Shown one piece after another: positions 1-64,000 of a stretch of 64,000 nt of DNA (within the stretch, counting starts at the first letter, position 1; every line of letters starts with the position of its first letter). The position numbers were made by a program, and so were the translations under genes. The notes beneath the pieces were generated by a model. That model was not told the DNA's origin and searched no databases. It saw nothing but the letters and a program-made list of their open reading frames with translations. Origin of the DNA: a candidate division WOR-1 bacterium RIFOXYB2_FULL_37_13 (GTDB lineage: Bacteria; Margulisbacteria; WOR-1; XYC2-FULL-46-14; XYC2-FULL-37-10); contig MEUB01000036.1 of NCBI GenBank assembly GCA_001771535.1, positions 842 through 64,841 of the forward strand. The letters are read 5' to 3'.

Positions 1-213
1 TTGCATTCGCACCAAACTCTACTTATTTAATTATCAAAGATCGTGAAGCAGACTCAAAAAAGACAAAAAAACCCTTTCTCCTACTTTTAGGATTTTCAGG
101 TGTTTTTCTTTTGAATCAACCTGAGGATTATTACCTCTTAAGCATGTTTAGTATATCATCACTATTCCTTTTGTCAAGAGGGATTTTTATCGCCTTCTAT
201 TTTCTAGGATTCT

Positions 214-822
214 TTGACTAATTTTCGCCACCAGAGTATGATTTACTGTATGGAAACACTTTTAGTTGCTACTTTAAATAAACATAAGCTCTACGAAATC
301 GGAAAAATCTTGAAAGGTTTTAAGATTTACGGCAAAGGAATAGAGGTAAATGAAGATGGTAAAACTTTTGAGGAAAATGCCCTAAAGAAAGCTGCCGCGG
401 TTTTTAAAAAGTTTAAGAAGCTTACGATAGCAGATGATTCAGGGCTAGTTATTGATTGCTTAGACGGAAAACCAGGGATCAAATCCGCAAGGTTTGCAAC
501 TCCGCCAACACCGCAAAATCTTTGCAGGAAAGTTCTTGATAAAATGAAAAAATGCAAAAGCAGGCAAGCTCACTTTGTTTGCTCTATGGCAATAATTTTT
601 CATACAGGCAAAATCAAAATAATAAATGGGTTCGTATACGGAGAAATTGCAAATGAGATGAGAGGAGAAAATGGATTCGGTTATGATTCCATTTTTATTC
701 CGTCTGGTTTTACAAAGACATTCGGCGAGATGACCGATACAGAAAAAAACAAAGTAAGCCACAGAGCAAGAGCCCTCGCGAAAGTTAAAGAAATTTTCAG
801 TAAAGCAGATAAAACAAAATGA
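214..822 (+). CDS. rdgB: non-canonical purine NTP pyrophosphatase (RdgB/HAM1 family); the real start may be an internal Met ~12 codons in
   Basis: Ham1 motifs in the translation: DDSGLVIDCLDGKPGIKSARF, FGYDSIFIP, SHRARALAK. Confidence 0.8.
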   Translation: MTNFRHQSMIYCMETLLVATLNKHKLYEIGKILKGFKIYGKGIEVNEDGKTFEENALKKAAAVFKKFKKLTIADDSGLVIDCLDGKPGIKSARFATPPTPQNLCRKVLDKMKKCKSRQAHFVCSMAIIFHTGKIKIINGFVYGEIANEMRGENGFGYDSIFIPSGFTKTFGEMTDTEKNKVSHRARALAKVKEIFSKADKTK

Positions 823-1391
823 ATCTTTTGCCATTTATTACATCGTTTTTTATAATATCAGCCGCAGAGCTTGGTGATAAAACCCAGCTTTTAATCCTTG
901 GACTCGCCACAAAATACAATCCGATAAAAGTAATTGCAGCAGTAAGTCTCGCTTCAGGAACCCTTATGGCAATAGCTGTTGTTTTTGGCGGAATCGTAAA
1001 TCAATTTATCCCTGACGTTTATTTGCAAATAATTGCGGGTCTTTTATTTATAGGCTTTGGTGTATGGACATTATATGAAAAAGGGAAAGAGGAAGAAGAG
1101 ATCCTTCTAGATAGAGGAAACAAAAATGAATTCCTAATAGTTTTCTCAGCTTTTTTTATTGCGGAACTTGGAGACAAAACACAAATCGCAACCCTTGCCT
1201 TATCAGCACAATACGGAGCTCCTTTTAAAGTCTGGCTTGGCGCAACGCTTGGGATGATCTTCATCAATGCATTAGCCCTTATTGTCGGAATTTATCTCAA
1301 AAAATTTATTCCTGAAGAGAAGATAAAAGTTTTTGGCGGTATAATTTTTGTTGTATTCGGGGTTTTAACTCTTATGCAATTATTGTTTTAA
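819..1391 (+). CDS. UPF0016/GDT1 (TMEM165) family cation transporter
   Basis: two copies of the E-x-G-D-K-T-Q signature (AAELGDKTQ, IAELGDKTQ) in a polytopic hydrophobic protein; 4-bp overlap with the upstream gene. Confidence 0.75.
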   Translation: MNLLPFITSFFIISAAELGDKTQLLILGLATKYNPIKVIAAVSLASGTLMAIAVVFGGIVNQFIPDVYLQIIAGLLFIGFGVWTLYEKGKEEEEILLDRGNKNEFLIVFSAFFIAELGDKTQIATLALSAQYGAPFKVWLGATLGMIFINALALIVGIYLKKFIPEEKIKVFGGIIFVVFGVLTLMQLLF

Positions 1392-1435
1392 TACTTTCAA
1401 AAAAATCAGCATATATTTCTCACGCTCTGATATTT

Positions 1436-1464
1436 TTGAAAAAGAAGTTCCCACATGTTATAAT
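1436..1464 (+). promoter_or_regulatory. sigma70-type promoter TTGAAA-17-TATAAT ending 9 nt before the holB ATG (leaderless-type arrangement)
   Basis: hexamers and spacing read directly; no SD between the -10 hexamer and the ATG. Confidence 0.5.
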
Positions 1465-1473
1465 TTAAAAATA

Positions 1474-2211
1474 ATGCAAACCCGCATGGAAAAAATATTA
1501 TCCGGAATTATTGAAAATCAAAGGATCTCCAACGCATATCTCTTCTGCGGAGGGAACCACAGCCAAAAAGTTGAAGCAGCTGTGAATTTTGCCTCCAAAC
1601 TAAATTGCAAGGGAAATCCATCTCCCTGCCATGAATGTCTGCATTGTGAAAAAATCAAAAAGGGAAAACATCCAGATGTGATTTTCATTCAAAAAGAAAA
1701 TTCATCCATAAAAATAAATCAAATAAGATTTTTAAAAGAAATAACAAAATACGGTCCTTCCGAAGGAGCATGGCAAGTTGTAATTATAGATGAGGCGGAT
1801 ACAATTACAAATGAAGCGGCAAACAGTTTTTTAAAAATACTGGAAGAGCCTTCCTGCAATGTGGTTTTTATTCTAATCAGTGAACGCGAAGGCTCTTTAC
1901 CAAAAACAATTTTGTCAAGATGCCAAAAATTTATTTTTGAAGAGCTCCCTCCCCTGCCTCCATCAGAAATGGCCTGTAAAATACATAAAAAAATAGAAGA
2001 AAAACCTTTTAATTACATTGATATTTCACAAATGCTTTCAGACAAAAAAACAGCTAAAGAAATTTTGCAGGAAATATATAATATTTTCGCTATTGCGAAA
2101 AATGCCCAAAAAGCAAAAGTTGTCTTAGAAACATTAAAAGGAATAGAGAAAAATGCCAATCACAAGCTGGTAATAGATTTTCTCTGCTTTAATTTATGGA
2201 ACAAAAACTAG
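1474..2211 (+). CDS. holB: DNA polymerase III delta-prime subunit
   Basis: AAA+ clamp-loader N-terminus with a Cys4 zinc module (CHECLHC), the IIDEADTIT box, and PSP1/ricT immediately downstream (conserved holB-yaaT linkage). Confidence 0.75.
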   Translation: MQTRMEKILSGIIENQRISNAYLFCGGNHSQKVEAAVNFASKLNCKGNPSPCHECLHCEKIKKGKHPDVIFIQKENSSIKINQIRFLKEITKYGPSEGAWQVVIIDEADTITNEAANSFLKILEEPSCNVVFILISEREGSLPKTILSRCQKFIFEELPPLPPSEMACKIHKKIEEKPFNYIDISQMLSDKKTAKEILQEIYNIFAIAKNAQKAKVVLETLKGIEKNANHKLVIDFLCFNLWNKN

Positions 2212-2858
2212 CAGTTAAACTAAGAAAATTTAATAGGATATGTCCCATAAAGGGATATAAAGAAGACAGCATAAGAATTGGCGCCCCTGTTATTGTCAAA
2301 ACCGACAGAGGAGAAGAATTTGGCACTATTATTTCTTTTGTTAAAAATGTCCCTGAAGGGACTTCTGACGTCAGTCTAAAAAAAGTTCTTCGTTATGCGA
2401 CGGAAAATGATTTAAAAACCGCAAACTTTCTTCCGGAAAAAGAGGCAAAAGCATATCAATTAGCCAATGAGAAGATAAGAGAATATGAACTTCCAATAAA
2501 AATTGTTGAAGTTGAATATTTATTTGATAACAAAAAAATCAACCTCTATTATAAAATCGCTAAAGACAAAAAAATCTCGGATTTAAAGCCATTTAGAAAG
2601 GATTTATCCGGCATCTTAAAAGCTGAAGTCATAATGCGGTCTGTTACCCCCAGAGATGAGGCAAAAATAATCGGAGGGCTTGGCCCATGCGGAAAGACCT
2701 TATGCTGCTGCTCATGGCTGCAAAAGCCCAAACACATAACGGTAAAAATGGTCAAAGATCAAGGGGTTCAAATTTCCCCTACAAAAACATCCGGTATATG
2801 CGGACGCTTAATGTGTTGTTTTGAATATGAATTAGGGAAACAGGATAAAAATATATAA
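2196..2858 (+). CDS. PSP1 C-terminal domain protein (RicT/YaaT-like)
   Basis: C-terminal Cys cluster GPCGKTLCCCSWL...GICGRLMCCFEYE typical of PSP1/YaaT; overlaps holB by 16 bp. Confidence 0.75.
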   Translation: MEQKLAVKLRKFNRICPIKGYKEDSIRIGAPVIVKTDRGEEFGTIISFVKNVPEGTSDVSLKKVLRYATENDLKTANFLPEKEAKAYQLANEKIREYELPIKIVEVEYLFDNKKINLYYKIAKDKKISDLKPFRKDLSGILKAEVIMRSVTPRDEAKIIGGLGPCGKTLCCCSWLQKPKHITVKMVKDQGVQISPTKTSGICGRLMCCFEYELGKQDKNI

Positions 2859-2877
2859 AGGGAAGAAGGCGCAAAAA

Positions 2878-3222
2878 GTGAATGAATGTATTTTTTGTAA
2901 GATGGTCGAAAAAAAAATTCCCGTAGAAATCGTAGATGAAGATGAAGACATTCTTGCTTTTAAAGATATTAAGCCGCAAGCTCCCATACATGTATTGGTT
3001 ATTCCGAAAATTCACATACCATCTATCACATCAATAACAAAAGAACATTCAAGAATTATGATGAAAATAATAAAAAGCATCCAGAATATTGCAAAAAAAA
3101 CTGATATAATAGATAGTGGTTTTAGAATTGTTGTAAACAATGGGGAAAATGCAGGGCAAGCCGTCGACCATTTGCATTTTCATATTCTCGGAGGAAGATC
3201 GTTAAAATGGCCTCCCGGATAA
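2878..3222 (+). CDS. HIT family (histidine triad) hydrolase
   Basis: N-terminal CIFCKM motif and C-terminal HLHFHILGG histidine triad. Confidence 0.85.
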   Translation: MNECIFCKMVEKKIPVEIVDEDEDILAFKDIKPQAPIHVLVIPKIHIPSITSITKEHSRIMMKIIKSIQNIAKKTDIIDSGFRIVVNNGENAGQAVDHLHFHILGGRSLKWPPG

Positions 3223-3276
3223 CAAATAGCAATAATCATAAAAAATGATTTTCTAACAAAGGATGGTGAAATAAAA

Positions 3277-3471
3277 ATGACAAAGATCAATGTTTCAAAA
3301 GATGAATCTATTGATAAAGTTCTTAGAAAATTTAAAATGAAGATGCGGCGTGAAGGGGTTATTGATGAAATCAAGAGAAGAGAATTTTATGAAAAACCCA
3401 GCGATAGACGCCGTAAAAATAAGGCAAAAGCCATTAGAAGAGAACAAAAACGACAACGTGAAGAAGATTGA
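3277..3471 (+). CDS. rpsU: 30S ribosomal protein bS21
   Basis: 64 aa, very basic, KREFYEKPSDRRRK motif characteristic of S21. Confidence 0.85.
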   Translation: MTKINVSKDESIDKVLRKFKMKMRREGVIDEIKRREFYEKPSDRRRKNKAKAIRREQKRQREED

Positions 3472-4541
3472 AAATTCTTGACAGATATTTAATCAAAGAA
3501 ACTTTTGTCCCTTTCCTTTTGGGGATTGTCGGATTTGTTTTGGTAATGATTGTAGATCTGCTTTTTACGTTTGTTGATCTGATAATTAATAAAGGAATTG
3601 ATTTCTCTTCAGTTTTACAACTGATGCTTTATAAACTTCCATATATTATGGTAATGACTTTCCCTGTAGCAACCCTTTTTGGTGTTTCCATGGCAATGGG
3701 AAGAATGGGAAAAGACAATGAAATTACCGCGTTAAGAACGTCAGGAATATCTTTTAAAAGAATCGCAAGACCAATAATAATTTTATCAATTCTTGTATCA
3801 GCCTTGGCTTTTTTAATAAATGAAAAACTTGTTCCATATGCCAACCAACAATCTCAAACAATAATCAGAGAAATAGTAATGAAACAACCGCTTCCCGAAA
3901 TAAAAGAAGATGTTTTTTTTAAAGATGCTTACAACCGTTATTTTTATGTCAAAAAAATAAACAATAAGGATAAAATCCTTGAAAATATTATGGTCTATGA
4001 ATTAACAGGTGAAGATATCCCAAGGATTACAACTGCTCAAAAATCAAAAATTGAAGGGTTGAAAATAATTTTATATAACGGAAGTATCCATAATTTCGAT
4101 AAATCAGGCCGATTGGCTTATGAGGCTATATTTAAAGAAATAGAATTAAACTTAAATGAAGATCCTTTTGCCGTCTCAAATTATAAAACATCCGAACAAA
4201 TGGACTCAACGGAACTTGTAGACAAAATAAACACACTTGAAAAAAGCGGTGTCAGCACGCAAGCATTGAAAACCGATTATCTAATGAAATTTTCTATCCC
4301 ATTAGCTTCGTTTGTATTTGCAATTATCGGGATCCCCCTTTCTCTTCCGACATTAAAAAGCAATCGAGCATGGGGAATGATTGTGACAATTATTATAATG
4401 TTTACTTTTTATGTATTTGCTTCTGTTTTCAGGTCTTTTGGAAGAGGAGGAATTGTTTCTCCACTCTTTGCAGCATGGACACCACAATTTCTTTTTGGTA
4501 TATTAGGAGCAGCTTTGCTTTTTAGAGAGGCCAACAAATGA
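3468..4541 (+). CDS. LPS export ABC transporter permease, LptF/LptG (YjgP/YjgQ) family
   Basis: N-terminus MKILDRYLIKETFVPFLLG... matches the YjgP/YjgQ consensus; polytopic with a large periplasmic loop; ATGA overlap with rpsU. Confidence 0.75.
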   Translation: MKILDRYLIKETFVPFLLGIVGFVLVMIVDLLFTFVDLIINKGIDFSSVLQLMLYKLPYIMVMTFPVATLFGVSMAMGRMGKDNEITALRTSGISFKRIARPIIILSILVSALAFLINEKLVPYANQQSQTIIREIVMKQPLPEIKEDVFFKDAYNRYFYVKKINNKDKILENIMVYELTGEDIPRITTAQKSKIEGLKIILYNGSIHNFDKSGRLAYEAIFKEIELNLNEDPFAVSNYKTSEQMDSTELVDKINTLEKSGVSTQALKTDYLMKFSIPLASFVFAIIGIPLSLPTLKSNRAWGMIVTIIIMFTFYVFASVFRSFGRGGIVSPLFAAWTPQFLFGILGAALLFREANK

Positions 4542-6901
4542 ACGCGGAACAGGAAAATCTGACAAAACAACTGCAAAAACAGCCTCGCAACCCAATGCTT
4601 ATAAAAAACCTGGGCAGGCATTATCTTATAAACGGATATTTCAAGCAGGCCAGAGAAGAGTATAAGCTCGCGCGATTGTTTTCCCCTCATGTCGTATCGG
4701 CAATCATGCTTGACCATGAAGAGGCTATATTTAAAAACCCTTCAAATATACAGGCAAGGCTTTCTATGATAAGTTTTTGCATTGATAATCAGGATATAGA
4801 TGCCGCAATAATTGAAGCAGAAGAACTCCTAGAAATAGATCCGTTAAATTTACAGGCATATAACCTTTTGGGCCGAATTTTTATAAAACAGGAAAAAATA
4901 GACGAAACAATGGCTCTCCTTGAAAATGCCCTTAAGCTTGGAATAAAAGATATTGCTATTTCTGAAATGCTGGCTTCTGTTTATCTTGAAAAAGGCAGAC
5001 TGCATGATGCTATAAAATTTTATGAGGAGCTTCCTTCTGACAAAAAAACCTTAAGAATGCTGGGAGAACTGTATTTAAGAACTGAAGATTATGAAAAAGC
5101 CGCGGAGAAATATTCTTTAATGTATGAAGATGATCCAGAAGTTGCAAATGAAGTTATAACCAAATTAGAAGAGCTTCTTCTTAGAAAAATTGATTCTATC
5201 CGCATACGGGAATTACTCGCAAAAACTTACTGCAAATCCCTAAAACCTGAACCAGCCGTCAAAAAGCTTACCGAAATATTCAAAATTGATCCTCAAAAAA
5301 TAGATGATATTATACATAAATTAAAAGATATTCTGAAAAGCTATCCCACTCATCCTGAAGCAACGCTGGCGCTTGCGGAAGTTTTATCCCACAAAGGAAA
5401 CTATAGTGAAGCCGTTGAAGAATATTACAATTTGATTAAAAGCAAACCGGACTACACAGAAAAAGCAATGGAAGGGAGCAAAAATATAATAAAGAAGTTT
5501 CCCGGACAGTTTTTGGCAAGACAATTTCTTATTGAAAACTATTTGAAAGAAGAAAATTTTACTTTAGCCGCAAAAGAAATAAAAGCTCTTTTACAGTCTT
5601 ATCCCGATTCAGCAGAGTGGATAATAGGCAAATGCAAAAATCTTTCCAAAAAAAACATTGAATTACGCGAATGCCTGGGATATGTATATCTTTCAAAAGA
5701 TGACTTCTTCAATGCAAATATTGAAGTCGAAAAAATATTAAAACTTGATGGACAAAGCATCCAAGCATTGCTCCTTCAGGGAGAAATTTTCCTAAAACAA
5801 AAATTATGTCGTAAAGCAAGTGAAACATTTAATAAAGCGTTAAAAATGTCTCCTTTTAATAAAACCGTCCATGAAAAGCACAGACAAGCCCGCCTTAAAG
5901 AAATAGAATTGGAAGCCGAACAAATAAAAAAACGTATTACTGAAGATGAATGGAAAATATCGCTTCATTTAGAATTAGGCAAGATTTATATTGATCTTGG
6001 AGAAAAGGAAAATGCCATAAGAGAGCTCCAAACAGCAAGTAAAGACACGCAAAGAGCCTCTTATGTTTATTTCGTTTTAGGCGGATTTTATTTTGACGGC
6101 GGATTTTACGACCAGGCTTTGGAGTCTTTCCGAAAAAGCCTGCAATTTGCTTCCAATGATTCTGAAGATCAAAATAAAAAAACAAAATTTAAAACAGCTT
6201 TAACCTATGAAGCCCAGGGCAACGTACGTTCTGCCATAAAAATATTGGAAGAAATATTGCAGGAAGACATAGATTATCCAGACATTAAAGAAAAAATACA
6301 GCTTTTAAAAAGGACGAATTTGGGCTCTTTGCAAAATAAATGCCTTGTCCTCACAATAAAAGATTTGGACAATTGGGACAATAAAGAGCTTATAGGAATG
6401 TGGGGTCAAGAATTAAAGAAGAGTATGGAGAAACAGACCCTTTCAATGTCTTTTGGACAAAACTATAACAATAGCGGCCTGGAATTTTTTATCAAAGGGA
6501 TGCATGAAGCAGCCGAAGAAGAATTCAGCCTTGCTGTACAACTTGATCCGCAATATATAGCAGGGATTAACAATCTTGCAGTAGCGCAACTTTCAAACAA
6601 GAAAATTCCGGAAGCTTTAAGCAATCTTCGAAAAGCCTATGAGATAGAACCAGCCTCCCCTATTATACTTAATAACCTAGGATTAGCATTACTGTTAAAC
6701 GGAGCAACAAATGAAGCTAACCATACACTAAACAGGGCGATTGAACTTAATGAAATGCTTCCCGCAGTTAAAATAAATCTTGCTGATGTCTTTTATGCGT
6801 TAGGAAAAGTTAAAGAAGCTTTTGATATATACAAATCAATCGGCGCTTCAGAAATAACCTATGACATAGCAAAAAGACGCCTGCTTTATAAGTTGCCTTA
6901 A
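4538..6901 (+). CDS. TPR repeat protein (787 aa)
   Basis: many 34-residue helical repeats with the W/LG/Y/A/F/A/P pattern; 4-bp overlap with the upstream permease. Confidence 0.6.
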   Translation: MNAEQENLTKQLQKQPRNPMLIKNLGRHYLINGYFKQAREEYKLARLFSPHVVSAIMLDHEEAIFKNPSNIQARLSMISFCIDNQDIDAAIIEAEELLEIDPLNLQAYNLLGRIFIKQEKIDETMALLENALKLGIKDIAISEMLASVYLEKGRLHDAIKFYEELPSDKKTLRMLGELYLRTEDYEKAAEKYSLMYEDDPEVANEVITKLEELLLRKIDSIRIRELLAKTYCKSLKPEPAVKKLTEIFKIDPQKIDDIIHKLKDILKSYPTHPEATLALAEVLSHKGNYSEAVEEYYNLIKSKPDYTEKAMEGSKNIIKKFPGQFLARQFLIENYLKEENFTLAAKEIKALLQSYPDSAEWIIGKCKNLSKKNIELRECLGYVYLSKDDFFNANIEVEKILKLDGQSIQALLLQGEIFLKQKLCRKASETFNKALKMSPFNKTVHEKHRQARLKEIELEAEQIKKRITEDEWKISLHLELGKIYIDLGEKENAIRELQTASKDTQRASYVYFVLGGFYFDGGFYDQALESFRKSLQFASNDSEDQNKKTKFKTALTYEAQGNVRSAIKILEEILQEDIDYPDIKEKIQLLKRTNLGSLQNKCLVLTIKDLDNWDNKELIGMWGQELKKSMEKQTLSMSFGQNYNNSGLEFFIKGMHEAAEEEFSLAVQLDPQYIAGINNLAVAQLSNKKIPEALSNLRKAYEIEPASPIILNNLGLALLLNGATNEANHTLNRAIELNEMLPAVKINLADVFYALGKVKEAFDIYKSIGASEITYDIAKRRLLYKLP

Positions 6902-6922
6902 TTTCTTGAGGTCTATAATTTT

Positions 6923-7996
6923 TTATTCTTCGAGTGAGTCGGAAATTTTCCCTTTTTTCAACAAACTAATACAAGCCTTGTAAAAATTAATTCCTTTATC
7001 AATTATTTTGTATAAAAGGGGATTATAAACAAGATCATAAGCTCCAATATATTTAACAAGTTCTCCGTTAAAACCTTTTTTGAAACGATATACACCCCAT
7101 AACGGATGCTTTTCGCTGGGATTTGATGGAATTCCAAATAAATCATAATCCTTTAAGCCCTTTTCTTTGGCCCATTGGATTATATGCCAATGCAGTGCAT
7201 GATTAGGCATAACATTTCGATGTTTTGAAAGTGACGCGCCGTACATATACCAGAGTCGGGAACCAAATTTGAAAGTATAAACACCTGCGATCGGCTCATC
7301 ATTTAAATAAGCTATAAAAATATTCGCGAGCCCGTGATCAACAAGAAGTTTTTTTATGTTTTGGTAATATTTCAACGGGTGAATTAAAAAATTATCTCGC
7401 TTGCATGTCTCCTGATATATTTTGTAGAAAACTTCAACCCCATCATCGGTGGAAAGCTCTTTTACAACAACCCCTTTTTTGGCAGCCAAGCGGATATTGT
7501 AGCGAGTTTTTTCTTCAAAACTTTTTAGCAATTCGGCAGGTGCTTTAGTAATATCCAAAATAAAAGTCGACCGCGGCTGAATCTGCTTCTTGCAAACCAC
7601 AAATCCCTTTTCTTTTAAAACATTCTGTACACTTTTCACTGTACACGGTTCACTCTCTTTGACTTGCGGATCAATTTTCAATAAAATAGCATTATGCTTT
7701 TTTGCAACTTTTTTAATTTCTGCCAAGAAAAAATCTAAAGCTTGAGTATTTTGAAAATCAACGATAGGCCCTCTGGGGGCATAAAATAAATTCAGTTTTA
7801 CATAAGGGAGTTTGCGTTTAAGAATTGAAATAGCTGCAACAACTTTATTGTCATCTTCGACTGCTAAACGTAAGGGTTCCCAACCATGAAGAGCTTTAAG
7901 TTCTCCCCATTCGTATGATTGGAGAATCGCGGGTTCATCTTGATTAGCAACAAATTCATTCCAAAATTCTTTTGATATGTTATTTATAAGTCGCAT
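6923..7996 (-). CDS. FemAB family aminoacyltransferase (peptidoglycan interpeptide bridge formation / lipid II aminoacyl transferase-like)
   Basis: length and motifs (WGELK, LKLNLFYAPRGP, KFGSRLWYMYGAS) consistent with the FemABX fold. Confidence 0.6.
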   Translation of the reverse strand: MRLINNISKEFWNEFVANQDEPAILQSYEWGELKALHGWEPLRLAVEDDNKVVAAISILKRKLPYVKLNLFYAPRGPIVDFQNTQALDFFLAEIKKVAKKHNAILLKIDPQVKESEPCTVKSVQNVLKEKGFVVCKKQIQPRSTFILDITKAPAELLKSFEEKTRYNIRLAAKKGVVVKELSTDDGVEVFYKIYQETCKRDNFLIHPLKYYQNIKKLLVDHGLANIFIAYLNDEPIAGVYTFKFGSRLWYMYGASLSKHRNVMPNHALHWHIIQWAKEKGLKDYDLFGIPSNPSEKHPLWGVYRFKKGFNGELVKYIGAYDLVYNPLLYKIIDKGINFYKACISLLKKGKISDSLEE

Positions 7997-8017
7997 TCAA
8001 TCCCTCTTTTGCAATGT

Positions 8018-8092
8018 AGGACAACGGCTTGTCCGTTGCCGTTGCTGCCTATTTCTTCGCATTTGTAGCAAGGAATAAACCTTGCCCTACAT
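8018..8092. repeat. compound imperfect palindrome (ATGTAGGACAACGGCTTGTCCGTTGCCGTTG ... CCTTGCCCTACAT) in the femAB-vapBC intergenic region
   Basis: nested inverted repeats CAACGG/CCGTTG, GGACAA/TTGTCC and ATGTAGG/CCTACAT. Confidence 0.4.
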
Positions 8093-8320
8093 CTATCTAG
8101 AAATATATCTATTTAAAAAATATTTGAATTACAATTAAAGAAATTTGCACAACAATCAGGCTATCATCACATAATTCAATATAAGTGAAGAATCACAATA
8201 CTGTTAGTCCAATGACTATTCCCATACTGTTTTATAACTTTTTCAAGTTTTTGTTTAGAATCACAAGAAAAAACTTCCTCAAGATTTATCGGTTCATCAT
8301 CCTTATCTTTTGACATTTTA

Positions 8321-8716
8321 CTAGAAAATAGTTTTTATTAAGCCAGATTTAATGATCTTTTCATCTTTTGTGACTAAACAAGCTTCTTCTTTGAGGAATT
8401 CTTTATAAACTAGGGCTGTAGCACAAATTATTCCATCATGAATATCTAAATTTAGGGGAAGTTTTTCTATAACCGACAAATCAAGAGGATAAATAGTACA
8501 TCTTGTATCAGACTCTAAAACATTTATAATCTTCTCAAGATTTACACTTATCCTTCCTGACTGGCATAAATATTTTATCTCTGCTAATACAATTGAAGGT
8601 ATAACCAACAAATTAACTTCATCTTCTAATATTTCTTTTACTCTTTGACTTAAACGTTTATTCCCCTCAAAAAACCATACAAGAACATGTGTATCAACAA
8701 CAAAATGCATTGTCAC
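8321..8716 (-). CDS. vapC: PIN domain ribonuclease toxin (VapC-like)
   Basis: N-terminal VVDTHVLVWF (PIN D1) and downstream acidic residues; 4-bp overlap with the upstream small ORF. Confidence 0.65.
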   Translation of the reverse strand: MTMHFVVDTHVLVWFFEGNKRLSQRVKEILEDEVNLLVIPSIVLAEIKYLCQSGRISVNLEKIINVLESDTRCTIYPLDLSVIEKLPLNLDIHDGIICATALVYKEFLKEEACLVTKDEKIIKSGLIKTIF

Positions 8717-8952
8717 TCCTTAGTGAATTCATCTTTAATATTTATTTCTGAAGATTTGATTTCCTCAAATGACAAATCAGATTTATCCTTCCATATACCA
8801 TAAAGGCTAGAAAAAGCTTTATTCCCATTAGATGGTTCAATCAAAGCACTGCTCAAAGAAATTATTTGCATCTTGACTATTTTCATTTCATCTTCTAATC
8901 CCCGAATTTTCGCAAAAACAGAAGATTGATTATTCATCTTAATAAACACCAC
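8713..8952 (-). CDS. putative antitoxin partner of VapC (small, upstream, overlapping)
   Basis: 79-aa ORF overlapping the PIN gene start by 4 bp, the typical type II TA arrangement. Confidence 0.45.
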
Positions 8953-8994
8953 CTATTTGTTAGTAATTATAACATAGTATGTTATAATTTCCTT

Positions 8995-9561
8995 ATGATC
9001 CTGATGATCGATAACTATGATTCGTTTACCTACAATCTGGTTCAATATCTTATGGAGCTTGGGGCAGATATACAAACTTTTCGCAATGATAAGATTACTA
9101 TAGAAGAAATAGAAAAGCTAAAGCCGGAAAAAATCATAATATCCCCCGGCCCTAAAACTCCAAAAGAAGCAGGTGTTTCTGTTGATGTCATTAAACATTT
9201 TGCTGGGAAAATTCCTATTTTAGGAGTTTGTTTAGGGCTTCAATCCATAGGATATGCGTTTGGAGGAAAAATAGTACGGGCAAAAAATCTTATGCATGGA
9301 AAAACTTCCCAAATCTACCATGACGGCAAAACAATTTTCAAAGGGCTTAAAAATCCTTTCACTGCTACAAGATACCATTCTTTAGTTGTTGAAAAAGAAA
9401 GCCTTCCGAAAGTTTTAGAAATATCAGCCTATACAAAAGAAGATGATGAAATTATGGGTCTGCGGCATAAAGAATTAAAAGTTGAAGGGGTTCAGTTTCA
9501 TCCGGAATCTATTTTGACAAGTTCGGGGAAAGAGCTGTTGAAAAACTTTCTTACTGTTTAG
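8995..9561 (+). CDS. trpG: glutamine amidotransferase component of anthranilate/aminodeoxychorismate synthase (TrpG/PabA); start trimmed to the [11 protein letters not shown] Met
   Basis: [18 protein letters not shown] (catalytic Cys) and VQFHPES motifs of class I GATase TrpG. Confidence 0.8.
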
Positions 9562-9568
9562 AAGAAGA

Positions 9569-9832
9569 TTATTTTTTATTGCCTGATTTATTTCCAGAAT
9601 CTTTTTTGCCAGTCTCTTTTACTGGCGTATGATGATGATGCTCTCTTTTGTTTCTATAATCCGTTATATGAAATCCGTCACCTTTAAAAACAATACCGGA
9701 AGCGGAAATTAAACGTTGAACTTTGCCTCCTCCGCACTTTATGCAGCTTTTAAGCGGTTTCTCTGTTATCTTTTGATGGTGCTCGTAAACACCACACTCT
9801 TCACATCTATAATCATAAGCCGGCATATACAT
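9569..9832 (-). CDS. FmdB family zinc-ribbon protein
   Basis: N-terminal YRCEECG...CIKCGG zinc ribbon (CxxC-x-CxxC) followed by a His-rich tail. Confidence 0.6.
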   Translation of the reverse strand: MYMPAYDYRCEECGVYEHHQKITEKPLKSCIKCGGGKVQRLISASGIVFKGDGFHITDYRNKREHHHHTPVKETGKKDSGNKSGNKK

Positions 9833-9866
9833 TAGGATAGCAAAAAAGAGGATAGTTAGTCAAGGC

Positions 9867-10148
9867 TTATATAACATTATCAAAATGTCCAGGTGGCTGA
9901 AAAGTTTGAGTCTCTTTTGTTGAAATGTCAGGCGGATTGTAAAAAACATTATCAGCAACTTTAGTAATATTGGGCGATTGCAAGAAAGCCAAAGAAGCGT
10001 CAAATTGAGTTTGTAAGTCTTTCATTGTGCCAAGAAACGTCATGGGAGGCGCTTCTTCCCCGCCAACTTCATTATCAAGATTATTTGGAATTGTTTTCCC
10101 AACATAATCAATACTGTTAAAAGAAACATTATTAATTGCAGGAAACAT
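9867..10148 (-). CDS. hypothetical protein
   Basis: ORF only; no recognisable motif. Confidence 0.35.
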   Translation of the reverse strand: MFPAINNVSFNSIDYVGKTIPNNLDNEVGGEEAPPMTFLGTMKDLQTQFDASLAFLQSPNITKVADNVFYNPPDISTKETQTFQPPGHFDNVI

Positions 10149-10220
10149 AATTTCCCTCTTTAGCAGATGGCAATCTATTGAACTATATATTTAATCGGAA
10201 TAAAGAATAATATTCTTGCA

Positions 10221-11498
10221 TCAATAAACAGCAGAAATTGCATCAATGCCAAGATAAGGCTTTAAAATTTGAGGGATAAGAACCGCACCATCTTCTCTTT
10301 GGCAGTTTTCCAAAATTGCCGCAAATGTCCTTCCAACGGCAAGACCTGAACCATTTAAAGTATGAACATATTCAGGCTTTGATCCCGCATCTTTCTTGAA
10401 TTTAATGCCAGCCCGGCGAGCCTGAAAATCCTCAAAATTTGAACAGGATGAAATCTCTCTATATCTTCCCTCAGACGGGAACCATACTTCTATGTCATAT
10501 GTCCTGGCAGAAGAAAAGCCCAAATCTCCCGTACAAAGTTCAACAACTCTGTATGGAAGGTTTAATTTTTGCAAGATCATTTCGGCATTTTTTGTCAAAG
10601 ATTCCAATTCATCGTAAGATTTCGCAGGATCGGTAAATTTCACCAGCTCCACTTTATTAAACTGATGCTGGCGGATTATTCCTTTTGTATCTTTGCCATA
10701 AGAACCGGCTTCTCTTCTGAAACATGGAGAATAAGAACAATATTTTATAGGTAACTTTTTGTAGTCAATAATTTCGTCTCTGTGTAAATTCGTAACAGAA
10801 ACCTCCGCGGTGGGAATAAGATAAAAATCATCGCTGCATTTAAAAAGATCTTCTTCAAATTTGGGTAATTGACCTGTCCCCAGCAAAGAATGCGCCTTGA
10901 CCAAAACCGGAGCCAAAACTTCTTCATAGCCATTTTCTTTGGTATGAACATCAATCATAAAACTAATTAAAGCCCTCTCTAGCGCAGCTCCCAATTTATG
11001 ATAAACAACAAAACGAGCTCCCGACAATTTAACTGCTTCTTTAAAATTAAGGATACCCAAAGCCACGCCTATTTCATCATGAGCTTTTGGTTTAAAAGAA
11101 AAGCTGGGAATATTTCCCCATTTACGAATTTCTTTGTTTGATGATTCATCTTTACCTACAGGCACAGAACTAAAAGGAATATTTGGAATTTGAAAAAGAA
11201 TTTGGTTTAATTCAACTTCAATAGCTCCTAAATCTTCTTCAATTTTCTTTATCTCATCACCTATCAACCTCGTCTTTTCAAGTAAATCATCCGCAGCTTT
11301 CCCCTCCTTCTTCAGTTTGCCTACTTCTTTTGAATTTTCGTTGCGTTGTTTTTTTAAGGTCTCTGCTTTAAAGACTGCTTCCCTCCATTTTTTATCAATA
11401 ACAGCAACCTTGTCTATTAAAGATGTGTCAAATTGGCGATTTTTAAGAGCAGACATTACCTTTTTCGGGTTTTCACGCAAAAGTTTTGAGTCAAGCAT
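10221..11498 (-). CDS. serS: seryl-tRNA synthetase
   Basis: N-terminal coiled-coil [11 protein letters not shown], class II motifs ([16 protein letters not shown]). Confidence 0.9.
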
Positions 11499-11504
11499 AA
11501 AAAT

Positions 11505-11533
11505 AGTATACCTTATTGAAAATTCGAGGTCAA
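11505..11533 (-). promoter_or_regulatory. TTGACC-17-TATACT promoter ending 6 nt upstream of the serS ATG (leaderless-type)
   Basis: read from the reverse complement of 11499..11533. Confidence 0.5.
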
Positions 11534-11540
11534 AGAAAAT

Positions 11541-12017
11541 TTAAACTTTTTTATGTATCAAGGCAACCGCATATGCGGCGATTCCTTCTTTTTGCCCCGT
11601 AAACCCCATCCCCTCTTCGGTCTTGCCTTTAATATTGATCCTGCTTGTTTCTATTTCAAGAATTCCTGATAAAATTTCACACATTTTAGAAACATAAAGC
11701 TTGAGCTTGGGTTCTTCACAAACAACAGTTGAATCAATGTTGCTTATCATATAACCATTATCACTAATTTTTCTCACAACTGTTGATAACAGCTCAAGGC
11801 TTGAGATATCTTTATACTTTGGATCGGTATCCGGGAAAAAGTCCCCAATACTACCCAAACCCATCGCACCAATTAAAGCATCGATAATAGCATGAGTTAA
11901 AACATCGGCATCGGAATGTCCAAGTAACCCTTTTTTATGAGGGATTTCAACCCCTCCCAAAATAAGTTTGCGGTCATTTACAAGCTTATGAGCATCGTAG
12001 CCTATCCCTATTCGCAT
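11541..12017 (-). CDS. ispF: 2-C-methyl-D-erythritol 2,4-cyclodiphosphate synthase
   Basis: [21 protein letters not shown] motif set of IspF. Confidence 0.9.
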
Positions 12018-13201
12018 TTAACCCTCACAAATTTTCTTTTACCCACTTGAATCACTTTTTCTGACGTTAAATCAATAACGGTTTTTTCATCGTTTAAAAC
12101 TTTTTCGGAAACTTTTACCCCACCTTGTTTTATAAGGCGCTTAGCTTCACCATTTGATTCAGCCAATCCCGATTCTACGATAATTTTCACAATATCAATA
12201 TTTTTCTCTTTAAACGTCTTCAAAACAATATCCGTCGGCAAATTTTTATTAGAAAATACTTTCTCAAATTCTTTTTGAGCTTTTGTCGCATCATTTTCAG
12301 AATAGAACCTTGCAACAATTATTTTCGCAAGACGTTTCTTTGCTTCCATGGGATGCATTGTTTTAACTTCATCCAAAGAGATATCTGTTAAAAGTTCATA
12401 ATATTTAAGCATTAGTGTATCCGATATAGAAAGCACCTTTCCAAAAATTTCGGAAGGCGGCTCTGTGACTCCAATGTAGTTACCTAGCGATTTGCTCATT
12501 TTCTGAACACCGTCTAATCCCTCAAGAATTGGCATTGTTAAAACAACTTGAGATTTTTTGCCATATTCTCTTTGAAGCTGCCTGCCAACAATCATATTAA
12601 ACTTTTGGTCAGTACCACCAACTTCAACATCAGCATCAAGGACAACGGAATCATATCCTTGCATAAGCGGGTAACTAAATTCATGAACAGCTATCGATTG
12701 TTCGTTTTTGAATCTTTTTTCAAAATCGTCCCTTTCAAGCATTCTCGCGACAGTATATTTGCTTGAAAGCTTGATTGAATCTTCAAAGCTCATTTTTTTG
12801 AACCATTCACTATTGTAAACAACTTTTGTTTTTGATTTGTCTAGTATTTTAAAAACTTGAGACTGATAAGTTTTCGCGTTTTTTTCTATATCTTCTTTTG
12901 ATAAAGGCTTTCTTGTCTCAGATTTTCCGGTAGGATCTCCTATCATCGCGGTAAAATCACCGATTAAAAAAACAACTTCATGACCTAAGTCTTGGAATTG
13001 TTTTAGTTTATTTAAAACAACTGTATGGCCCAAATGAATATCAGGAGCAGAAGGATCGGCACCAAACTTTATACGAAGCGGTCTGTTTTCTTTGAGCTTT
13101 TCTACAAGCGCATTTTCCGGGATAAGCTCAACAATCCCCTTTTTTATTATTTTTAATTGACTATCAATTGAATGTTTCATTAAACTTTTAAATTTTAACA
13201 T
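12008..13201 (-). CDS. tyrS: tyrosyl-tRNA synthetase
   Basis: HIGH-type motif (PDIHLGH), KMSKS motif, C-terminal S4 domain; overlaps ispF by 10 bp. Confidence 0.9.
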
Positions 13202-13239
13202 ATTTAATGAAAGAAATAAAAGATATCATTTATTTATAA

Positions 13240-16200
13240 CTAAAGGTTAATTTCAACATTGCCGGATAATTCAGAAGTTTTATAGCTCGGAAAGGTACTG
13301 ATTTCCGATTCAGCGCGAACTGCTACATGCAAAAAACTGTAAAAATCATACTTCCCCCTCAAGCTTAAATTAGTCTTTTCGGAATTTGTTCCGACATAAG
13401 ATTTGGCATATGAATAGTTTCCATCCAACCTGAATTGCCCCGGCAAAGAAAAGGTAAATCCGGCACCTGGAGCAAGAGTATATGTGTCTCTATTATCCGC
13501 AAGCAGAAAATTTGTAAGTTGTGAATAAGAATAAGAAGCATTTAATGCCAAAAAACTATTAATATTTAATATCCCTTTAAGGGATATCGTTTGAGTTAAC
13601 AGATTTTGGGCATTATCGAAAGATTCTTCCGTCCCTGTTTTTGAAATCTGGTAAGAGTAATTGCTGTCAATAGCAAATTTTTCGGTAAGGGGGGTTTTGA
13701 TTACCGCGGTTAGTCCCCTGTTTTGGATATTATTTTTTTGATAAGCCGCCGCCTCTGAAGTGGAAGTTAGTATCAAGGAAACCCTATCTTCTTTTGTATA
13801 GTCAAATTCACAGGAAAGAAAATTAAGAGGGGCTGTTTTTATTGAATAAATCGCGGTAGTTGAGTCTTCCACGTTTTGGTTCCTTAAATAGGAAGGGAAA
13901 TCGGTCTTATCAATATTAAAACCGTTTACCGTTTGCAAAGAATAACCTAAAACAGTCGAATTAAATATAAACCAATTAGACTCAATTTGATTGGTCAAAT
14001 TGCTGTAAGCTGGCCTTTGTGTCCTAGTTAATAAAGTCATATTGGGTCTGTAATAATATCGCAGCCTCAAATTACTGAAAGGATTTATCTCAAAACGCAA
14101 AGAACCTTCTTCTTTGCGAACTCCTTCCTCTGTCACTCCAAATGTCTCTTTTAAAGAACTTACCGCATATTGTCCGTCTGTTTTTAAAAATCCAAACAAT
14201 TGCGCCTTATAAGAAAAATCACTGACTTGCGTTATTCCATCTTTTGTATCATCAATATAGTTCAAAGAACCCGCAAGCATGTATTCCCTCGTGGGGGAAG
14301 CCGATAATTTCAAGATATATGTCTTTTTATAGGAATCATTATCATTAAAGGTGCCATCTGTCTCTCTTAATTCCACATTACCGGAGGCCAAGAATTTTTC
14401 CTGAGGTGCTAAAGATATTCCCGCATTTAAAGTTTTGTAAACAATAGTTTCTTCAGTCGGAGTTCTGCTAAGCCTCTTTTCTTTATCTCCCGTTACAGCG
14501 GCTTGAAATATTCCCATATCATGCCTTATTTGCAAAGAATCTTTAATCGTTAAACGATCGATCGGGGTTCCTGAAACAGGATCATTGCTTTCCAGTATTT
14601 CCTTGTAAATATATTCAAAAGAAGGATATGCGGGTTGGGAAAGCCTTACCCTTCCCATCTTATCAACTGTCTTATACCTTGTTTCTTCCTGCAAATAATC
14701 TGAGTTGGAAAACGAGCCTTCCGCCAGCAACACAGAATTAGGCTGAAAACTGAGCAAAGTTAAATATTCCGTTAAATCCTGCCTTGGCTTAGCATCTCCA
14801 ACTGCGGCAAAATTCAATCCTACTCTTTTGAATTTTCCTCTAAGATTAAAAGGGCCAAAGGCAGACACAGCATCAAGTTTTGCGGCGCGCCCAATATCTT
14901 TTAAGTCCGGATCTGATAGTAATTTATTTTTCTTCTGAGAATATGCGACCTCTCCCTGCATATTAATTAAATCCTGATAAGCAAAAGCACCATCCGCCCC
15001 AATAATTAAATGGCTTTGAGGCTCTATGGACGCGCTTTGAGCAATATTTGCGGCATTATTTAAGCTATCCAGATCATTTATGTATGTTGCTCCGATTTTA
15101 AGGTTGGGCAAAGGATAAAGTTTTCCGCGAAGAGCATAAGTTGAATGCTGATAAATAGTCTCCCTAAAATCATAATGTATGCTTATGATCGACTCTTTCG
15201 GAATTGTTTTATTTTTAAAGGTTATAGTTCCTGCCTGATAATCTATATCATAATCATTTCCTCGTTTTTGTGAAATGCCGTTAACTTCAACTCTTTCCGA
15301 ATCTATAACAACAGGGAAAAAACCGAGATTATAAGGGCCTTGAGTTCCATTGCCATACATCTTTATAAATTTGGATTCACCTTTTGGAGCAGCGGCAAGC
15401 ATTTTAAATCCCCATTTGTCATATTCACCCTCAACCCTGACACCGGACAAAACATTATTAATAGAAGAAAATTCAAGATCATCCATTTTCGGAGTATAAT
15501 TGCCAAGGTATGCTTCTGTTGACCCATTCTTTAACAAAATACTGACATTTTCTTCTCTTGAAGAGACTTCGTTAATGCCTAAAACTGAAGAAGAAAAAAA
15601 GGTCGCATCTATATCGGTGTCCTGCAATTTGCCGGCGATGCTGACGCGCAAAGATTCTTCACGGCTAACTCCGGGCAAAAACCCTTCTTTTGTCCCTTCA
15701 ATGTTTTTTGACGAGAAAGAAAAAACACGGTCTCCGCTAATAAGTAATGGAGAAGAACCCTGTTGCGTCAAAGTCTCACTTTCTTTTTCCTTTAAAGTAA
15801 AAAGCGTTGGTTGCCCTTCTATTTGAGACTTTTTTGATAAAGTATCTGACAGAACAGATTCTTCCGGCCCAAAAACCGACATAACATCTTTTACTGTTAC
15901 CTCATCCTCCTTTTTTGCTCCCGATTTGAGAACCTCTTTTATTTCAGTATCAATAGGGAACGCACGATACCACATTTTTCCGACAAAAAGCTTTTCTGCC
16001 TTTTTAGAAGGAGATGGAATGCTAAAAAATTGAAGGAATTTATTATAAGCTGATATATTTTCGATTTCTGTCTTGTATTTGATATGGATAGATAAAAGCC
16101 TCCATCCATAAGGAGGTTTTTTGCTGGCAACAAACTTTCCAACCCATTTTTTGCCTTTTTCCTCGAGTTTTATTTTTTCTCCATTACTTAAGGATAGCCA

Positions 16201-16443
16201 AACTTCATTGGCAGCCAAATCGGTTGCAACCCTAACCTGTGTCTCCTGTCCAATAATAAGAGGATAAACAGGTTGAAAGTTTATTGAAAAGTGAGAAGAG
16301 GAATATTCTTCTTTAAAAGGAATATCCCTAAGGTCGGCAAAAGCAAATGAGCCGCATAAAAGGACAAAAAAACCCGTCAATAAGGCCTTTTTTAAAACTC
16401 TTATAATTACACAACTATTTATTGAAAATAAACTACTGGTCAT
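13240..16443 (-). CDS. large secreted/surface protein of unknown function (1067 aa)
   Basis: N-terminal signal peptide (LLTGFFVLLCGSFAFA), beta-rich Ser/Thr/Asn-rich sequence. Confidence 0.55.
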   Translation of the reverse strand: MTSSLFSINSCVIIRVLKKALLTGFFVLLCGSFAFADLRDIPFKEEYSSSHFSINFQPVYPLIIGQETQVRVATDLAANEVWLSLSNGEKIKLEEKGKKWVGKFVASKKPPYGWRLLSIHIKYKTEIENISAYNKFLQFFSIPSPSKKAEKLFVGKMWYRAFPIDTEIKEVLKSGAKKEDEVTVKDVMSVFGPEESVLSDTLSKKSQIEGQPTLFTLKEKESETLTQQGSSPLLISGDRVFSFSSKNIEGTKEGFLPGVSREESLRVSIAGKLQDTDIDATFFSSSVLGINEVSSREENVSILLKNGSTEAYLGNYTPKMDDLEFSSINNVLSGVRVEGEYDKWGFKMLAAAPKGESKFIKMYGNGTQGPYNLGFFPVVIDSERVEVNGISQKRGNDYDIDYQAGTITFKNKTIPKESIISIHYDFRETIYQHSTYALRGKLYPLPNLKIGATYINDLDSLNNAANIAQSASIEPQSHLIIGADGAFAYQDLINMQGEVAYSQKKNKLLSDPDLKDIGRAAKLDAVSAFGPFNLRGKFKRVGLNFAAVGDAKPRQDLTEYLTLLSFQPNSVLLAEGSFSNSDYLQEETRYKTVDKMGRVRLSQPAYPSFEYIYKEILESNDPVSGTPIDRLTIKDSLQIRHDMGIFQAAVTGDKEKRLSRTPTEETIVYKTLNAGISLAPQEKFLASGNVELRETDGTFNDNDSYKKTYILKLSASPTREYMLAGSLNYIDDTKDGITQVSDFSYKAQLFGFLKTDGQYAVSSLKETFGVTEEGVRKEEGSLRFEINPFSNLRLRYYYRPNMTLLTRTQRPAYSNLTNQIESNWFIFNSTVLGYSLQTVNGFNIDKTDFPSYLRNQNVEDSTTAIYSIKTAPLNFLSCEFDYTKEDRVSLILTSTSEAAAYQKNNIQNRGLTAVIKTPLTEKFAIDSNYSYQISKTGTEESFDNAQNLLTQTISLKGILNINSFLALNASYSYSQLTNFLLADNRDTYTLAPGAGFTFSLPGQFRLDGNYSYAKSYVGTNSEKTNLSLRGKYDFYSFLHVAVRAESEISTFPSYKTSELSGNVEINL

Positions 16444-16475
16444 TTAAAACATGATGTGGTTTTTATTTGGATCAG

Positions 16476-17468
16476 TTAATTATCAGAAGAAAAAATCTTT
16501 AATTTCACTATTCTTTGGTTGTCTGTATCAGCAATATAAATTTCACCGTTTTTGGAAACAGTAATTCCTGTCGGGTTATTAAGCTCCCCTTTTTTATATC
16601 CACGCGCGCCAAAGGAATATAAAAATCTGCCCATTTTATCAAACATCTGCACGCGGTTATTTCTGGAATCAGCAACATAAATATATTTATTGTCTATTGC
16701 GATTCCCTTGGGAGCGTTAAATTCCCCCTTCTCTTTTCCAGCCTTTCCAAAAGAAAAAACGGGCTTCCCATATTCGTCAATTTTTTGGATCCTGTTATTC
16801 CCAGTATCTACAACATAGATTGATCCATCTTGGTCAACAACCACATCAAAGGGGGAATCAAAAAAACCATCACCCCGCCCAAAGCCTCCTATAACTTCTA
16901 CAAAATTCCCCATACTGTCAAATTTTTGGATCCTGTCATTGCCTGAATCAGCAACATAAACATGTCCTGAAGTATCAAGTGCCAACCCTTTTGGATAGAT
17001 AAATTGGCCGTTTTGCTTGCCATAATCGCCAAATTCAAGAACAGGGTTTCCCCTTATATCAAATTTTTGGATCCTGTTGTTTTCCTGATCTGCCACATAA
17101 ATGTAAAAATTGAAATCCACAACAATACCTGACGGGATATTAAATTGGCCGCTTGACGAGCCAAACTTGCCAAATTGATAAGAGAAAATGCCATTACGCT
17201 GCAGTCTTTGAATCCGATTATTGCCTGTGTCTGCGACAAAAAGATCCCCGAGCTGAGTCTCAATATCTCCAACAAAAGAGATATAAACATCCTGCGGAAA
17301 ATAGAATTGTCCGTCTCCTGATCCGGGAAAACCGATTTCATCCACATAAACAATCTCTACCTTATCAGTATGAGACAACGTTGCATTATCCAAAGTGGGT
17401 GCAATACCAAGAGAATATACAGGTAAAACCAAAAAACTCATGAAAATAAAAGCAAACAGATTTCTCAT
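16476..17468 (-). CDS. NHL repeat beta-propeller protein, secreted
   Basis: signal peptide plus six repeats of the YVAD-x-NNRIQKFD type. Confidence 0.75.
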   Translation of the reverse strand: MRNLFAFIFMSFLVLPVYSLGIAPTLDNATLSHTDKVEIVYVDEIGFPGSGDGQFYFPQDVYISFVGDIETQLGDLFVADTGNNRIQRLQRNGIFSYQFGKFGSSSGQFNIPSGIVVDFNFYIYVADQENNRIQKFDIRGNPVLEFGDYGKQNGQFIYPKGLALDTSGHVYVADSGNDRIQKFDSMGNFVEVIGGFGRGDGFFDSPFDVVVDQDGSIYVVDTGNNRIQKIDEYGKPVFSFGKAGKEKGEFNAPKGIAIDNKYIYVADSRNNRVQMFDKMGRFLYSFGARGYKKGELNNPTGITVSKNGEIYIADTDNQRIVKLKIFSSDN

Positions 17469-17512
17469 TAACGTTATTTTACCTCTTATGACAGGAAGGT
17501 TGCAACAACATA

Positions 17513-17800
17513 TTATAGGCAGCAGAGGGCGGTAGAAACAGCGCCTTCAATTGAATTAAAAAAACTTTTCAATAAAGGTTTTATATGCGGTTCAGTTTTG
17601 AATTCAGAAAAAATGAAAATATGCTCTTTAAGTTCTAATATAACAGATCTGGCATCTTCCGCGGAATGAGTAATTGATATTTTTGATATTTCTGTAATAA
17701 CCCTATCTTCCAATTCAAACAAATGTTCGGGTTTACTTATTTTAAGCTCTTTTAAAAACTTTACAAACCCTTCTGTCAAACTCTTGTTTTTGGAATTCAT
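17513..17800 (-). CDS. hypothetical protein
   Basis: ORF only. Confidence 0.4.
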   Translation of the reverse strand: MNSKNKSLTEGFVKFLKELKISKPEHLFELEDRVITEISKISITHSAEDARSVILELKEHIFIFSEFKTEPHIKPLLKSFFNSIEGAVSTALCCL

Positions 17801-17862
17801 AATTCTCTCCTTGTTTCCTACATATATATCGTAAAAAACAAGCGAGAATTTCGGTTTTTTTA

Positions 17863-19215
17863 TTACTCAATACACGGAAGATTTTTTAGTGCCTCTTCAA
17901 CGCTTTCTTTAGGATATTCGTAATCTGTTAGTTTCCCTGAAAGATAGGCTTCATAAGAAGCAAGGTCAAAGTTTCCATGACCTGATAAATTAAATACAAT
18001 AACCTTTTCGCCTCCGGTTTTTGCTTCCTCAATTGCCGCCTTAATAGCATGACTGCTTTCAGGCGCAGGGAGGATTCCTTCCGCTTTTGCAAAAAGCACG
18101 GCCGCTTCAAAACATTCTGTTTGATGATAAGCTTTTGCTTCAACTATTTTGTCTTTTACTAAATTTGCAAGAAGCGGAGCTGTTCCATGATAACGAAGTC
18201 CCCCTGCATGAATTCCAGGAGGCATAAAAGAATGTCCAAGAGTATACATTTTAACAAGAGGGGTCAGCCCTACCGTATCACCAAAATCATATCTAAAGTC
18301 TCCCTTTGTAAGACTTGGGCAGGACATCGGTTCTACTGCTATAAGTTTCATGTCAGGATTCGCATATTTATCTTTTAAAAAAGGAAGAGCAATCCCTGCA
18401 AAGTTAGAGCCTCCACCAACACAGGCAATTATAGCGTCCACTTTCTTTTCGCCTGCAAGCTTAAGTTGTTCTTTGGTTTCCAACCCAATTACGGTTTGAT
18501 GAAGCAATACATGATTTAAAACGCTTCCAAGAGTATATTTGGCGCTAGGATCAGAGACCGCGACTTCAACAGCTTCTGATATAGCAATGCCCAAACTTCC
18601 CAAAGAATTTGCGTCAGCTTCAAGGATTTTTCTTCCCGAATTTGTAAGATTTGAAGGAGATGCATGAACGGTAGCCCCCCACACTTGCATTAAATTCTTA
18701 CGATAAGGCTTTTGCTGATAGCTTACCTTTACCATAAAAACTTCGCAAACAAGTCCGAAAATATTACAGGCAAAAGATAACGCAGAACCCCACTGTCCTG
18801 CACCTGTTTCAGTTGTTAATTTTTTTACGCCTTCCTGCTTATTGTAATAGGCTTGAGGAATTGCCGTGTTAACTTTATGCGAACCCGCAGGAGAAAGACT
18901 TTCGTTTTTATAGTAAATGCGTGCTTTGGTCTTTAATGCCTTTTCCAAATTATATGCGCGATGAAGAGGAGACGGTCTCCATAGTTTATAAATTTCGAGA
19001 ACATCATTAGGAATTTCAATCCAAGGTTCGGGAGACATCTCCTGTTTTATAAGCTCCATGGGAAATAGCAGTGCCAAATCCGCAGGTCCTATTGGCTGAT
19101 GTGTCCCTGGATGAAGCGGAGGCGCAAGAGGAGTTTTTAAATCCGGCAGTGCGTTATACCATCTTTTTGGAATCTCATCCTCACGAAGCACTATTCTATA
19201 TTTATCTGACATCAT
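17863..19215 (-). CDS. trpB: tryptophan synthase beta chain, TrpB2 type (start trimmed to the MMSDKY Met; the listed ORF begins at an upstream TTG inside a repeat tract)
   Basis: long TrpB2-type N-terminus ([10 protein letters not shown]...), PLP lysine motif [18 protein letters not shown]; RBS-like AAAGGGGGA precedes the ATG at 19213-19215. Confidence 0.8.
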
Positions 19216-19237
19216 GTCCCCCTTTAAAAAAATACAT

Positions 19238-20038
19238 TCATTGGAAATTGGACATTGGAAATTGGAAATTGTTCCCAAACATCTCTCTCATCTTACCCAA
19301 TACATCTTCACTTTTCAACAAGCTCTCCCCTATTAGGACGGCAGAAAAGCCGGCAGACTTGAGTTCGTCTATTTGAGATTTCTCGCTTATACCGCTTTCA
19401 GAGACCAAAATCCTTGATTTGAGTTCTGGGAATTTATCCAGCAATTTTAAAGAATTATTAAAATCGACTTTTAGAGTATCAAGGTTCCTGTTGTTTATTC
19501 CTACAATATCACAATTTAAAGACAATGCTTTTTCAATATCATATTCATCGTGAGTTTCAAGAAGGACTTGGAGCCCAAGCTCTTTAGCTTTTTCAAGGAA
19601 TCTTGAAAGATCAGGCAATTCTAAAATCCTAGCAATAAGCAGAATTGCATCAGCCCCTGCAATGCGCGATTCTGTTATTTGAAGTTCATCTATTATAAAA
19701 TCTTTGCGGAAAACAGGAAGTTTTACCGCGGCTCTTACCTGTTTTAGAAAGCCTATTTCACCTTGAAAATATGTTTTGTCGGTAAGAACAGATATTGCAA
19801 AGGCACCTGAAGATTCGTACTGTTTGGCAATTGAAACGGGATCAAAGTTTTTGACAATAATACCAGCGGAAGGAGAGGCTTTTTTGATTTCGGCAATAAG
19901 GGAAATTTTATTTTCTTGATTGATGGAAGACTTAAAGTCCCGCAAGTTAGGATCAAACTCCGTCTTAGCTGTTGCCAATCTTTCTTTTAAAGCTTCGATC
20001 TCTTTTCTTTTAGTTAAAATTATTTCATCGAGGATCAT
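19238..20038 (-). CDS. trpC: indole-3-glycerol phosphate synthase; the C-terminal ~11 codons are encoded by the heptanucleotide repeat tract
   Basis: [22 protein letters not shown] motifs of TrpC. Confidence 0.8.
19241..19271 (-). repeat. heptanucleotide tandem repeat (TTGGAMA)x4.5 on the plus strand, i.e. (TKTCCAA)n on the gene strand, at the trpC 3' end / trpB 5' leader
   Basis: ttggaaa ttggaca ttggaaa ttggaaa ttg read directly. Confidence 0.85.
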
Positions 20039-20111
20039 TTAAGGCTATTATAATCAACTTCTTAGCTTGCGTCCATCTCTTATGAAGTTTATAATATATT
20101 AGAGGTGTTTT

Positions 20112-20477
20112 ATGTCAACTTTAGCAGATTATAAAAAGTTTTGGTCAAGAAAATTCAAAGAAGACGAAAAAGCAAAAAAGAAGAAAATAAAACTTTTTAA
20201 GCAGCTTGCATCTGATGCAGCAAATATTTTAATAAAAGATTTTAAAGCCAAAAAGGTTTATCTCTTTGGATCAACTTTGGATGAAAAAATCTTTCATGAA
20301 AAATCAGACATAGATTTGGCAGTTGAAGGATTAAATCCTAAAATACATTTTTCCGCATTATCTGAAATAAAAAAACTGCTTTTTAAAAAAGCAAATGTAG
20401 ATCTTGTCCCTATGGAAGATGCATCGGAAGCACTTAAAGCATTAATTTTCAAAAAGGGAGAAATCTTATATGGCTAA
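20112..20477 (+). CDS. nucleotidyltransferase domain protein (MNT-type, minimal NTase)
   Basis: LFGS...SDIDLAV signature (GS-x9-13-DxD); 8-bp overlap with a downstream HEPN-like partner. Confidence 0.65.
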   Translation: MSTLADYKKFWSRKFKEDEKAKKKKIKLFKQLASDAANILIKDFKAKKVYLFGSTLDEKIFHEKSDIDLAVEGLNPKIHFSALSEIKKLLFKKANVDLVPMEDASEALKALIFKKGEILYG

Positions 20478-20943
20478 ATTTGAAGGACTGATTATAGATA
20501 TAGATTTAGAACTTCAAAATCTTGATCGATTAACTATGGAGCTTGGTCAAACAACACAAGAGATAAAAGAGATTCCGGATTATACGCAGATAAGAGCTAT
20601 TGGCAGTATTTTACATGATTTTTATACAGGACTTGAGAAAATTTTTGAAAGAATCGCGTTAACCATAGATGGAGGAGTTCCTGAAGGTGATGATTGGCAT
20701 ATTCAACTTTTACGCCGAATGCTTGCCAATATTCCAGACCGCAGACCTGCCTTATTTACAAAAAATGTTGGAGAGTCTTTAGGCGAATATCTTAGCTTTA
20801 GACATCTTTTTAGAAATATTTATGGTTTTGAATTAAAATGGGAGCGTATGAGTCCTCTTGTTGAAAAATTCCCTTCTGTTTTCAAAGAAGTTGAATCTCA
20901 ACTTATGAAGTTTATAAACTTCATATCAGAAATACAAAATTAA
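20470..20943 (+). CDS. HEPN domain / nucleotidyltransferase substrate-binding (HI0074-like) partner protein
   Basis: helical ~157-aa protein immediately downstream of the MNT gene with 8-bp overlap; R-x-x-x-x-H-like segment (FRHLFRN). Confidence 0.45.
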   Translation: MAKFEGLIIDIDLELQNLDRLTMELGQTTQEIKEIPDYTQIRAIGSILHDFYTGLEKIFERIALTIDGGVPEGDDWHIQLLRRMLANIPDRRPALFTKNVGESLGEYLSFRHLFRNIYGFELKWERMSPLVEKFPSVFKEVESQLMKFINFISEIQN

Positions 20944-20988
20944 GTATAAGAATCCTCATTCACTTAATACCTTTTTTAAAAAATAACC

Positions 20989-21076
20989 TGAAATTTTTCA
21001 AAAACCATCATGATACTCTCACAAGTTAGGGAGGAAGGGGCCAAGAGGAAAAGAAATCAAGGAGGGAACAATGACA
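20989..21076 (+). repeat. copy A of a duplicated ~85-bp 5' leader (approximately 80% identical to 25954..26033), ending in ATGACA
   Basis: GAAATTTTTCAAAAACCATCATGATACTCTCACAAGTTAGGGAGGAAGGGGCCAAGAGGAAAAGAAATCAAGGAGGGAACAATGACA aligned by eye against copy B. Confidence 0.7.
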
Positions 21077-21881
21077 AAGCCTGTAACAAAAACATCAAGA
21101 CCTAACCAAAGAACTCAAAGATGGCACAAGGAAAACCATAAAATGTTTTAGGTTGGAGAATGTAGAAATATGGGGGATGAAGAGGACTGCCGTTATGTAT
21201 TTTAGCGAAGCATTATATGACGGGCAGGTAAGGGGATGGAAAAAGATTTAAAAAAAGCAATTGAAAATTTGGAAAGTTTCAAGCTATCAGGCATGAAAGG
21301 GAGTTTTTGGCACAAGAGAAAAAAATGTATGTGGACAAAAGAGCTTTTTGAAAGAGAGGCTGAAAAAATAGTTAATAAACAATTTATTAGAGATATCGTT
21401 GATATTAAGTGAAAAAAACAGGCAAGTAATTTATTTAGAATATGAGATTAACACACAAAAAAAGAATTTTTTGAAAAATACAGTTTTAGGGAAAAGAATC
21501 TTAATAACAAGCCGGCAGGACTGGAATAATGAGGAGATAGTTTTAGCTTATCAGGGGCAAAAGGATGTTGAGTTTGCGTTTAGGCAAATAAAAAATCCAT
21601 TTCATACCTGTATCAGACCTCAATATCATTGGACAGATCAAAAGATAAAAGTTCATGTGCTTTGTTCCATTATTGCATTTACTATTTGCGCTTTAATTGA
21701 AAAGACCGCAAGAGAGAATGATTGTCCTTTTATAATAAACGACATTTTGGATCGCTTATCTTCAATACGAAAAGTAAAATACATAATCCCCAAAACTAAA
21801 AATAAATTCAACATTGAATACGGTATGGAAGAAATCGAAGATGAAGCAACAAGAAAATTATTTGAAGTTTTGATGAAATAA
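21070..21881 (+). pseudogene. decayed IS4/IS1634-like transposase (frame-broken fragments; the 21399..21881 ORF carries the C-terminal DDE region)
   Basis: C-terminal motif AFRQIKNPFHTCIRPQYHWTDQKIKVHVLCSIIAFTI resembles the IS4/IS1634 C-terminal consensus (...glRPiyHw...ri.gHlf...A); upstream frames are broken into 26-aa and 58-aa pieces. Confidence 0.55.
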
Positions 21882-22006
21882 TATATTTTTGGTGTATACA
21901 AGCTGTTCTTCTGAAAGTCAACAATGACAAGCCATGCAGGCTTTTTTATTTCTCCAGCAGTAAACTCACGCTAGCCCCGTTTCATAAAAAACAATTGGCT
22001 CTTTCT

Positions 22007-22474
22007 TTACTTAAAATTAAAAGCCACATTTTTTGTATTTTTAGGATCTATTTTAACAGGAAGAATAGCTCCAACCTGCATAAGATGTATAGCATTAAAA
22101 GGTATTACAAACCCATCTTCAACTATATAAGCAGGATACATAGGTGATGATATTTCTAATTTTATATCCATTACAGGCTGATAATTTAATTGGGTTTTTG
22201 ATGTTGCTATGCTTAATATTTCCCCCTTTCCATCAATCCCTTTTTTTAAAATATCTTTATCCCCAACAAAATTCCTCCAAATTACTTTTAATCCCTTGCT
22301 AAAAAACAACAGCAACAAAAGTATAGGCAGTAAAATTATTGCAATATTTATAATAGGAGTTATGCCAAAGTCTGTAATATTGCCAACATTGGAAAAATTC
22401 AAAATGAAAACTGAAGGAAGAACAAAAAAGATCCCAAAAATGACAAAAATAAGTACAAACTTTTCAGATCTCAT
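22007..22474 (-). CDS. DUF3592-like membrane protein, paralog 1 of 3 (N-terminal TM, OB-like core, GAxxPVKxDPKN motif)
   Basis: paralogous to 32879..33739 and to the split gene 29223..29474/31993..32274; shared upstream promoter module. Confidence 0.6.
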   Translation of the reverse strand: MRSEKFVLIFVIFGIFFVLPSVFILNFSNVGNITDFGITPIINIAIILLPILLLLLFFSKGLKVIWRNFVGDKDILKKGIDGKGEILSIATSKTQLNYQPVMDIKLEISSPMYPAYIVEDGFVIPFNAIHLMQVGAILPVKIDPKNTKNVAFNFK

Positions 22475-22679
22475 TTTCCCACCTCAAGAACAGCTTAAGC
22501 TAGTAGATATGCTTTGTCAATAAGGGCTTAAGCCCCAAGAACCAATTTTTCCTCCAAAATAAATGAAATTTTTTAAAAATGATAATGATAAGGTACTATA
22601 GATATTGTCAGTTTTTGTTTGAAAAATAATTTTCAGGGAGGCATATTTATTATGGTTATAAGTTTAGGTACTATTGTAA

Positions 22680-23900
22680 ATGACTCAAAGTGGAGCAATT
22701 ATTATTCATAATCTCAAAAAAGCGGATGAAGCAGGAGATAATGACGGAGAGATTGATCAGTTGCCAGAAAATGATGAAGTTCAAGCCGCTTTTCGTCAGT
22801 TTCAATTGGAGCATTTAAATGATACAAATGCCTGGTTAGGGTTTTTGGGAATAATGAAAAGTGAAGATTACTCAGAACCAAAAGAGATTATTCCAGAAGT
22901 ATCAACAGAAGAGTTGTATACTATTTTATCTCAAGCAAGCTCTCCTATTGTTGTTGATACGGGAGCATTAGCTTGGTGCGCTGCGTGCAGAAAAGTGTCG
23001 AAAGCCTTAAATGAAATTATTCATAAAGTTACAATAACTGCGAAAAACAATCCATGTAATCCTATTTTGCTAATACAGCCCCCTTCTATAACAATAAAGC
23101 TTCCTCTAATTACAGGAAACAATGTTTTTGAAATTGCAGTAGAAGATATTTATGGGAATGTTCGCAGTCAAAGCTTCAATGCCAATGGAGGAAGATTGGT
23201 TGATGAAAGCAAACAATATATCGCAGAAGCGCTGCCTTCTGGAAACAATTTACCGCTATTACCTGTAATGATATTTGAATTTTCAGATGTAATAAAGTTC
23301 TCTTACTCAAAAGACTTTTCAGAAAAATTTCATTCTGATGCTGAGTTAAAGCAAAGGATGGATATGCTTAAAGCTTTAGTTTTACAATTAAATACAACTA
23401 TCCCGGGATGTAATATTTCTGGTGTAGAAATCGACCCTTCAAAAGAAAATTCTCTTTTTGCCGGAATTATTCCCGACATGAATGACCCAAATAAACAAGT
23501 AATTTTAATATCAGCCTCTAAGCTTGCCATCTATACAGGGGAAAATGAATTGTTGAGCCTGATGGTTGCTGTGGCTGTCGCAAAAAATTTATATGGCAAT
23601 TTAATTTCAGGGAAAGAAAGCGAATGGAATAACTTGGCAATAAAAGCAAGGCAAAACGAAGTGATCCCTTTTTTAGATTGGCCTATATGGGGATTTAAAA
23701 CCCTTGATAGAGCCTATTTCGTAGGAAGAAACACAGAAAAACTTTTTGTAAACGCTTTGAGCCTGATTTTAGTAATGGGAAAGAAATTCGGTGAAACAAT
23801 AGATGATCCAACAACGCTAATAAACAAAATCCCTCTTTCAGAAGAGCAAAAAAAAGTTTTAAGAGAAATAGAAAAATTTGTCAAAGAAATTTTAAAGTGA
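22680..23900 (+). CDS. hypothetical protein (406 aa)
   Basis: long ORF with an RBS; first gene of a 4-gene plus-strand cluster. Confidence 0.55.
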   Translation: MTQSGAIIIHNLKKADEAGDNDGEIDQLPENDEVQAAFRQFQLEHLNDTNAWLGFLGIMKSEDYSEPKEIIPEVSTEELYTILSQASSPIVVDTGALAWCAACRKVSKALNEIIHKVTITAKNNPCNPILLIQPPSITIKLPLITGNNVFEIAVEDIYGNVRSQSFNANGGRLVDESKQYIAEALPSGNNLPLLPVMIFEFSDVIKFSYSKDFSEKFHSDAELKQRMDMLKALVLQLNTTIPGCNISGVEIDPSKENSLFAGIIPDMNDPNKQVILISASKLAIYTGENELLSLMVAVAVAKNLYGNLISGKESEWNNLAIKARQNEVIPFLDWPIWGFKTLDRAYFVGRNTEKLFVNALSLILVMGKKFGETIDDPTTLINKIPLSEEQKKVLREIEKFVKEILK

Positions 23901-25951
23901 TAAACATCTCTTTTGCAATCCCTCGTTCTCTTGCAAGCCTCGTCCACGAACCCAAGCAAGGAAAAAACGAAGAAGAAACAGCAATCAAAGCACTTATGCA
24001 AAATGGGTTTTCCAGAGAAGAGGCAATTGCGGTAATCAATGCTTTAGTAAAAATTCATTTTGGAGAGTTTGACACAGAAGGTGAAAAAAGATTTTTAAGA
24101 AATATGCCCGATTTTTTGAAAGTTTTAAAACGGCCCGCCCTCTTTAGAAGCACATTCCCTAATGGCGTGCACGATGAAAATCTAATAAATTCTTTTATTG
24201 ATTTCTTAATAGCTTTTGGAACAATAAAAAAGGGTTCTAAAGATTTAAAAAATTGCTTGAGCTGTCTAACAATGGACAATAATATTCCCCAAGAAATTAG
24301 CCTTGTTGCTGGTTATTTGTTAGACAGAAAAACTTCTTCTAATTTTGAGCTTATACGCCCTGTAAAAATAAATGGTAAGATTTACCTCCAAATTGAGGCT
24401 TCCTATATGAGAAAGGGAATTTCTCTTCCAGGCAACAATGTTTTAGAAGAGGGTTCTGTGCTATACAGAGATGGAAATTGGTTTTTTACTCCCCCGGTAA
24501 ACAACCAAAGAGACATAAGAACTCTTCCCACTATAAGTGGCGTTAGAATTCGTTCTCTTGCCCTTGCTGTTTCTGCCCCCAAACCAGGCAAATCGTTAGG
24601 TCATGAACTGCTCGCAAATCAACCGATGATCCCAATTTATTTCGATGGTCTGCCCAAAAATGCGCCGGAATATATCTCTTTAAGCCCAACAACAAAAGAA
24701 GTTGCCTTTAGTCTAAGCCAAGGGACTTATCTTGTTTTTGAAATAGGAAATCCATTCATAAAAAATTTTAGGGGTGCCGAAATAACTGTTCATTACACTC
24801 TTTTCCAAAAAGATGGAAATTTAGCCCTTAACCCAACCCTACTGCCCTCTTTTCATATAACAACTCCTGACCGCAAGCCTGTCTCATCCTTATCTATCAA
24901 TCCTCCATCTTTGTCTACGGGAGAACTGTTAAGGATCCAAATAGAGGATGAATTCTCAAGAATTTTTGTTGAATACGGAACTGGGAAAACCGGTTTTTAT
25001 GCAGAAGAAAATTTGGCATTAAATGAGCAAAACACAATCCCTCTTGAAATAAGATTGCAGAATGAAAGCTTTGTTATAAATGAATTTGGGGAATTTATTG
25101 TATTTAATGGGGGAGAAGAAAAAAGAAGAGGTTTCCCATATAACTCAAATTACAATCTGGATTTTACTTTGCCAGTAAGCCTCGAAAAAATCAGAAGTCC
25201 CTATGATCATCTTTCAAGATCAATTTTCGACAATAAAAAAGTAGCTGTTTTCTATGAGAGGGCGCCTATGACAAGAGGCCAAACCTTAGCTCATTTAGCC
25301 CATGCTTATTTATTGCTTCCCCCAATACTGCAAAGACAGATAAAAGTCATTAGATTTTCTTATAAAGAAGGACAAAGGAATAAGAGTGCAACATACAGCT
25401 TGCCAAATACAAGAGAAATAAGAATCAATGAAGGATTTTTCTTCCCCTCTCTTTCCTATCTGTCTGAAAAATTCGAAGCTTTTCGTAAAGAATGGGAAGA
25501 AGGGGTTCCTTCTTATGTAAAATCAGAAGCGCAAACTTTGGGGCTCGGATTTTGTGGCAGGCTTGAACTTATGCCTTTCGGTAACATGCCTAAAGGTTAT
25601 TCAGGAACAAAATCATCTGGCGAAAAAGGAGCTCCTTTCATCGTTACCACAAGACCCGCTTCTGGATTAGTAACTCGAGAACCGATAGATGTGGTAAATT
25701 TATATGCTGAAGCGGCTTACATTCTAGCAAGCAGAGAGCCAAATAGATTTTCTGGGTGGGAAAGAACAGATAAAAAAATAACAATTGCGGAAGATGTAAA
25801 AAACTTTCTTCTTGGGATAATAAGGCTCGAATTTGTATACAGCAAAAAACCTTCTCAAGCAACTTTTATCAAGAATCTGACAATCTTAAAAAGTAACGGC
25901 ATAATTACTGAAACTCAAGAAATACGAGCCAAGGCTTTGATGAAAAAATAA
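23897..25951 (+). CDS. hypothetical protein (684 aa)
   Basis: 4-bp overlap with the upstream gene; no recognisable motif. Confidence 0.55.
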   Translation: MINISFAIPRSLASLVHEPKQGKNEEETAIKALMQNGFSREEAIAVINALVKIHFGEFDTEGEKRFLRNMPDFLKVLKRPALFRSTFPNGVHDENLINSFIDFLIAFGTIKKGSKDLKNCLSCLTMDNNIPQEISLVAGYLLDRKTSSNFELIRPVKINGKIYLQIEASYMRKGISLPGNNVLEEGSVLYRDGNWFFTPPVNNQRDIRTLPTISGVRIRSLALAVSAPKPGKSLGHELLANQPMIPIYFDGLPKNAPEYISLSPTTKEVAFSLSQGTYLVFEIGNPFIKNFRGAEITVHYTLFQKDGNLALNPTLLPSFHITTPDRKPVSSLSINPPSLSTGELLRIQIEDEFSRIFVEYGTGKTGFYAEENLALNEQNTIPLEIRLQNESFVINEFGEFIVFNGGEEKRRGFPYNSNYNLDFTLPVSLEKIRSPYDHLSRSIFDNKKVAVFYERAPMTRGQTLAHLAHAYLLLPPILQRQIKVIRFSYKEGQRNKSATYSLPNTREIRINEGFFFPSLSYLSEKFEAFRKEWEEGVPSYVKSEAQTLGLGFCGRLELMPFGNMPKGYSGTKSSGEKGAPFIVTTRPASGLVTREPIDVVNLYAEAAYILASREPNRFSGWERTDKKITIAEDVKNFLLGIIRLEFVYSKKPSQATFIKNLTILKSNGIITETQEIRAKALMKK

Positions 25952-25953
25952 AG

Positions 25954-26033
25954 TGAAATTTTTCGAAAACCATTATGATACTCTTGCAAGTTAGGGAGAA
26001 AGAGGTCAAGCATTCAAGGAGAAAAAAATGACA
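25954..26033 (+). repeat. copy B of the duplicated leader, upstream of 26028..26540
   Basis: GAAATTTTTCGAAAACCATTATGATACTCTTGCAAGTTAGGGAGAAAGAGGTCAAGCATTCAAGGAGAAAAAAATGACA. Confidence 0.7.
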
Positions 26034-26540
26034 CAAACTTCCAGCAAAAGCTGTTTACTTTTGGCAATGAGTCGTCACGCTTTTTATGAAATTAACAGGC
26101 ATATTCCCACCACACAAAAAGGTTTGCCAAAAATCTTGAAAAGAAAATTGTATGGCGATGTAATTCCAAGAATAGAAAGAACTCTTTCCACAGCCGACAC
26201 AATAAAAGCCAAAGAAATAATTTCTATCGTTATTGAAACTGTAATGGATTTTTGGAAAAAAGACCCTTCTTTAGAAACGGCAAAAAAATTATCAGAAGAG
26301 CTAGACAATGTTATGTTAATAATCGAAACAGCACACTTTTTTAATCAAGTTATAGGAGAAAATATAGTTAATTTTTCATCTTTGTCTCCCTGTTTAAAAA
26401 TGTTCTCAAATCTACCGATAATAAGGAGATTAAGTCGTATGGTGGAAGATATTAAAGCAACAGCCCAAAAAAGCCCACCTGATTTCGCAATAACACCTGC
26501 TCTTTGGACTGGTTTCAAATCTTCAGAATACGACAATTGA
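26028..26540 (+). CDS. hypothetical protein (170 aa)
   Basis: preceded by a duplicated ~85-bp leader with an AAGGAG RBS. Confidence 0.5.
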   Translation: MTQTSSKSCLLLAMSRHAFYEINRHIPTTQKGLPKILKRKLYGDVIPRIERTLSTADTIKAKEIISIVIETVMDFWKKDPSLETAKKLSEELDNVMLIIETAHFFNQVIGENIVNFSSLSPCLKMFSNLPIIRRLSRMVEDIKATAQKSPPDFAITPALWTGFKSSEYDN

Positions 26541-26558
26541 AAAAAGGGGGAATAAAAA

Positions 26559-28661
26559 ATGGCAATGGAAATGGCAGCCTCTGCAATAGCACATGCTAGA
26601 CAACTCGGACAAACAGCTTTAAAAACAGTTTCCCAAGGTCAACACACTGCATCTCTTCGACAACAAGAAGCTTTTTTCCAAGTAATGTTTGATGCAAGTT
26701 TCCCTGCTGCAAAAAGAGTAGCTTACCAACTATATCCAAACAAAACATTGGTTGACAGTCCAAAATATAGGGCAAACTTAGAATTTCAACTGAGAAGAAT
26801 CCCTCCTGCACTACGAACAGCAATTTTCGCTGTATTGCATGCTATGCAACATCCAGTTGTTTTTAATAATATAGTAAACCCTCCAACAAATATACCCCAA
26901 ATAGCAAATTTATTAGGTGTTATTGAATTGGCAGGAAGAATGACGCTTCCATCGCTACTAGATAATCCTCAAATAAGTCCTAATCACTTTTCTATAGTCC
27001 AAAGAAATACTAGCAGAGTTGATTTGACACAATTTGACACCTTTTTTAAAGATGGGAGAATCCCTCGTCAATTTAGAAAAAATGATTTTGTTATAGTCGG
27101 ATCAGGCCCAGGAGGGATAATGACAGCACATATTTTACATGAAAAATACCCAGATGCTCAAATTCTAATAATTGAAGAAGGAGATTATTATCCTGGTAAA
27201 ATTTTCGGCAATTCAACTCCTATAAGAGCTACAGGTGAGTTCTATTCAGAAGGAGGAGTAACTGCTGCTATTGATTTAAAAAATGCAAGTGGAACAGCTG
27301 CCCCTACTGGCAAAGCGGTTGGAGGAAGCATGGAAATTTTTAGTACAACTGCGGCAAGAGTCAGAACCAGCGAGGAGTTTGAGCTTTATGGTTTAAGTAA
27401 ATATATGACTTGGGAAAAATATCAGAAGACAGTTGCTTGGGTAGAAGAGATACATGATGTTGCTGAAAACCCACAGGAAATAATCAACACAATAACCAAG
27501 GAAATGATCAGAGCCGCACAAAATATGCCTAAAGAATCTGGGATTAGAAATGCTGGTCCTACAAAATCATTTAGTGCTCATAAGTGTGGTGGCCTAGGAA
27601 AATGTCCTGTTGGCTGTGATACGGGAGGAAAAGAGACAACAGCTATGGTTCTTTTGCCTGCGCTTTTGGCATCTGGAAAAGTAGGATTAGTTTCAGGAGC
27701 AAAAGTTACTCAAACTATTTTAAGATCAGACAACAGCCCTAAGGCTGTAAAAATATTTTCAATGGAAGGCGTCTCTACCATTGGAATAGAAGATGGTATT
27801 ATTTCAAGTGCCGGTACATTTGGTTCCCCAGTTATAGTACATAACGCAGGGATTCGACTCCCTATGTTAGGCAAAAAATATACTGGGCAAGCAGCATTTG
27901 AACTTTTTGCATTTAATCCAAACAAAAAAATTGATCCCCCTCAACATGTAGGAAAGCCTCAATCTGGTTATATTGAGGTTTACAACACAGATAATGCGTT
28001 AGCTGATCTTGTTGCCACAGTAGACGGATTTATCGGGCTTGGTGAAGGGGCACGTCCTGCTACAGGAATTCTTGCAATGGCAAGGAGACGCTTATATGGA
28101 ACAAATTTAAGAGATTCAATAGAAGGACTTCCTTACACTGGCGTTTTTGGAGGAGTTCTCACTGAAAACATGGAAGATGTTAGGGCCGGTCTTTCAGGAG
28201 GAAATGTATATCCTGGATTGAGTAATATTTTTGGACAAAAAGTGCTAACATACTCATTATCTGAAAGAGATAGAATGAGAAGAAAATTGCTTGCATTAGC
28301 CCTCTTAAAAGTAGCCGCAAATACTCCTCAAGGAGAATATTTAGGAATAGGCCTCAATCATTTTTTTCCAAGTAAAAGCAAGTATGCTAGTTGGGGATTA
28401 TTCCTTTCTTCAGAATTACCTGAATTCGAAAGATATTTATTGCCAAATAAAAAAGTCGACTTGAGTGAAGAAATATTTTTTCATCCTATGGGATCAATGG
28501 GAGATTGTGTCGATAACGAAGGGAAGGTAATAGGCTCAAAAGATTTTTATGTAATAGATGGATCTTTATTTAAGGGCCCTGGAGTAAATCCTACAATTTC
28601 AATATTAACAGTTGCTGCTGAATTAGCTTCAAAAATAAAAAGGAGAAAAAGAATACATTAA
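26559..28661 (+). CDS. GMC-family FAD oxidoreductase-like protein with a ~170-aa N-terminal extension
   Basis: DFVIVGSGPGG dinucleotide-binding motif and C-terminal HPMGSMGDCVDNEGKV...VIDGSLFKGPGVNPTISI (GMC_oxred_C-like). Confidence 0.65.
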   Translation: MAMEMAASAIAHARQLGQTALKTVSQGQHTASLRQQEAFFQVMFDASFPAAKRVAYQLYPNKTLVDSPKYRANLEFQLRRIPPALRTAIFAVLHAMQHPVVFNNIVNPPTNIPQIANLLGVIELAGRMTLPSLLDNPQISPNHFSIVQRNTSRVDLTQFDTFFKDGRIPRQFRKNDFVIVGSGPGGIMTAHILHEKYPDAQILIIEEGDYYPGKIFGNSTPIRATGEFYSEGGVTAAIDLKNASGTAAPTGKAVGGSMEIFSTTAARVRTSEEFELYGLSKYMTWEKYQKTVAWVEEIHDVAENPQEIINTITKEMIRAAQNMPKESGIRNAGPTKSFSAHKCGGLGKCPVGCDTGGKETTAMVLLPALLASGKVGLVSGAKVTQTILRSDNSPKAVKIFSMEGVSTIGIEDGIISSAGTFGSPVIVHNAGIRLPMLGKKYTGQAAFELFAFNPNKKIDPPQHVGKPQSGYIEVYNTDNALADLVATVDGFIGLGEGARPATGILAMARRRLYGTNLRDSIEGLPYTGVFGGVLTENMEDVRAGLSGGNVYPGLSNIFGQKVLTYSLSERDRMRRKLLALALLKVAANTPQGEYLGIGLNHFFPSKSKYASWGLFLSSELPEFERYLLPNKKVDLSEEIFFHPMGSMGDCVDNEGKVIGSKDFYVIDGSLFKGPGVNPTISILTVAAELASKIKRRKRIH

Positions 28662-28800
28662 TAAAATTTATTTCTATTCGATAAAAACATATGCGTATAG
28701 TTTTTATAAACACTCTTCCTCCGTATAGAGTTATATAAAACTCAATTGCCCTTCTATCCAAAATCCTATATAATCCCAAACAAGAAAAGGAGTAATTAAT

Positions 28801-29226
28801 ATGTCAGACAAATTATTGATAATTTCAGTTATAATCGCAGGTTTAATTGTTTCTTTATTTATCGTATTTAATAACAACCCTATAAGTAAAACTGTATCCA
28901 CTTTTATGACAGATATAAACAGAATAAAGATTCCAAACAGTTTCCCCAAAGATATTCCAATTTACCCAAATGCAAAAGTTGAAACCTTATCAATTAAAAA
29001 AAGCCAGACCCTTCTTGTCCTTATTTCCAAAGATAGCCCGACACAAATAAACAACTTCTATGCTTTAGAAATAAAAAAATACGGCTGGACATATACATCA
29101 AAAGACATTAATTTCTATGCGTCAACCAAAGAACATCGTGAATTATTTGTTTCTATATCCAAACTCCCTGAAGAGATAAACAAAAATGGACATTATATAG
29201 TAATCAATGAAACAACTAAAGATTAA
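28801..29226 (+). CDS. small N-terminally anchored secreted protein, paralog of 32372..32872
   Basis: N-terminal TM/signal; shared motifs FPKD(I/L)P(I/V)Y.N.K and NFY...K.GW. Confidence 0.55.
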   Translation: MSDKLLIISVIIAGLIVSLFIVFNNNPISKTVSTFMTDINRIKIPNSFPKDIPIYPNAKVETLSIKKSQTLLVLISKDSPTQINNFYALEIKKYGWTYTSKDINFYASTKEHRELFVSISKLPEEINKNGHYIVINETTKD

Positions 29227-29474
29227 AGCGCAGTTTTTTCCCCTGAAGGATTAATATTCCAGGCATTTATAGCTACCCTTTTTGGGTTTTTTGGATCAAC
29301 CTTAACGGGGATAACGGCTCCCAACTGGATAAGAGAAAGCCCCATTAAAGGAATCAAAAATTTGTTTTCTATAATATAATATTCGAGCTTGTCCGTCAAC
29401 TCCCAGTCTTGTCTAATGCAAGATGTCCCTGAAGTAAAGACTGTTTCTAACGCAAAATGTCCCTGAAATGTCAT
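29223..29474 (-). pseudogene. C-terminal fragment of a DUF3592-like paralog split by IS insertion
   Basis: ...LIPLMGLSLIQLGAVIPVKVDPKNPKRVAINAWNINPS matches the intact paralog; the N-terminal residues are encoded by the IS inverted repeat. Confidence 0.7.
29228..29375 (-). repeat. ~150-bp tract nearly identical to 33229..33378 (3' region of the DUF3592-like paralogs)
   Basis: CTGAAGGATTAATATTCCAGGCATTTATAGCTACCCTTTTTGGGTTTTTTGGATCAACCTTAACGGGGATAACGGCTCCCAAC(T/C)GGATAAGAGAAAGCCCCATTAAAGGAA shared with only a few mismatches, while the flanks are diverged. Confidence 0.75.
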
Positions 29475-29484
29475 TATCGAGCTT

Positions 29485-30000
29485 ATGAATAAGCTAATAA
29501 TGATGGATCATAAAATAAAAACTGTTTCGAATCTTGAAAATCTTCTAAAAGCTGTGGTGAATTTAGATTTTCAACTAATTGACAAAAAAACTACCTACGA
29601 TTGGATTGATGATATTTTAAAAAGATTCAATTACATGTCTGCTTCAAAGAAACATAAAGGAATTTTAAAGCGTTACATTATGAAAATGACTGGTTATAGC
29701 GGTCGACAAGTTAAAAGGCTCATCAAAAAGCAATTTCAAACTGGAAAATTGACAATAAGTAAAAGTTCTAACCGTTGCAAATTCAAAAATATATACACCA
29801 AAAAAGATATCGCTTTGCTGGTTAAAACGGATAATCTTCACAATCGCTTAAATGGGTTAGCCACTAAAAAGATTTTTGAAACCGAGCATTTTACTTATGG
29901 AAAAAAGAAATATGAAAGGTTAAGTAAAATCTCTATAGCTCATATTTACAACTTGCGAAAAACTACGACATTGATCTTCCCCCCAAAAAGTAGACAGTAA
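29485..30000 (+). pseudogene. N-terminal (HTH) part of the IS481-like transposase, truncated by IS3 insertion
   Basis: KRYIMKMTGYSGRQVKRLIKK HTH-like segment; the ORF terminates inside the IS3 left inverted repeat. Confidence 0.6.
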
Positions 30001-30001
30001 A

Positions 30002-30862
30002 TTATGCATTCACGAACTTTTTTTCAAAGTTGTCTGGCGACAGAAACCCTATGGACGAGTGCCTTCTCTGTCGATTATAGAACACTTCGATGTAATTGAA
30101 AATGGACTGCCGCGCCTCCTTTCTTGTGGCATATCTTTCAAAATAGACTTGTTCAGTCTTCAATGAATGAAAGAAACTCTCGGTTATAGCATTATCGTAA
30201 CACCTCCCTTTGCGACTCATGCTTTGAATGAAACCATAATTGTTAAGCAATAGTCTCGTATCTCTGGCCGCATATTGAATACCTCGATCAGAATGAAATA
30301 TTATATTTTTGCCTGGCTGGCGGCTCAAGATAGCACCCTTTATGGCCTTGACCACCAATTGGCTTTCTAGGTGCTTTCCCATAGACCATCCGACAATCTT
30401 TCTGGAAAAGACATCAAGAACAACTGCAAGATAAAGCCAGCCCTCCAATGTCCAGATGTATGTAATATCTGATGTCCAGACTCGATTGGCTGATGCTGAA
30501 ACAAAGTTTTGCTTTAGAATATTTGGAGCTACTGGCAAAGTGTGCTGAGAATCAGTTGTCACTCTAAATTTTCTTCTTGTCTTAGCCACAAATTTGCCTT
30601 TCATAAGACGCTCAATCCTTTTTTTATTGTAATGATAACCTTGGCTCTTAAGTTCGGCACAAACTCTGGGCCGACCATAAAGCTCATGGTTTTCAAAAAA
30701 AATCTTCTTGATCTTATCCAGCAAAACCTCATTTTCTGTTTCTCTTTGGCTTTTCTCTCCCCTTAGCCATTTGTAATAGCCGCTTCGTGATACATCTAAC
30801 AACTGGCACATCTTCTCAACCGGAAAGTCGAAGCATTGCTCTCTTACAAACATAAATCTCAT
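30002..30862 (-). CDS. IS3 family transposase OrfB (DDE integrase core), expressed by -1 frameshift from OrfA
   Basis: rve-type core: WTSDITYIW, HSDRGIQY, YDNAITESFF; IS3 DDE(35)E spacing. Confidence 0.8.
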   Translation of the reverse strand: MRFMFVREQCFDFPVEKMCQLLDVSRSGYYKWLRGEKSQRETENEVLLDKIKKIFFENHELYGRPRVCAELKSQGYHYNKKRIERLMKGKFVAKTRRKFRVTTDSQHTLPVAPNILKQNFVSASANRVWTSDITYIWTLEGWLYLAVVLDVFSRKIVGWSMGKHLESQLVVKAIKGAILSRQPGKNIIFHSDRGIQYAARDTRLLLNNYGFIQSMSRKGRCYDNAITESFFHSLKTEQVYFERYATRKEARQSIFNYIEVFYNRQRRHSSIGFLSPDNFEKKFVNA

Positions 30863-31158
30863 CTCGGTTGTTTGGAGAAGATGGCCACTGCTTTTTTTAA
30901 AATATCTCGCTCCAACCTGGCCTCTGCCAACTCTTTTCTTAAACGCCTGATTTTAAGAGATTCCTCAATCCCTCCGCTTGTTTCTCCGTCTTCTCCCTCT
31001 CTTCGATCACGTTTTTGCCATCCATACAGCGTACTCGATGACACTCCTAAATCTTTAGCAATTGAGGCTACAGGTCGCTTGCTGGTATTAATTAAATCCA
31101 GCGTTTCCCTAATGAAGTCCTTATCACACCGTTTATATGGTCCTTTCTTTTTCCCCAT
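30859..31158 (-). CDS. IS3 family transposase OrfA (HTH)
   Basis: IS3/IS911-type HTH (VASIAKDLGVSSSTLYGWQK) and leucine zipper. Confidence 0.8.
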   Translation of the reverse strand: MGKKKGPYKRCDKDFIRETLDLINTSKRPVASIAKDLGVSSSTLYGWQKRDRREGEDGETSGGIEESLKIRRLRKELAEARLERDILKKAVAIFSKQPR

Positions 31159-31227
31159 AAAATCCCCCCCCTCTAATATATTATCAAAATCTCTAATTAC
31201 TGTGTCTACTAAAAGGGGGGAGGGTCA

Positions 31228-31985
31228 CATATCGTGACAGATCAATTACTTTCACCAAGACTAATCCAAGGAAAATTAATATCGGCGAAAGAAAACGCCC
31301 TGAACCTCAAGGCAAGCCAGGCTATATCCGCGTAGATACTGTGCATCAGGGCGATTCCGACAAACAAAAAGGGGTCTATTATATAAATACTGTCGACGAA
31401 GTTACCCAATGGCAGGCAATTGCCGCTGTAGAAAAAATATCTGAAACATATTTACTCGAGGCTCTCTTAGGCTTGCTCAATCAATTTCCATTTGAAATCA
31501 TTGAATTTCATAGCGACAATGGTTCAGAATACATCAACAGACAAGTCGCAGAACTTTTAAACAGACTTTTAATTAAACTTACGAAATCTCGAGCTAGACA
31601 CTGTAATGATAACGCTTTAGTAGAGTCAAAAAATGGGGCTGTAATTAGAAAATGGATGGGCTATGCTCATATTCCTCAGAAACATGCCCAAGACATCAAC
31701 AAATTCTTTAAAAAATATTTTAATTTATATTTAAACTACTACAGACCTTCTATTTTCCCTGAAATTGTATTTTCTGCAAAAAGAAAAGAGGTCAAAAAAT
31801 ACAGATATGAGAATACAATGACCCCTTTCGCAAAACTAAAATCCATTTTTGAATACAAAAAGTTCCTCAAAAAGAATACTTCCGTCGTTGACTTAGAATT
31901 GTTTTTAAGCAATGATAGTCCTAATGAGTTTGCTGAAAAGGTGGTGAAGGCTCAAGATTGTCTCTTTAATGGCATTTCTACCTAA
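31228..31985 (+). pseudogene. C-terminal (DDE catalytic core) part of the IS481-like transposase, downstream of the nested IS3
   Basis: HSDNGSEY and CNDNALVESKNGAVIRKWMGY motifs (rve family); same frame as 29485..30000 once the 1256-bp IS3 and its 3-bp duplication are removed. Confidence 0.6.
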
Positions 31986-31992
31986 CCCTTTT

Positions 31993-32274
31993 TCAGGGAC
32001 ATTCTTGCATTAGAAAATACTCTCCCTTTTCACGAAGCTCCTGATCACTAACCAATGAAGTCCACAGAATCTTAAGAACAGAAATTATAAAAGGAAGAAA
32101 AATCAAGATCGACACAACAGGAATAGCTACGGGTAAAATATCACTCGGTCGCGAACCAAACCCCATAGCAACTCGGCTTCTATACATATCCAAAAAAACA
32201 GCTGGAATTATACCAAAAAAAGCAACGGTAAAAATAAAAATAGAAAAAATAATTATAAATTTTGCTGATCTCAT
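31993..32274 (-). pseudogene. N-terminal fragment of a DUF3592-like paralog split by IS insertion
   Basis: MRSAKFIII..RSRVAMG..SDQELREKGEY then FLMQECP-stop encoded by the IS right inverted repeat. Confidence 0.7.
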
Positions 32275-32371
32275 CTCTCCACCTCAATAACAGCTTAAAT
32301 TAGGAGAAATGCTTTGTCAATAAAGGTTTAAGTAGTATAATGCCTATACATTTAGTAAAAGGAGTTGTCAT

Positions 32372-32872
32372 ATGAATAAAGGTTTATTGATTGGCGTCAT
32401 AGTTTTGGGATTGATCGCATCTCTGTTTGTAGTCTTTAATTACAACTCAATGTTCGGTCTAGTCGTAGGTTTTATGACAGGGGGAGAAACTACTTGGAAC
32501 AACAATGCTTTAGGAACTAACCAGGGAGGCATAATTCACTTAGCCGCAATGCCGGGGAAAGGAATAAATCCCCCAAAACAGTTTCCAAAAGATTTACCTG
32601 TATATTCAAACAGTAAAATTATTACTCTGCATATAGATACAACACAAACTCCAAACTTGATCAATATAATAATGGAATCTGACGATGATGCAAATACAGT
32701 ACACAATTTTTATAAATCTGAAATGCAAAAGAATGGATGGGCGTTGAAAAGTGAAAATGGTTCAGTTTTTATGACAGATTGGACAAAAGACATCCGCAAA
32801 TTGAGCATTATGATATCTCAAGGCAAACGGGGAAATCCAAATACGCCAGGATGTTCTATAATGATTAATTAA
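32372..32872 (+). CDS. small N-terminally anchored secreted protein, paralog of 28801..29226
   Basis: TM/signal N-terminus, PKQFPKDLPVYSNSKI and NFYKSEMQKNGW motifs shared with the paralog; RBS AAAGGAG. Confidence 0.55.
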   Translation: MNKGLLIGVIVLGLIASLFVVFNYNSMFGLVVGFMTGGETTWNNNALGTNQGGIIHLAAMPGKGINPPKQFPKDLPVYSNSKIITLHIDTTQTPNLINIIMESDDDANTVHNFYKSEMQKNGWALKSENGSVFMTDWTKDIRKLSIMISQGKRGNPNTPGCSIMIN

Positions 32873-32878
32873 GCCTTA

Positions 32879-33739
32879 TTATATAGGCTTTTGTATACTT
32901 CCAGTCATAGCTATCATGACATGTGTTGGATCATTGTTGTCTATTTCACAAGGATATACAGCTCCCACTCTAATAAGTTGTAAGGCAACATCCGGCAAAG
33001 GCATCTCTTTATCAAGAACATATGGAGTTATTCCTTCTCCGGTTACCTCATATTTAAGAGAATAAACTTTTTGACCATTTTTTGTCTTTTCCGCATCGGC
33101 AAAACCCATTATCCTAGCCTGGCCTTTTTTTCCATTAACCACAACGCCTCGCTCCACATTCCCAGCAACCCCTAAATTTTGAAAATTTACAGGCATCCCT
33201 TGCATTATGGGTTGTCCTTGAAAATTTTGCGCAGTTCTTTTTTCTGAAGGATTAATATTCCAGGCATTTATAGCTACCCTTTTTGGGTTTTTTGGATCAA
33301 CCTTAACGGGGATAACGGCTCCCAACCGGATAAGAGAAAGCCCCATTAAAGGAACCATAAATTTGTCTTCTACAATATAAGGAGGCTGGTTTGAGGTCGA
33401 CACTTCCAGTTTCAGTTTCATCATCGGTTGATTGTTTATTTGCGTTCCGGTCTGAATAACCTCCAAAATTCGCGCTTGCCCGTCAACTCCTTTTTCACGA
33501 AGTTCTTGATCACTAAATATCATTTTCCAGATTATTTTAATAGGGCCAATCAAAGAAGGAATAACAAAAAAAATAATCGCAATAATAAATACTATCGGCA
33601 AAAAATCTATCGGACGCAAACTAAGTCCCATATCGACTCTACTTCTATAAATATTCAGAAAAACGGCCGGAAGAACACCAAAACAAACAACAATAAAAAC
33701 AAAAACAGAAGAAATAATTGCAAATTTTACTGATCTCAT
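32879..33739 (-). CDS. DUF3592-like membrane protein, intact two-domain paralog (286 aa)
   Basis: MRSVKFAII..RSRVDMG..SDQELREKG..GAVIPVKVDPKNPKRVAI, then a second degenerate copy (VGAVYPCEIDNNDPTHVMI); RBS GAGGTG. Confidence 0.65.
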   Translation of the reverse strand: MRSVKFAIISSVFVFIVVCFGVLPAVFLNIYRSRVDMGLSLRPIDFLPIVFIIAIIFFVIPSLIGPIKIIWKMIFSDQELREKGVDGQARILEVIQTGTQINNQPMMKLKLEVSTSNQPPYIVEDKFMVPLMGLSLIRLGAVIPVKVDPKNPKRVAINAWNINPSEKRTAQNFQGQPIMQGMPVNFQNLGVAGNVERGVVVNGKKGQARIMGFADAEKTKNGQKVYSLKYEVTGEGITPYVLDKEMPLPDVALQLIRVGAVYPCEIDNNDPTHVMIAMTGSIQKPI

Positions 33740-33756
33740 TTTTTCACCTCAATGAC

Positions 33757-33785
33757 AGCTTAAAATAGTAGAACTGCTTTGTCAA
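33757..33785 (-). promoter_or_regulatory. minus-strand promoter (TTGACA-17-TAAGCT) plus a GAGGTG RBS for the DUF3592-like paralog; conserved upstream of all three paralogs
   Basis: conserved block CACCTCAA..ACAGCTTAA...TGCTTTGTCAATAA.GG.TTAAG at 22480..22530, 32280..32330 and 33745..33795. Confidence 0.4.
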
Positions 33786-33806
33786 TAAGGGTTTAAGAAG
33801 TATAAT
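33779..33806 (+). promoter_or_regulatory. TTGTCA-16-TATAAT promoter ending 9 nt before the rsmH ATG; its -35 hexamer overlaps a minus-strand TTGACA serving the divergent paralog gene
   Basis: GCTTTGTCAATAAGGGTTTAAGAAGTATAATG; the same module recurs at 32296..32335 and partly at 22495..22530. Confidence 0.5.
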
Positions 33807-33815
33807 GTTTATTAT

Positions 33816-34715
33816 ATGGATACATTCCACCTGCCTGTAATGGCAAAAGAGATAGTTAATTTTCTCTCCCCTCTTAACGGAAAAACAATCGTCGATTGTA
33901 CGGTGGGTGGAGGGGGACACATCTCAAAACTAATATCCAATATCCAATTTCCAATTTCCAATGTCCAATGTCCAATGTCCAATTTCCACATCATAGCTAT
34001 CGACCAAGACCAGGAAGCTCTTGAGTTTGCTAAAAAACGATTGGCTAAATATGACAACATTGAATATATCCATGACAATTTTGGCAACTTGGCAAATATA
34101 ATAAAAGAGTCTGTTGATGCTTTTCTCTTTGATCTTGGCATTTCATCATACCAGATAGACCAGGCTTCCCGCGGTTTTAGCATACGATACGATGCGCCTC
34201 TTGATATGCGAATGGACAAAAGTAAACAGACATCCGCTCGCGAAATAATCCACAATTCAAGCGAGGATGAATTAGCGCAAATTTTCAAAGAGTATGGTGA
34301 AGAGCGGTTTTCAAGAAGAGTTGCCCGCGCGATTGTCTTGGAAAGAGACAAAAAAGAGATAAACACAACATTTGAGCTGAAAGATATAATAGAGAAAGCA
34401 ATCCCCACATGGAAAAAGAGAGAGTCTGTTACCCGCATATTCCAAGCACTCCGAATTGCTGTTAATTCAGAGCTTGATGTTTTAAAAAAAGCTCTGGAAT
34501 CAACAATCCCTTTACTTAAACCGGAAGGGAAAATAATCGTAATGTCGTATCATTCATTGGAAGATCGAATTGTTAAATGGTTTTTCAGAGATAAAGCTAA
34601 AAATGGTATACTTAATATACTTACAAAAAAGCCTGTTCTTGCGACAGAAGAAGAGACTGCAATTAATCCAAGGGCAAAAAGCGCTAAGTTGCGGTGCGCT
34701 GAAAAGAACAACTAA
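33816..34715 (+). CDS. rsmH: 16S rRNA (cytosine1402-N4)-methyltransferase RsmH, with a ~10-residue in-frame insertion encoded by a heptanucleotide repeat
   Basis: GGGGH, IAIDQD, FDLGISSYQID, DMRMD motifs of MraW/RsmH. Confidence 0.85.
   Translation: MDTFHLPVMAKEIVNFLSPLNGKTIVDCTVGGGGHISKLISNIQFPISNVQCPMSNFHIIAIDQDQEALEFAKKRLAKYDNIEYIHDNFGNLANIIKESVDAFLFDLGISSYQIDQASRGFSIRYDAPLDMRMDKSKQTSAREIIHNSSEDELAQIFKEYGEERFSRRVARAIVLERDKKEINTTFELKDIIEKAIPTWKKRESVTRIFQALRIAVNSELDVLKKALESTIPLLKPEGKIIVMSYHSLEDRIVKWFFRDKAKNGILNILTKKPVLATEEETAINPRAKSAKLRCAEKNN
33935..33990 (+). repeat. heptanucleotide tandem repeat (NTCCAAT)x8 in frame inside rsmH
   Basis: atccaat atccaat ttccaat ttccaat gtccaat gtccaat gtccaat ttccaca read directly. 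Confidence 0.85.
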
Positions 34716-34716
34716 A

Positions 34717-35004
34717 ATGAAAAAAATAAACGACAAATCAAAATATATAATACTTTTAATAGTAATTTTATTTTTGGTTCTGCTTCATTTATACATTCAA
34801 ACAAAAAGCATTACATTAAAATATGAGGGTACAAATTTAAAAATAAAACTTAAAGATATAAAAATTAAAAACAGAATCCTAGCAAGCATGCTGGCAAAGG
34901 AAGAATCCCTGTATAGAATCGAAAAAAGAGCAAAAGAAGAACTCGGCATGTCTTACCCAAAAGATATCAATTACATAATAATCAGGGAGGAAAATAAAAA
35001 ATGA
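34717..35004 (+). CDS. FtsL-like small bitopic cell-division protein
   Basis: 95 aa with an N-terminal TM then a coiled coil; lies directly after rsmH as in mraZ-rsmH-ftsL clusters. Confidence 0.45.
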   Translation: MKKINDKSKYIILLIVILFLVLLHLYIQTKSITLKYEGTNLKIKLKDIKIKNRILASMLAKEESLYRIEKRAKEELGMSYPKDINYIIIREENKK

Positions 35005-36428
35005 CAGTCCGCACAAGATTTGCTCCAAGCCCCACAGGGGCGCTTCACGTGGGAGGAGCCCGCACCGCTTTGTTTAACTGGTTGTTCGCAAGAAGCCAGG
35101 GCGGAAAATTTATTTTAAGAGTTGAAGATACTGATCAACTCCGATCGACAGATGAAGCTGTAAAAGCAATATATGACGGGATGGACTTTTTAGGCCTTGA
35201 TTGGGACGAAGGACCAAAAGCAGACGGCAGTTTTGGACCATACATGCAAACCGAGCGGCTGCATATTTACAAAGAATATGCCGATAAGCTACTAAAAGAA
35301 GGAAAAGCTTACTATTGTTTTTGTACAACCGAAGAATTGAATAAACAACGAAAAGAAGCGGCAGAAAAAAAAGAAGCTCCAAAATACAACAAGACATGCA
35401 CTAAACTTACGCAGGAAGAAGTACAAAACAGAATAAAAAACGGCCTTCCTTATGTTATAAGATTTGCAATGCCCGAATCAGAAAAAATAGAAATAGACGA
35501 TTTAATAAGAGGAAAAGTTGTCTTTGAAAGCGACCTGCTTGATGATTTTGTCATTATGAAATCGGATGGTTTTCCAACTTACAACTTTGCGGCAGTAGTA
35601 GACGACCACCTGATGCAAATAACCCACATTATCCGTGGAGATGATCATCTGTCAAATACGCCAAGGCAGATTGCCCTTTATGAAGCATTTGCTTTTGAAC
35701 TTCCCAAATTTGCGCATATCCCTATGATTTTGGGAAATGATAAAAAAAGATTATCAAAACGCCATGGTGCAACATCAGTTATTGCTTACAAAGACATGGG
35801 GTATCTACCGGAAGCAATGATAAATTATTTAGCGCGGCTTGGATGGGGACACAAGGATGAAGAAATATTTTCAAGGGAAGAGCTTCTTAAAATGTTCTCA
35901 TTGGATGGAGTTACAAAAAATCCCGCAGTTTTTGATGTTGAAAAATTAAACTGGCTGAATGGGCAATATATAAGAAAAGCCATTCCTGAAAGGATTGTAG
36001 ATTTTTGCGAACCTCTTTTGATAAACGCATATGGAGATCACGACATAAAACACATTTCAAAAATAGTGAGCCTCTTTTTAGACAGGCTTGTTGTTATTCC
36101 CGACATTGTAGAATTGACAGAATATTTTTTTAAAGATAATTTCACATTTACAGAAAAGGCTTTAAATAATTTAAAAAAAGAAGGGGCGCTCCAAATTTTA
36201 AAAGAGCTAAAAGAGAAAATTTCAAATGCTGAATCTTTCAACAAAGAGGAACTTGAGAAGGCTTTTAAAGGTCTTGCGGCGGAAAAAGGGGTAAAACTCG
36301 GAGTAATTATTCACCCCTGCCGCGCCGCTATAACCGGCCGGACAGAATCTCCCGGAATTTACGATGTTATAGAGGTTCTAGGCAAAGAAAAAGTTTTGGA
36401 GAGGATTGATAAGGCGTTGGTTAGTTGA
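35001..36428 (+). CDS. gltX: glutamyl-tRNA synthetase
   Basis: RFAPSPTGALHVGGARTAL (HIGH region), KLSKRHG (KMSKS). Confidence 0.9.
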   Translation: MTVRTRFAPSPTGALHVGGARTALFNWLFARSQGGKFILRVEDTDQLRSTDEAVKAIYDGMDFLGLDWDEGPKADGSFGPYMQTERLHIYKEYADKLLKEGKAYYCFCTTEELNKQRKEAAEKKEAPKYNKTCTKLTQEEVQNRIKNGLPYVIRFAMPESEKIEIDDLIRGKVVFESDLLDDFVIMKSDGFPTYNFAAVVDDHLMQITHIIRGDDHLSNTPRQIALYEAFAFELPKFAHIPMILGNDKKRLSKRHGATSVIAYKDMGYLPEAMINYLARLGWGHKDEEIFSREELLKMFSLDGVTKNPAVFDVEKLNWLNGQYIRKAIPERIVDFCEPLLINAYGDHDIKHISKIVSLFLDRLVVIPDIVELTEYFFKDNFTFTEKALNNLKKEGALQILKELKEKISNAESFNKEELEKAFKGLAAEKGVKLGVIIHPCRAAITGRTESPGIYDVIEVLGKEKVLERIDKALVS

Positions 36429-36473
36429 TGATTAAATTGATAATTAGGTTGATGATTAGCAAAGCGTTTATTT

Positions 36474-38045
36474 TTAAACATGATAATCCTGCAACGCTTT
36501 CACACTAAAGCCTTTTTTCTTGAACGATTCAAGGCCGTTTACAGTCGCACGGGCTCCCGAGAGGGTCGTAACGATTGGGATCATGCGCATGATGACTTCT
36601 GACCTGATTTTTGATTCGTCTACTTTTGTCTTTTTGTCTCCGGGAGTGTTTATGACAAGCTTAATTTCGTTGTTTTTTATAAGATCCAAAATGTCGGGCC
36701 TGCCCTCCCCCAGTTTTTCAACAACTTCAACCTCCAAGCTGTTCTTTCGCAAAACATCGGCGGTTCCTGATGTTGAAACAATTTTGTAGCCCAAAGTATC
36801 TATCCGTTTTGCAAACCCCACTATCGAACGCTTGTGCTTATCATCAACAGAGATAAATATTTTCCCTTCCATTGGAAGCTTTTGCCCTGCCGCAATTTGA
36901 GCTTTCATATAAGCAAGCCCCAAATCAGGATCAATTCCCATAACCTCTCCGGTCGACTTCATTTCGGGACCAAGAACTGGATCAACCCCAGGAAAACGAC
37001 TAAATGGAAAAACAGCCTCTTTAACAGAAAAATAAGAAGGAATAACTTCTTTTTCAATGCCAAGCTCTTTTAAAGTTTTTCCGATCATAACTTTTGTAGC
37101 AATTTTTGCCCATGGGATCCCTGTCGCTTTGCTTACAAATGGAACAGTTCGAGAGGCTCTCGGATTTACCTCAAGAACATAGAGAATATCCCCTTTTACC
37201 GCATATTGTATGTTCATCAAGCCGACAACGTTTAATTCTTTAGCAAGAGCGTGTGTCGCTTTGCGGATTTTATCCAACATAGTTTTTGAAAGGGAAAAAG
37301 TGGGTAGTGCGCAAGCAGAATCGCCTGAATGGATTCCAGCTTCTTCTATATGCTCCATGACACCGCAAATCACAGTCTCTTTACCGTCTGATACGCTATC
37401 AACATCAACTTCTATTGCGTCTTCTACAAATTTATCGACTAATATAGGCCTTTCTGGAGAAGCTATCACCGCTTTATTCATGTATTCTTCAAGATCTGCG
37501 TCATCATAAACAATCATCATCGCCCGACCACCCAAAACATAAGAAGGCCTAACAATAATAGGGAATCCTATCTCTTCAGCCACTTTTTGAGCCTCAATAA
37601 AAGAGATAGCTGTCCCGTTTGGCGGCTGGGTAAGTTTTAATTTTTTAAGAAGGACTTGAAATAATTTTCGGTCTTCTGCCCTATCTATGGAATCTACAGA
37701 AGTTCCGAGAATAGGCACTCCCGCCTTGTCAAGCCGCCATGATAAGTTGAGCGGGGTTTGCCCTCCAAATTGGACAATAACGCCTGTGGGGTTTTCTTTT
37801 TGCACTACATGGAGAACGTCTTCATATGTTAAAGGCTCAAAATAAAGCCGGTCTGAAGTATCAAAATCGGTGGAAACCGTTTCGGGGTTTGAGTTTATCA
37901 TAATAGCTTCATACCCCTCTTCTTTTAAAGCAAAAGAAGCGTGGCAGCAACAGTAATCAAATTCAATCCCCTGCCCTATGCGATTGGGTCCTCCACCTAA
38001 AACGATAACCCTTTTTTGATTTTGCAGGGGGGAGTAATTGGACAT
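36474..38045 (-). CDS. carB: carbamoyl-phosphate synthase large subunit, C-terminal half only (split carB: second ATP-grasp plus MGS-like domain)
   Basis: starts KRVIVLGGGPNRIGQGIEFDYCCCHASFALKEEGYEAIMINSNPETVSTDFDTSDRLYFEPLT, which matches the beginning of the second half of CarB; no N-terminal half adjacent. Confidence 0.8.
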   Translation of the reverse strand: MSNYSPLQNQKRVIVLGGGPNRIGQGIEFDYCCCHASFALKEEGYEAIMINSNPETVSTDFDTSDRLYFEPLTYEDVLHVVQKENPTGVIVQFGGQTPLNLSWRLDKAGVPILGTSVDSIDRAEDRKLFQVLLKKLKLTQPPNGTAISFIEAQKVAEEIGFPIIVRPSYVLGGRAMMIVYDDADLEEYMNKAVIASPERPILVDKFVEDAIEVDVDSVSDGKETVICGVMEHIEEAGIHSGDSACALPTFSLSKTMLDKIRKATHALAKELNVVGLMNIQYAVKGDILYVLEVNPRASRTVPFVSKATGIPWAKIATKVMIGKTLKELGIEKEVIPSYFSVKEAVFPFSRFPGVDPVLGPEMKSTGEVMGIDPDLGLAYMKAQIAAGQKLPMEGKIFISVDDKHKRSIVGFAKRIDTLGYKIVSTSGTADVLRKNSLEVEVVEKLGEGRPDILDLIKNNEIKLVINTPGDKKTKVDESKIRSEVIMRMIPIVTTLSGARATVNGLESFKKKGFSVKALQDYHV

Positions 38046-38147
38046 ATAAGCATCCTACCAGATTGCGCCATTGCCAGTCAAGATTCGCTTGACAACATAT
38101 AAGCTCAAACAATATACTTAAGGCAATTAAACAAGGAGGGAAAAAGA

Positions 38148-38633
38148 ATGAAAAAATTTGTTATGCTGCTATCTATTTTTGTCGCTGGGGTTATTGTTTT
38201 GGGTTTACCGGTATCTGCCGCATGGAGAGGCACTGAAGGAAGAGAAGCTACGAGGCGAACCGTTGGGAAAGCTGCTGTAAAAGAATCTGGAAAAACAACA
38301 GAAGATATCAGAGGAAGATCAGGGAGAACTGAAGGAAGAAGAGCTGTTGGAAAAGCAGCTGTAAAACAGTCCGGGAAAACAACAGAAGATATCAGAGGCG
38401 TTGAAGGAAGACAGGAGACAAGAAGAACCACCAGTAAAGCGATTCTTAAAGAATCTGGAAAAACAACAGAAGATATCAGAGGAAGATCAGGGAGAACTGA
38501 AGGAAGAAGAGCTGTTGGAAAAGCAGCTGTAAAACAGTCAGGGAAAACAACAGAAGAGATAAGAGGGGTTGAAGGAAGACAAGAATTCAGACAAGAGGTA
38601 GGCAAAGACGTCTACGAAGAGACAAAAGAATAA
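38148..38633 (+). CDS. secreted basic tandem-repeat protein (about five 28-aa repeats ...GKAAVKxSGKTTEDIRG...)
   Basis: strong RBS AAGGAGGG, signal peptide MKKFVMLLSIFVAGVIVLGLPVSAAW, repeat-encoded body; the antisense ORF 38105..38605 is a shadow. Confidence 0.7.
   Translation: MKKFVMLLSIFVAGVIVLGLPVSAAWRGTEGREATRRTVGKAAVKESGKTTEDIRGRSGRTEGRRAVGKAAVKQSGKTTEDIRGVEGRQETRRTTSKAILKESGKTTEDIRGRSGRTEGRRAVGKAAVKQSGKTTEEIRGVEGRQEFRQEVGKDVYEETKE
38245..38600 (+). repeat. tandem DNA repeat, 84-bp unit in a 168-bp higher-order period, coding
   Basis: GAAGATATCAGAGGAAGATCAGGGAGAACTGAAGGAAGAAGAGCTGTTGG... recurs 168 bp apart (38301 and 38469). Confidence 0.8.
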
Positions 38634-38660
38634 AAGAACTTAGCGTTATGATGATAAAAA

Positions 38661-38690
38661 AGGCCGGCTTAAAAGCTGGCCTTTTTATTT
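38661..38690 (+). terminator. rho-independent terminator after the repeat-protein gene
   Basis: AGGCCGGC-TTAAAA-GCTGGCCT stem-loop followed by TTTTTATTT. Confidence 0.7.
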
Positions 38691-38715
38691 GATAAAATGG
38701 TATAATAGTATCGTT

Positions 38716-39342
38716 ATGAAAAAGCTGATTTTGTTTGTATTGCTATTTTGTTTTTCTTCCGCATGTATTGCTATTACTCCTGCTGACACGCAATATGCAA
38801 ATGAATTAAAATATAAGCGAAATAAGATAGAAATTCTCGTAAAAAAGAGATTTGTTAAAGAGGACTCAGGGTATTCGTCAACTAATTATTCCGCAACAAC
38901 CTACACGCAGGAAGCATATTCGACCACCTGGGGTTATGGGGCGACAACATCAAATCAACGGTCAGAAGTAAAAGAGATAGAAGACTGGATTATAGTTAAA
39001 GGAGGTATTCGAAATCTTTCAGACGATGAATTCCTCTCTATTATAGGAAAACCACGGGAAGCCATTGAAATAAAAGAAAAAGAAGAACACAAAGGAAGAA
39101 TCAGGCTGGCAGGCAATGTTATAAGCTTATTGGGCATAGGATATATGCTGATGGCCGCCGGAACCGGAAATTCTTCGGCATCAATTTCCGCAGGAGGAGT
39201 TGTTACAGCTATTGGTTTTTTAATCAGCGCGTTTAATTCTTCCCAAAAACATTATTTAAATCCTGACTATGCTCAGGAAGAAGCAGATAATTACAATATT
39301 AACCTTAAAAAAGAGCTCAATCTGCCTATCAACTTCGAATAG
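38716..39342 (+). CDS. hypothetical secreted protein or lipoprotein
   Basis: MKKLILFVLLFCFSSAC lipobox-like signal; start trimmed to the internal Met. Confidence 0.5.
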   Translation: MKKLILFVLLFCFSSACIAITPADTQYANELKYKRNKIEILVKKRFVKEDSGYSSTNYSATTYTQEAYSTTWGYGATTSNQRSEVKEIEDWIIVKGGIRNLSDDEFLSIIGKPREAIEIKEKEEHKGRIRLAGNVISLLGIGYMLMAAGTGNSSASISAGGVVTAIGFLISAFNSSQKHYLNPDYAQEEADNYNINLKKELNLPINFE

Positions 39343-39346
39343 TTAA

Positions 39347-39742
39347 CTATTTGCAAAAGGAACACCACGGTAAAAATTTGGGTTCTTCAAAATAATCCAA
39401 TAACGGATAATTCCTGCAAATAGGCGGCCTTAAAAAATAATTCTTACACTTTCCGTCTTCCCCTCTGTGACTGCAGGAAAATGCCAAATAGTTTCTTTCA
39501 TAATCAACATACAAGAGATAAAAACCGTAGAGCCAGGAAATCCAACGGATTGCGATATTTCTAAAAAACGGATTATTTATCTGCCTGTTTGTCCCGCGAA
39601 GAAGTATTTCTTCACAGCATTTGCCGCACTGTTTGCAATTTCCCCTTATTTTATAACGAGTCGGAAATAACCGCTTGAAACCTTGGACAATAAAATTATC
39701 CAAAAGCATAAATGAAATAATAATACGTTTTAGAATAACCAC
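39347..39742 (-). CDS. YkgJ family cysteine-cluster (UPF0153) protein
   Basis: CKQCGKCC ... C..C motifs. Confidence 0.6.
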   Translation of the reverse strand: MVILKRIIISFMLLDNFIVQGFKRLFPTRYKIRGNCKQCGKCCEEILLRGTNRQINNPFFRNIAIRWISWLYGFYLLYVDYERNYLAFSCSHRGEDGKCKNYFLRPPICRNYPLLDYFEEPKFLPWCSFCK

Positions 39743-39803
39743 AATTTATATGGTAGCAGGTACAAGCAGGAAAGTGCAAGAAATTCTGATATAATTATAA
39801 ATA

Positions 39804-40346
39804 ATGATAAATTTTTTAAAATCTTTATTCAGGAAAAAGCAAACTCCCAAAAGAATAGAAATTGACGATAGCGGGTCAGGAGCCCTTTATGGAGGGGTTA
39901 TAATTCTTGTTACAGACGGAAAAAATGATTTTTATCGGGAAATTCCTTTAAAAATCTTCAATATAAAAGATAAAAAGAAAAGGTCTGCCTCTGTCCAAAA
40001 AAATATATACAAAATCATCAGAAAAGGTATTAGAAAATTAAACGCGAAAAAAGAGGCAACTGAAATCTTTATCTGTCAGGGTAATGTATTTGATTTTGCT
40101 GAAAAAGAGCTGAAAAAACAAAAATACATTATCAAAAGAGGCCAAATAAAAGGAAGAACAAATGACCTTGCGGAAGAAATTTTCCATAAACTCCTCAAAG
40201 AAAAATACAACATAAAAACTTATAACCATAAAGATTATAAAGGTGAAAATTTGCGGCAGTACGCTACCTTAAAAAACCGAAGAGATTTTAAAAACGTCAA
40301 GCAAAGCGCTAGAGGCGTAAAAGAGATTGAGACCTTCGGGGAATAA
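39804..40346 (+). CDS. hypothetical basic protein
   Basis: ORF only. Confidence 0.4.
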   Translation: MINFLKSLFRKKQTPKRIEIDDSGSGALYGGVIILVTDGKNDFYREIPLKIFNIKDKKKRSASVQKNIYKIIRKGIRKLNAKKEATEIFICQGNVFDFAEKELKKQKYIIKRGQIKGRTNDLAEEIFHKLLKEKYNIKTYNHKDYKGENLRQYATLKNRRDFKNVKQSARGVKEIETFGE

Positions 40347-40424
40347 TTTTCGAAATTTTAGGTGGCATAATAATTGTAGCTATTATATAATAGCTCAAAG
40401 TAAATTTATACTTTTTAAATTATA

Positions 40425-41642
40425 ATGAAAATTTTATTTATCTCAAATTATTTGTATTTAGACGGTCCTCCGATAGCCCTTTTCCGAATAGTGCGAGAAC
40501 TTGCTAAAATAAGCGGCCTTGAAATAGCCGTATTATCTTACCTTGATGGTTCCATAAAGAAATGGTATGAAAATATAGGGATAAGCCCAATAATTGCGAA
40601 CTGTTATGAGCCGATAATAGAGAATATAAACTCGCTTGTAAAAACAATAAAAGAAGAAAAGCCTGATCTTGTCGTTTCAAATATGCTGGACACGATTAAC
40701 GGATGCTTTGCAGCAAACATTTGCAATCTCCCTTCTGTTTTATATGTTCATGAAGATTGGCCGGCAATTAATTTTTCCACTCTGCATCTGTTTGCATATA
40801 AATTGTCAGACCTAATAGTTTTTCCGTCAAAATACCAGCTGGACGTATACAAACCACTTCTTGACGGGGTAAAAACAAAAGTAATAACAAACGGAATTCC
40901 ATTATCTGAGTTCAGTGCAGCTTCAATAAAACAATCGAAAGAAGAGATAAAAAATAAATACAAACTCCCACTTGATAAAAAAATCGTTTCAACAATAGGG
41001 CTTGTATGCAACCGCAAACGGCAGGATCTTTTTATTTTTGCCGCGCATGAAATCTTAAAATTACGGGATGACATCATCTTTCTTATTGTTGGCAGATACC
41101 ATGAAGATGATAATTATTACAAACTATTAAAAAAATACGTGCAAACAGGGGGGCTGGAAAATAAAATCATATTTGCAGGCGAAAAAGAAGCTATAGGAGA
41201 AATTTACCATATATCCGATTTAATTGCCCACCCTACAAGCAATGATGTCTCCCCTCTTGCAATATCAGAAGCACTTGCTTTCAAAAAGCCTGTCATTGCA
41301 ACTTCGATAGATGGGATTCCTGAACTCATAGAAAACGGACAAAACGGGCTTTTAATTGAACAAAACAATTCCCAACAATTAAAAGAAGGCATCATAAAAA
41401 TTATCGACAATTATCTTTTTTTTCAAAATAATCTGGAAAGAACGCATAAAGAAATACAAAACATAACAACAGCTTCTTCCGATTTTTTTGATGTGATTAA
41501 AAATCTGAAATTCAAAAAGAAAGAGTTTGATGTCAAAATGCTGAAAGATGAAATAGAATTTACAGTTAAAAAAGGCTTTTCATTAAAATTCAAAGAGATT
41601 ACCCCGCTGATAGTCAGAAAACCGGCTTCAAAATTCAAATAA
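40425..41642 (+). CDS. glycosyltransferase family 4 (GT-B, RfaG-like)
   Basis: EALAFKKPVIATSIDGIPELIENGQNGLL matches the GT4 E-x7-E region. Confidence 0.75.
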   Translation: MKILFISNYLYLDGPPIALFRIVRELAKISGLEIAVLSYLDGSIKKWYENIGISPIIANCYEPIIENINSLVKTIKEEKPDLVVSNMLDTINGCFAANICNLPSVLYVHEDWPAINFSTLHLFAYKLSDLIVFPSKYQLDVYKPLLDGVKTKVITNGIPLSEFSAASIKQSKEEIKNKYKLPLDKKIVSTIGLVCNRKRQDLFIFAAHEILKLRDDIIFLIVGRYHEDDNYYKLLKKYVQTGGLENKIIFAGEKEAIGEIYHISDLIAHPTSNDVSPLAISEALAFKKPVIATSIDGIPELIENGQNGLLIEQNNSQQLKEGIIKIIDNYLFFQNNLERTHKEIQNITTASSDFFDVIKNLKFKKKEFDVKMLKDEIEFTVKKGFSLKFKEITPLIVRKPASKFK

Positions 41643-41654
41643 GCATACCCTGCT

Positions 41655-42758
41655 TTATTTTGAAAGCGCTTCAATTATCTTATCTATGCGATGCCCGCAT
41701 GTATGGCGCGAAAGGACTTTCTTTTGAGCGGCAGATGATATAGTTTGCCTTTCTTTATCGTGTTCCATATAAAAAGCTATCTTTTCTTTTAAATCCTGAG
41801 GTCCTGAAAAAGTAACAATCTCTTTTCCAATCTCAAATAAATCACCAAGATCAGGCCTTAAGTCATCAACCAATTGAAAAGCCCCCAAGCCTCCAAGGAT
41901 AAAAGTCCTGTCATTGGGTGATTTAGCCATAATTTTGTTATTATTGCGATCCATATTGTGGCTAAAGCTGTCACGATGTATATTAAGATTTATTTTTGAT
42001 GCCAATTGATACTTTACGCTTTCTTCATAAGGAACAAACTCTTCTTTTATAAAGCTTTTCAACGTTTCATAATTGCTTAAAGCCCCCTGCCAAGAATCAG
42101 AAAGAACATGCGACCCCAGAAGCTTAACTTTATAGTTTTTTAAAAAACCAGAAAGCTCATCAATTACTTTAACCCTGTAAGAATTTTTAAACGGTGTGCC
42201 GACAAAACAAATATCGCTTTCATAGCTTTTTTCTTTTTGAAAGTTCTCAAATTTTGAAGGAAACGCCAATGGCAAAAAGAAAACATTTTTACACCCATTT
42301 TCCTGATATATAGGAACTGCAGCAGAATCAACCGTAAAAATAAACTCACAAATAGGAGCCATCTCCACGCTCAAATCAGTCCAATATGGGTCGTCAATCT
42401 GCCACATAACCATTTTTCTGCCCAAATCTTTTATTATTTTCAAAACAACCCTGTTTAAATGATGCCCATTCATAAAAAATATAAAATTAGACTTTGAAGA
42501 ATATATCTTTTGAGGGATAAGGGCAGAAGCATATTCTCTTGCAATTTTTATTAACTGATTTAAAGGAGTATCCTTAAATGAGGATTGTAAAAGCTGCCTA
42601 AAAACCAGAGTCTGTTTTGCAAAATCAAAAACTTCAACTTTAATCCCTTTCTCCAAAAAGGCAGCATAAATTACTTCATCCCAAAACTTTTCAACAGGGG
42701 TAATGCCATGCTTTATATAAAAAATTTCCATTTGTGGAGATTCTATCATAAGAATCAA
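41655..42758 (-). CDS. CgeB-family (DUF3880-like) glycosyltransferase-like protein
   Basis: architecture and C-terminal GT-B-like region resemble the spore-maturation CgeB family; convergent with the GT4 gene. Confidence 0.5.
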   Translation of the reverse strand: MILMIESPQMEIFYIKHGITPVEKFWDEVIYAAFLEKGIKVEVFDFAKQTLVFRQLLQSSFKDTPLNQLIKIAREYASALIPQKIYSSKSNFIFFMNGHHLNRVVLKIIKDLGRKMVMWQIDDPYWTDLSVEMAPICEFIFTVDSAAVPIYQENGCKNVFFLPLAFPSKFENFQKEKSYESDICFVGTPFKNSYRVKVIDELSGFLKNYKVKLLGSHVLSDSWQGALSNYETLKSFIKEEFVPYEESVKYQLASKINLNIHRDSFSHNMDRNNNKIMAKSPNDRTFILGGLGAFQLVDDLRPDLGDLFEIGKEIVTFSGPQDLKEKIAFYMEHDKERQTISSAAQKKVLSRHTCGHRIDKIIEALSK

Positions 42759-43181
42759 TTAAACAACAACACCATTTCCTGATGTATCAGGATTAATCAA
42801 TTGACTGCGCATTTGTTTTGCCTTTGATGAAATATTTTCCAACGCGATTAACATTTTATCTATTTCTTTTTTAACAGCGGGATCCGACGAATCCTGTTTT
42901 ATTGTTCGAAGGACACAAATCGCATCTTCTAAATTATTTCCATCCTTAGAACCAGTTAAAAGAGCAACAGCATTTCTTATTTTTTTAGCAATTTCCTTTA
43001 ATTTTTGCTGATTTTCCAGTTTTGCTTCCCCTGTTTCTTTTAAAATCTGAGCCAAAATTTCGTGAAGATCGCGCAATATTTTATTTACCGCCTCGTTGGG
43101 GTCGTTTTTTTCAAAGGCAACCGCAATGTTATTAAGTGACGAAGGATTTATCATTTTACTCATCTCCCTTTGTAATCTCAA
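42759..43181 (-). CDS. hypothetical helical protein (140 aa)
   Basis: ORF, butts up to the upstream gene. Confidence 0.45.
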   Translation of the reverse strand: MRLQREMSKMINPSSLNNIAVAFEKNDPNEAVNKILRDLHEILAQILKETGEAKLENQQKLKEIAKKIRNAVALLTGSKDGNNLEDAICVLRTIKQDSSDPAVKKEIDKMLIALENISSKAKQMRSQLINPDTSGNGVVV

Positions 43182-43187
43182 ACATTA

Positions 43188-44807
43188 TTAAACCGCTTCT
43201 CTTATGTCCTGTGGTCCTCCCGGAATCTGAGAATCAAGATGCGATTCGACTTTCAAGCGTTTCATTAGTTTTAAAATTAAAGACAATCTCTTTTCCAAGT
43301 TTGGATTTTGTGCCCCTTTCACCCTATATTCCAAAGACAAAAACTCATCTTTTGCCGCGTCAAATACTTTAATATTGGCAGAGTCGCGCAAACTATTGAA
43401 TTCTGTTTCATCTATTTCCCAACCCAAACGTTTAAGGTTGCTTAAAATACCTTTAATTTTCTGTTCAACCAGCTTAAATGCCGGCCCGGCCAATTCGTAA
43501 AGAGTTCCTCTTTCTTCCAGCGCGGACGAAAGCATGTCAACCAATCTGAGCCTTGCGGCGGCTATCCCCTCTTTTTCTATATCTTTAAATTCATCGCTTG
43601 AAACACCAAGCTTAATTAATCCGTTCTTTAATTTTGTAACTTTAAAATAGGTCGAAAGAACAGTTGCCATATCTCCGGAAATAGCGCGATGCATGTAAAT
43701 GGCCCGTAATCTGTTTATAAAAAGATCTTTTTCGTCTTCTTTTGAAAACTCATAGGGATTCTTTTTGTTTTTTGACTGTGATCCTAAATCCATATCCCCG
43801 GTTCCTAATGGGATATTGGGCGCAAACATACCGATATCAAATTTCTTTACCTGCCAGTCCTGAGAAAATTCGTTTAAATTAACTCCTACCTTTGTAGCAA
43901 GCTTAAGAAGTTCTTTTAATTCATTTGTAATTTTCTTGTCTGTTTCGGCATCGGCAGCCAAATGTTTGCCAATTAACTTTTCTGCCATCTTCTCTTTGGT
44001 GAAATCTTTAAGGTCAGAAAGCATCTCTTTCTTAATTTCGTCCGCGACCCCTTGCAAAGATTCATTGTCATGCAAGCCGGAAAGCAAGGCAGAATCCAAT
44101 ACAGTGTTTAAAGTTTTGTCTCTGATTATAAGGCCAACACTCTTTTCTTTTGTCAATATCTTTTTAAAAAAAGCGTCCTTTATCTGTTCTCTGACATCCT
44201 GGCGCATGGAATTTTTTACAGTTGTTCTTATGGAAATAAGGTCTTTATTGGTAAATCCTTTTTCGCTGAGCAATTTCTCCAAAGTTTCAAGCTTCTTCTT
44301 AATATCCTGTGAATCATTTACGGCGTATTGGGAATAAAGGGCGGCATATTCTTTGACTGCTTCCTGTGTCTTTGCATCAACTGTAATTTTTAATGCCTGG
44401 TCCTGTCCTTTTTGTCCCTTGCCTCCCTGCTGTTTCTTTTGCTCCCCTGCCTTGCCGACAACATTATTTAATTCTACAAAATCATCAAACTTTTCATCTC
44501 CACGGAACAACTGGCTAAGTTCGTCCTCAAGCTCTCCTTTTGTCTTATCAGATAAACGGTCAGGCTTAAGAGAAACACCGGCTGTTGCCAGTTTTGTAGC
44601 CAATCCGGCCAAGATGTCGAGTCCGGCCTTGCTTGCCGTAACCCCGCTTTGAAGGAGTTTGTCGACATCTGATTTCGCCTCAACTTTTCGAGTTGGAAAA
44701 TCAGATGCCGTTTTTTTATCTATCTGTTTAAGTTCAACAGACAAACTATTGCTCAACGCGACAGCCATTTGCTGCGAAGACGCGTTATCTACAATGTTAA
44801 CTCCCAT
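43188..44807 (-). CDS. hypothetical protein (539 aa, K/E-rich helical)
   Basis: ORF only. Confidence 0.5.
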   Translation of the reverse strand: MGVNIVDNASSQQMAVALSNSLSVELKQIDKKTASDFPTRKVEAKSDVDKLLQSGVTASKAGLDILAGLATKLATAGVSLKPDRLSDKTKGELEDELSQLFRGDEKFDDFVELNNVVGKAGEQKKQQGGKGQKGQDQALKITVDAKTQEAVKEYAALYSQYAVNDSQDIKKKLETLEKLLSEKGFTNKDLISIRTTVKNSMRQDVREQIKDAFFKKILTKEKSVGLIIRDKTLNTVLDSALLSGLHDNESLQGVADEIKKEMLSDLKDFTKEKMAEKLIGKHLAADAETDKKITNELKELLKLATKVGVNLNEFSQDWQVKKFDIGMFAPNIPLGTGDMDLGSQSKNKKNPYEFSKEDEKDLFINRLRAIYMHRAISGDMATVLSTYFKVTKLKNGLIKLGVSSDEFKDIEKEGIAAARLRLVDMLSSALEERGTLYELAGPAFKLVEQKIKGILSNLKRLGWEIDETEFNSLRDSANIKVFDAAKDEFLSLEYRVKGAQNPNLEKRLSLILKLMKRLKVESHLDSQIPGGPQDIREAV

Positions 44808-44819
44808 CTTATTTTCACC

Positions 44820-44996
44820 CTATCCTTTTTTCTTGCCTTCCTCTCCCCAAATGATTTTATTGACCGAGTTTGATTTTAGTTTTTCTGTAAGCCTTGCCAT
44901 CACCACGTTTGACCACTGATTCTGCTGGGCTTTGGAAAGTTTTTCATCAGTAGGTTTCACAGAATCCGAAAGTTTAGGATTATAAGTGCTCGCCAT
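44820..44996 (-). CDS. small hypothetical protein (58 aa from MASTYNP...)
   Basis: AAGGAGG RBS 9 nt upstream of the ATG at 44994-44996; fills an otherwise empty gap. Confidence 0.4.
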   Translation of the reverse strand: MASTYNPKLSDSVKPTDEKLSKAQQNQWSNVVMARLTEKLKSNSVNKIIWGEEGKKKG

Positions 44997-46086
44997 TTGA
45001 ATCAACCTCCTTTTTTAATTGTTCAATCCTAGCCTTTAATTTTGGATCAGGATAAAAATCGTAAGCAATTGTAAATTCCCTCAATGCGTCTTGTTTTTTT
45101 TGACCCATTAAATATGCGCTACCAAGATAAAAATGCGGAAAATAAGTATAATCTTTGATATTAAAACCGTTTAAAGCATTTTTGGGCGGGGATAATTTAC
45201 TTGCGTGCTCAAAAACATGGATAGCATCTTTGGTCTGTTTTGTGAACAGGTAAATAACACCCATCATGTTATAAGCCTCGGCATTAAACGGCTCCAACGC
45301 GATAACTTCTTTTAAGGTTTCAAAAGCTTGCGCGTATTTGCTCTGTTCCATAAGCATCTTTGACATCCTCATCCTTGAGACAACCGAGATAGGATCTTTG
45401 GGCGCAATTGAGACAACCGTAGAATATTCAGAAAACGCGGTTGTCTTGTCTCCAACGTCAAAATAGTTATTTGCCAAAAGGAAGTGGCAATGAAAATCAT
45501 TTTGGTCTTTTTGCAAAGCCTCTTTTAGTATCCGGAAATTTCTCTCCTTCTTTTCCTTTGCCTTCTCCTCACCCAAATCCTTCCCCCAATGAAAAACTTT
45601 AATATCTTGCAAAAATTCCCCTTTGAGCAATTCTCCCGAGGCAGCATAAACCTGCTCATTAAAAGAACGCCCAAAATGAATTCCTTTATTATTTTTAAAA
45701 ACTTTCAGCCTTGAATAAAATCTGGAGCCTTCCTCTGTTCCGAATTGAGCCTGATATATAGGCAAATAATATGCCTCTTTGTCACTCTTCTCTAAAATCT
45801 GGCGAAGCGTATCAAGCGTTTTCTCATTTATAAACTCATCAGCGTCTACCCATATAATCCAATCACCCAAAGCGTGTTTGAGCGATTCATTTCTAGCCGC
45901 CGAAAAATCATCGATCCAAGAAAAAGTATGAATTTTCGCCCCCAGTTTTTTGGCGATTTCAATTGTATTGTCCGTTGATCCGGTATCAACCAAAACAATT
46001 TCATCAACTTTTTTTGCAAGAAGAGGCAAAGTTTTTTCAAGAACTTTTTCTTCGTTTTTTACTATCATACAAACTGAGAGTTTCAT
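44980..46086 (-). CDS. glycosyltransferase family 2 with C-terminal TPR repeats
   Basis: CMIVKNEE..DEIVLVDTGSTDNT..VDADE (GT2 DxD) then TPR-like helices. Confidence 0.7.
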   Translation of the reverse strand: MKLSVCMIVKNEEKVLEKTLPLLAKKVDEIVLVDTGSTDNTIEIAKKLGAKIHTFSWIDDFSAARNESLKHALGDWIIWVDADEFINEKTLDTLRQILEKSDKEAYYLPIYQAQFGTEEGSRFYSRLKVFKNNKGIHFGRSFNEQVYAASGELLKGEFLQDIKVFHWGKDLGEEKAKEKKERNFRILKEALQKDQNDFHCHFLLANNYFDVGDKTTAFSEYSTVVSIAPKDPISVVSRMRMSKMLMEQSKYAQAFETLKEVIALEPFNAEAYNMMGVIYLFTKQTKDAIHVFEHASKLSPPKNALNGFNIKDYTYFPHFYLGSAYLMGQKKQDALREFTIAYDFYPDPKLKARIEQLKKEVDSNGEHL

Positions 46087-46476
46087 TTAATTTTCTCCTA
46101 CAGAAACCGATATTCTACTCTTAGTCAAAAATTTTTCTATTTTCTCCTTTTCTTCATTCTGAGTCTTAAAAACTTTCCCAAAATATTTCTTGTACATATC
46201 AAGCAGCCTTTCAGCCCGCTTTATATATATTTCAAGTTTTTCAAGTTTTATCAAAACTTCTTTTTTATCTGTCCCCAATACTTGCATCTCATATTCAATA
46301 TTTGACCTTTCAGAATAAAAAGATAAAAGATGATTCTTTAACGCGTCATATTCCATCTCTTTTATTTTTATCGGATTATAATCATCTTTCACTCCCAGCT
46401 TGTCGGCTTGGATCAAAAGCTGATTTTCAAGCTCTTGAAAAACTCTCATTTGAGCTTTTATTTTTTTACTGCTCAT
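46087..46476 (-). CDS. hypothetical helical protein (129 aa), chaperone-like size
   Basis: ORF butts up to the downstream GT2 gene; 4-bp overlap with the upstream ORF. Confidence 0.45.
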   Translation of the reverse strand: MSSKKIKAQMRVFQELENQLLIQADKLGVKDDYNPIKIKEMEYDALKNHLLSFYSERSNIEYEMQVLGTDKKEVLIKLEKLEIYIKRAERLLDMYKKYFGKVFKTQNEEKEKIEKFLTKSRISVSVGEN

Positions 46477-47024
46477 ACAATTTTTGCCCCCGTAACAATC
46501 CCAAACAATGCCTTTTCACTTGCGACCTGTGCCAGGCCATTTTTAACAGCAATATTTTTTTCTTCTCTTGCTTTTGACATTAATTTTTCTATTTCAGCAG
46601 GGCTTATGCCAAGCAATCCCATTTGAAAAGTAATTACCCCAACCCCCATTTTAGAAAGTTCGGCCACAAAAAAATTATGGCTGAAAGTATCCATTGCAAG
46701 CTTAACCATCTTATTTTTAAGAACCTGCAAAGTTTTATCCCTGAATCTCAAATTATTATTTTTTGATAACGATTCAACTTCATCTTCTGCCAAAGCCGAA
46801 GATGCGGCGGCAAGATAGACGGTATCCTGCATTCCGACTTTATAAGTTTTGCTTCCATCTTTTCCCTCAACTGTTTCCCACACTAAAGAGGACATTTGTT
46901 GTGTCCCTTCGTTCTGTTTTTCTTTGGGAACTTCTTCTTTTAATTTTTGGTATGCGGCTTTTTGCGCCGAGAACATTTTGTCCTGGCTTAAATTAGCCGC
47001 AATTGTTGGCGCTTCATATGCCAT
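46473..47024 (-). CDS. hypothetical protein (183 aa)
   Basis: ORF only. Confidence 0.45.
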   Translation of the reverse strand: MAYEAPTIAANLSQDKMFSAQKAAYQKLKEEVPKEKQNEGTQQMSSLVWETVEGKDGSKTYKVGMQDTVYLAAASSALAEDEVESLSKNNNLRFRDKTLQVLKNKMVKLAMDTFSHNFFVAELSKMGVGVITFQMGLLGISPAEIEKLMSKAREEKNIAVKNGLAQVASEKALFGIVTGAKIV

Positions 47025-47108
47025 AAATTATACCTTCCCCTATGTATAAATCGTATTAAATAGGGAAAAACTTGCATTTAAACTAAGAAATAAAAAGAGG
47101 ATTAACCT

Positions 47109-49388
47109 TTACTTGTTTTTCTTTTTCTGGCCGCCCTTACGTTCTTCCATCCGTTTTCGCTGCACTTTAGAACTTGACTCCTTATTTCCCATTTTTTGTA
47201 ATTCTTCTCTTCGTTTTTGGGCTTTGGCCGCGGATTGAGCAATTCCGGCCCTGATCTCGGCATCCTTTTTTTGTTCTTGACCTTTATCAATGGCTTCCTG
47301 ATATCTCAACTCCATTTTTCTCTCATGGTAGGCTGCCATATCTTTTTTATAATCCAGGCGGTCTCTCCTATTGCGGACATTGTTAGCAATTGTTCTGCCG
47401 ACATCCTTGTCACCAAATCTTAAAAGCCCCATAACATCGTAAACCGCCCAGTTATTCATATTAACAGCTTCATTGCCATTTTCATCATAAGCAATTCCTG
47501 ACCTATTTCCTGAAAGATTTATTCCCATAAGCTGTGAAGGAAAATATTTTGGATGAGGCCCTCCGGAATCACTGGCTATTTTATTGTTGTTTGGGCCATC
47601 TTTAATCGTTGACGATGTTTCACTATCAGGATTCCAGATACTGCCTTTAGCGCTGTAAAAATCCCACCCCGCACGTTTTCCCAGTTCGTTGTCATCATTT
47701 TTCGTTCTTATGTAAGGCTGAGAATCATAAACACTACCATAACTATCGGTATTAGGGTTTGGATTGTCTATTCCAAAATATTCATACATCAGATTTTGAA
47801 CGTCACCTTGATATTCATCTATTCCGTAATAATCGTCATCATCTACTCCTTGATAATTTTCATCTTTCGCAAGCGACCCAAGATAATTTTTATATGTTTG
47901 CGTATTATTATATAGCCAGTCGTTAAATCTTATAAACGCCAGCTGATCTTTACCCGAAAAGAGCCATCCCGGAAGTCCTCCGCTTTTATCGGTCGGCTTA
48001 AAAAGAAATTCCGAGGGATTAAATCCATACGCGGGAAAAACTGATCTGAAAGAATGCTGCATAGAAATAAAAAGGTTAAGAAAAGCAAGATTATGCGAAT
48101 CTGCCATAAGCCCTCGCATAGGATCAGAACGCCATTTATCAAAAGAGCCGCGCAACGCGGCATCATCTGGAGTTGCTGTTACTGTTACCGTCCCATCGCT
48201 ATTGGTAACATATGTCAAACGGCCTATATCGCTATTGCTCCCAAAGATCTCTGTCATGGCGCTATAAATTCTACGGCGTGATTCGAGCATTCCAAGCATC
48301 AGCTTAAATGCCCCTTCCCCATGATCTCCAGCTTGCAGGTCATAATCAAATAGGCCGCTATTAAAAGAATCGCGTCCTGTGGTAAATGTTTCGCCATCTC
48401 CGCTTTTCCAGTTATTATTGTTATTCCAGTCACTGTCTCCCTTCCATCTTATGTTTTCCCCATCGGTAACCCCATCGCTCCCTGCCTCAATTTTTGCCCC
48501 TTTTTTAAATCCCGACATTATAATTTCATAGTAACTTTCGTCTCCATAATCTTCAAGATTTTTTAAAATACCGTCAGATAATGCTTTAATCGGAGTTCCT
48601 TTTTTTTCTTTATCTTCTTTATTGTAAAAATTGAGCCCTTCATCCCAAATATCAGAATAGGTTTCTGGATTAAAAATTCCCAGTGATAATGGGTTTAAAA
48701 AATGAAATAAATTATCGTAATTTATAGGGCCATTAAGAGATGAGCCCTGATACGTCTCAATAAGATCATGAGCTTTTTTTTCAATTCCATAATGTTTCTT
48801 GTCATTTTGATTAACATCGAAGTGGTTGAATTGGGATACTGACGGATGAAAATCTAGGTTTTCCGCCCTACTCCCTTCAAAAAATCCCCAAGGCAACCCA
48901 TCCCCCTGAGTTCTTGGAACTCTATGCCATGAGCCAAAGTTATCTCTTGTATATCCACGCCCTGCATCGCTATCCCAGACATCGTTAAAACGGGTATGCA
49001 CAGGATTTCCATCTTCATCCAACAGATAATACGGATTTTTATCGTCAGTCCCGTTCCATTGCGGAATATCCTCAGGATCTCCTTCCCATAAAGTCGGAAG
49101 TGGATCGTTGCCCTCCCAAAATGAAGAGCCTTCCGCATATCCGAATTCCGTCAAAGCATCGTAAAACTCTTCTGATGATTCTCCCGCGTAACCTACCTGT
49201 TCAAATCTTGGCAGAAATTTCATCATCTCCATAAGAAAATTAACGCGGCTGCCCAGCCATTGGAAAGAAGAGGGAGTTTCAACCCCATCATGGAGATAAA
49301 ATCTGGAATAATCAGGATTGTCTACTTTCAACGGCTTACGAGGTTTTGGCAGTGTCTCACTATTTCCAAAGGAGTTCATAAAAAACAT
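47109..49388 (-). CDS. hypothetical large protein (759 aa), D/N/G/W/Y-rich with a K/R/E/Q-rich C-terminal tail
   Basis: ORF only; no signal peptide obvious. Confidence 0.5.
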   Translation of the reverse strand: MFFMNSFGNSETLPKPRKPLKVDNPDYSRFYLHDGVETPSSFQWLGSRVNFLMEMMKFLPRFEQVGYAGESSEEFYDALTEFGYAEGSSFWEGNDPLPTLWEGDPEDIPQWNGTDDKNPYYLLDEDGNPVHTRFNDVWDSDAGRGYTRDNFGSWHRVPRTQGDGLPWGFFEGSRAENLDFHPSVSQFNHFDVNQNDKKHYGIEKKAHDLIETYQGSSLNGPINYDNLFHFLNPLSLGIFNPETYSDIWDEGLNFYNKEDKEKKGTPIKALSDGILKNLEDYGDESYYEIIMSGFKKGAKIEAGSDGVTDGENIRWKGDSDWNNNNNWKSGDGETFTTGRDSFNSGLFDYDLQAGDHGEGAFKLMLGMLESRRRIYSAMTEIFGSNSDIGRLTYVTNSDGTVTVTATPDDAALRGSFDKWRSDPMRGLMADSHNLAFLNLFISMQHSFRSVFPAYGFNPSEFLFKPTDKSGGLPGWLFSGKDQLAFIRFNDWLYNNTQTYKNYLGSLAKDENYQGVDDDDYYGIDEYQGDVQNLMYEYFGIDNPNPNTDSYGSVYDSQPYIRTKNDDNELGKRAGWDFYSAKGSIWNPDSETSSTIKDGPNNNKIASDSGGPHPKYFPSQLMGINLSGNRSGIAYDENGNEAVNMNNWAVYDVMGLLRFGDKDVGRTIANNVRNRRDRLDYKKDMAAYHERKMELRYQEAIDKGQEQKKDAEIRAGIAQSAAKAQKRREELQKMGNKESSSKVQRKRMEERKGGQKKKNK

Positions 49389-49411
49389 AATCTGCCTTCC
49401 TCCTGATTTTT

Positions 49412-49735
49412 CTACATTGAACTTAAGCGATCTTCAAGTTTGCGCACATTATTCCAAATATCCAAAATCGCGGATTGCGCCTGATCTATTTTTGCCATGC
49501 GATCTTCAAGCAGCAATGATGTTGAAGAAGAATTTACATTTGCTCCGTTTACATAATTATTTCCTATTTTCAAAGTTTTAGTAGGATCCGGATTCACTGA
49601 TAATTCCGCGTAATTTTTTATAAGATCAGCCATTTCAGTATAAAAACTTTTAACAGTTTTTATAACGTCCACATCAGGTGAATGATTGATCTCCCCTCCC
49701 AACGGTGAAAAAAATTTAACATTAAAAAATGCCAT
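49412..49735 (-). CDS. hypothetical small helical protein (107 aa)
   Basis: ORF only. Confidence 0.4.
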   Translation of the reverse strand: MAFFNVKFFSPLGGEINHSPDVDVIKTVKSFYTEMADLIKNYAELSVNPDPTKTLKIGNNYVNGANVNSSSTSLLLEDRMAKIDQAQSAILDIWNNVRKLEDRLSSM

Positions 49736-49760
49736 TTTTTTATTCCTCCTTTTATATCCT

Positions 49761-49817
49761 CTTCTAAAAAATCAATTATCTGTTTTTTTAGAAGAGCCCC
49801 CCGGCAAGCCGGGGGGC
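49761..49817 (-). other. tandem stem-loops between two small genes of the locus: an AT-rich hairpin (CTTCTAAAAAA/TTTTTTAGAAG) then a perfect GC hairpin (GCCCCCCG-GCAAGC-CGGGGGGC)
   Basis: inverted repeats read directly; the GC stem is exceptional in this AT-rich sequence; no U-tract follows on either strand. Confidence 0.5.
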
Positions 49818-49836
49818 TAGAAAAAAGTTTATAATA

Positions 49837-50145
49837 TTAGCTTCTAACAATTTGACGGGTCCTTTCCGCCATTTGATTCTTCTTGGATACAGCGCTTGCA
49901 GCTGTCTGCTCAATTGTCGATAGTTTACTAAGATAACTATCTAAAACAAGAGCCCCTCCACCACTTGATACGTCTATGTCTGTCCCTCCAACATTCACAT
50001 TTATTGTTGTGTCTTCAATCGTATCATTCTCCCCATCAACTGCAATAGCACTTTTGATATCTTCCATCAGTTGATCTATGCTATTATCACAAGAACTTGC
50101 CACATCATAAGCATTCTGTTCAATCGTATTAGGAGTATCTGCCAT
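49837..50145 (-). CDS. hypothetical small acidic protein (102 aa)
   Basis: ORF only. Confidence 0.4.
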   Translation of the reverse strand: MADTPNTIEQNAYDVASSCDNSIDQLMEDIKSAIAVDGENDTIEDTTINVNVGGTDIDVSSGGGALVLDSYLSKLSTIEQTAASAVSKKNQMAERTRQIVRS

Positions 50146-50186
50146 ATATTCTCACCTCCTTTTACACACATATAGTCTTAAACCGT

Positions 50187-50444
50187 CTACACCAATGTAT
50201 TAACATTAAAGCCCCGCATACCAAGTTTATCTGCTATCGCGTGAAATCTGTTAACTGAGATATGTCCTTCCTGTACAAGGTTTTGCATAATTTCAAACTT
50301 ACCAGCCTTGCTGGTAGAAGAATCTTTGGCCAGATAGGAGGAAAGATCGGAAGTCACGCTTGAATTGGAATAAGTAGACCCGCCGGATTCTTCCATATCC
50401 ATCTGCGGCATAGTTACTGTTGAATTTGAAGCTGGGTTTATCAT
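50187..50444 (-). CDS. small protein with a FlgM-like (anti-sigma-28-like) C-terminal helix; identification is tentative
   Basis: C-terminus KFEIMQNLVQEGHISVNRFHAIADKL resembles the FlgM C-terminal consensus (..I..L...I..G.Y.V....IA.K.) as recalled from Bacillus FlgM; disordered S/T-rich N-terminus, as in FlgM. Confidence 0.35.
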   Translation of the reverse strand: MINPASNSTVTMPQMDMEESGGSTYSNSSVTSDLSSYLAKDSSTSKAGKFEIMQNLVQEGHISVNRFHAIADKLGMRGFNVNTLV

Positions 50445-50491
50445 TGCATTACATATATCGTAGCGGGGTAAAAAAAACTTGCATGAAAAAA

Positions 50492-50785
50492 TTATTTGTA
50501 GGATTTATCATTTAAAATATTTTTTATTTTTGAAAGGCGCTTAAAAATATTTTTAAGACACTCTTCTTCTTCGTCTATTTTCGGCTCTTTTTCCCAATCA
50601 GCCTTTAATCTAGCCTTGCTCATGTCTGACGCGTAAATTTCGTTGCCGCGAACAACTTTATCGGCGCGCAAAATAAATCCGCGCAGACTTTGCAGAAAAT
50701 TTTGTCCGTTTATTTCCTGCGGCTGGCTTTGTTTTGTTTTTATATCATTTAAATTAAGTGCTGCGTTTATTTTATTTACTTCCAT
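50492..50785 (-). CDS. hypothetical small protein (97 aa)
   Basis: ORF only; 1-bp overlap with the giant upstream gene. Confidence 0.4.
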   Translation of the reverse strand: MEVNKINAALNLNDIKTKQSQPQEINGQNFLQSLRGFILRADKVVRGNEIYASDMSKARLKADWEKEPKIDEEEECLKNIFKRLSKIKNILNDKSYK

Positions 50786-53700
50786 TATACTAGCCCTCCT
50801 CCGATTGTAGGCCTGTTTTTCTGCTCTAAAGATGAAAGAGCCGCCATTTCTCCTGTTTGCGCTAAATAGAGCTCATAAGGATTCTGCCTTCTTCTGTTGT
50901 TGTCCTGGCCTTTAGATGGAGATGGCGCTGAGTTTACAGATATCCCAGCATCTTGTGAGCCGCTTAAATCAACAGGGATTACTATTTTGTCTTTGTCATC
51001 ATCCCTCGCAACTTTAAGATGAATATCCCTTTGTTTGACAGAGTCCTTGATATAATCAGCCGAGCTTTTGGAGGTATCCCAAATATTGTTTAATATATCA
51101 TCATTTTGTTGAGAGGTAATCTCGCGAGCCTCCATTTCAAGATCAATAGCGCCGGATGTGAGCGCGCTTGCGAGAGAATTGCTTTCTGACTTATTAACTC
51201 CCGCGGCCCATCCCTTTTGGTTTGAGCCTGAAGTTTCTGATCTGATTTCAGATAAATAGGCCTCTCTTCTTTCTATCCTCTCTTCTCTTGCCTCTTTAAC
51301 ACTCTTGCGCTTTCCACCGCTTGCGAACCCTGAATCATAAATAATACCAGCCAGTAAAACCGCTATATTCTCCGTTAACCCTCCTATAAACTGGTATAGT
51401 CCTAAGTCCTCGTACTGCTTAATATGTTCATTATACGCAAACATTTTTTTATCATTTTCGGACTTAATGTTTTCTATATCAGCATTAATTTTTCTATACT
51501 CATTAGCAAGTTTTTTATATGAAGACTCATCCCCTCTCGAATAAGCCTCATCCGCGAATTTCCTTTTTTCTTCCGCCAAAATTTTCTTGTCTCGCGCGAC
51601 TTTTTCAGCTGTTTTCATGTTTTCTATATTCTCCCGATAGTCCTCTCTAAGCGCCGCTGTTTTATATACAAAAACCAGATTAACCAAAGAGATTGACGCG
51701 GCAATCAAGCTCTGTACCATTGCCCGCTTTGCAAAATTCATCTGGTTATGGCGCTCAACAATTGTCAAGACATTCTGATAAAGGGTACCTATATTTGCCA
51801 TAGCAGAAGCCTGTTCCGATGAAAAAGCGTCTGTCGCGTTTCCAACTCGCCCTCCCGCACCAGATAAAGTAGCGTGAATTGAGGCTCTCATTTCTGCCTT
51901 TGCTTCCTGCAATTTTGCCAACACGTCACGAATATTAAAAATCCTCTCCATTTTATGACGAAATAATTCTACTACTCCGCTATTTACACCCCATCTGCCC
52001 GCCCCCAAATCTTCTATAATATCCATTGACATATCTTTGTATAATTCCATTTCCATCAATTCAAGATCATCAAGTGTCGAATCTCCAGAATGTTCTTCTT
52101 TTAATCTTTCGGCAATTTTTTCAGGGTCGTATTTTTCTATTTCACGCCCTCGCCTGCTGCGGATTGAATTGATGATAAAATCATAACCGGCATTAGCAAT
52201 CCCCATCATAGGAGAAATAAAGGCAAAAGCTATTTGCGAGTAATTTATCCCAACACCGGCGCAAGCGGTAAGAATCGCAATATCAATTCCCAGTTTAAAT
52301 GAAGCATCAATTATATTTTTTCTTGAATCTAAGGCTCTCTTTTGAGTTTCAATTCTTTCTCCCAAGAACTGCACTAAATTATCAAAAACTTTCAGCTTCC
52401 CTTCAAATTCAGCTCTGTTAACATCGTGAGAAAGCTTCCCTTCTCTTCTTCCGGAAACGCCTGTCATTTCGAGATGGACAAGATTTCTCATTTCTGTTCT
52501 TGCTTCATTTAGAGTCGCCAAAATATTTTGGATGTTGGCAAGGCGGGTTAAAATATCTCTAAGCTTGGCAACATATCCTCCATTTAAACCCCAATATCCG
52601 TCACCAATATCTTTATTTATCCCGTTGGTAAATAACTCTTCATAAACTCGCGCTTCAAGGCTTGCCATACGGGCTTGCGTTGAATTCGGGTTATTTTTTC
52701 TAAGGGTTCTTAGATAGGCGGGAACGCCATCATCCCCATAACTTGAGCCAAAAGAGCCCATCGTCAATTCATATAACAGACTGGAAGTAAATCCGCCTAA
52801 AGCGCCACCGACCCCCCAGCCTATATAAAAAAGTCTTGTTGAAAGACTTGCCGTAGCTTCTGTAGCAGCCCTTGTCCCAGCTTCCAAACCTTCTTCAGCA
52901 AGTTTGCCGCCTTTATCTAAAAGTTTCCCTAATAACCCTCCAAAGGCAGCGCAGACCCCTTGAATAACAAGCGAAAGAGCAAAACTGTTTACGGCGCCTG
53001 CCATTTTTTTATCTTTTGCAATCGCCATATTTTCGGCGTTTTTATATTCATTTAACATAAAAGTCAAAGTATCAAATTTAAACTGAGCTAAGCGCGCATC
53101 AGATTCAACCGCGGCATCAACATAGGCAGAAGATTCCCTACCTCCAACTCCTGTCATTTCCATATGAACCAGATTTCGCATGGAATTTTTTTCTTTACTT
53201 AAGGCAACAATAACTCTTCTTATATTTTGAATTTTTACCAATTGGGTTTGCAGTCTTGCTATCTCCTCAAAGTCTATTTTCTTGAATTCTTCGGATGCCC
53301 TATCTGTAAACCAGTTGCCGGGGTTTGCATTAGACTGTGTCCACCACGATCTAACCCTGCCTTCATCGCTATCCTCATCCTGAATCATACTCTCATCATT
53401 TTGAACAATAATGCCATCTTCCATATTGGAAGTACTATTCATAATATCAAGCATGTCGTTTCCTGTATCTGTATCAGCTTGATCTCCCGTATCGTATGAA
53501 GGAATATCCGGCACATATCCCTCTGTCATAGAATTTGCGACAATTGCGCCTGCCAGTTTTACTCCCGCAGCCAATACGCCAAGTATCAAGCCCGCAACAG
53601 GAACAAAAAATCCGACTACTATCGCAGCTACAGAAAGAAAATTCGAAATAACATTAAAAACCCGCTGTACTTTGGCTTTTTCTATTTCTCCTTCCAGATA

Positions 53701-55356
53701 TTTGACATTGTTTTCAAGCTGCATCTTTTGCTGAGTAAGCCTGATATTTGTCTCAAAAAGTTGAGTTTTATGCTGGTCTTCCATTTCTTGAAGTCTTTGC
53801 GCGTTACTGTTGCTCTCTCTGCCTCCGACCCCTGTCATCTCTTTGTGAACCATGTTGCGCGTTTCCTGTTTCGCGCCTCTTAACATGTTTAACGCTTTTC
53901 TTATATTTTGCAAACCATAAAATTGTTTGCGTATTTTAACAAGTTCATCTTCATCAAGTTCCCAATAACCATTATCCCCTTTATAGACAATATTCGGGAT
54001 ATCAGCAAAGATAGCCATTTCTCCATTTTGCAACGCCTCATCAATTTTTGCGGGGTCACTTTCTATCTGCAAAGAGCCATCTTCCTCTTTATCAGTCGTT
54101 TTATTTAACAAGTCAAGAACTGTACTCATCGCTCTTAAATATTTTTCAACAGCTCTTTTTTGCATTTCAAGACTCATTTCCGTGTTGCTGCCGCCGGTTA
54201 TGGCATCTGTTGCCTGATTCCAGAGGCCATCCGTTGTTGCCTGCGCCGCGGCGACCTCCGCATCAACAATGGCCTGGTTATAATCCATCATCTCTTCAAG
54301 AAGTTTGCCAAACGCCACGCTGACTCTTGCCAGCCTGTTTTGTACTTCTTTGGCAATAATTGTTTTGGTATCCATTCCTTTCATGGGAGTAAGGCCAAGC
54401 AGCTCTTCCACCACAAGATTATACATATCATCTTTCGCTTCCGTCAGCATTTGGAACATAATAAGCAGCCCGCAAAGAAAGCTGACTTTTTCATACCAAT
54501 CAGCCAAACGATCCGTATCAACAACCATCATTCCATCATCGTTGTAATAATAAAAATCATCAGGATCATAATTATTTACCGCGTTATCCAGCTCGTTGCT
54601 GACAGCAACCACAGTCTCCGCTGTTGAACTATTTTCATCTAAGGCCGCAAGATACGAATATTCATAAACATAAGAGGTATCCCCATTTTCATATTGTTGC
54701 TGATGCAGCCATTGGTCAAAATTATATTGGGCGGAATGCTGAGTATTGGCATCCCATGATTCTTCAAATGTTTCGATCTCTTTGCCGTCCTGATAAACCA
54801 GTATTGCATCTTCTTCTCTAGTTGAGGCAGAGGTATCTTTTCTATAGTGGGAATTTACAACCATATAACCGTCATATTTTTTTGATTCTTCTTCCAGATA
54901 AGCCTGCGCCGCTTCTTCACTGTCAAACGTAACTGTAGTTCCATCAGGGTTTGTAATTGTTACCGTAGTCTCTCCTGTAGTATCCACATAAGTAGTCATA
55001 TCATATTCAGCTGAAACATCGGTACTGGCAGATTGGCTCTCAGTTGTAGAAGTTGACGAAGTTGTTGATGTCGTTGATGCAGTTGAAGCAGTCTCCGCAG
55101 ACTGAGAAGATGAAATATAATTAGGGTTATCTTCCGCAAGATTTAAAACTGGCTCACCAAAAACAACCTGACTTTGCGCACTGTTCAAGCTTGAACGAAT
55201 TGAAGAAACATCAACAGATATAGAAGAATCAACTTCAGGCACTTCTATCTTTTCATCAAGAAGGTATGGAGGAGTTACACCCGCGCCACCAATTTGGTCA
55301 GATTCAAGCTGGTCAGAAAACTTTTGTACTTCAACAATTTGATAGAGGTTTCCCAT
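50785..55356 (-). CDS. giant repeat-containing membrane protein (1523 aa) of unknown function
   Basis: four internal repeats, each with the motif NIR..L..L.EAK.EMRNLVH.EMTGVGGR followed ~60-80 aa later by a ~40-aa Gly/Ala-rich hydrophobic hairpin; acidic S/T-rich N-terminus. Confidence 0.6.
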   Translation of the reverse strand: MGNLYQIVEVQKFSDQLESDQIGGAGVTPPYLLDEKIEVPEVDSSISVDVSSIRSSLNSAQSQVVFGEPVLNLAEDNPNYISSSQSAETASTASTTSTTSSTSTTESQSASTDVSAEYDMTTYVDTTGETTVTITNPDGTTVTFDSEEAAQAYLEEESKKYDGYMVVNSHYRKDTSASTREEDAILVYQDGKEIETFEESWDANTQHSAQYNFDQWLHQQQYENGDTSYVYEYSYLAALDENSSTAETVVAVSNELDNAVNNYDPDDFYYYNDDGMMVVDTDRLADWYEKVSFLCGLLIMFQMLTEAKDDMYNLVVEELLGLTPMKGMDTKTIIAKEVQNRLARVSVAFGKLLEEMMDYNQAIVDAEVAAAQATTDGLWNQATDAITGGSNTEMSLEMQKRAVEKYLRAMSTVLDLLNKTTDKEEDGSLQIESDPAKIDEALQNGEMAIFADIPNIVYKGDNGYWELDEDELVKIRKQFYGLQNIRKALNMLRGAKQETRNMVHKEMTGVGGRESNSNAQRLQEMEDQHKTQLFETNIRLTQQKMQLENNVKYLEGEIEKAKVQRVFNVISNFLSVAAIVVGFFVPVAGLILGVLAAGVKLAGAIVANSMTEGYVPDIPSYDTGDQADTDTGNDMLDIMNSTSNMEDGIIVQNDESMIQDEDSDEGRVRSWWTQSNANPGNWFTDRASEEFKKIDFEEIARLQTQLVKIQNIRRVIVALSKEKNSMRNLVHMEMTGVGGRESSAYVDAAVESDARLAQFKFDTLTFMLNEYKNAENMAIAKDKKMAGAVNSFALSLVIQGVCAAFGGLLGKLLDKGGKLAEEGLEAGTRAATEATASLSTRLFYIGWGVGGALGGFTSSLLYELTMGSFGSSYGDDGVPAYLRTLRKNNPNSTQARMASLEARVYEELFTNGINKDIGDGYWGLNGGYVAKLRDILTRLANIQNILATLNEARTEMRNLVHLEMTGVSGRREGKLSHDVNRAEFEGKLKVFDNLVQFLGERIETQKRALDSRKNIIDASFKLGIDIAILTACAGVGINYSQIAFAFISPMMGIANAGYDFIINSIRSRRGREIEKYDPEKIAERLKEEHSGDSTLDDLELMEMELYKDMSMDIIEDLGAGRWGVNSGVVELFRHKMERIFNIRDVLAKLQEAKAEMRASIHATLSGAGGRVGNATDAFSSEQASAMANIGTLYQNVLTIVERHNQMNFAKRAMVQSLIAASISLVNLVFVYKTAALREDYRENIENMKTAEKVARDKKILAEEKRKFADEAYSRGDESSYKKLANEYRKINADIENIKSENDKKMFAYNEHIKQYEDLGLYQFIGGLTENIAVLLAGIIYDSGFASGGKRKSVKEAREERIERREAYLSEIRSETSGSNQKGWAAGVNKSESNSLASALTSGAIDLEMEAREITSQQNDDILNNIWDTSKSSADYIKDSVKQRDIHLKVARDDDKDKIVIPVDLSGSQDAGISVNSAPSPSKGQDNNRRRQNPYELYLAQTGEMAALSSLEQKNRPTIGGGLV

Positions 55357-55439
55357 TGATCATTATATCGAAACAAAAAGGGGAAAACTTGTATGGTTTT
55401 TATTGATTTACAGGGGAAAACAAAACCTGTTTTAATTAG

Positions 55440-55658
55440 TTATTTTTGCAGGTTTTTCAACTGTTCCTGCAAGGTTTTTTTCGCATTTTCAAGCTCTTTG
55501 TTGACGGAGGCAATTTTATTGTCAAGTTTTTTGATATCTTCTTCGGCTTTTTTCTTTATGAGTGTATAGCGTATAATTTGAAAAGTATTATATATTATAA
55601 AGGCGACTCCCACCCCGACAAAAAATGTCACCCAATTTATAGTTGTTAAAAATTCCAT
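55440..55658 (-). CDS. small bitopic membrane protein with a coiled-coil tail (72 aa)
   Basis: N-terminal TM (WVTFFVGVGVAFIIY) then KKLDNKIASVNKELENAKK heptads. Confidence 0.45.
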   Translation of the reverse strand: MEFLTTINWVTFFVGVGVAFIIYNTFQIIRYTLIKKKAEEDIKKLDNKIASVNKELENAKKTLQEQLKNLQK

Positions 55659-55680
55659 TTTGTTCTCCTATTTTACTCCA

Positions 55681-56037
55681 TCACACATTACTGTCAACTA
55701 CGGGATTATCCGCCGTAGGATTGCCGGCCATAGGGATAGAAAGGTCGCCGGATTCTTTTTCTTCTCTTTCAACTTTAACACGTGATTCATGCGCGCCAAA
55801 TAAAAATTCCGCCACAAGATCAAGAAGGCTTTTAGTCGCGGTCGCATGCATTTTAAATTCCAAGGTATCTATTTCTGCTCCTTCAGGAGTATACCTGTTA
55901 GTCACAGAAGTTTGTAACGGCTCATCAACAAGTTTCCGTTTAGCAGCCTTAATTTCACCGGCAAGGTCAGGCTCATATTTAATTGCTTTACTATTTCCAC
56001 TCTTCGGATTCATTGATATCGGCGATGTATAAGCCAT
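55681..56037 (-). CDS. hypothetical protein (118 aa)
   Basis: ORF only. Confidence 0.4.
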   Translation of the reverse strand: MAYTSPISMNPKSGNSKAIKYEPDLAGEIKAAKRKLVDEPLQTSVTNRYTPEGAEIDTLEFKMHATATKSLLDLVAEFLFGAHESRVKVEREEKESGDLSIPMAGNPTADNPVVDSNV

Positions 56038-56060
56038 TTCCCTTCACGCTCCTTTTTTCC

Positions 56061-64000: not shown

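Follow-up and report, generated by a model that had tools for sequence, protein, structure and literature searches.

The 1523-aa product of a giant gene in candidate division WOR-1 (Saganbacteria) bacterium RIFOXYB2_FULL_37_13 is composed of five modules whose order, r0 to r4, is fixed and which are described here as ancient copies, and on comparison of sequences it appears to represent a new uncharacterised family of giant proteins found only in Margulisbacteria/Saganbacteria. According to its AlphaFold model, the protein is confidently folded into a predicted architecture without solved counterpart, in which fused helical-hairpin stalks continue into membrane hairpins and the tips are conserved. 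We tentatively propose, at somewhat less than even probability, that it is the single-chain, membrane-anchored helical-bundle hub or core of a multi-protein envelope complex specific to Margulisbacteria/Saganbacteria.

Five modules with a conserved tip motif

The protein (OGC21764.1, annotated as 'hypothetical protein') is encoded in a metagenome-assembled WOR-1/Saganbacteria genome, and its gene was analysed within a stretch of 64,000 nucleotides, the window (Table 1). It is strongly acidic as a whole. An earlier sequence-only reading of this DNA had described an acidic, S/T-rich N-terminus and a K/E-rich C-terminus, which was in agreement with the net charge of -36 over the N-terminal 250 aa, S/T tract included, and with the K/E-rich region past repeat 4.

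Table 1. Features of the giant gene and its cluster, in the direction of transcription (positions in the window)
Feature	Position	Strand	Remarks
389-aa first cluster gene	56061..57230	-	S/T-rich N-terminus; conserved only in close relative L001
118-aa gene	55681..56037	-	Flanked by 389-aa and 72-aa genes; no known domain; conservation limited to close relative L001
72-aa partner	55440..55658	-	N-terminal hydrophobic helix and coiled coil; conserved alongside the giant gene in distant relatives
Giant gene	50785..55356	-	1523-aa ORF, ATG start
N-terminal peptide, aa 1-95	55072..55356	-	AGxAxVxPxY[IL] ... [SG]NYIxN; conserved family-wide, unique to the giant protein
Acidic S/T-rich variable region, aa 96-263	54568..55071	-	
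Module r0, aa 264-433	54058..54567	-	Fifth repeat, degenerate (helix, tip, helix); no hydrophobic hairpin
Module r1, aa 434-660	53377..54057	-	Tip motif RNMVHKEMTGVGGR, aa 500-513 (53818-53859); strongly hydrophobic hairpin, aa 563-611 (53524-53670)
Module r2, aa 661-890	52687..53376	-	Tip motif, aa 727-740 (53137-53178)
r2 hydrophobic helices	aa 785-812 (52921-53004), aa 839-868 (52753-52842)	-	Ala/Glu-rich low-confidence loop between
Module r3, aa 891-1090	52087..52686	-	Tip motif, aa 957-970 (52447-52488); hydrophobic hairpin, aa 1015-1062 (52171-52314)
Module r4, aa 1091-1345	51322..52086	-	Tip motif RASIHATLSGAGGR, aa 1157-1170 (51847-51888)
r4 hydrophobic helices	aa 1211-1236 (51649-51726), aa 1318-1341 (51334-51405)	-	81-aa K/E-rich helical hairpin between
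C-terminal part, aa 1346-1523	50785..51321	-	Basic juxta-membrane stretch GGKRKSVKEAREERIERRE, then helical K/E-rich tail, length variable across the family
97-aa gene (50492-50785) and 85-aa gene (50187-50444)	50187..50785	-	Directly downstream of the giant gene; conserved only in close relative L001; no known domain
102-aa acidic partner	49837..50145	-	Conserved in L001, L008, L010, L017; no known domain
107-aa partner	49412..49735	-	Conserved in L001, L008, L017; no known domain
759-aa partner	47109..49388	-	W/Y/G/N/D-rich body, basic K/R/E tail; conserved in L001, L008, L018; no known domain
183-aa partner	46473..47024	-	Fused to the 129-aa partner in L006 (252 aa) and L018 (244 aa)
129-aa partner	46087..46476	-	Conserved in L001, L006, L008, L017, L018
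GT2 + TPR glycosyltransferase	44980..46086	-	Inside the cluster; present in part of the family only (window, L001, L019)
539-aa partner	43188..44807	-	Best-conserved cluster member, E 1e-72 to 1e-74 to distant loci
140-aa gene	42759..43181	-	Flanked by 539-aa partner and CgeB-like glycosyltransferase; no significant domain match; conservation limited to close relative L001
CgeB-like glycosyltransferase (Glyco_trans_1_2 + DUF3880)	41655..42758	-	Distal cluster end

When the repeats were compared with each other by BLASTP, four of ~200-230 aa each, spaced 227, 230, and 200 aa apart, were significant (25-34% identity, E values from 6e-14 to 2.5e-5, 32-58 bits), well above chance. The motif R-N-L-V-H-x-E-M-T-G-V-G-G-R, whose second V is also given as x (variable), is conserved in the repeats, with a hydrophobic helix pair downstream in each of the four. 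Similarity between repeats covers the motif together with ~50 aa on its upstream side (G-x-G-Y-W-x-L-D ... L-R) and ~100 aa on its downstream side, and a fifth, degenerate copy, usually non-hydrophobic, is located at aa 264-373. The sequence-only reading had counted four repeats: their self-similarity was borne out, and the count had to be raised to five modules by the degenerate N-terminal copy. The four motif strings that it had quoted were present and started at aa 484, 711, 941, and 1141 (DNA ~53.91, 53.23, 52.54, and 51.94 kb), at most ~60 nt from the positions given there.

Conservation was highest at the tip of the hairpin (R500, V503, H504, M507, T508, and G509), and helix B had a near-invariant Asn (98 of 105 units) directly ahead of the hydrophobic segment. 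The identity of a module followed its position across the family, the last unit being r4 in 111 of 142 cases and the penultimate one r3 in 89 of 127, and the others behaved likewise.

A family without a match in known families

An exhaustive profile search with the repeat, a check that the sequence-only reading had proposed, recovered 149 representative relatives, a family which that reading had missed. Nearly all of them have 1200-5150 aa and 4-5 repeats in the fixed order, and all named relatives belong to WOR-1/Saganbacteria/Margulisbacteria, groundwater and marine lineages included. The protein and its relatives share 4-5 modules in r0-r4 order, the R-N-L-V-H-x-E-M-T-G tip, the helix-B Asn, the hydrophobic pairs of r1-r4, and the N-terminal peptide. 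A word-indexed homologue search, queried with either the single sequence or a 40-sequence alignment, returned the giant protein itself and one 54%-identical relative, and a scan of a genome collection with a hand-made degenerate DNA pattern of the tip motif recovered relatives. In at least 29 of them, the region corresponding to aa 96-263 carries a borderline transglutaminase-like domain of the cysteine-protease type, whose catalytic Cys is absent from the window protein, and one relative has dockerin/EF-hand calcium loops in its N-terminal region.

The earlier statement that no known family fits was upheld by Pfam, NCBIfam, PHROGs, PADLOC, the PDB, and fold comparison. Scanned against Pfam (E<=0.01), the 1523-aa protein had nothing beyond a sub-threshold AnfO match, and NCBIfam gave no significant match, which means that there was none to CorA/MCU/MotA/ExbB, PspA_IM30, or Snf7 in Pfam; applied to the giant protein and its neighbours, the four databases Pfam, NCBIfam, PHROGs, and PADLOC identified two glycosyltransferases and nothing else. 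PDB sequence searches with the repeat profile, the whole giant protein, and the 539-, 759-, and 389-aa neighbours were empty. For known transporter and channel families (CorA, MotA/ExbB, MCU, and others), there was neither a profile match nor a fold match to a solved chain, and the literature searched on Margulisbacteria/Saganbacteria contained nothing relevant to the giant protein or its cluster.

It is very improbable that the protein is a phage tape-measure protein, the identity that the sequence-only reading had named as its own possible refutation, or that it derives from another mobile element (prophage, tailocin, or conjugative element, for example). Great length, helical structure, and internal repetition are likewise features of tape-measure proteins, which now and then contain hydrophobic segments and enzyme domains; some carry a protease-like domain, as do some relatives, and an IS3-type transposase is located ~20 kb from the giant gene. 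However, ten cluster proteins had no significant PHROG match (best E 0.0047 for ten queries against 38,880 families), tblastn of the repeat region was empty in 50,697 phage records and 72,556 plasmids, and IMG/VR viral contigs held no relatives detectable with the repeat-2-type patterns RNLVHME and MTG[IV]GGR[EDQ]. Capsid, portal, terminase, tail, and conjugation genes were absent from the window and eight other loci; no tail structural module surrounds the giant gene, its cluster is conserved across the phylum, and the genes flanking the cluster are housekeeping genes. The database negatives and the neighbourhood together essentially refute a tape-measure, phage, or plasmid origin.

Predicted helical hairpins and hydrophobic segments

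Structure prediction had also been suggested as a check, and the AlphaFold model of aa 420-1420 (mean pLDDT 79.1, pTM 0.72) gave helical hairpins running into hydrophobic helices. Each module is predicted to have a short helix and a small beta-hairpin, after which come helix A (40 residues), a tip loop of 7 residues, and helix B (65-100 residues), with the motif R-N-L-V-H-x-E-M-T-G-x-G-G-R covering the end of helix A and the tip loop. In r1-r4 of the model, helix B continues unbroken into a hydrophobic helix, which pairs with a return helix. The pTM of 0.72 over 1001 residues suggests that the modules pack against each other, and together with the secondary structure it would fit a bundle of modules with a common membrane band. 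The nearest structural matches were generic coiled-coil or BAR/Vipp1-type membrane-shaping proteins, with likeness at the level of the hairpin only.

With a Kyte-Doolittle score >1.3 in a 19-aa window as the cut-off, hydrophobic segments were found at aa 563-611 (peak 2.63), 785-814, 1015-1047, and 1211-1236. A hydrophobic segment ~60 aa past the motif was present in 78% of 485 repeats in relatives versus 18% of control windows, and such segments were kept in r1-r4 by 73-89% of family members and in r0 by 33%. In r1 (aa 563-611) and r3 (aa 1015-1062) there are two helices each, joined by a loop of 1-4 residues, while the second helices of r2 and r4 are displaced to aa 839-868 and 1318-1341, the r4 pair being split by an 81-aa coiled-coil loop. 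The hairpin of r1, ~45 residues of near-pure hydrophobic sequence, is the sole strongly hydrophobic one and clearly membrane-grade, and the r2-r4 segments are marginal (hydrophobicity scores of +2.3 to +6 kcal/mol). A hydrophobic hairpin for every repeat, as read earlier from the sequence, was correct as to the segments themselves and their family-wide pairing; the weaker hydrophobicity outside r1 and the displaced second helix in r2 and r4 had escaped that reading.

Lys and Arg at the hairpins numbered 23 on the outer flanks versus 9 in the inter-helix loops, and basic stretches lie on the C-terminal side of the hairpins in r3 and r4. This enrichment on the outer flanks fits ordinary insertion with the soluble parts cytoplasmic, a membrane topology that the giant protein may adopt. 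The marginal hydrophobicity of r2-r4 would be compatible with segments shielded or inserted after translation. Read by eye, the N-termini of the cluster proteins had no apparent signal peptide.

A co-conserved gene cluster

Seven partner genes were co-conserved with the giant gene, even at loci where the giant protein is only 15-20% identical; the conserved cluster had also escaped the sequence-only reading. The neighbourhoods covered were the 64-kb window and eight other loci (L001, L006, L008, L017-L020 and relatives). No known domain, signal peptide, or ATPase motif was found in any of the seven partners, and no Walker A motif in the cluster proteins. The 539-aa partner was predicted to be all-helical, with a confident model for aa 355-525 only and no fold relative. 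The GT2 + TPR glycosyltransferase is a candidate modifier of the S/T-rich tracts, and a Glyco_trans_1_2 gene also lies within the L019 cluster. Scans for promoters and terminators gave numbers of sites not above those in shuffled sequence.

Several assignments were tried and rejected. The partners are neither stand-alone copies of the repeat nor mutual paralogues by hhalign, which was negative for all pairs. The membrane helix of the 72-aa protein has no conserved acidic residue, which argues against a MotB/ExbD-like role. A type VII-like system was dismissed because the small proteins have no WxG motif and the cluster proteins no FtsK-type P-loop. The gene sizes and glycosyltransferase neighbours were suggestive of a flagellar late-gene cluster, yet there was zero flagellar Pfam match at E<=1.

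It is possible, though unlikely, that the giant protein is a secreted pore-former or translocon: made soluble, with its hairpins shielded by the bundle or by small co-encoded proteins, it would be exported without a Sec signal, and its four hairpins would insert post-translationally into the cell's own outer layers or another cell's membrane, the enzyme-like N-terminal domain acting outside. The marginal r2-r4 hairpins, the high acidity, and the missing signal peptide are consistent with this, and the conserved N-terminal peptide could serve as an export signal. Four genes of ~85-107 aa, a typical size for chaperones or small secreted subunits, lie directly downstream, TPR-bearing glycosyltransferase(s) in the cluster adjoin S/T-rich tracts, and the borderline transglutaminase-like domains and dockerin/EF-hand loops of relatives point the same way. 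However, no secretion ATPase, secretin, export-gate, apparatus gene, or known chaperone family was found in the window or the eight other loci, and there was zero Pfam match to translocator, colicin, ClyA, or Hbl families. The near-pure hydrophobicity of the r1 hairpin and the Lys/Arg distribution, which favours cytoplasmic flanks, also argue against it, and the secretion with post-translational insertion suggested by the sequence-only reading gained no support. Conservation across the phylum among housekeeping genes, with fixed module identities and in groundwater and marine lineages alike, is more suggestive of core cell biology than of an effector.

Comparison with known membrane proteins

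The type III translocators (IpaB/SipB/YopB, SseC-like) resemble the giant protein in having a long antiparallel coiled-coil hairpin followed by a hydrophobic helix pair, and are likewise acidic, helical, and without Sec signal. They possess one hairpin and one membrane-helix pair, whereas the giant protein has four such units and a degenerate one in a single chain, and its family is confined to an uncultivated phylum that is mostly environmental (groundwater, marine). No Pfam match to SseC, IpaB_EvcA, or related translocator profiles was obtained, and the 64-kb window and the eight other loci contained no type III apparatus, ATPase, or TPR class II chaperone genes. Chlamydial Inc proteins carry a bilobed hydrophobic segment of ~40 residues (40-60) beside coiled coils, as r1 and r3 do, but they are small, type III-dependent proteins of Chlamydiae only, with a single hairpin near the N-terminus, and reside in the host-vacuole membrane. 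No sequence relationship between them and the giant protein was detected; the organism here belongs to WOR-1/Saganbacteria, and no type III genes lie nearby.

The giant modules bear a general resemblance to oligomeric channels and stators of the CorA, MCU, and MotA/ExbB types: a soluble helix leads directly into the first of two membrane helices, the second being the return helix, in 4-5 equivalent modules; a small single-helix partner gene adjoins the giant gene as well. In contrast to these proteins, the giant modules are diverged and fused in one chain, and conservation peaks at the tip far from the membrane and at the helix-B Asn rather than at a pore loop. The lack of a conserved acidic residue in the membrane helix of the 72-aa partner is a further difference.

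It seems improbable that the giant protein is a cytoskeletal or coiled-coil scaffold attached to the membrane and without any role as a conduit. In that case it would assemble with its helical partners (539 aa, 183/129 aa) into a submembrane filament or plaque for shape, division, or polarity, the hairpins being anchors only. The all-helical predictions, the long coiled-coil tails of variable length, the absence of enzymatic or transport domains, and the generic coiled-coil or BAR/Vipp1-type nearest matches speak for such a scaffold, as does the L006 cluster, ~2.5 kb from SPOR-MreB-MreC-PBP2 genes, although this proximity occurs in one lineage only. Yet four conserved hairpins and position-specific modules exceed the needs of an anchor, and the conserved Asn layer and tips suggest specific assembly, not a filament repeat. 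Homology to PspA/ESCRT-III was rejected by hhalign (repeat profile versus E. coli PspA, probability 0.4%); ESCRT-III proteins have no hydrophobic hairpin.

Discussion

In the membrane-anchored hub that we favour, about eight helices (four hydrophobic pairs) would be gathered in the cytoplasmic membrane, and on its cytoplasmic face the soluble helical hairpins would be packed as one stalk of ~60-70 Å. Docking sites for the soluble partners (539 aa, 183/129 aa, 102/107 aa, and 759 aa) would be provided by the conserved tips and the N-terminal peptide, and the 72-aa single-helix protein would be added to the membrane part. In many relatives, the variable acidic N-terminal arm bears a borderline transglutaminase-like domain; in the Saganbacteria clade, this arm is probably O-glycosylated by both cluster glycosyltransferases. 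With such an arrangement, the giant protein may act as a channel or a scaffold.

As a counterpoint to the hub, the N-terminal region and the 759-aa partner are D/N/S/T/G/W/Y-rich, a composition typical of extracellular proteins, and cytoplasmic glycosyltransferases beside S/T-rich proteins are a usual mark of proteins exported later. Strong acidity, marginal hydrophobicity of r2-r4, dockerin/EF-hand loops in one relative, and adjoining glycosyltransferases likewise count against it. There is a low probability that the giant protein is the conduit of a new Margulisbacteria/Saganbacteria export or surface-assembly apparatus, with the four fused modules as a single-chain pseudo-tetrameric pore, the tips as a docking or gating site, and the partners, which have no signal peptides and may be glycosylated, as cargo or built structure.

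Margulisbacteria and Saganbacteria are uncultivated sister lineages of Cyanobacteria whose cell biology is almost undescribed. The large cluster described here is apparently phylum-wide, with a giant five-module membrane protein and at least seven co-conserved partners, none of which matches a described family or solved fold. If the giant protein is only a scaffold, it would still be a clean case of an ancient pseudo-oligomer fused into a single chain. If it is a membrane hub, channel, or export device, it would represent a new kind of bacterial envelope machine, and studies of Margulisbacteria/Saganbacteria by cryo-tomography, heterologous expression, or metaproteomics would have a definite object.

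Repeat architecture of the giant protein

The 1523-aa product of the giant gene matches OGC21764.1 exactly; that entry, 'hypothetical protein A2310_00460', comes from candidate division WOR-1 bacterium RIFOXYB2_FULL_37_13, a member of the Saganbacteria from Rifle groundwater. The sequence-only reading had described four repeats, each pairing an amphipathic motif with a hydrophobic hairpin; this observation was confirmed, and the regularity proved greater than had been seen. The four motif strings start at aa 484, 711, 941 and 1141, and pairwise BLASTP between the units was significant (25–34% identity, E values from 6e-14 to 2.5e-5), the similarity spanning about 200 residues per unit, beyond the 30-residue motif. 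A profile built from the units matched a fifth, weak copy at aa 264–373, and the modules are hereafter called r0 (degenerate) to r4 from the N to the C terminus. Kyte-Doolittle analysis recovered the hydrophobic segments, and the N-terminus was as acidic as claimed, with a net charge of -36 over the first 250 residues. The S/T tract of the protein includes TASTASTTSTTSS. Antisense to the giant gene and to a 118-aa gene are two ORFs (155 and 129 aa, respectively), most likely spurious, because they fall wholly within conserved coding regions of the opposite strand.

Locations of the features in the window, in the giant protein (aa) and in relatives' loci (L-numbers)
Feature	Location	Strand	Remark
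Giant gene	50785-55356	-	1523 aa
15-gene run	57230 to 41655	-	
GT2+TPR glycosyltransferase	44980-46086	-	
CgeB-like glycosyltransferase	41655-42758	-	Glyco_trans_1_2
183-aa partner	46473-47024		
129-aa partner	46087-46476		
183-aa/129-aa fusion, L006	4486-5244		252 aa
183-aa/129-aa fusion, L018	1428-2162		244 aa
Glycosyltransferases, L019	20439-21503 and 23920-24936		GT2+TPR; CgeB-like
Antisense ORF	54160-54627	+	155 aa
Antisense ORF	55643-56032	+	129 aa
LptF/G	3468-4541	+	
FemAB-family peptidyltransferase	6923-7996	-	
ORF without Pfam match	13240-16443	-	1067 aa; adjoins TyrRS/YgbB
HepT-like toxin-domain gene	20470-20943	+	
ORF without Pfam match	22680-23900	+	406 aa
ORF without Pfam match	23897-25951	+	684 aa
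IS3-type transposase	30002-30862	-	rve, HTH_21
Integrase-core ORF	31341-31985	+	second, partial
Hydrophobic segment	aa 563-611		Kyte-Doolittle peak 2.63
Hydrophobic segment	aa 785-814		Kyte-Doolittle
Hydrophobic segment	aa 1015-1047		Kyte-Doolittle
Hydrophobic segment	aa 1211-1236		Kyte-Doolittle
Hydrophobic segment	aa 1318-1341		Kyte-Doolittle

A family with positionally conserved modules

A word-indexed search returned only the protein itself and one 1730-aa relative (54% identical). When an eight-unit repeat profile was searched exhaustively against 1.84 billion representative proteins, 149 proteins were found at E<=1e-3, 121 of them at E<=1e-10, nearly all of 1200–5150 aa and each with four or five repeat matches. 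Every member with an organism name belonged to WOR-1, Saganbacteria or Margulisbacteria and bore the annotation 'hypothetical'; the organisms carrying the family are uncultivated. Scanning one genome per GTDB species with a DNA pattern for the tip motif (R-N-L-V-H-x-E-M-T-G-V-G-G-R) gave eight loci only, the informatively titled ones being WOR-1, Saganbacteria or Margulisiibacteriota.

Counted from the C-terminal end, the units of the relatives best matched the window modules in order: the last matched r4 (111/142), the penultimate r3 (89/127), the third r2 (68/109), the fourth r1 (62/77) and the fifth the degenerate r0 (20/28). By these sequence matches the repeats are positionally orthologous across the family, and the five modules therefore diverged ahead of the family's radiation and have stayed in order since. 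Of 485 repeats, 78% had a hydrophobic segment after the motif, versus 18% of control windows (by position, r0 33%, r1 89%, r2 73%, r3 82%, r4 85%).

Conservation in the family extends to the N-terminal ~95 residues (AGxAxVxPxY[IL] ... SNYIxN), a peptide that is unique to the giant protein. In many members it is directly followed by a borderline transglutaminase-like (cysteine-protease-type) region, found at aa ~120–285 in the relatives P0017, P0018, P0020 and at least 26 others (Transglut_core 21–22.6 bits, cutoff 23), and a G[DN]C[ED] motif occurs at aa ~160–230 in at least 29 relatives. The window protein is degenerate here and has lost the catalytic Cys, and the relative P0095 carries dockerin/EF-hand calcium loops instead (aa 169–653).

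Comparison with known families

The earlier statement that the repeat belongs to no recognizable family stands. The giant protein had no significant match in Pfam, NCBIfam, PHROGs or PADLOC, nor among PDB sequences with either a profile or a single-sequence query, and profile comparison with PspA was negative. Foldseek against the PDB gave nothing specific (best E 0.25). Neither 50,697 phage genomes nor 72,556 plasmids yielded a significant match, and motif patterns of the repeat-2 type found no relative in IMG/VR viral contigs; a phage tape-measure protein is thus hardly credible. No portion of the giant protein, and none of its conserved partners, can be assigned to a described family by sequence or by fold, and the fused five-module architecture is without a solved counterpart, its function being entirely inferred.

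Predicted structure

AlphaFold2 was run on aa 420–1420 (1001 residues) with a 45-sequence family alignment, giving a mean pLDDT of 79.1 and a pTM of 0.72; a pTM of this size for so long a chain suggests that the modules are packed together as a single body. In the model, each module starts with a 17–19-residue helix and a small beta-hairpin corresponding to the conserved G-x-G-Y-x-x-L-[ND], followed by helix A (40 residues), a tip loop of 7–8 residues that contains the final residues of the motif (VGGRESN in r1), helix B (65–100 residues), which runs unbroken into the hydrophobic segment, and a return helix C. Helix B of r4, with 100 residues, extends 37 residues beyond the hydrophobic stretch before turning back, so that the r4 pair is predicted to bear a coiled-coil hairpin of 81 residues on its distal side. 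Over 105 repeat units, conservation was highest in four places: the tip together with the last residues of helix A (R500, V503, H504, M507, T508 and G509 in r1 numbering), a near-invariant Asn of helix B that closely precedes the hydrophobic stretch (N549, 98/105 units), a Tyr directly following the hairpin, and the beta-hairpin. N776 and N1204 are the counterparts of N549 in r2 and r4.

Gene cluster and recurring partners

The giant gene lies within a run of 15 minus-strand genes that is syntenic in the closest relative (locus L001), and of the other genes in the run just two carry a Pfam domain, encoding a GT2+TPR and a CgeB-like glycosyltransferase. Seven partners recur beside the giant gene in distant relatives, where the giant protein is only 15–20% identical: the 72-aa protein (a membrane helix plus coiled coil), the 102-, 107-, 759-, 183- and 129-aa proteins, and the strongly conserved 539-aa protein. 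They are unrelated to one another and to the repeat, lack a Walker A motif and, as judged by reading the sequences, have no signal-peptide-like N-terminus. The genes of the 183- and 129-aa proteins are fused in two distant loci, a sign that their products act jointly. Both glycosyltransferases sit within the cluster at window/L001 and at L019, two divergent loci of Saganbacteria type, and are missing from the other lineages, which suggests that the S/T-rich tracts of the giant protein and the 389-aa protein are glycosylated in a clade-specific manner.

Housekeeping genes flanked the cluster, and phage, conjugation or secretion-apparatus genes were absent, in every context examined; in distant relatives the cluster stands beside TyrRS-YgbB-PdxJ-SLH. 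Outside the cluster, the window carries ordinary chromosomal genes (LptF/G, SerRS, TyrRS, YgbB, a TrpB-like protein, IGPS, GltX, MraW, UDG, an RluA-type synthase, RNase T, Pta and PmbA), without tRNA genes or Rfam matches, and the IS3-type transposase and partial integrase-core ORF were the sole mobile-element genes seen there. The HepT-like gene probably belongs to a HepT/MNT toxin-antitoxin pair. FemAB and LptF/G in the same genome are an unusual combination, possibly relevant to the kind of envelope that the lineage has.

Proposed membrane topology and possible role

The sequence-only reading had compared the hairpins with those of proteins inserted post-translationally, such as translocon or pore-former components, and a secreted translocon or pore-former is one reading in that line. 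The very acidic protein, the marginal hydrophobicity of r2–r4, the extracellular-like composition of the N-terminal arm and the 759-aa partner, the calcium-loop and protease-like domains of relatives, and TPR-glycosyltransferases beside S/T-rich tracts, a usual mark of exported proteins, all speak for this reading. However, the r1 hairpin is extremely hydrophobic, export machinery was absent from the locus contexts examined, and conservation is phylum-wide and housekeeping-style; we consider this reading rather unlikely. A purely cytoskeletal scaffold seems to us improbable. Lys and Arg residues were more numerous in the outer flanks of the helix pairs (23) than in the inter-helix loops (9), and strongly basic stretches come after r3 and r4; under the positive-inside rule, this distribution would make the soluble hairpins and the N and C termini cytoplasmic, which agrees with the absence of signal peptides across the whole cluster.

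Our tentative preference is for a membrane-anchored hub. Three features of the anatomy speak for a single-chain pseudo-oligomer: the equivalence of its four membrane hairpins, the conserved tips of its long soluble hairpins, and a conserved polar residue at an equal level of each long helix. The cytoplasmic stalk tips and the N-terminal peptide would organize the co-encoded soluble proteins, and the eight membrane helices may form a conduit.
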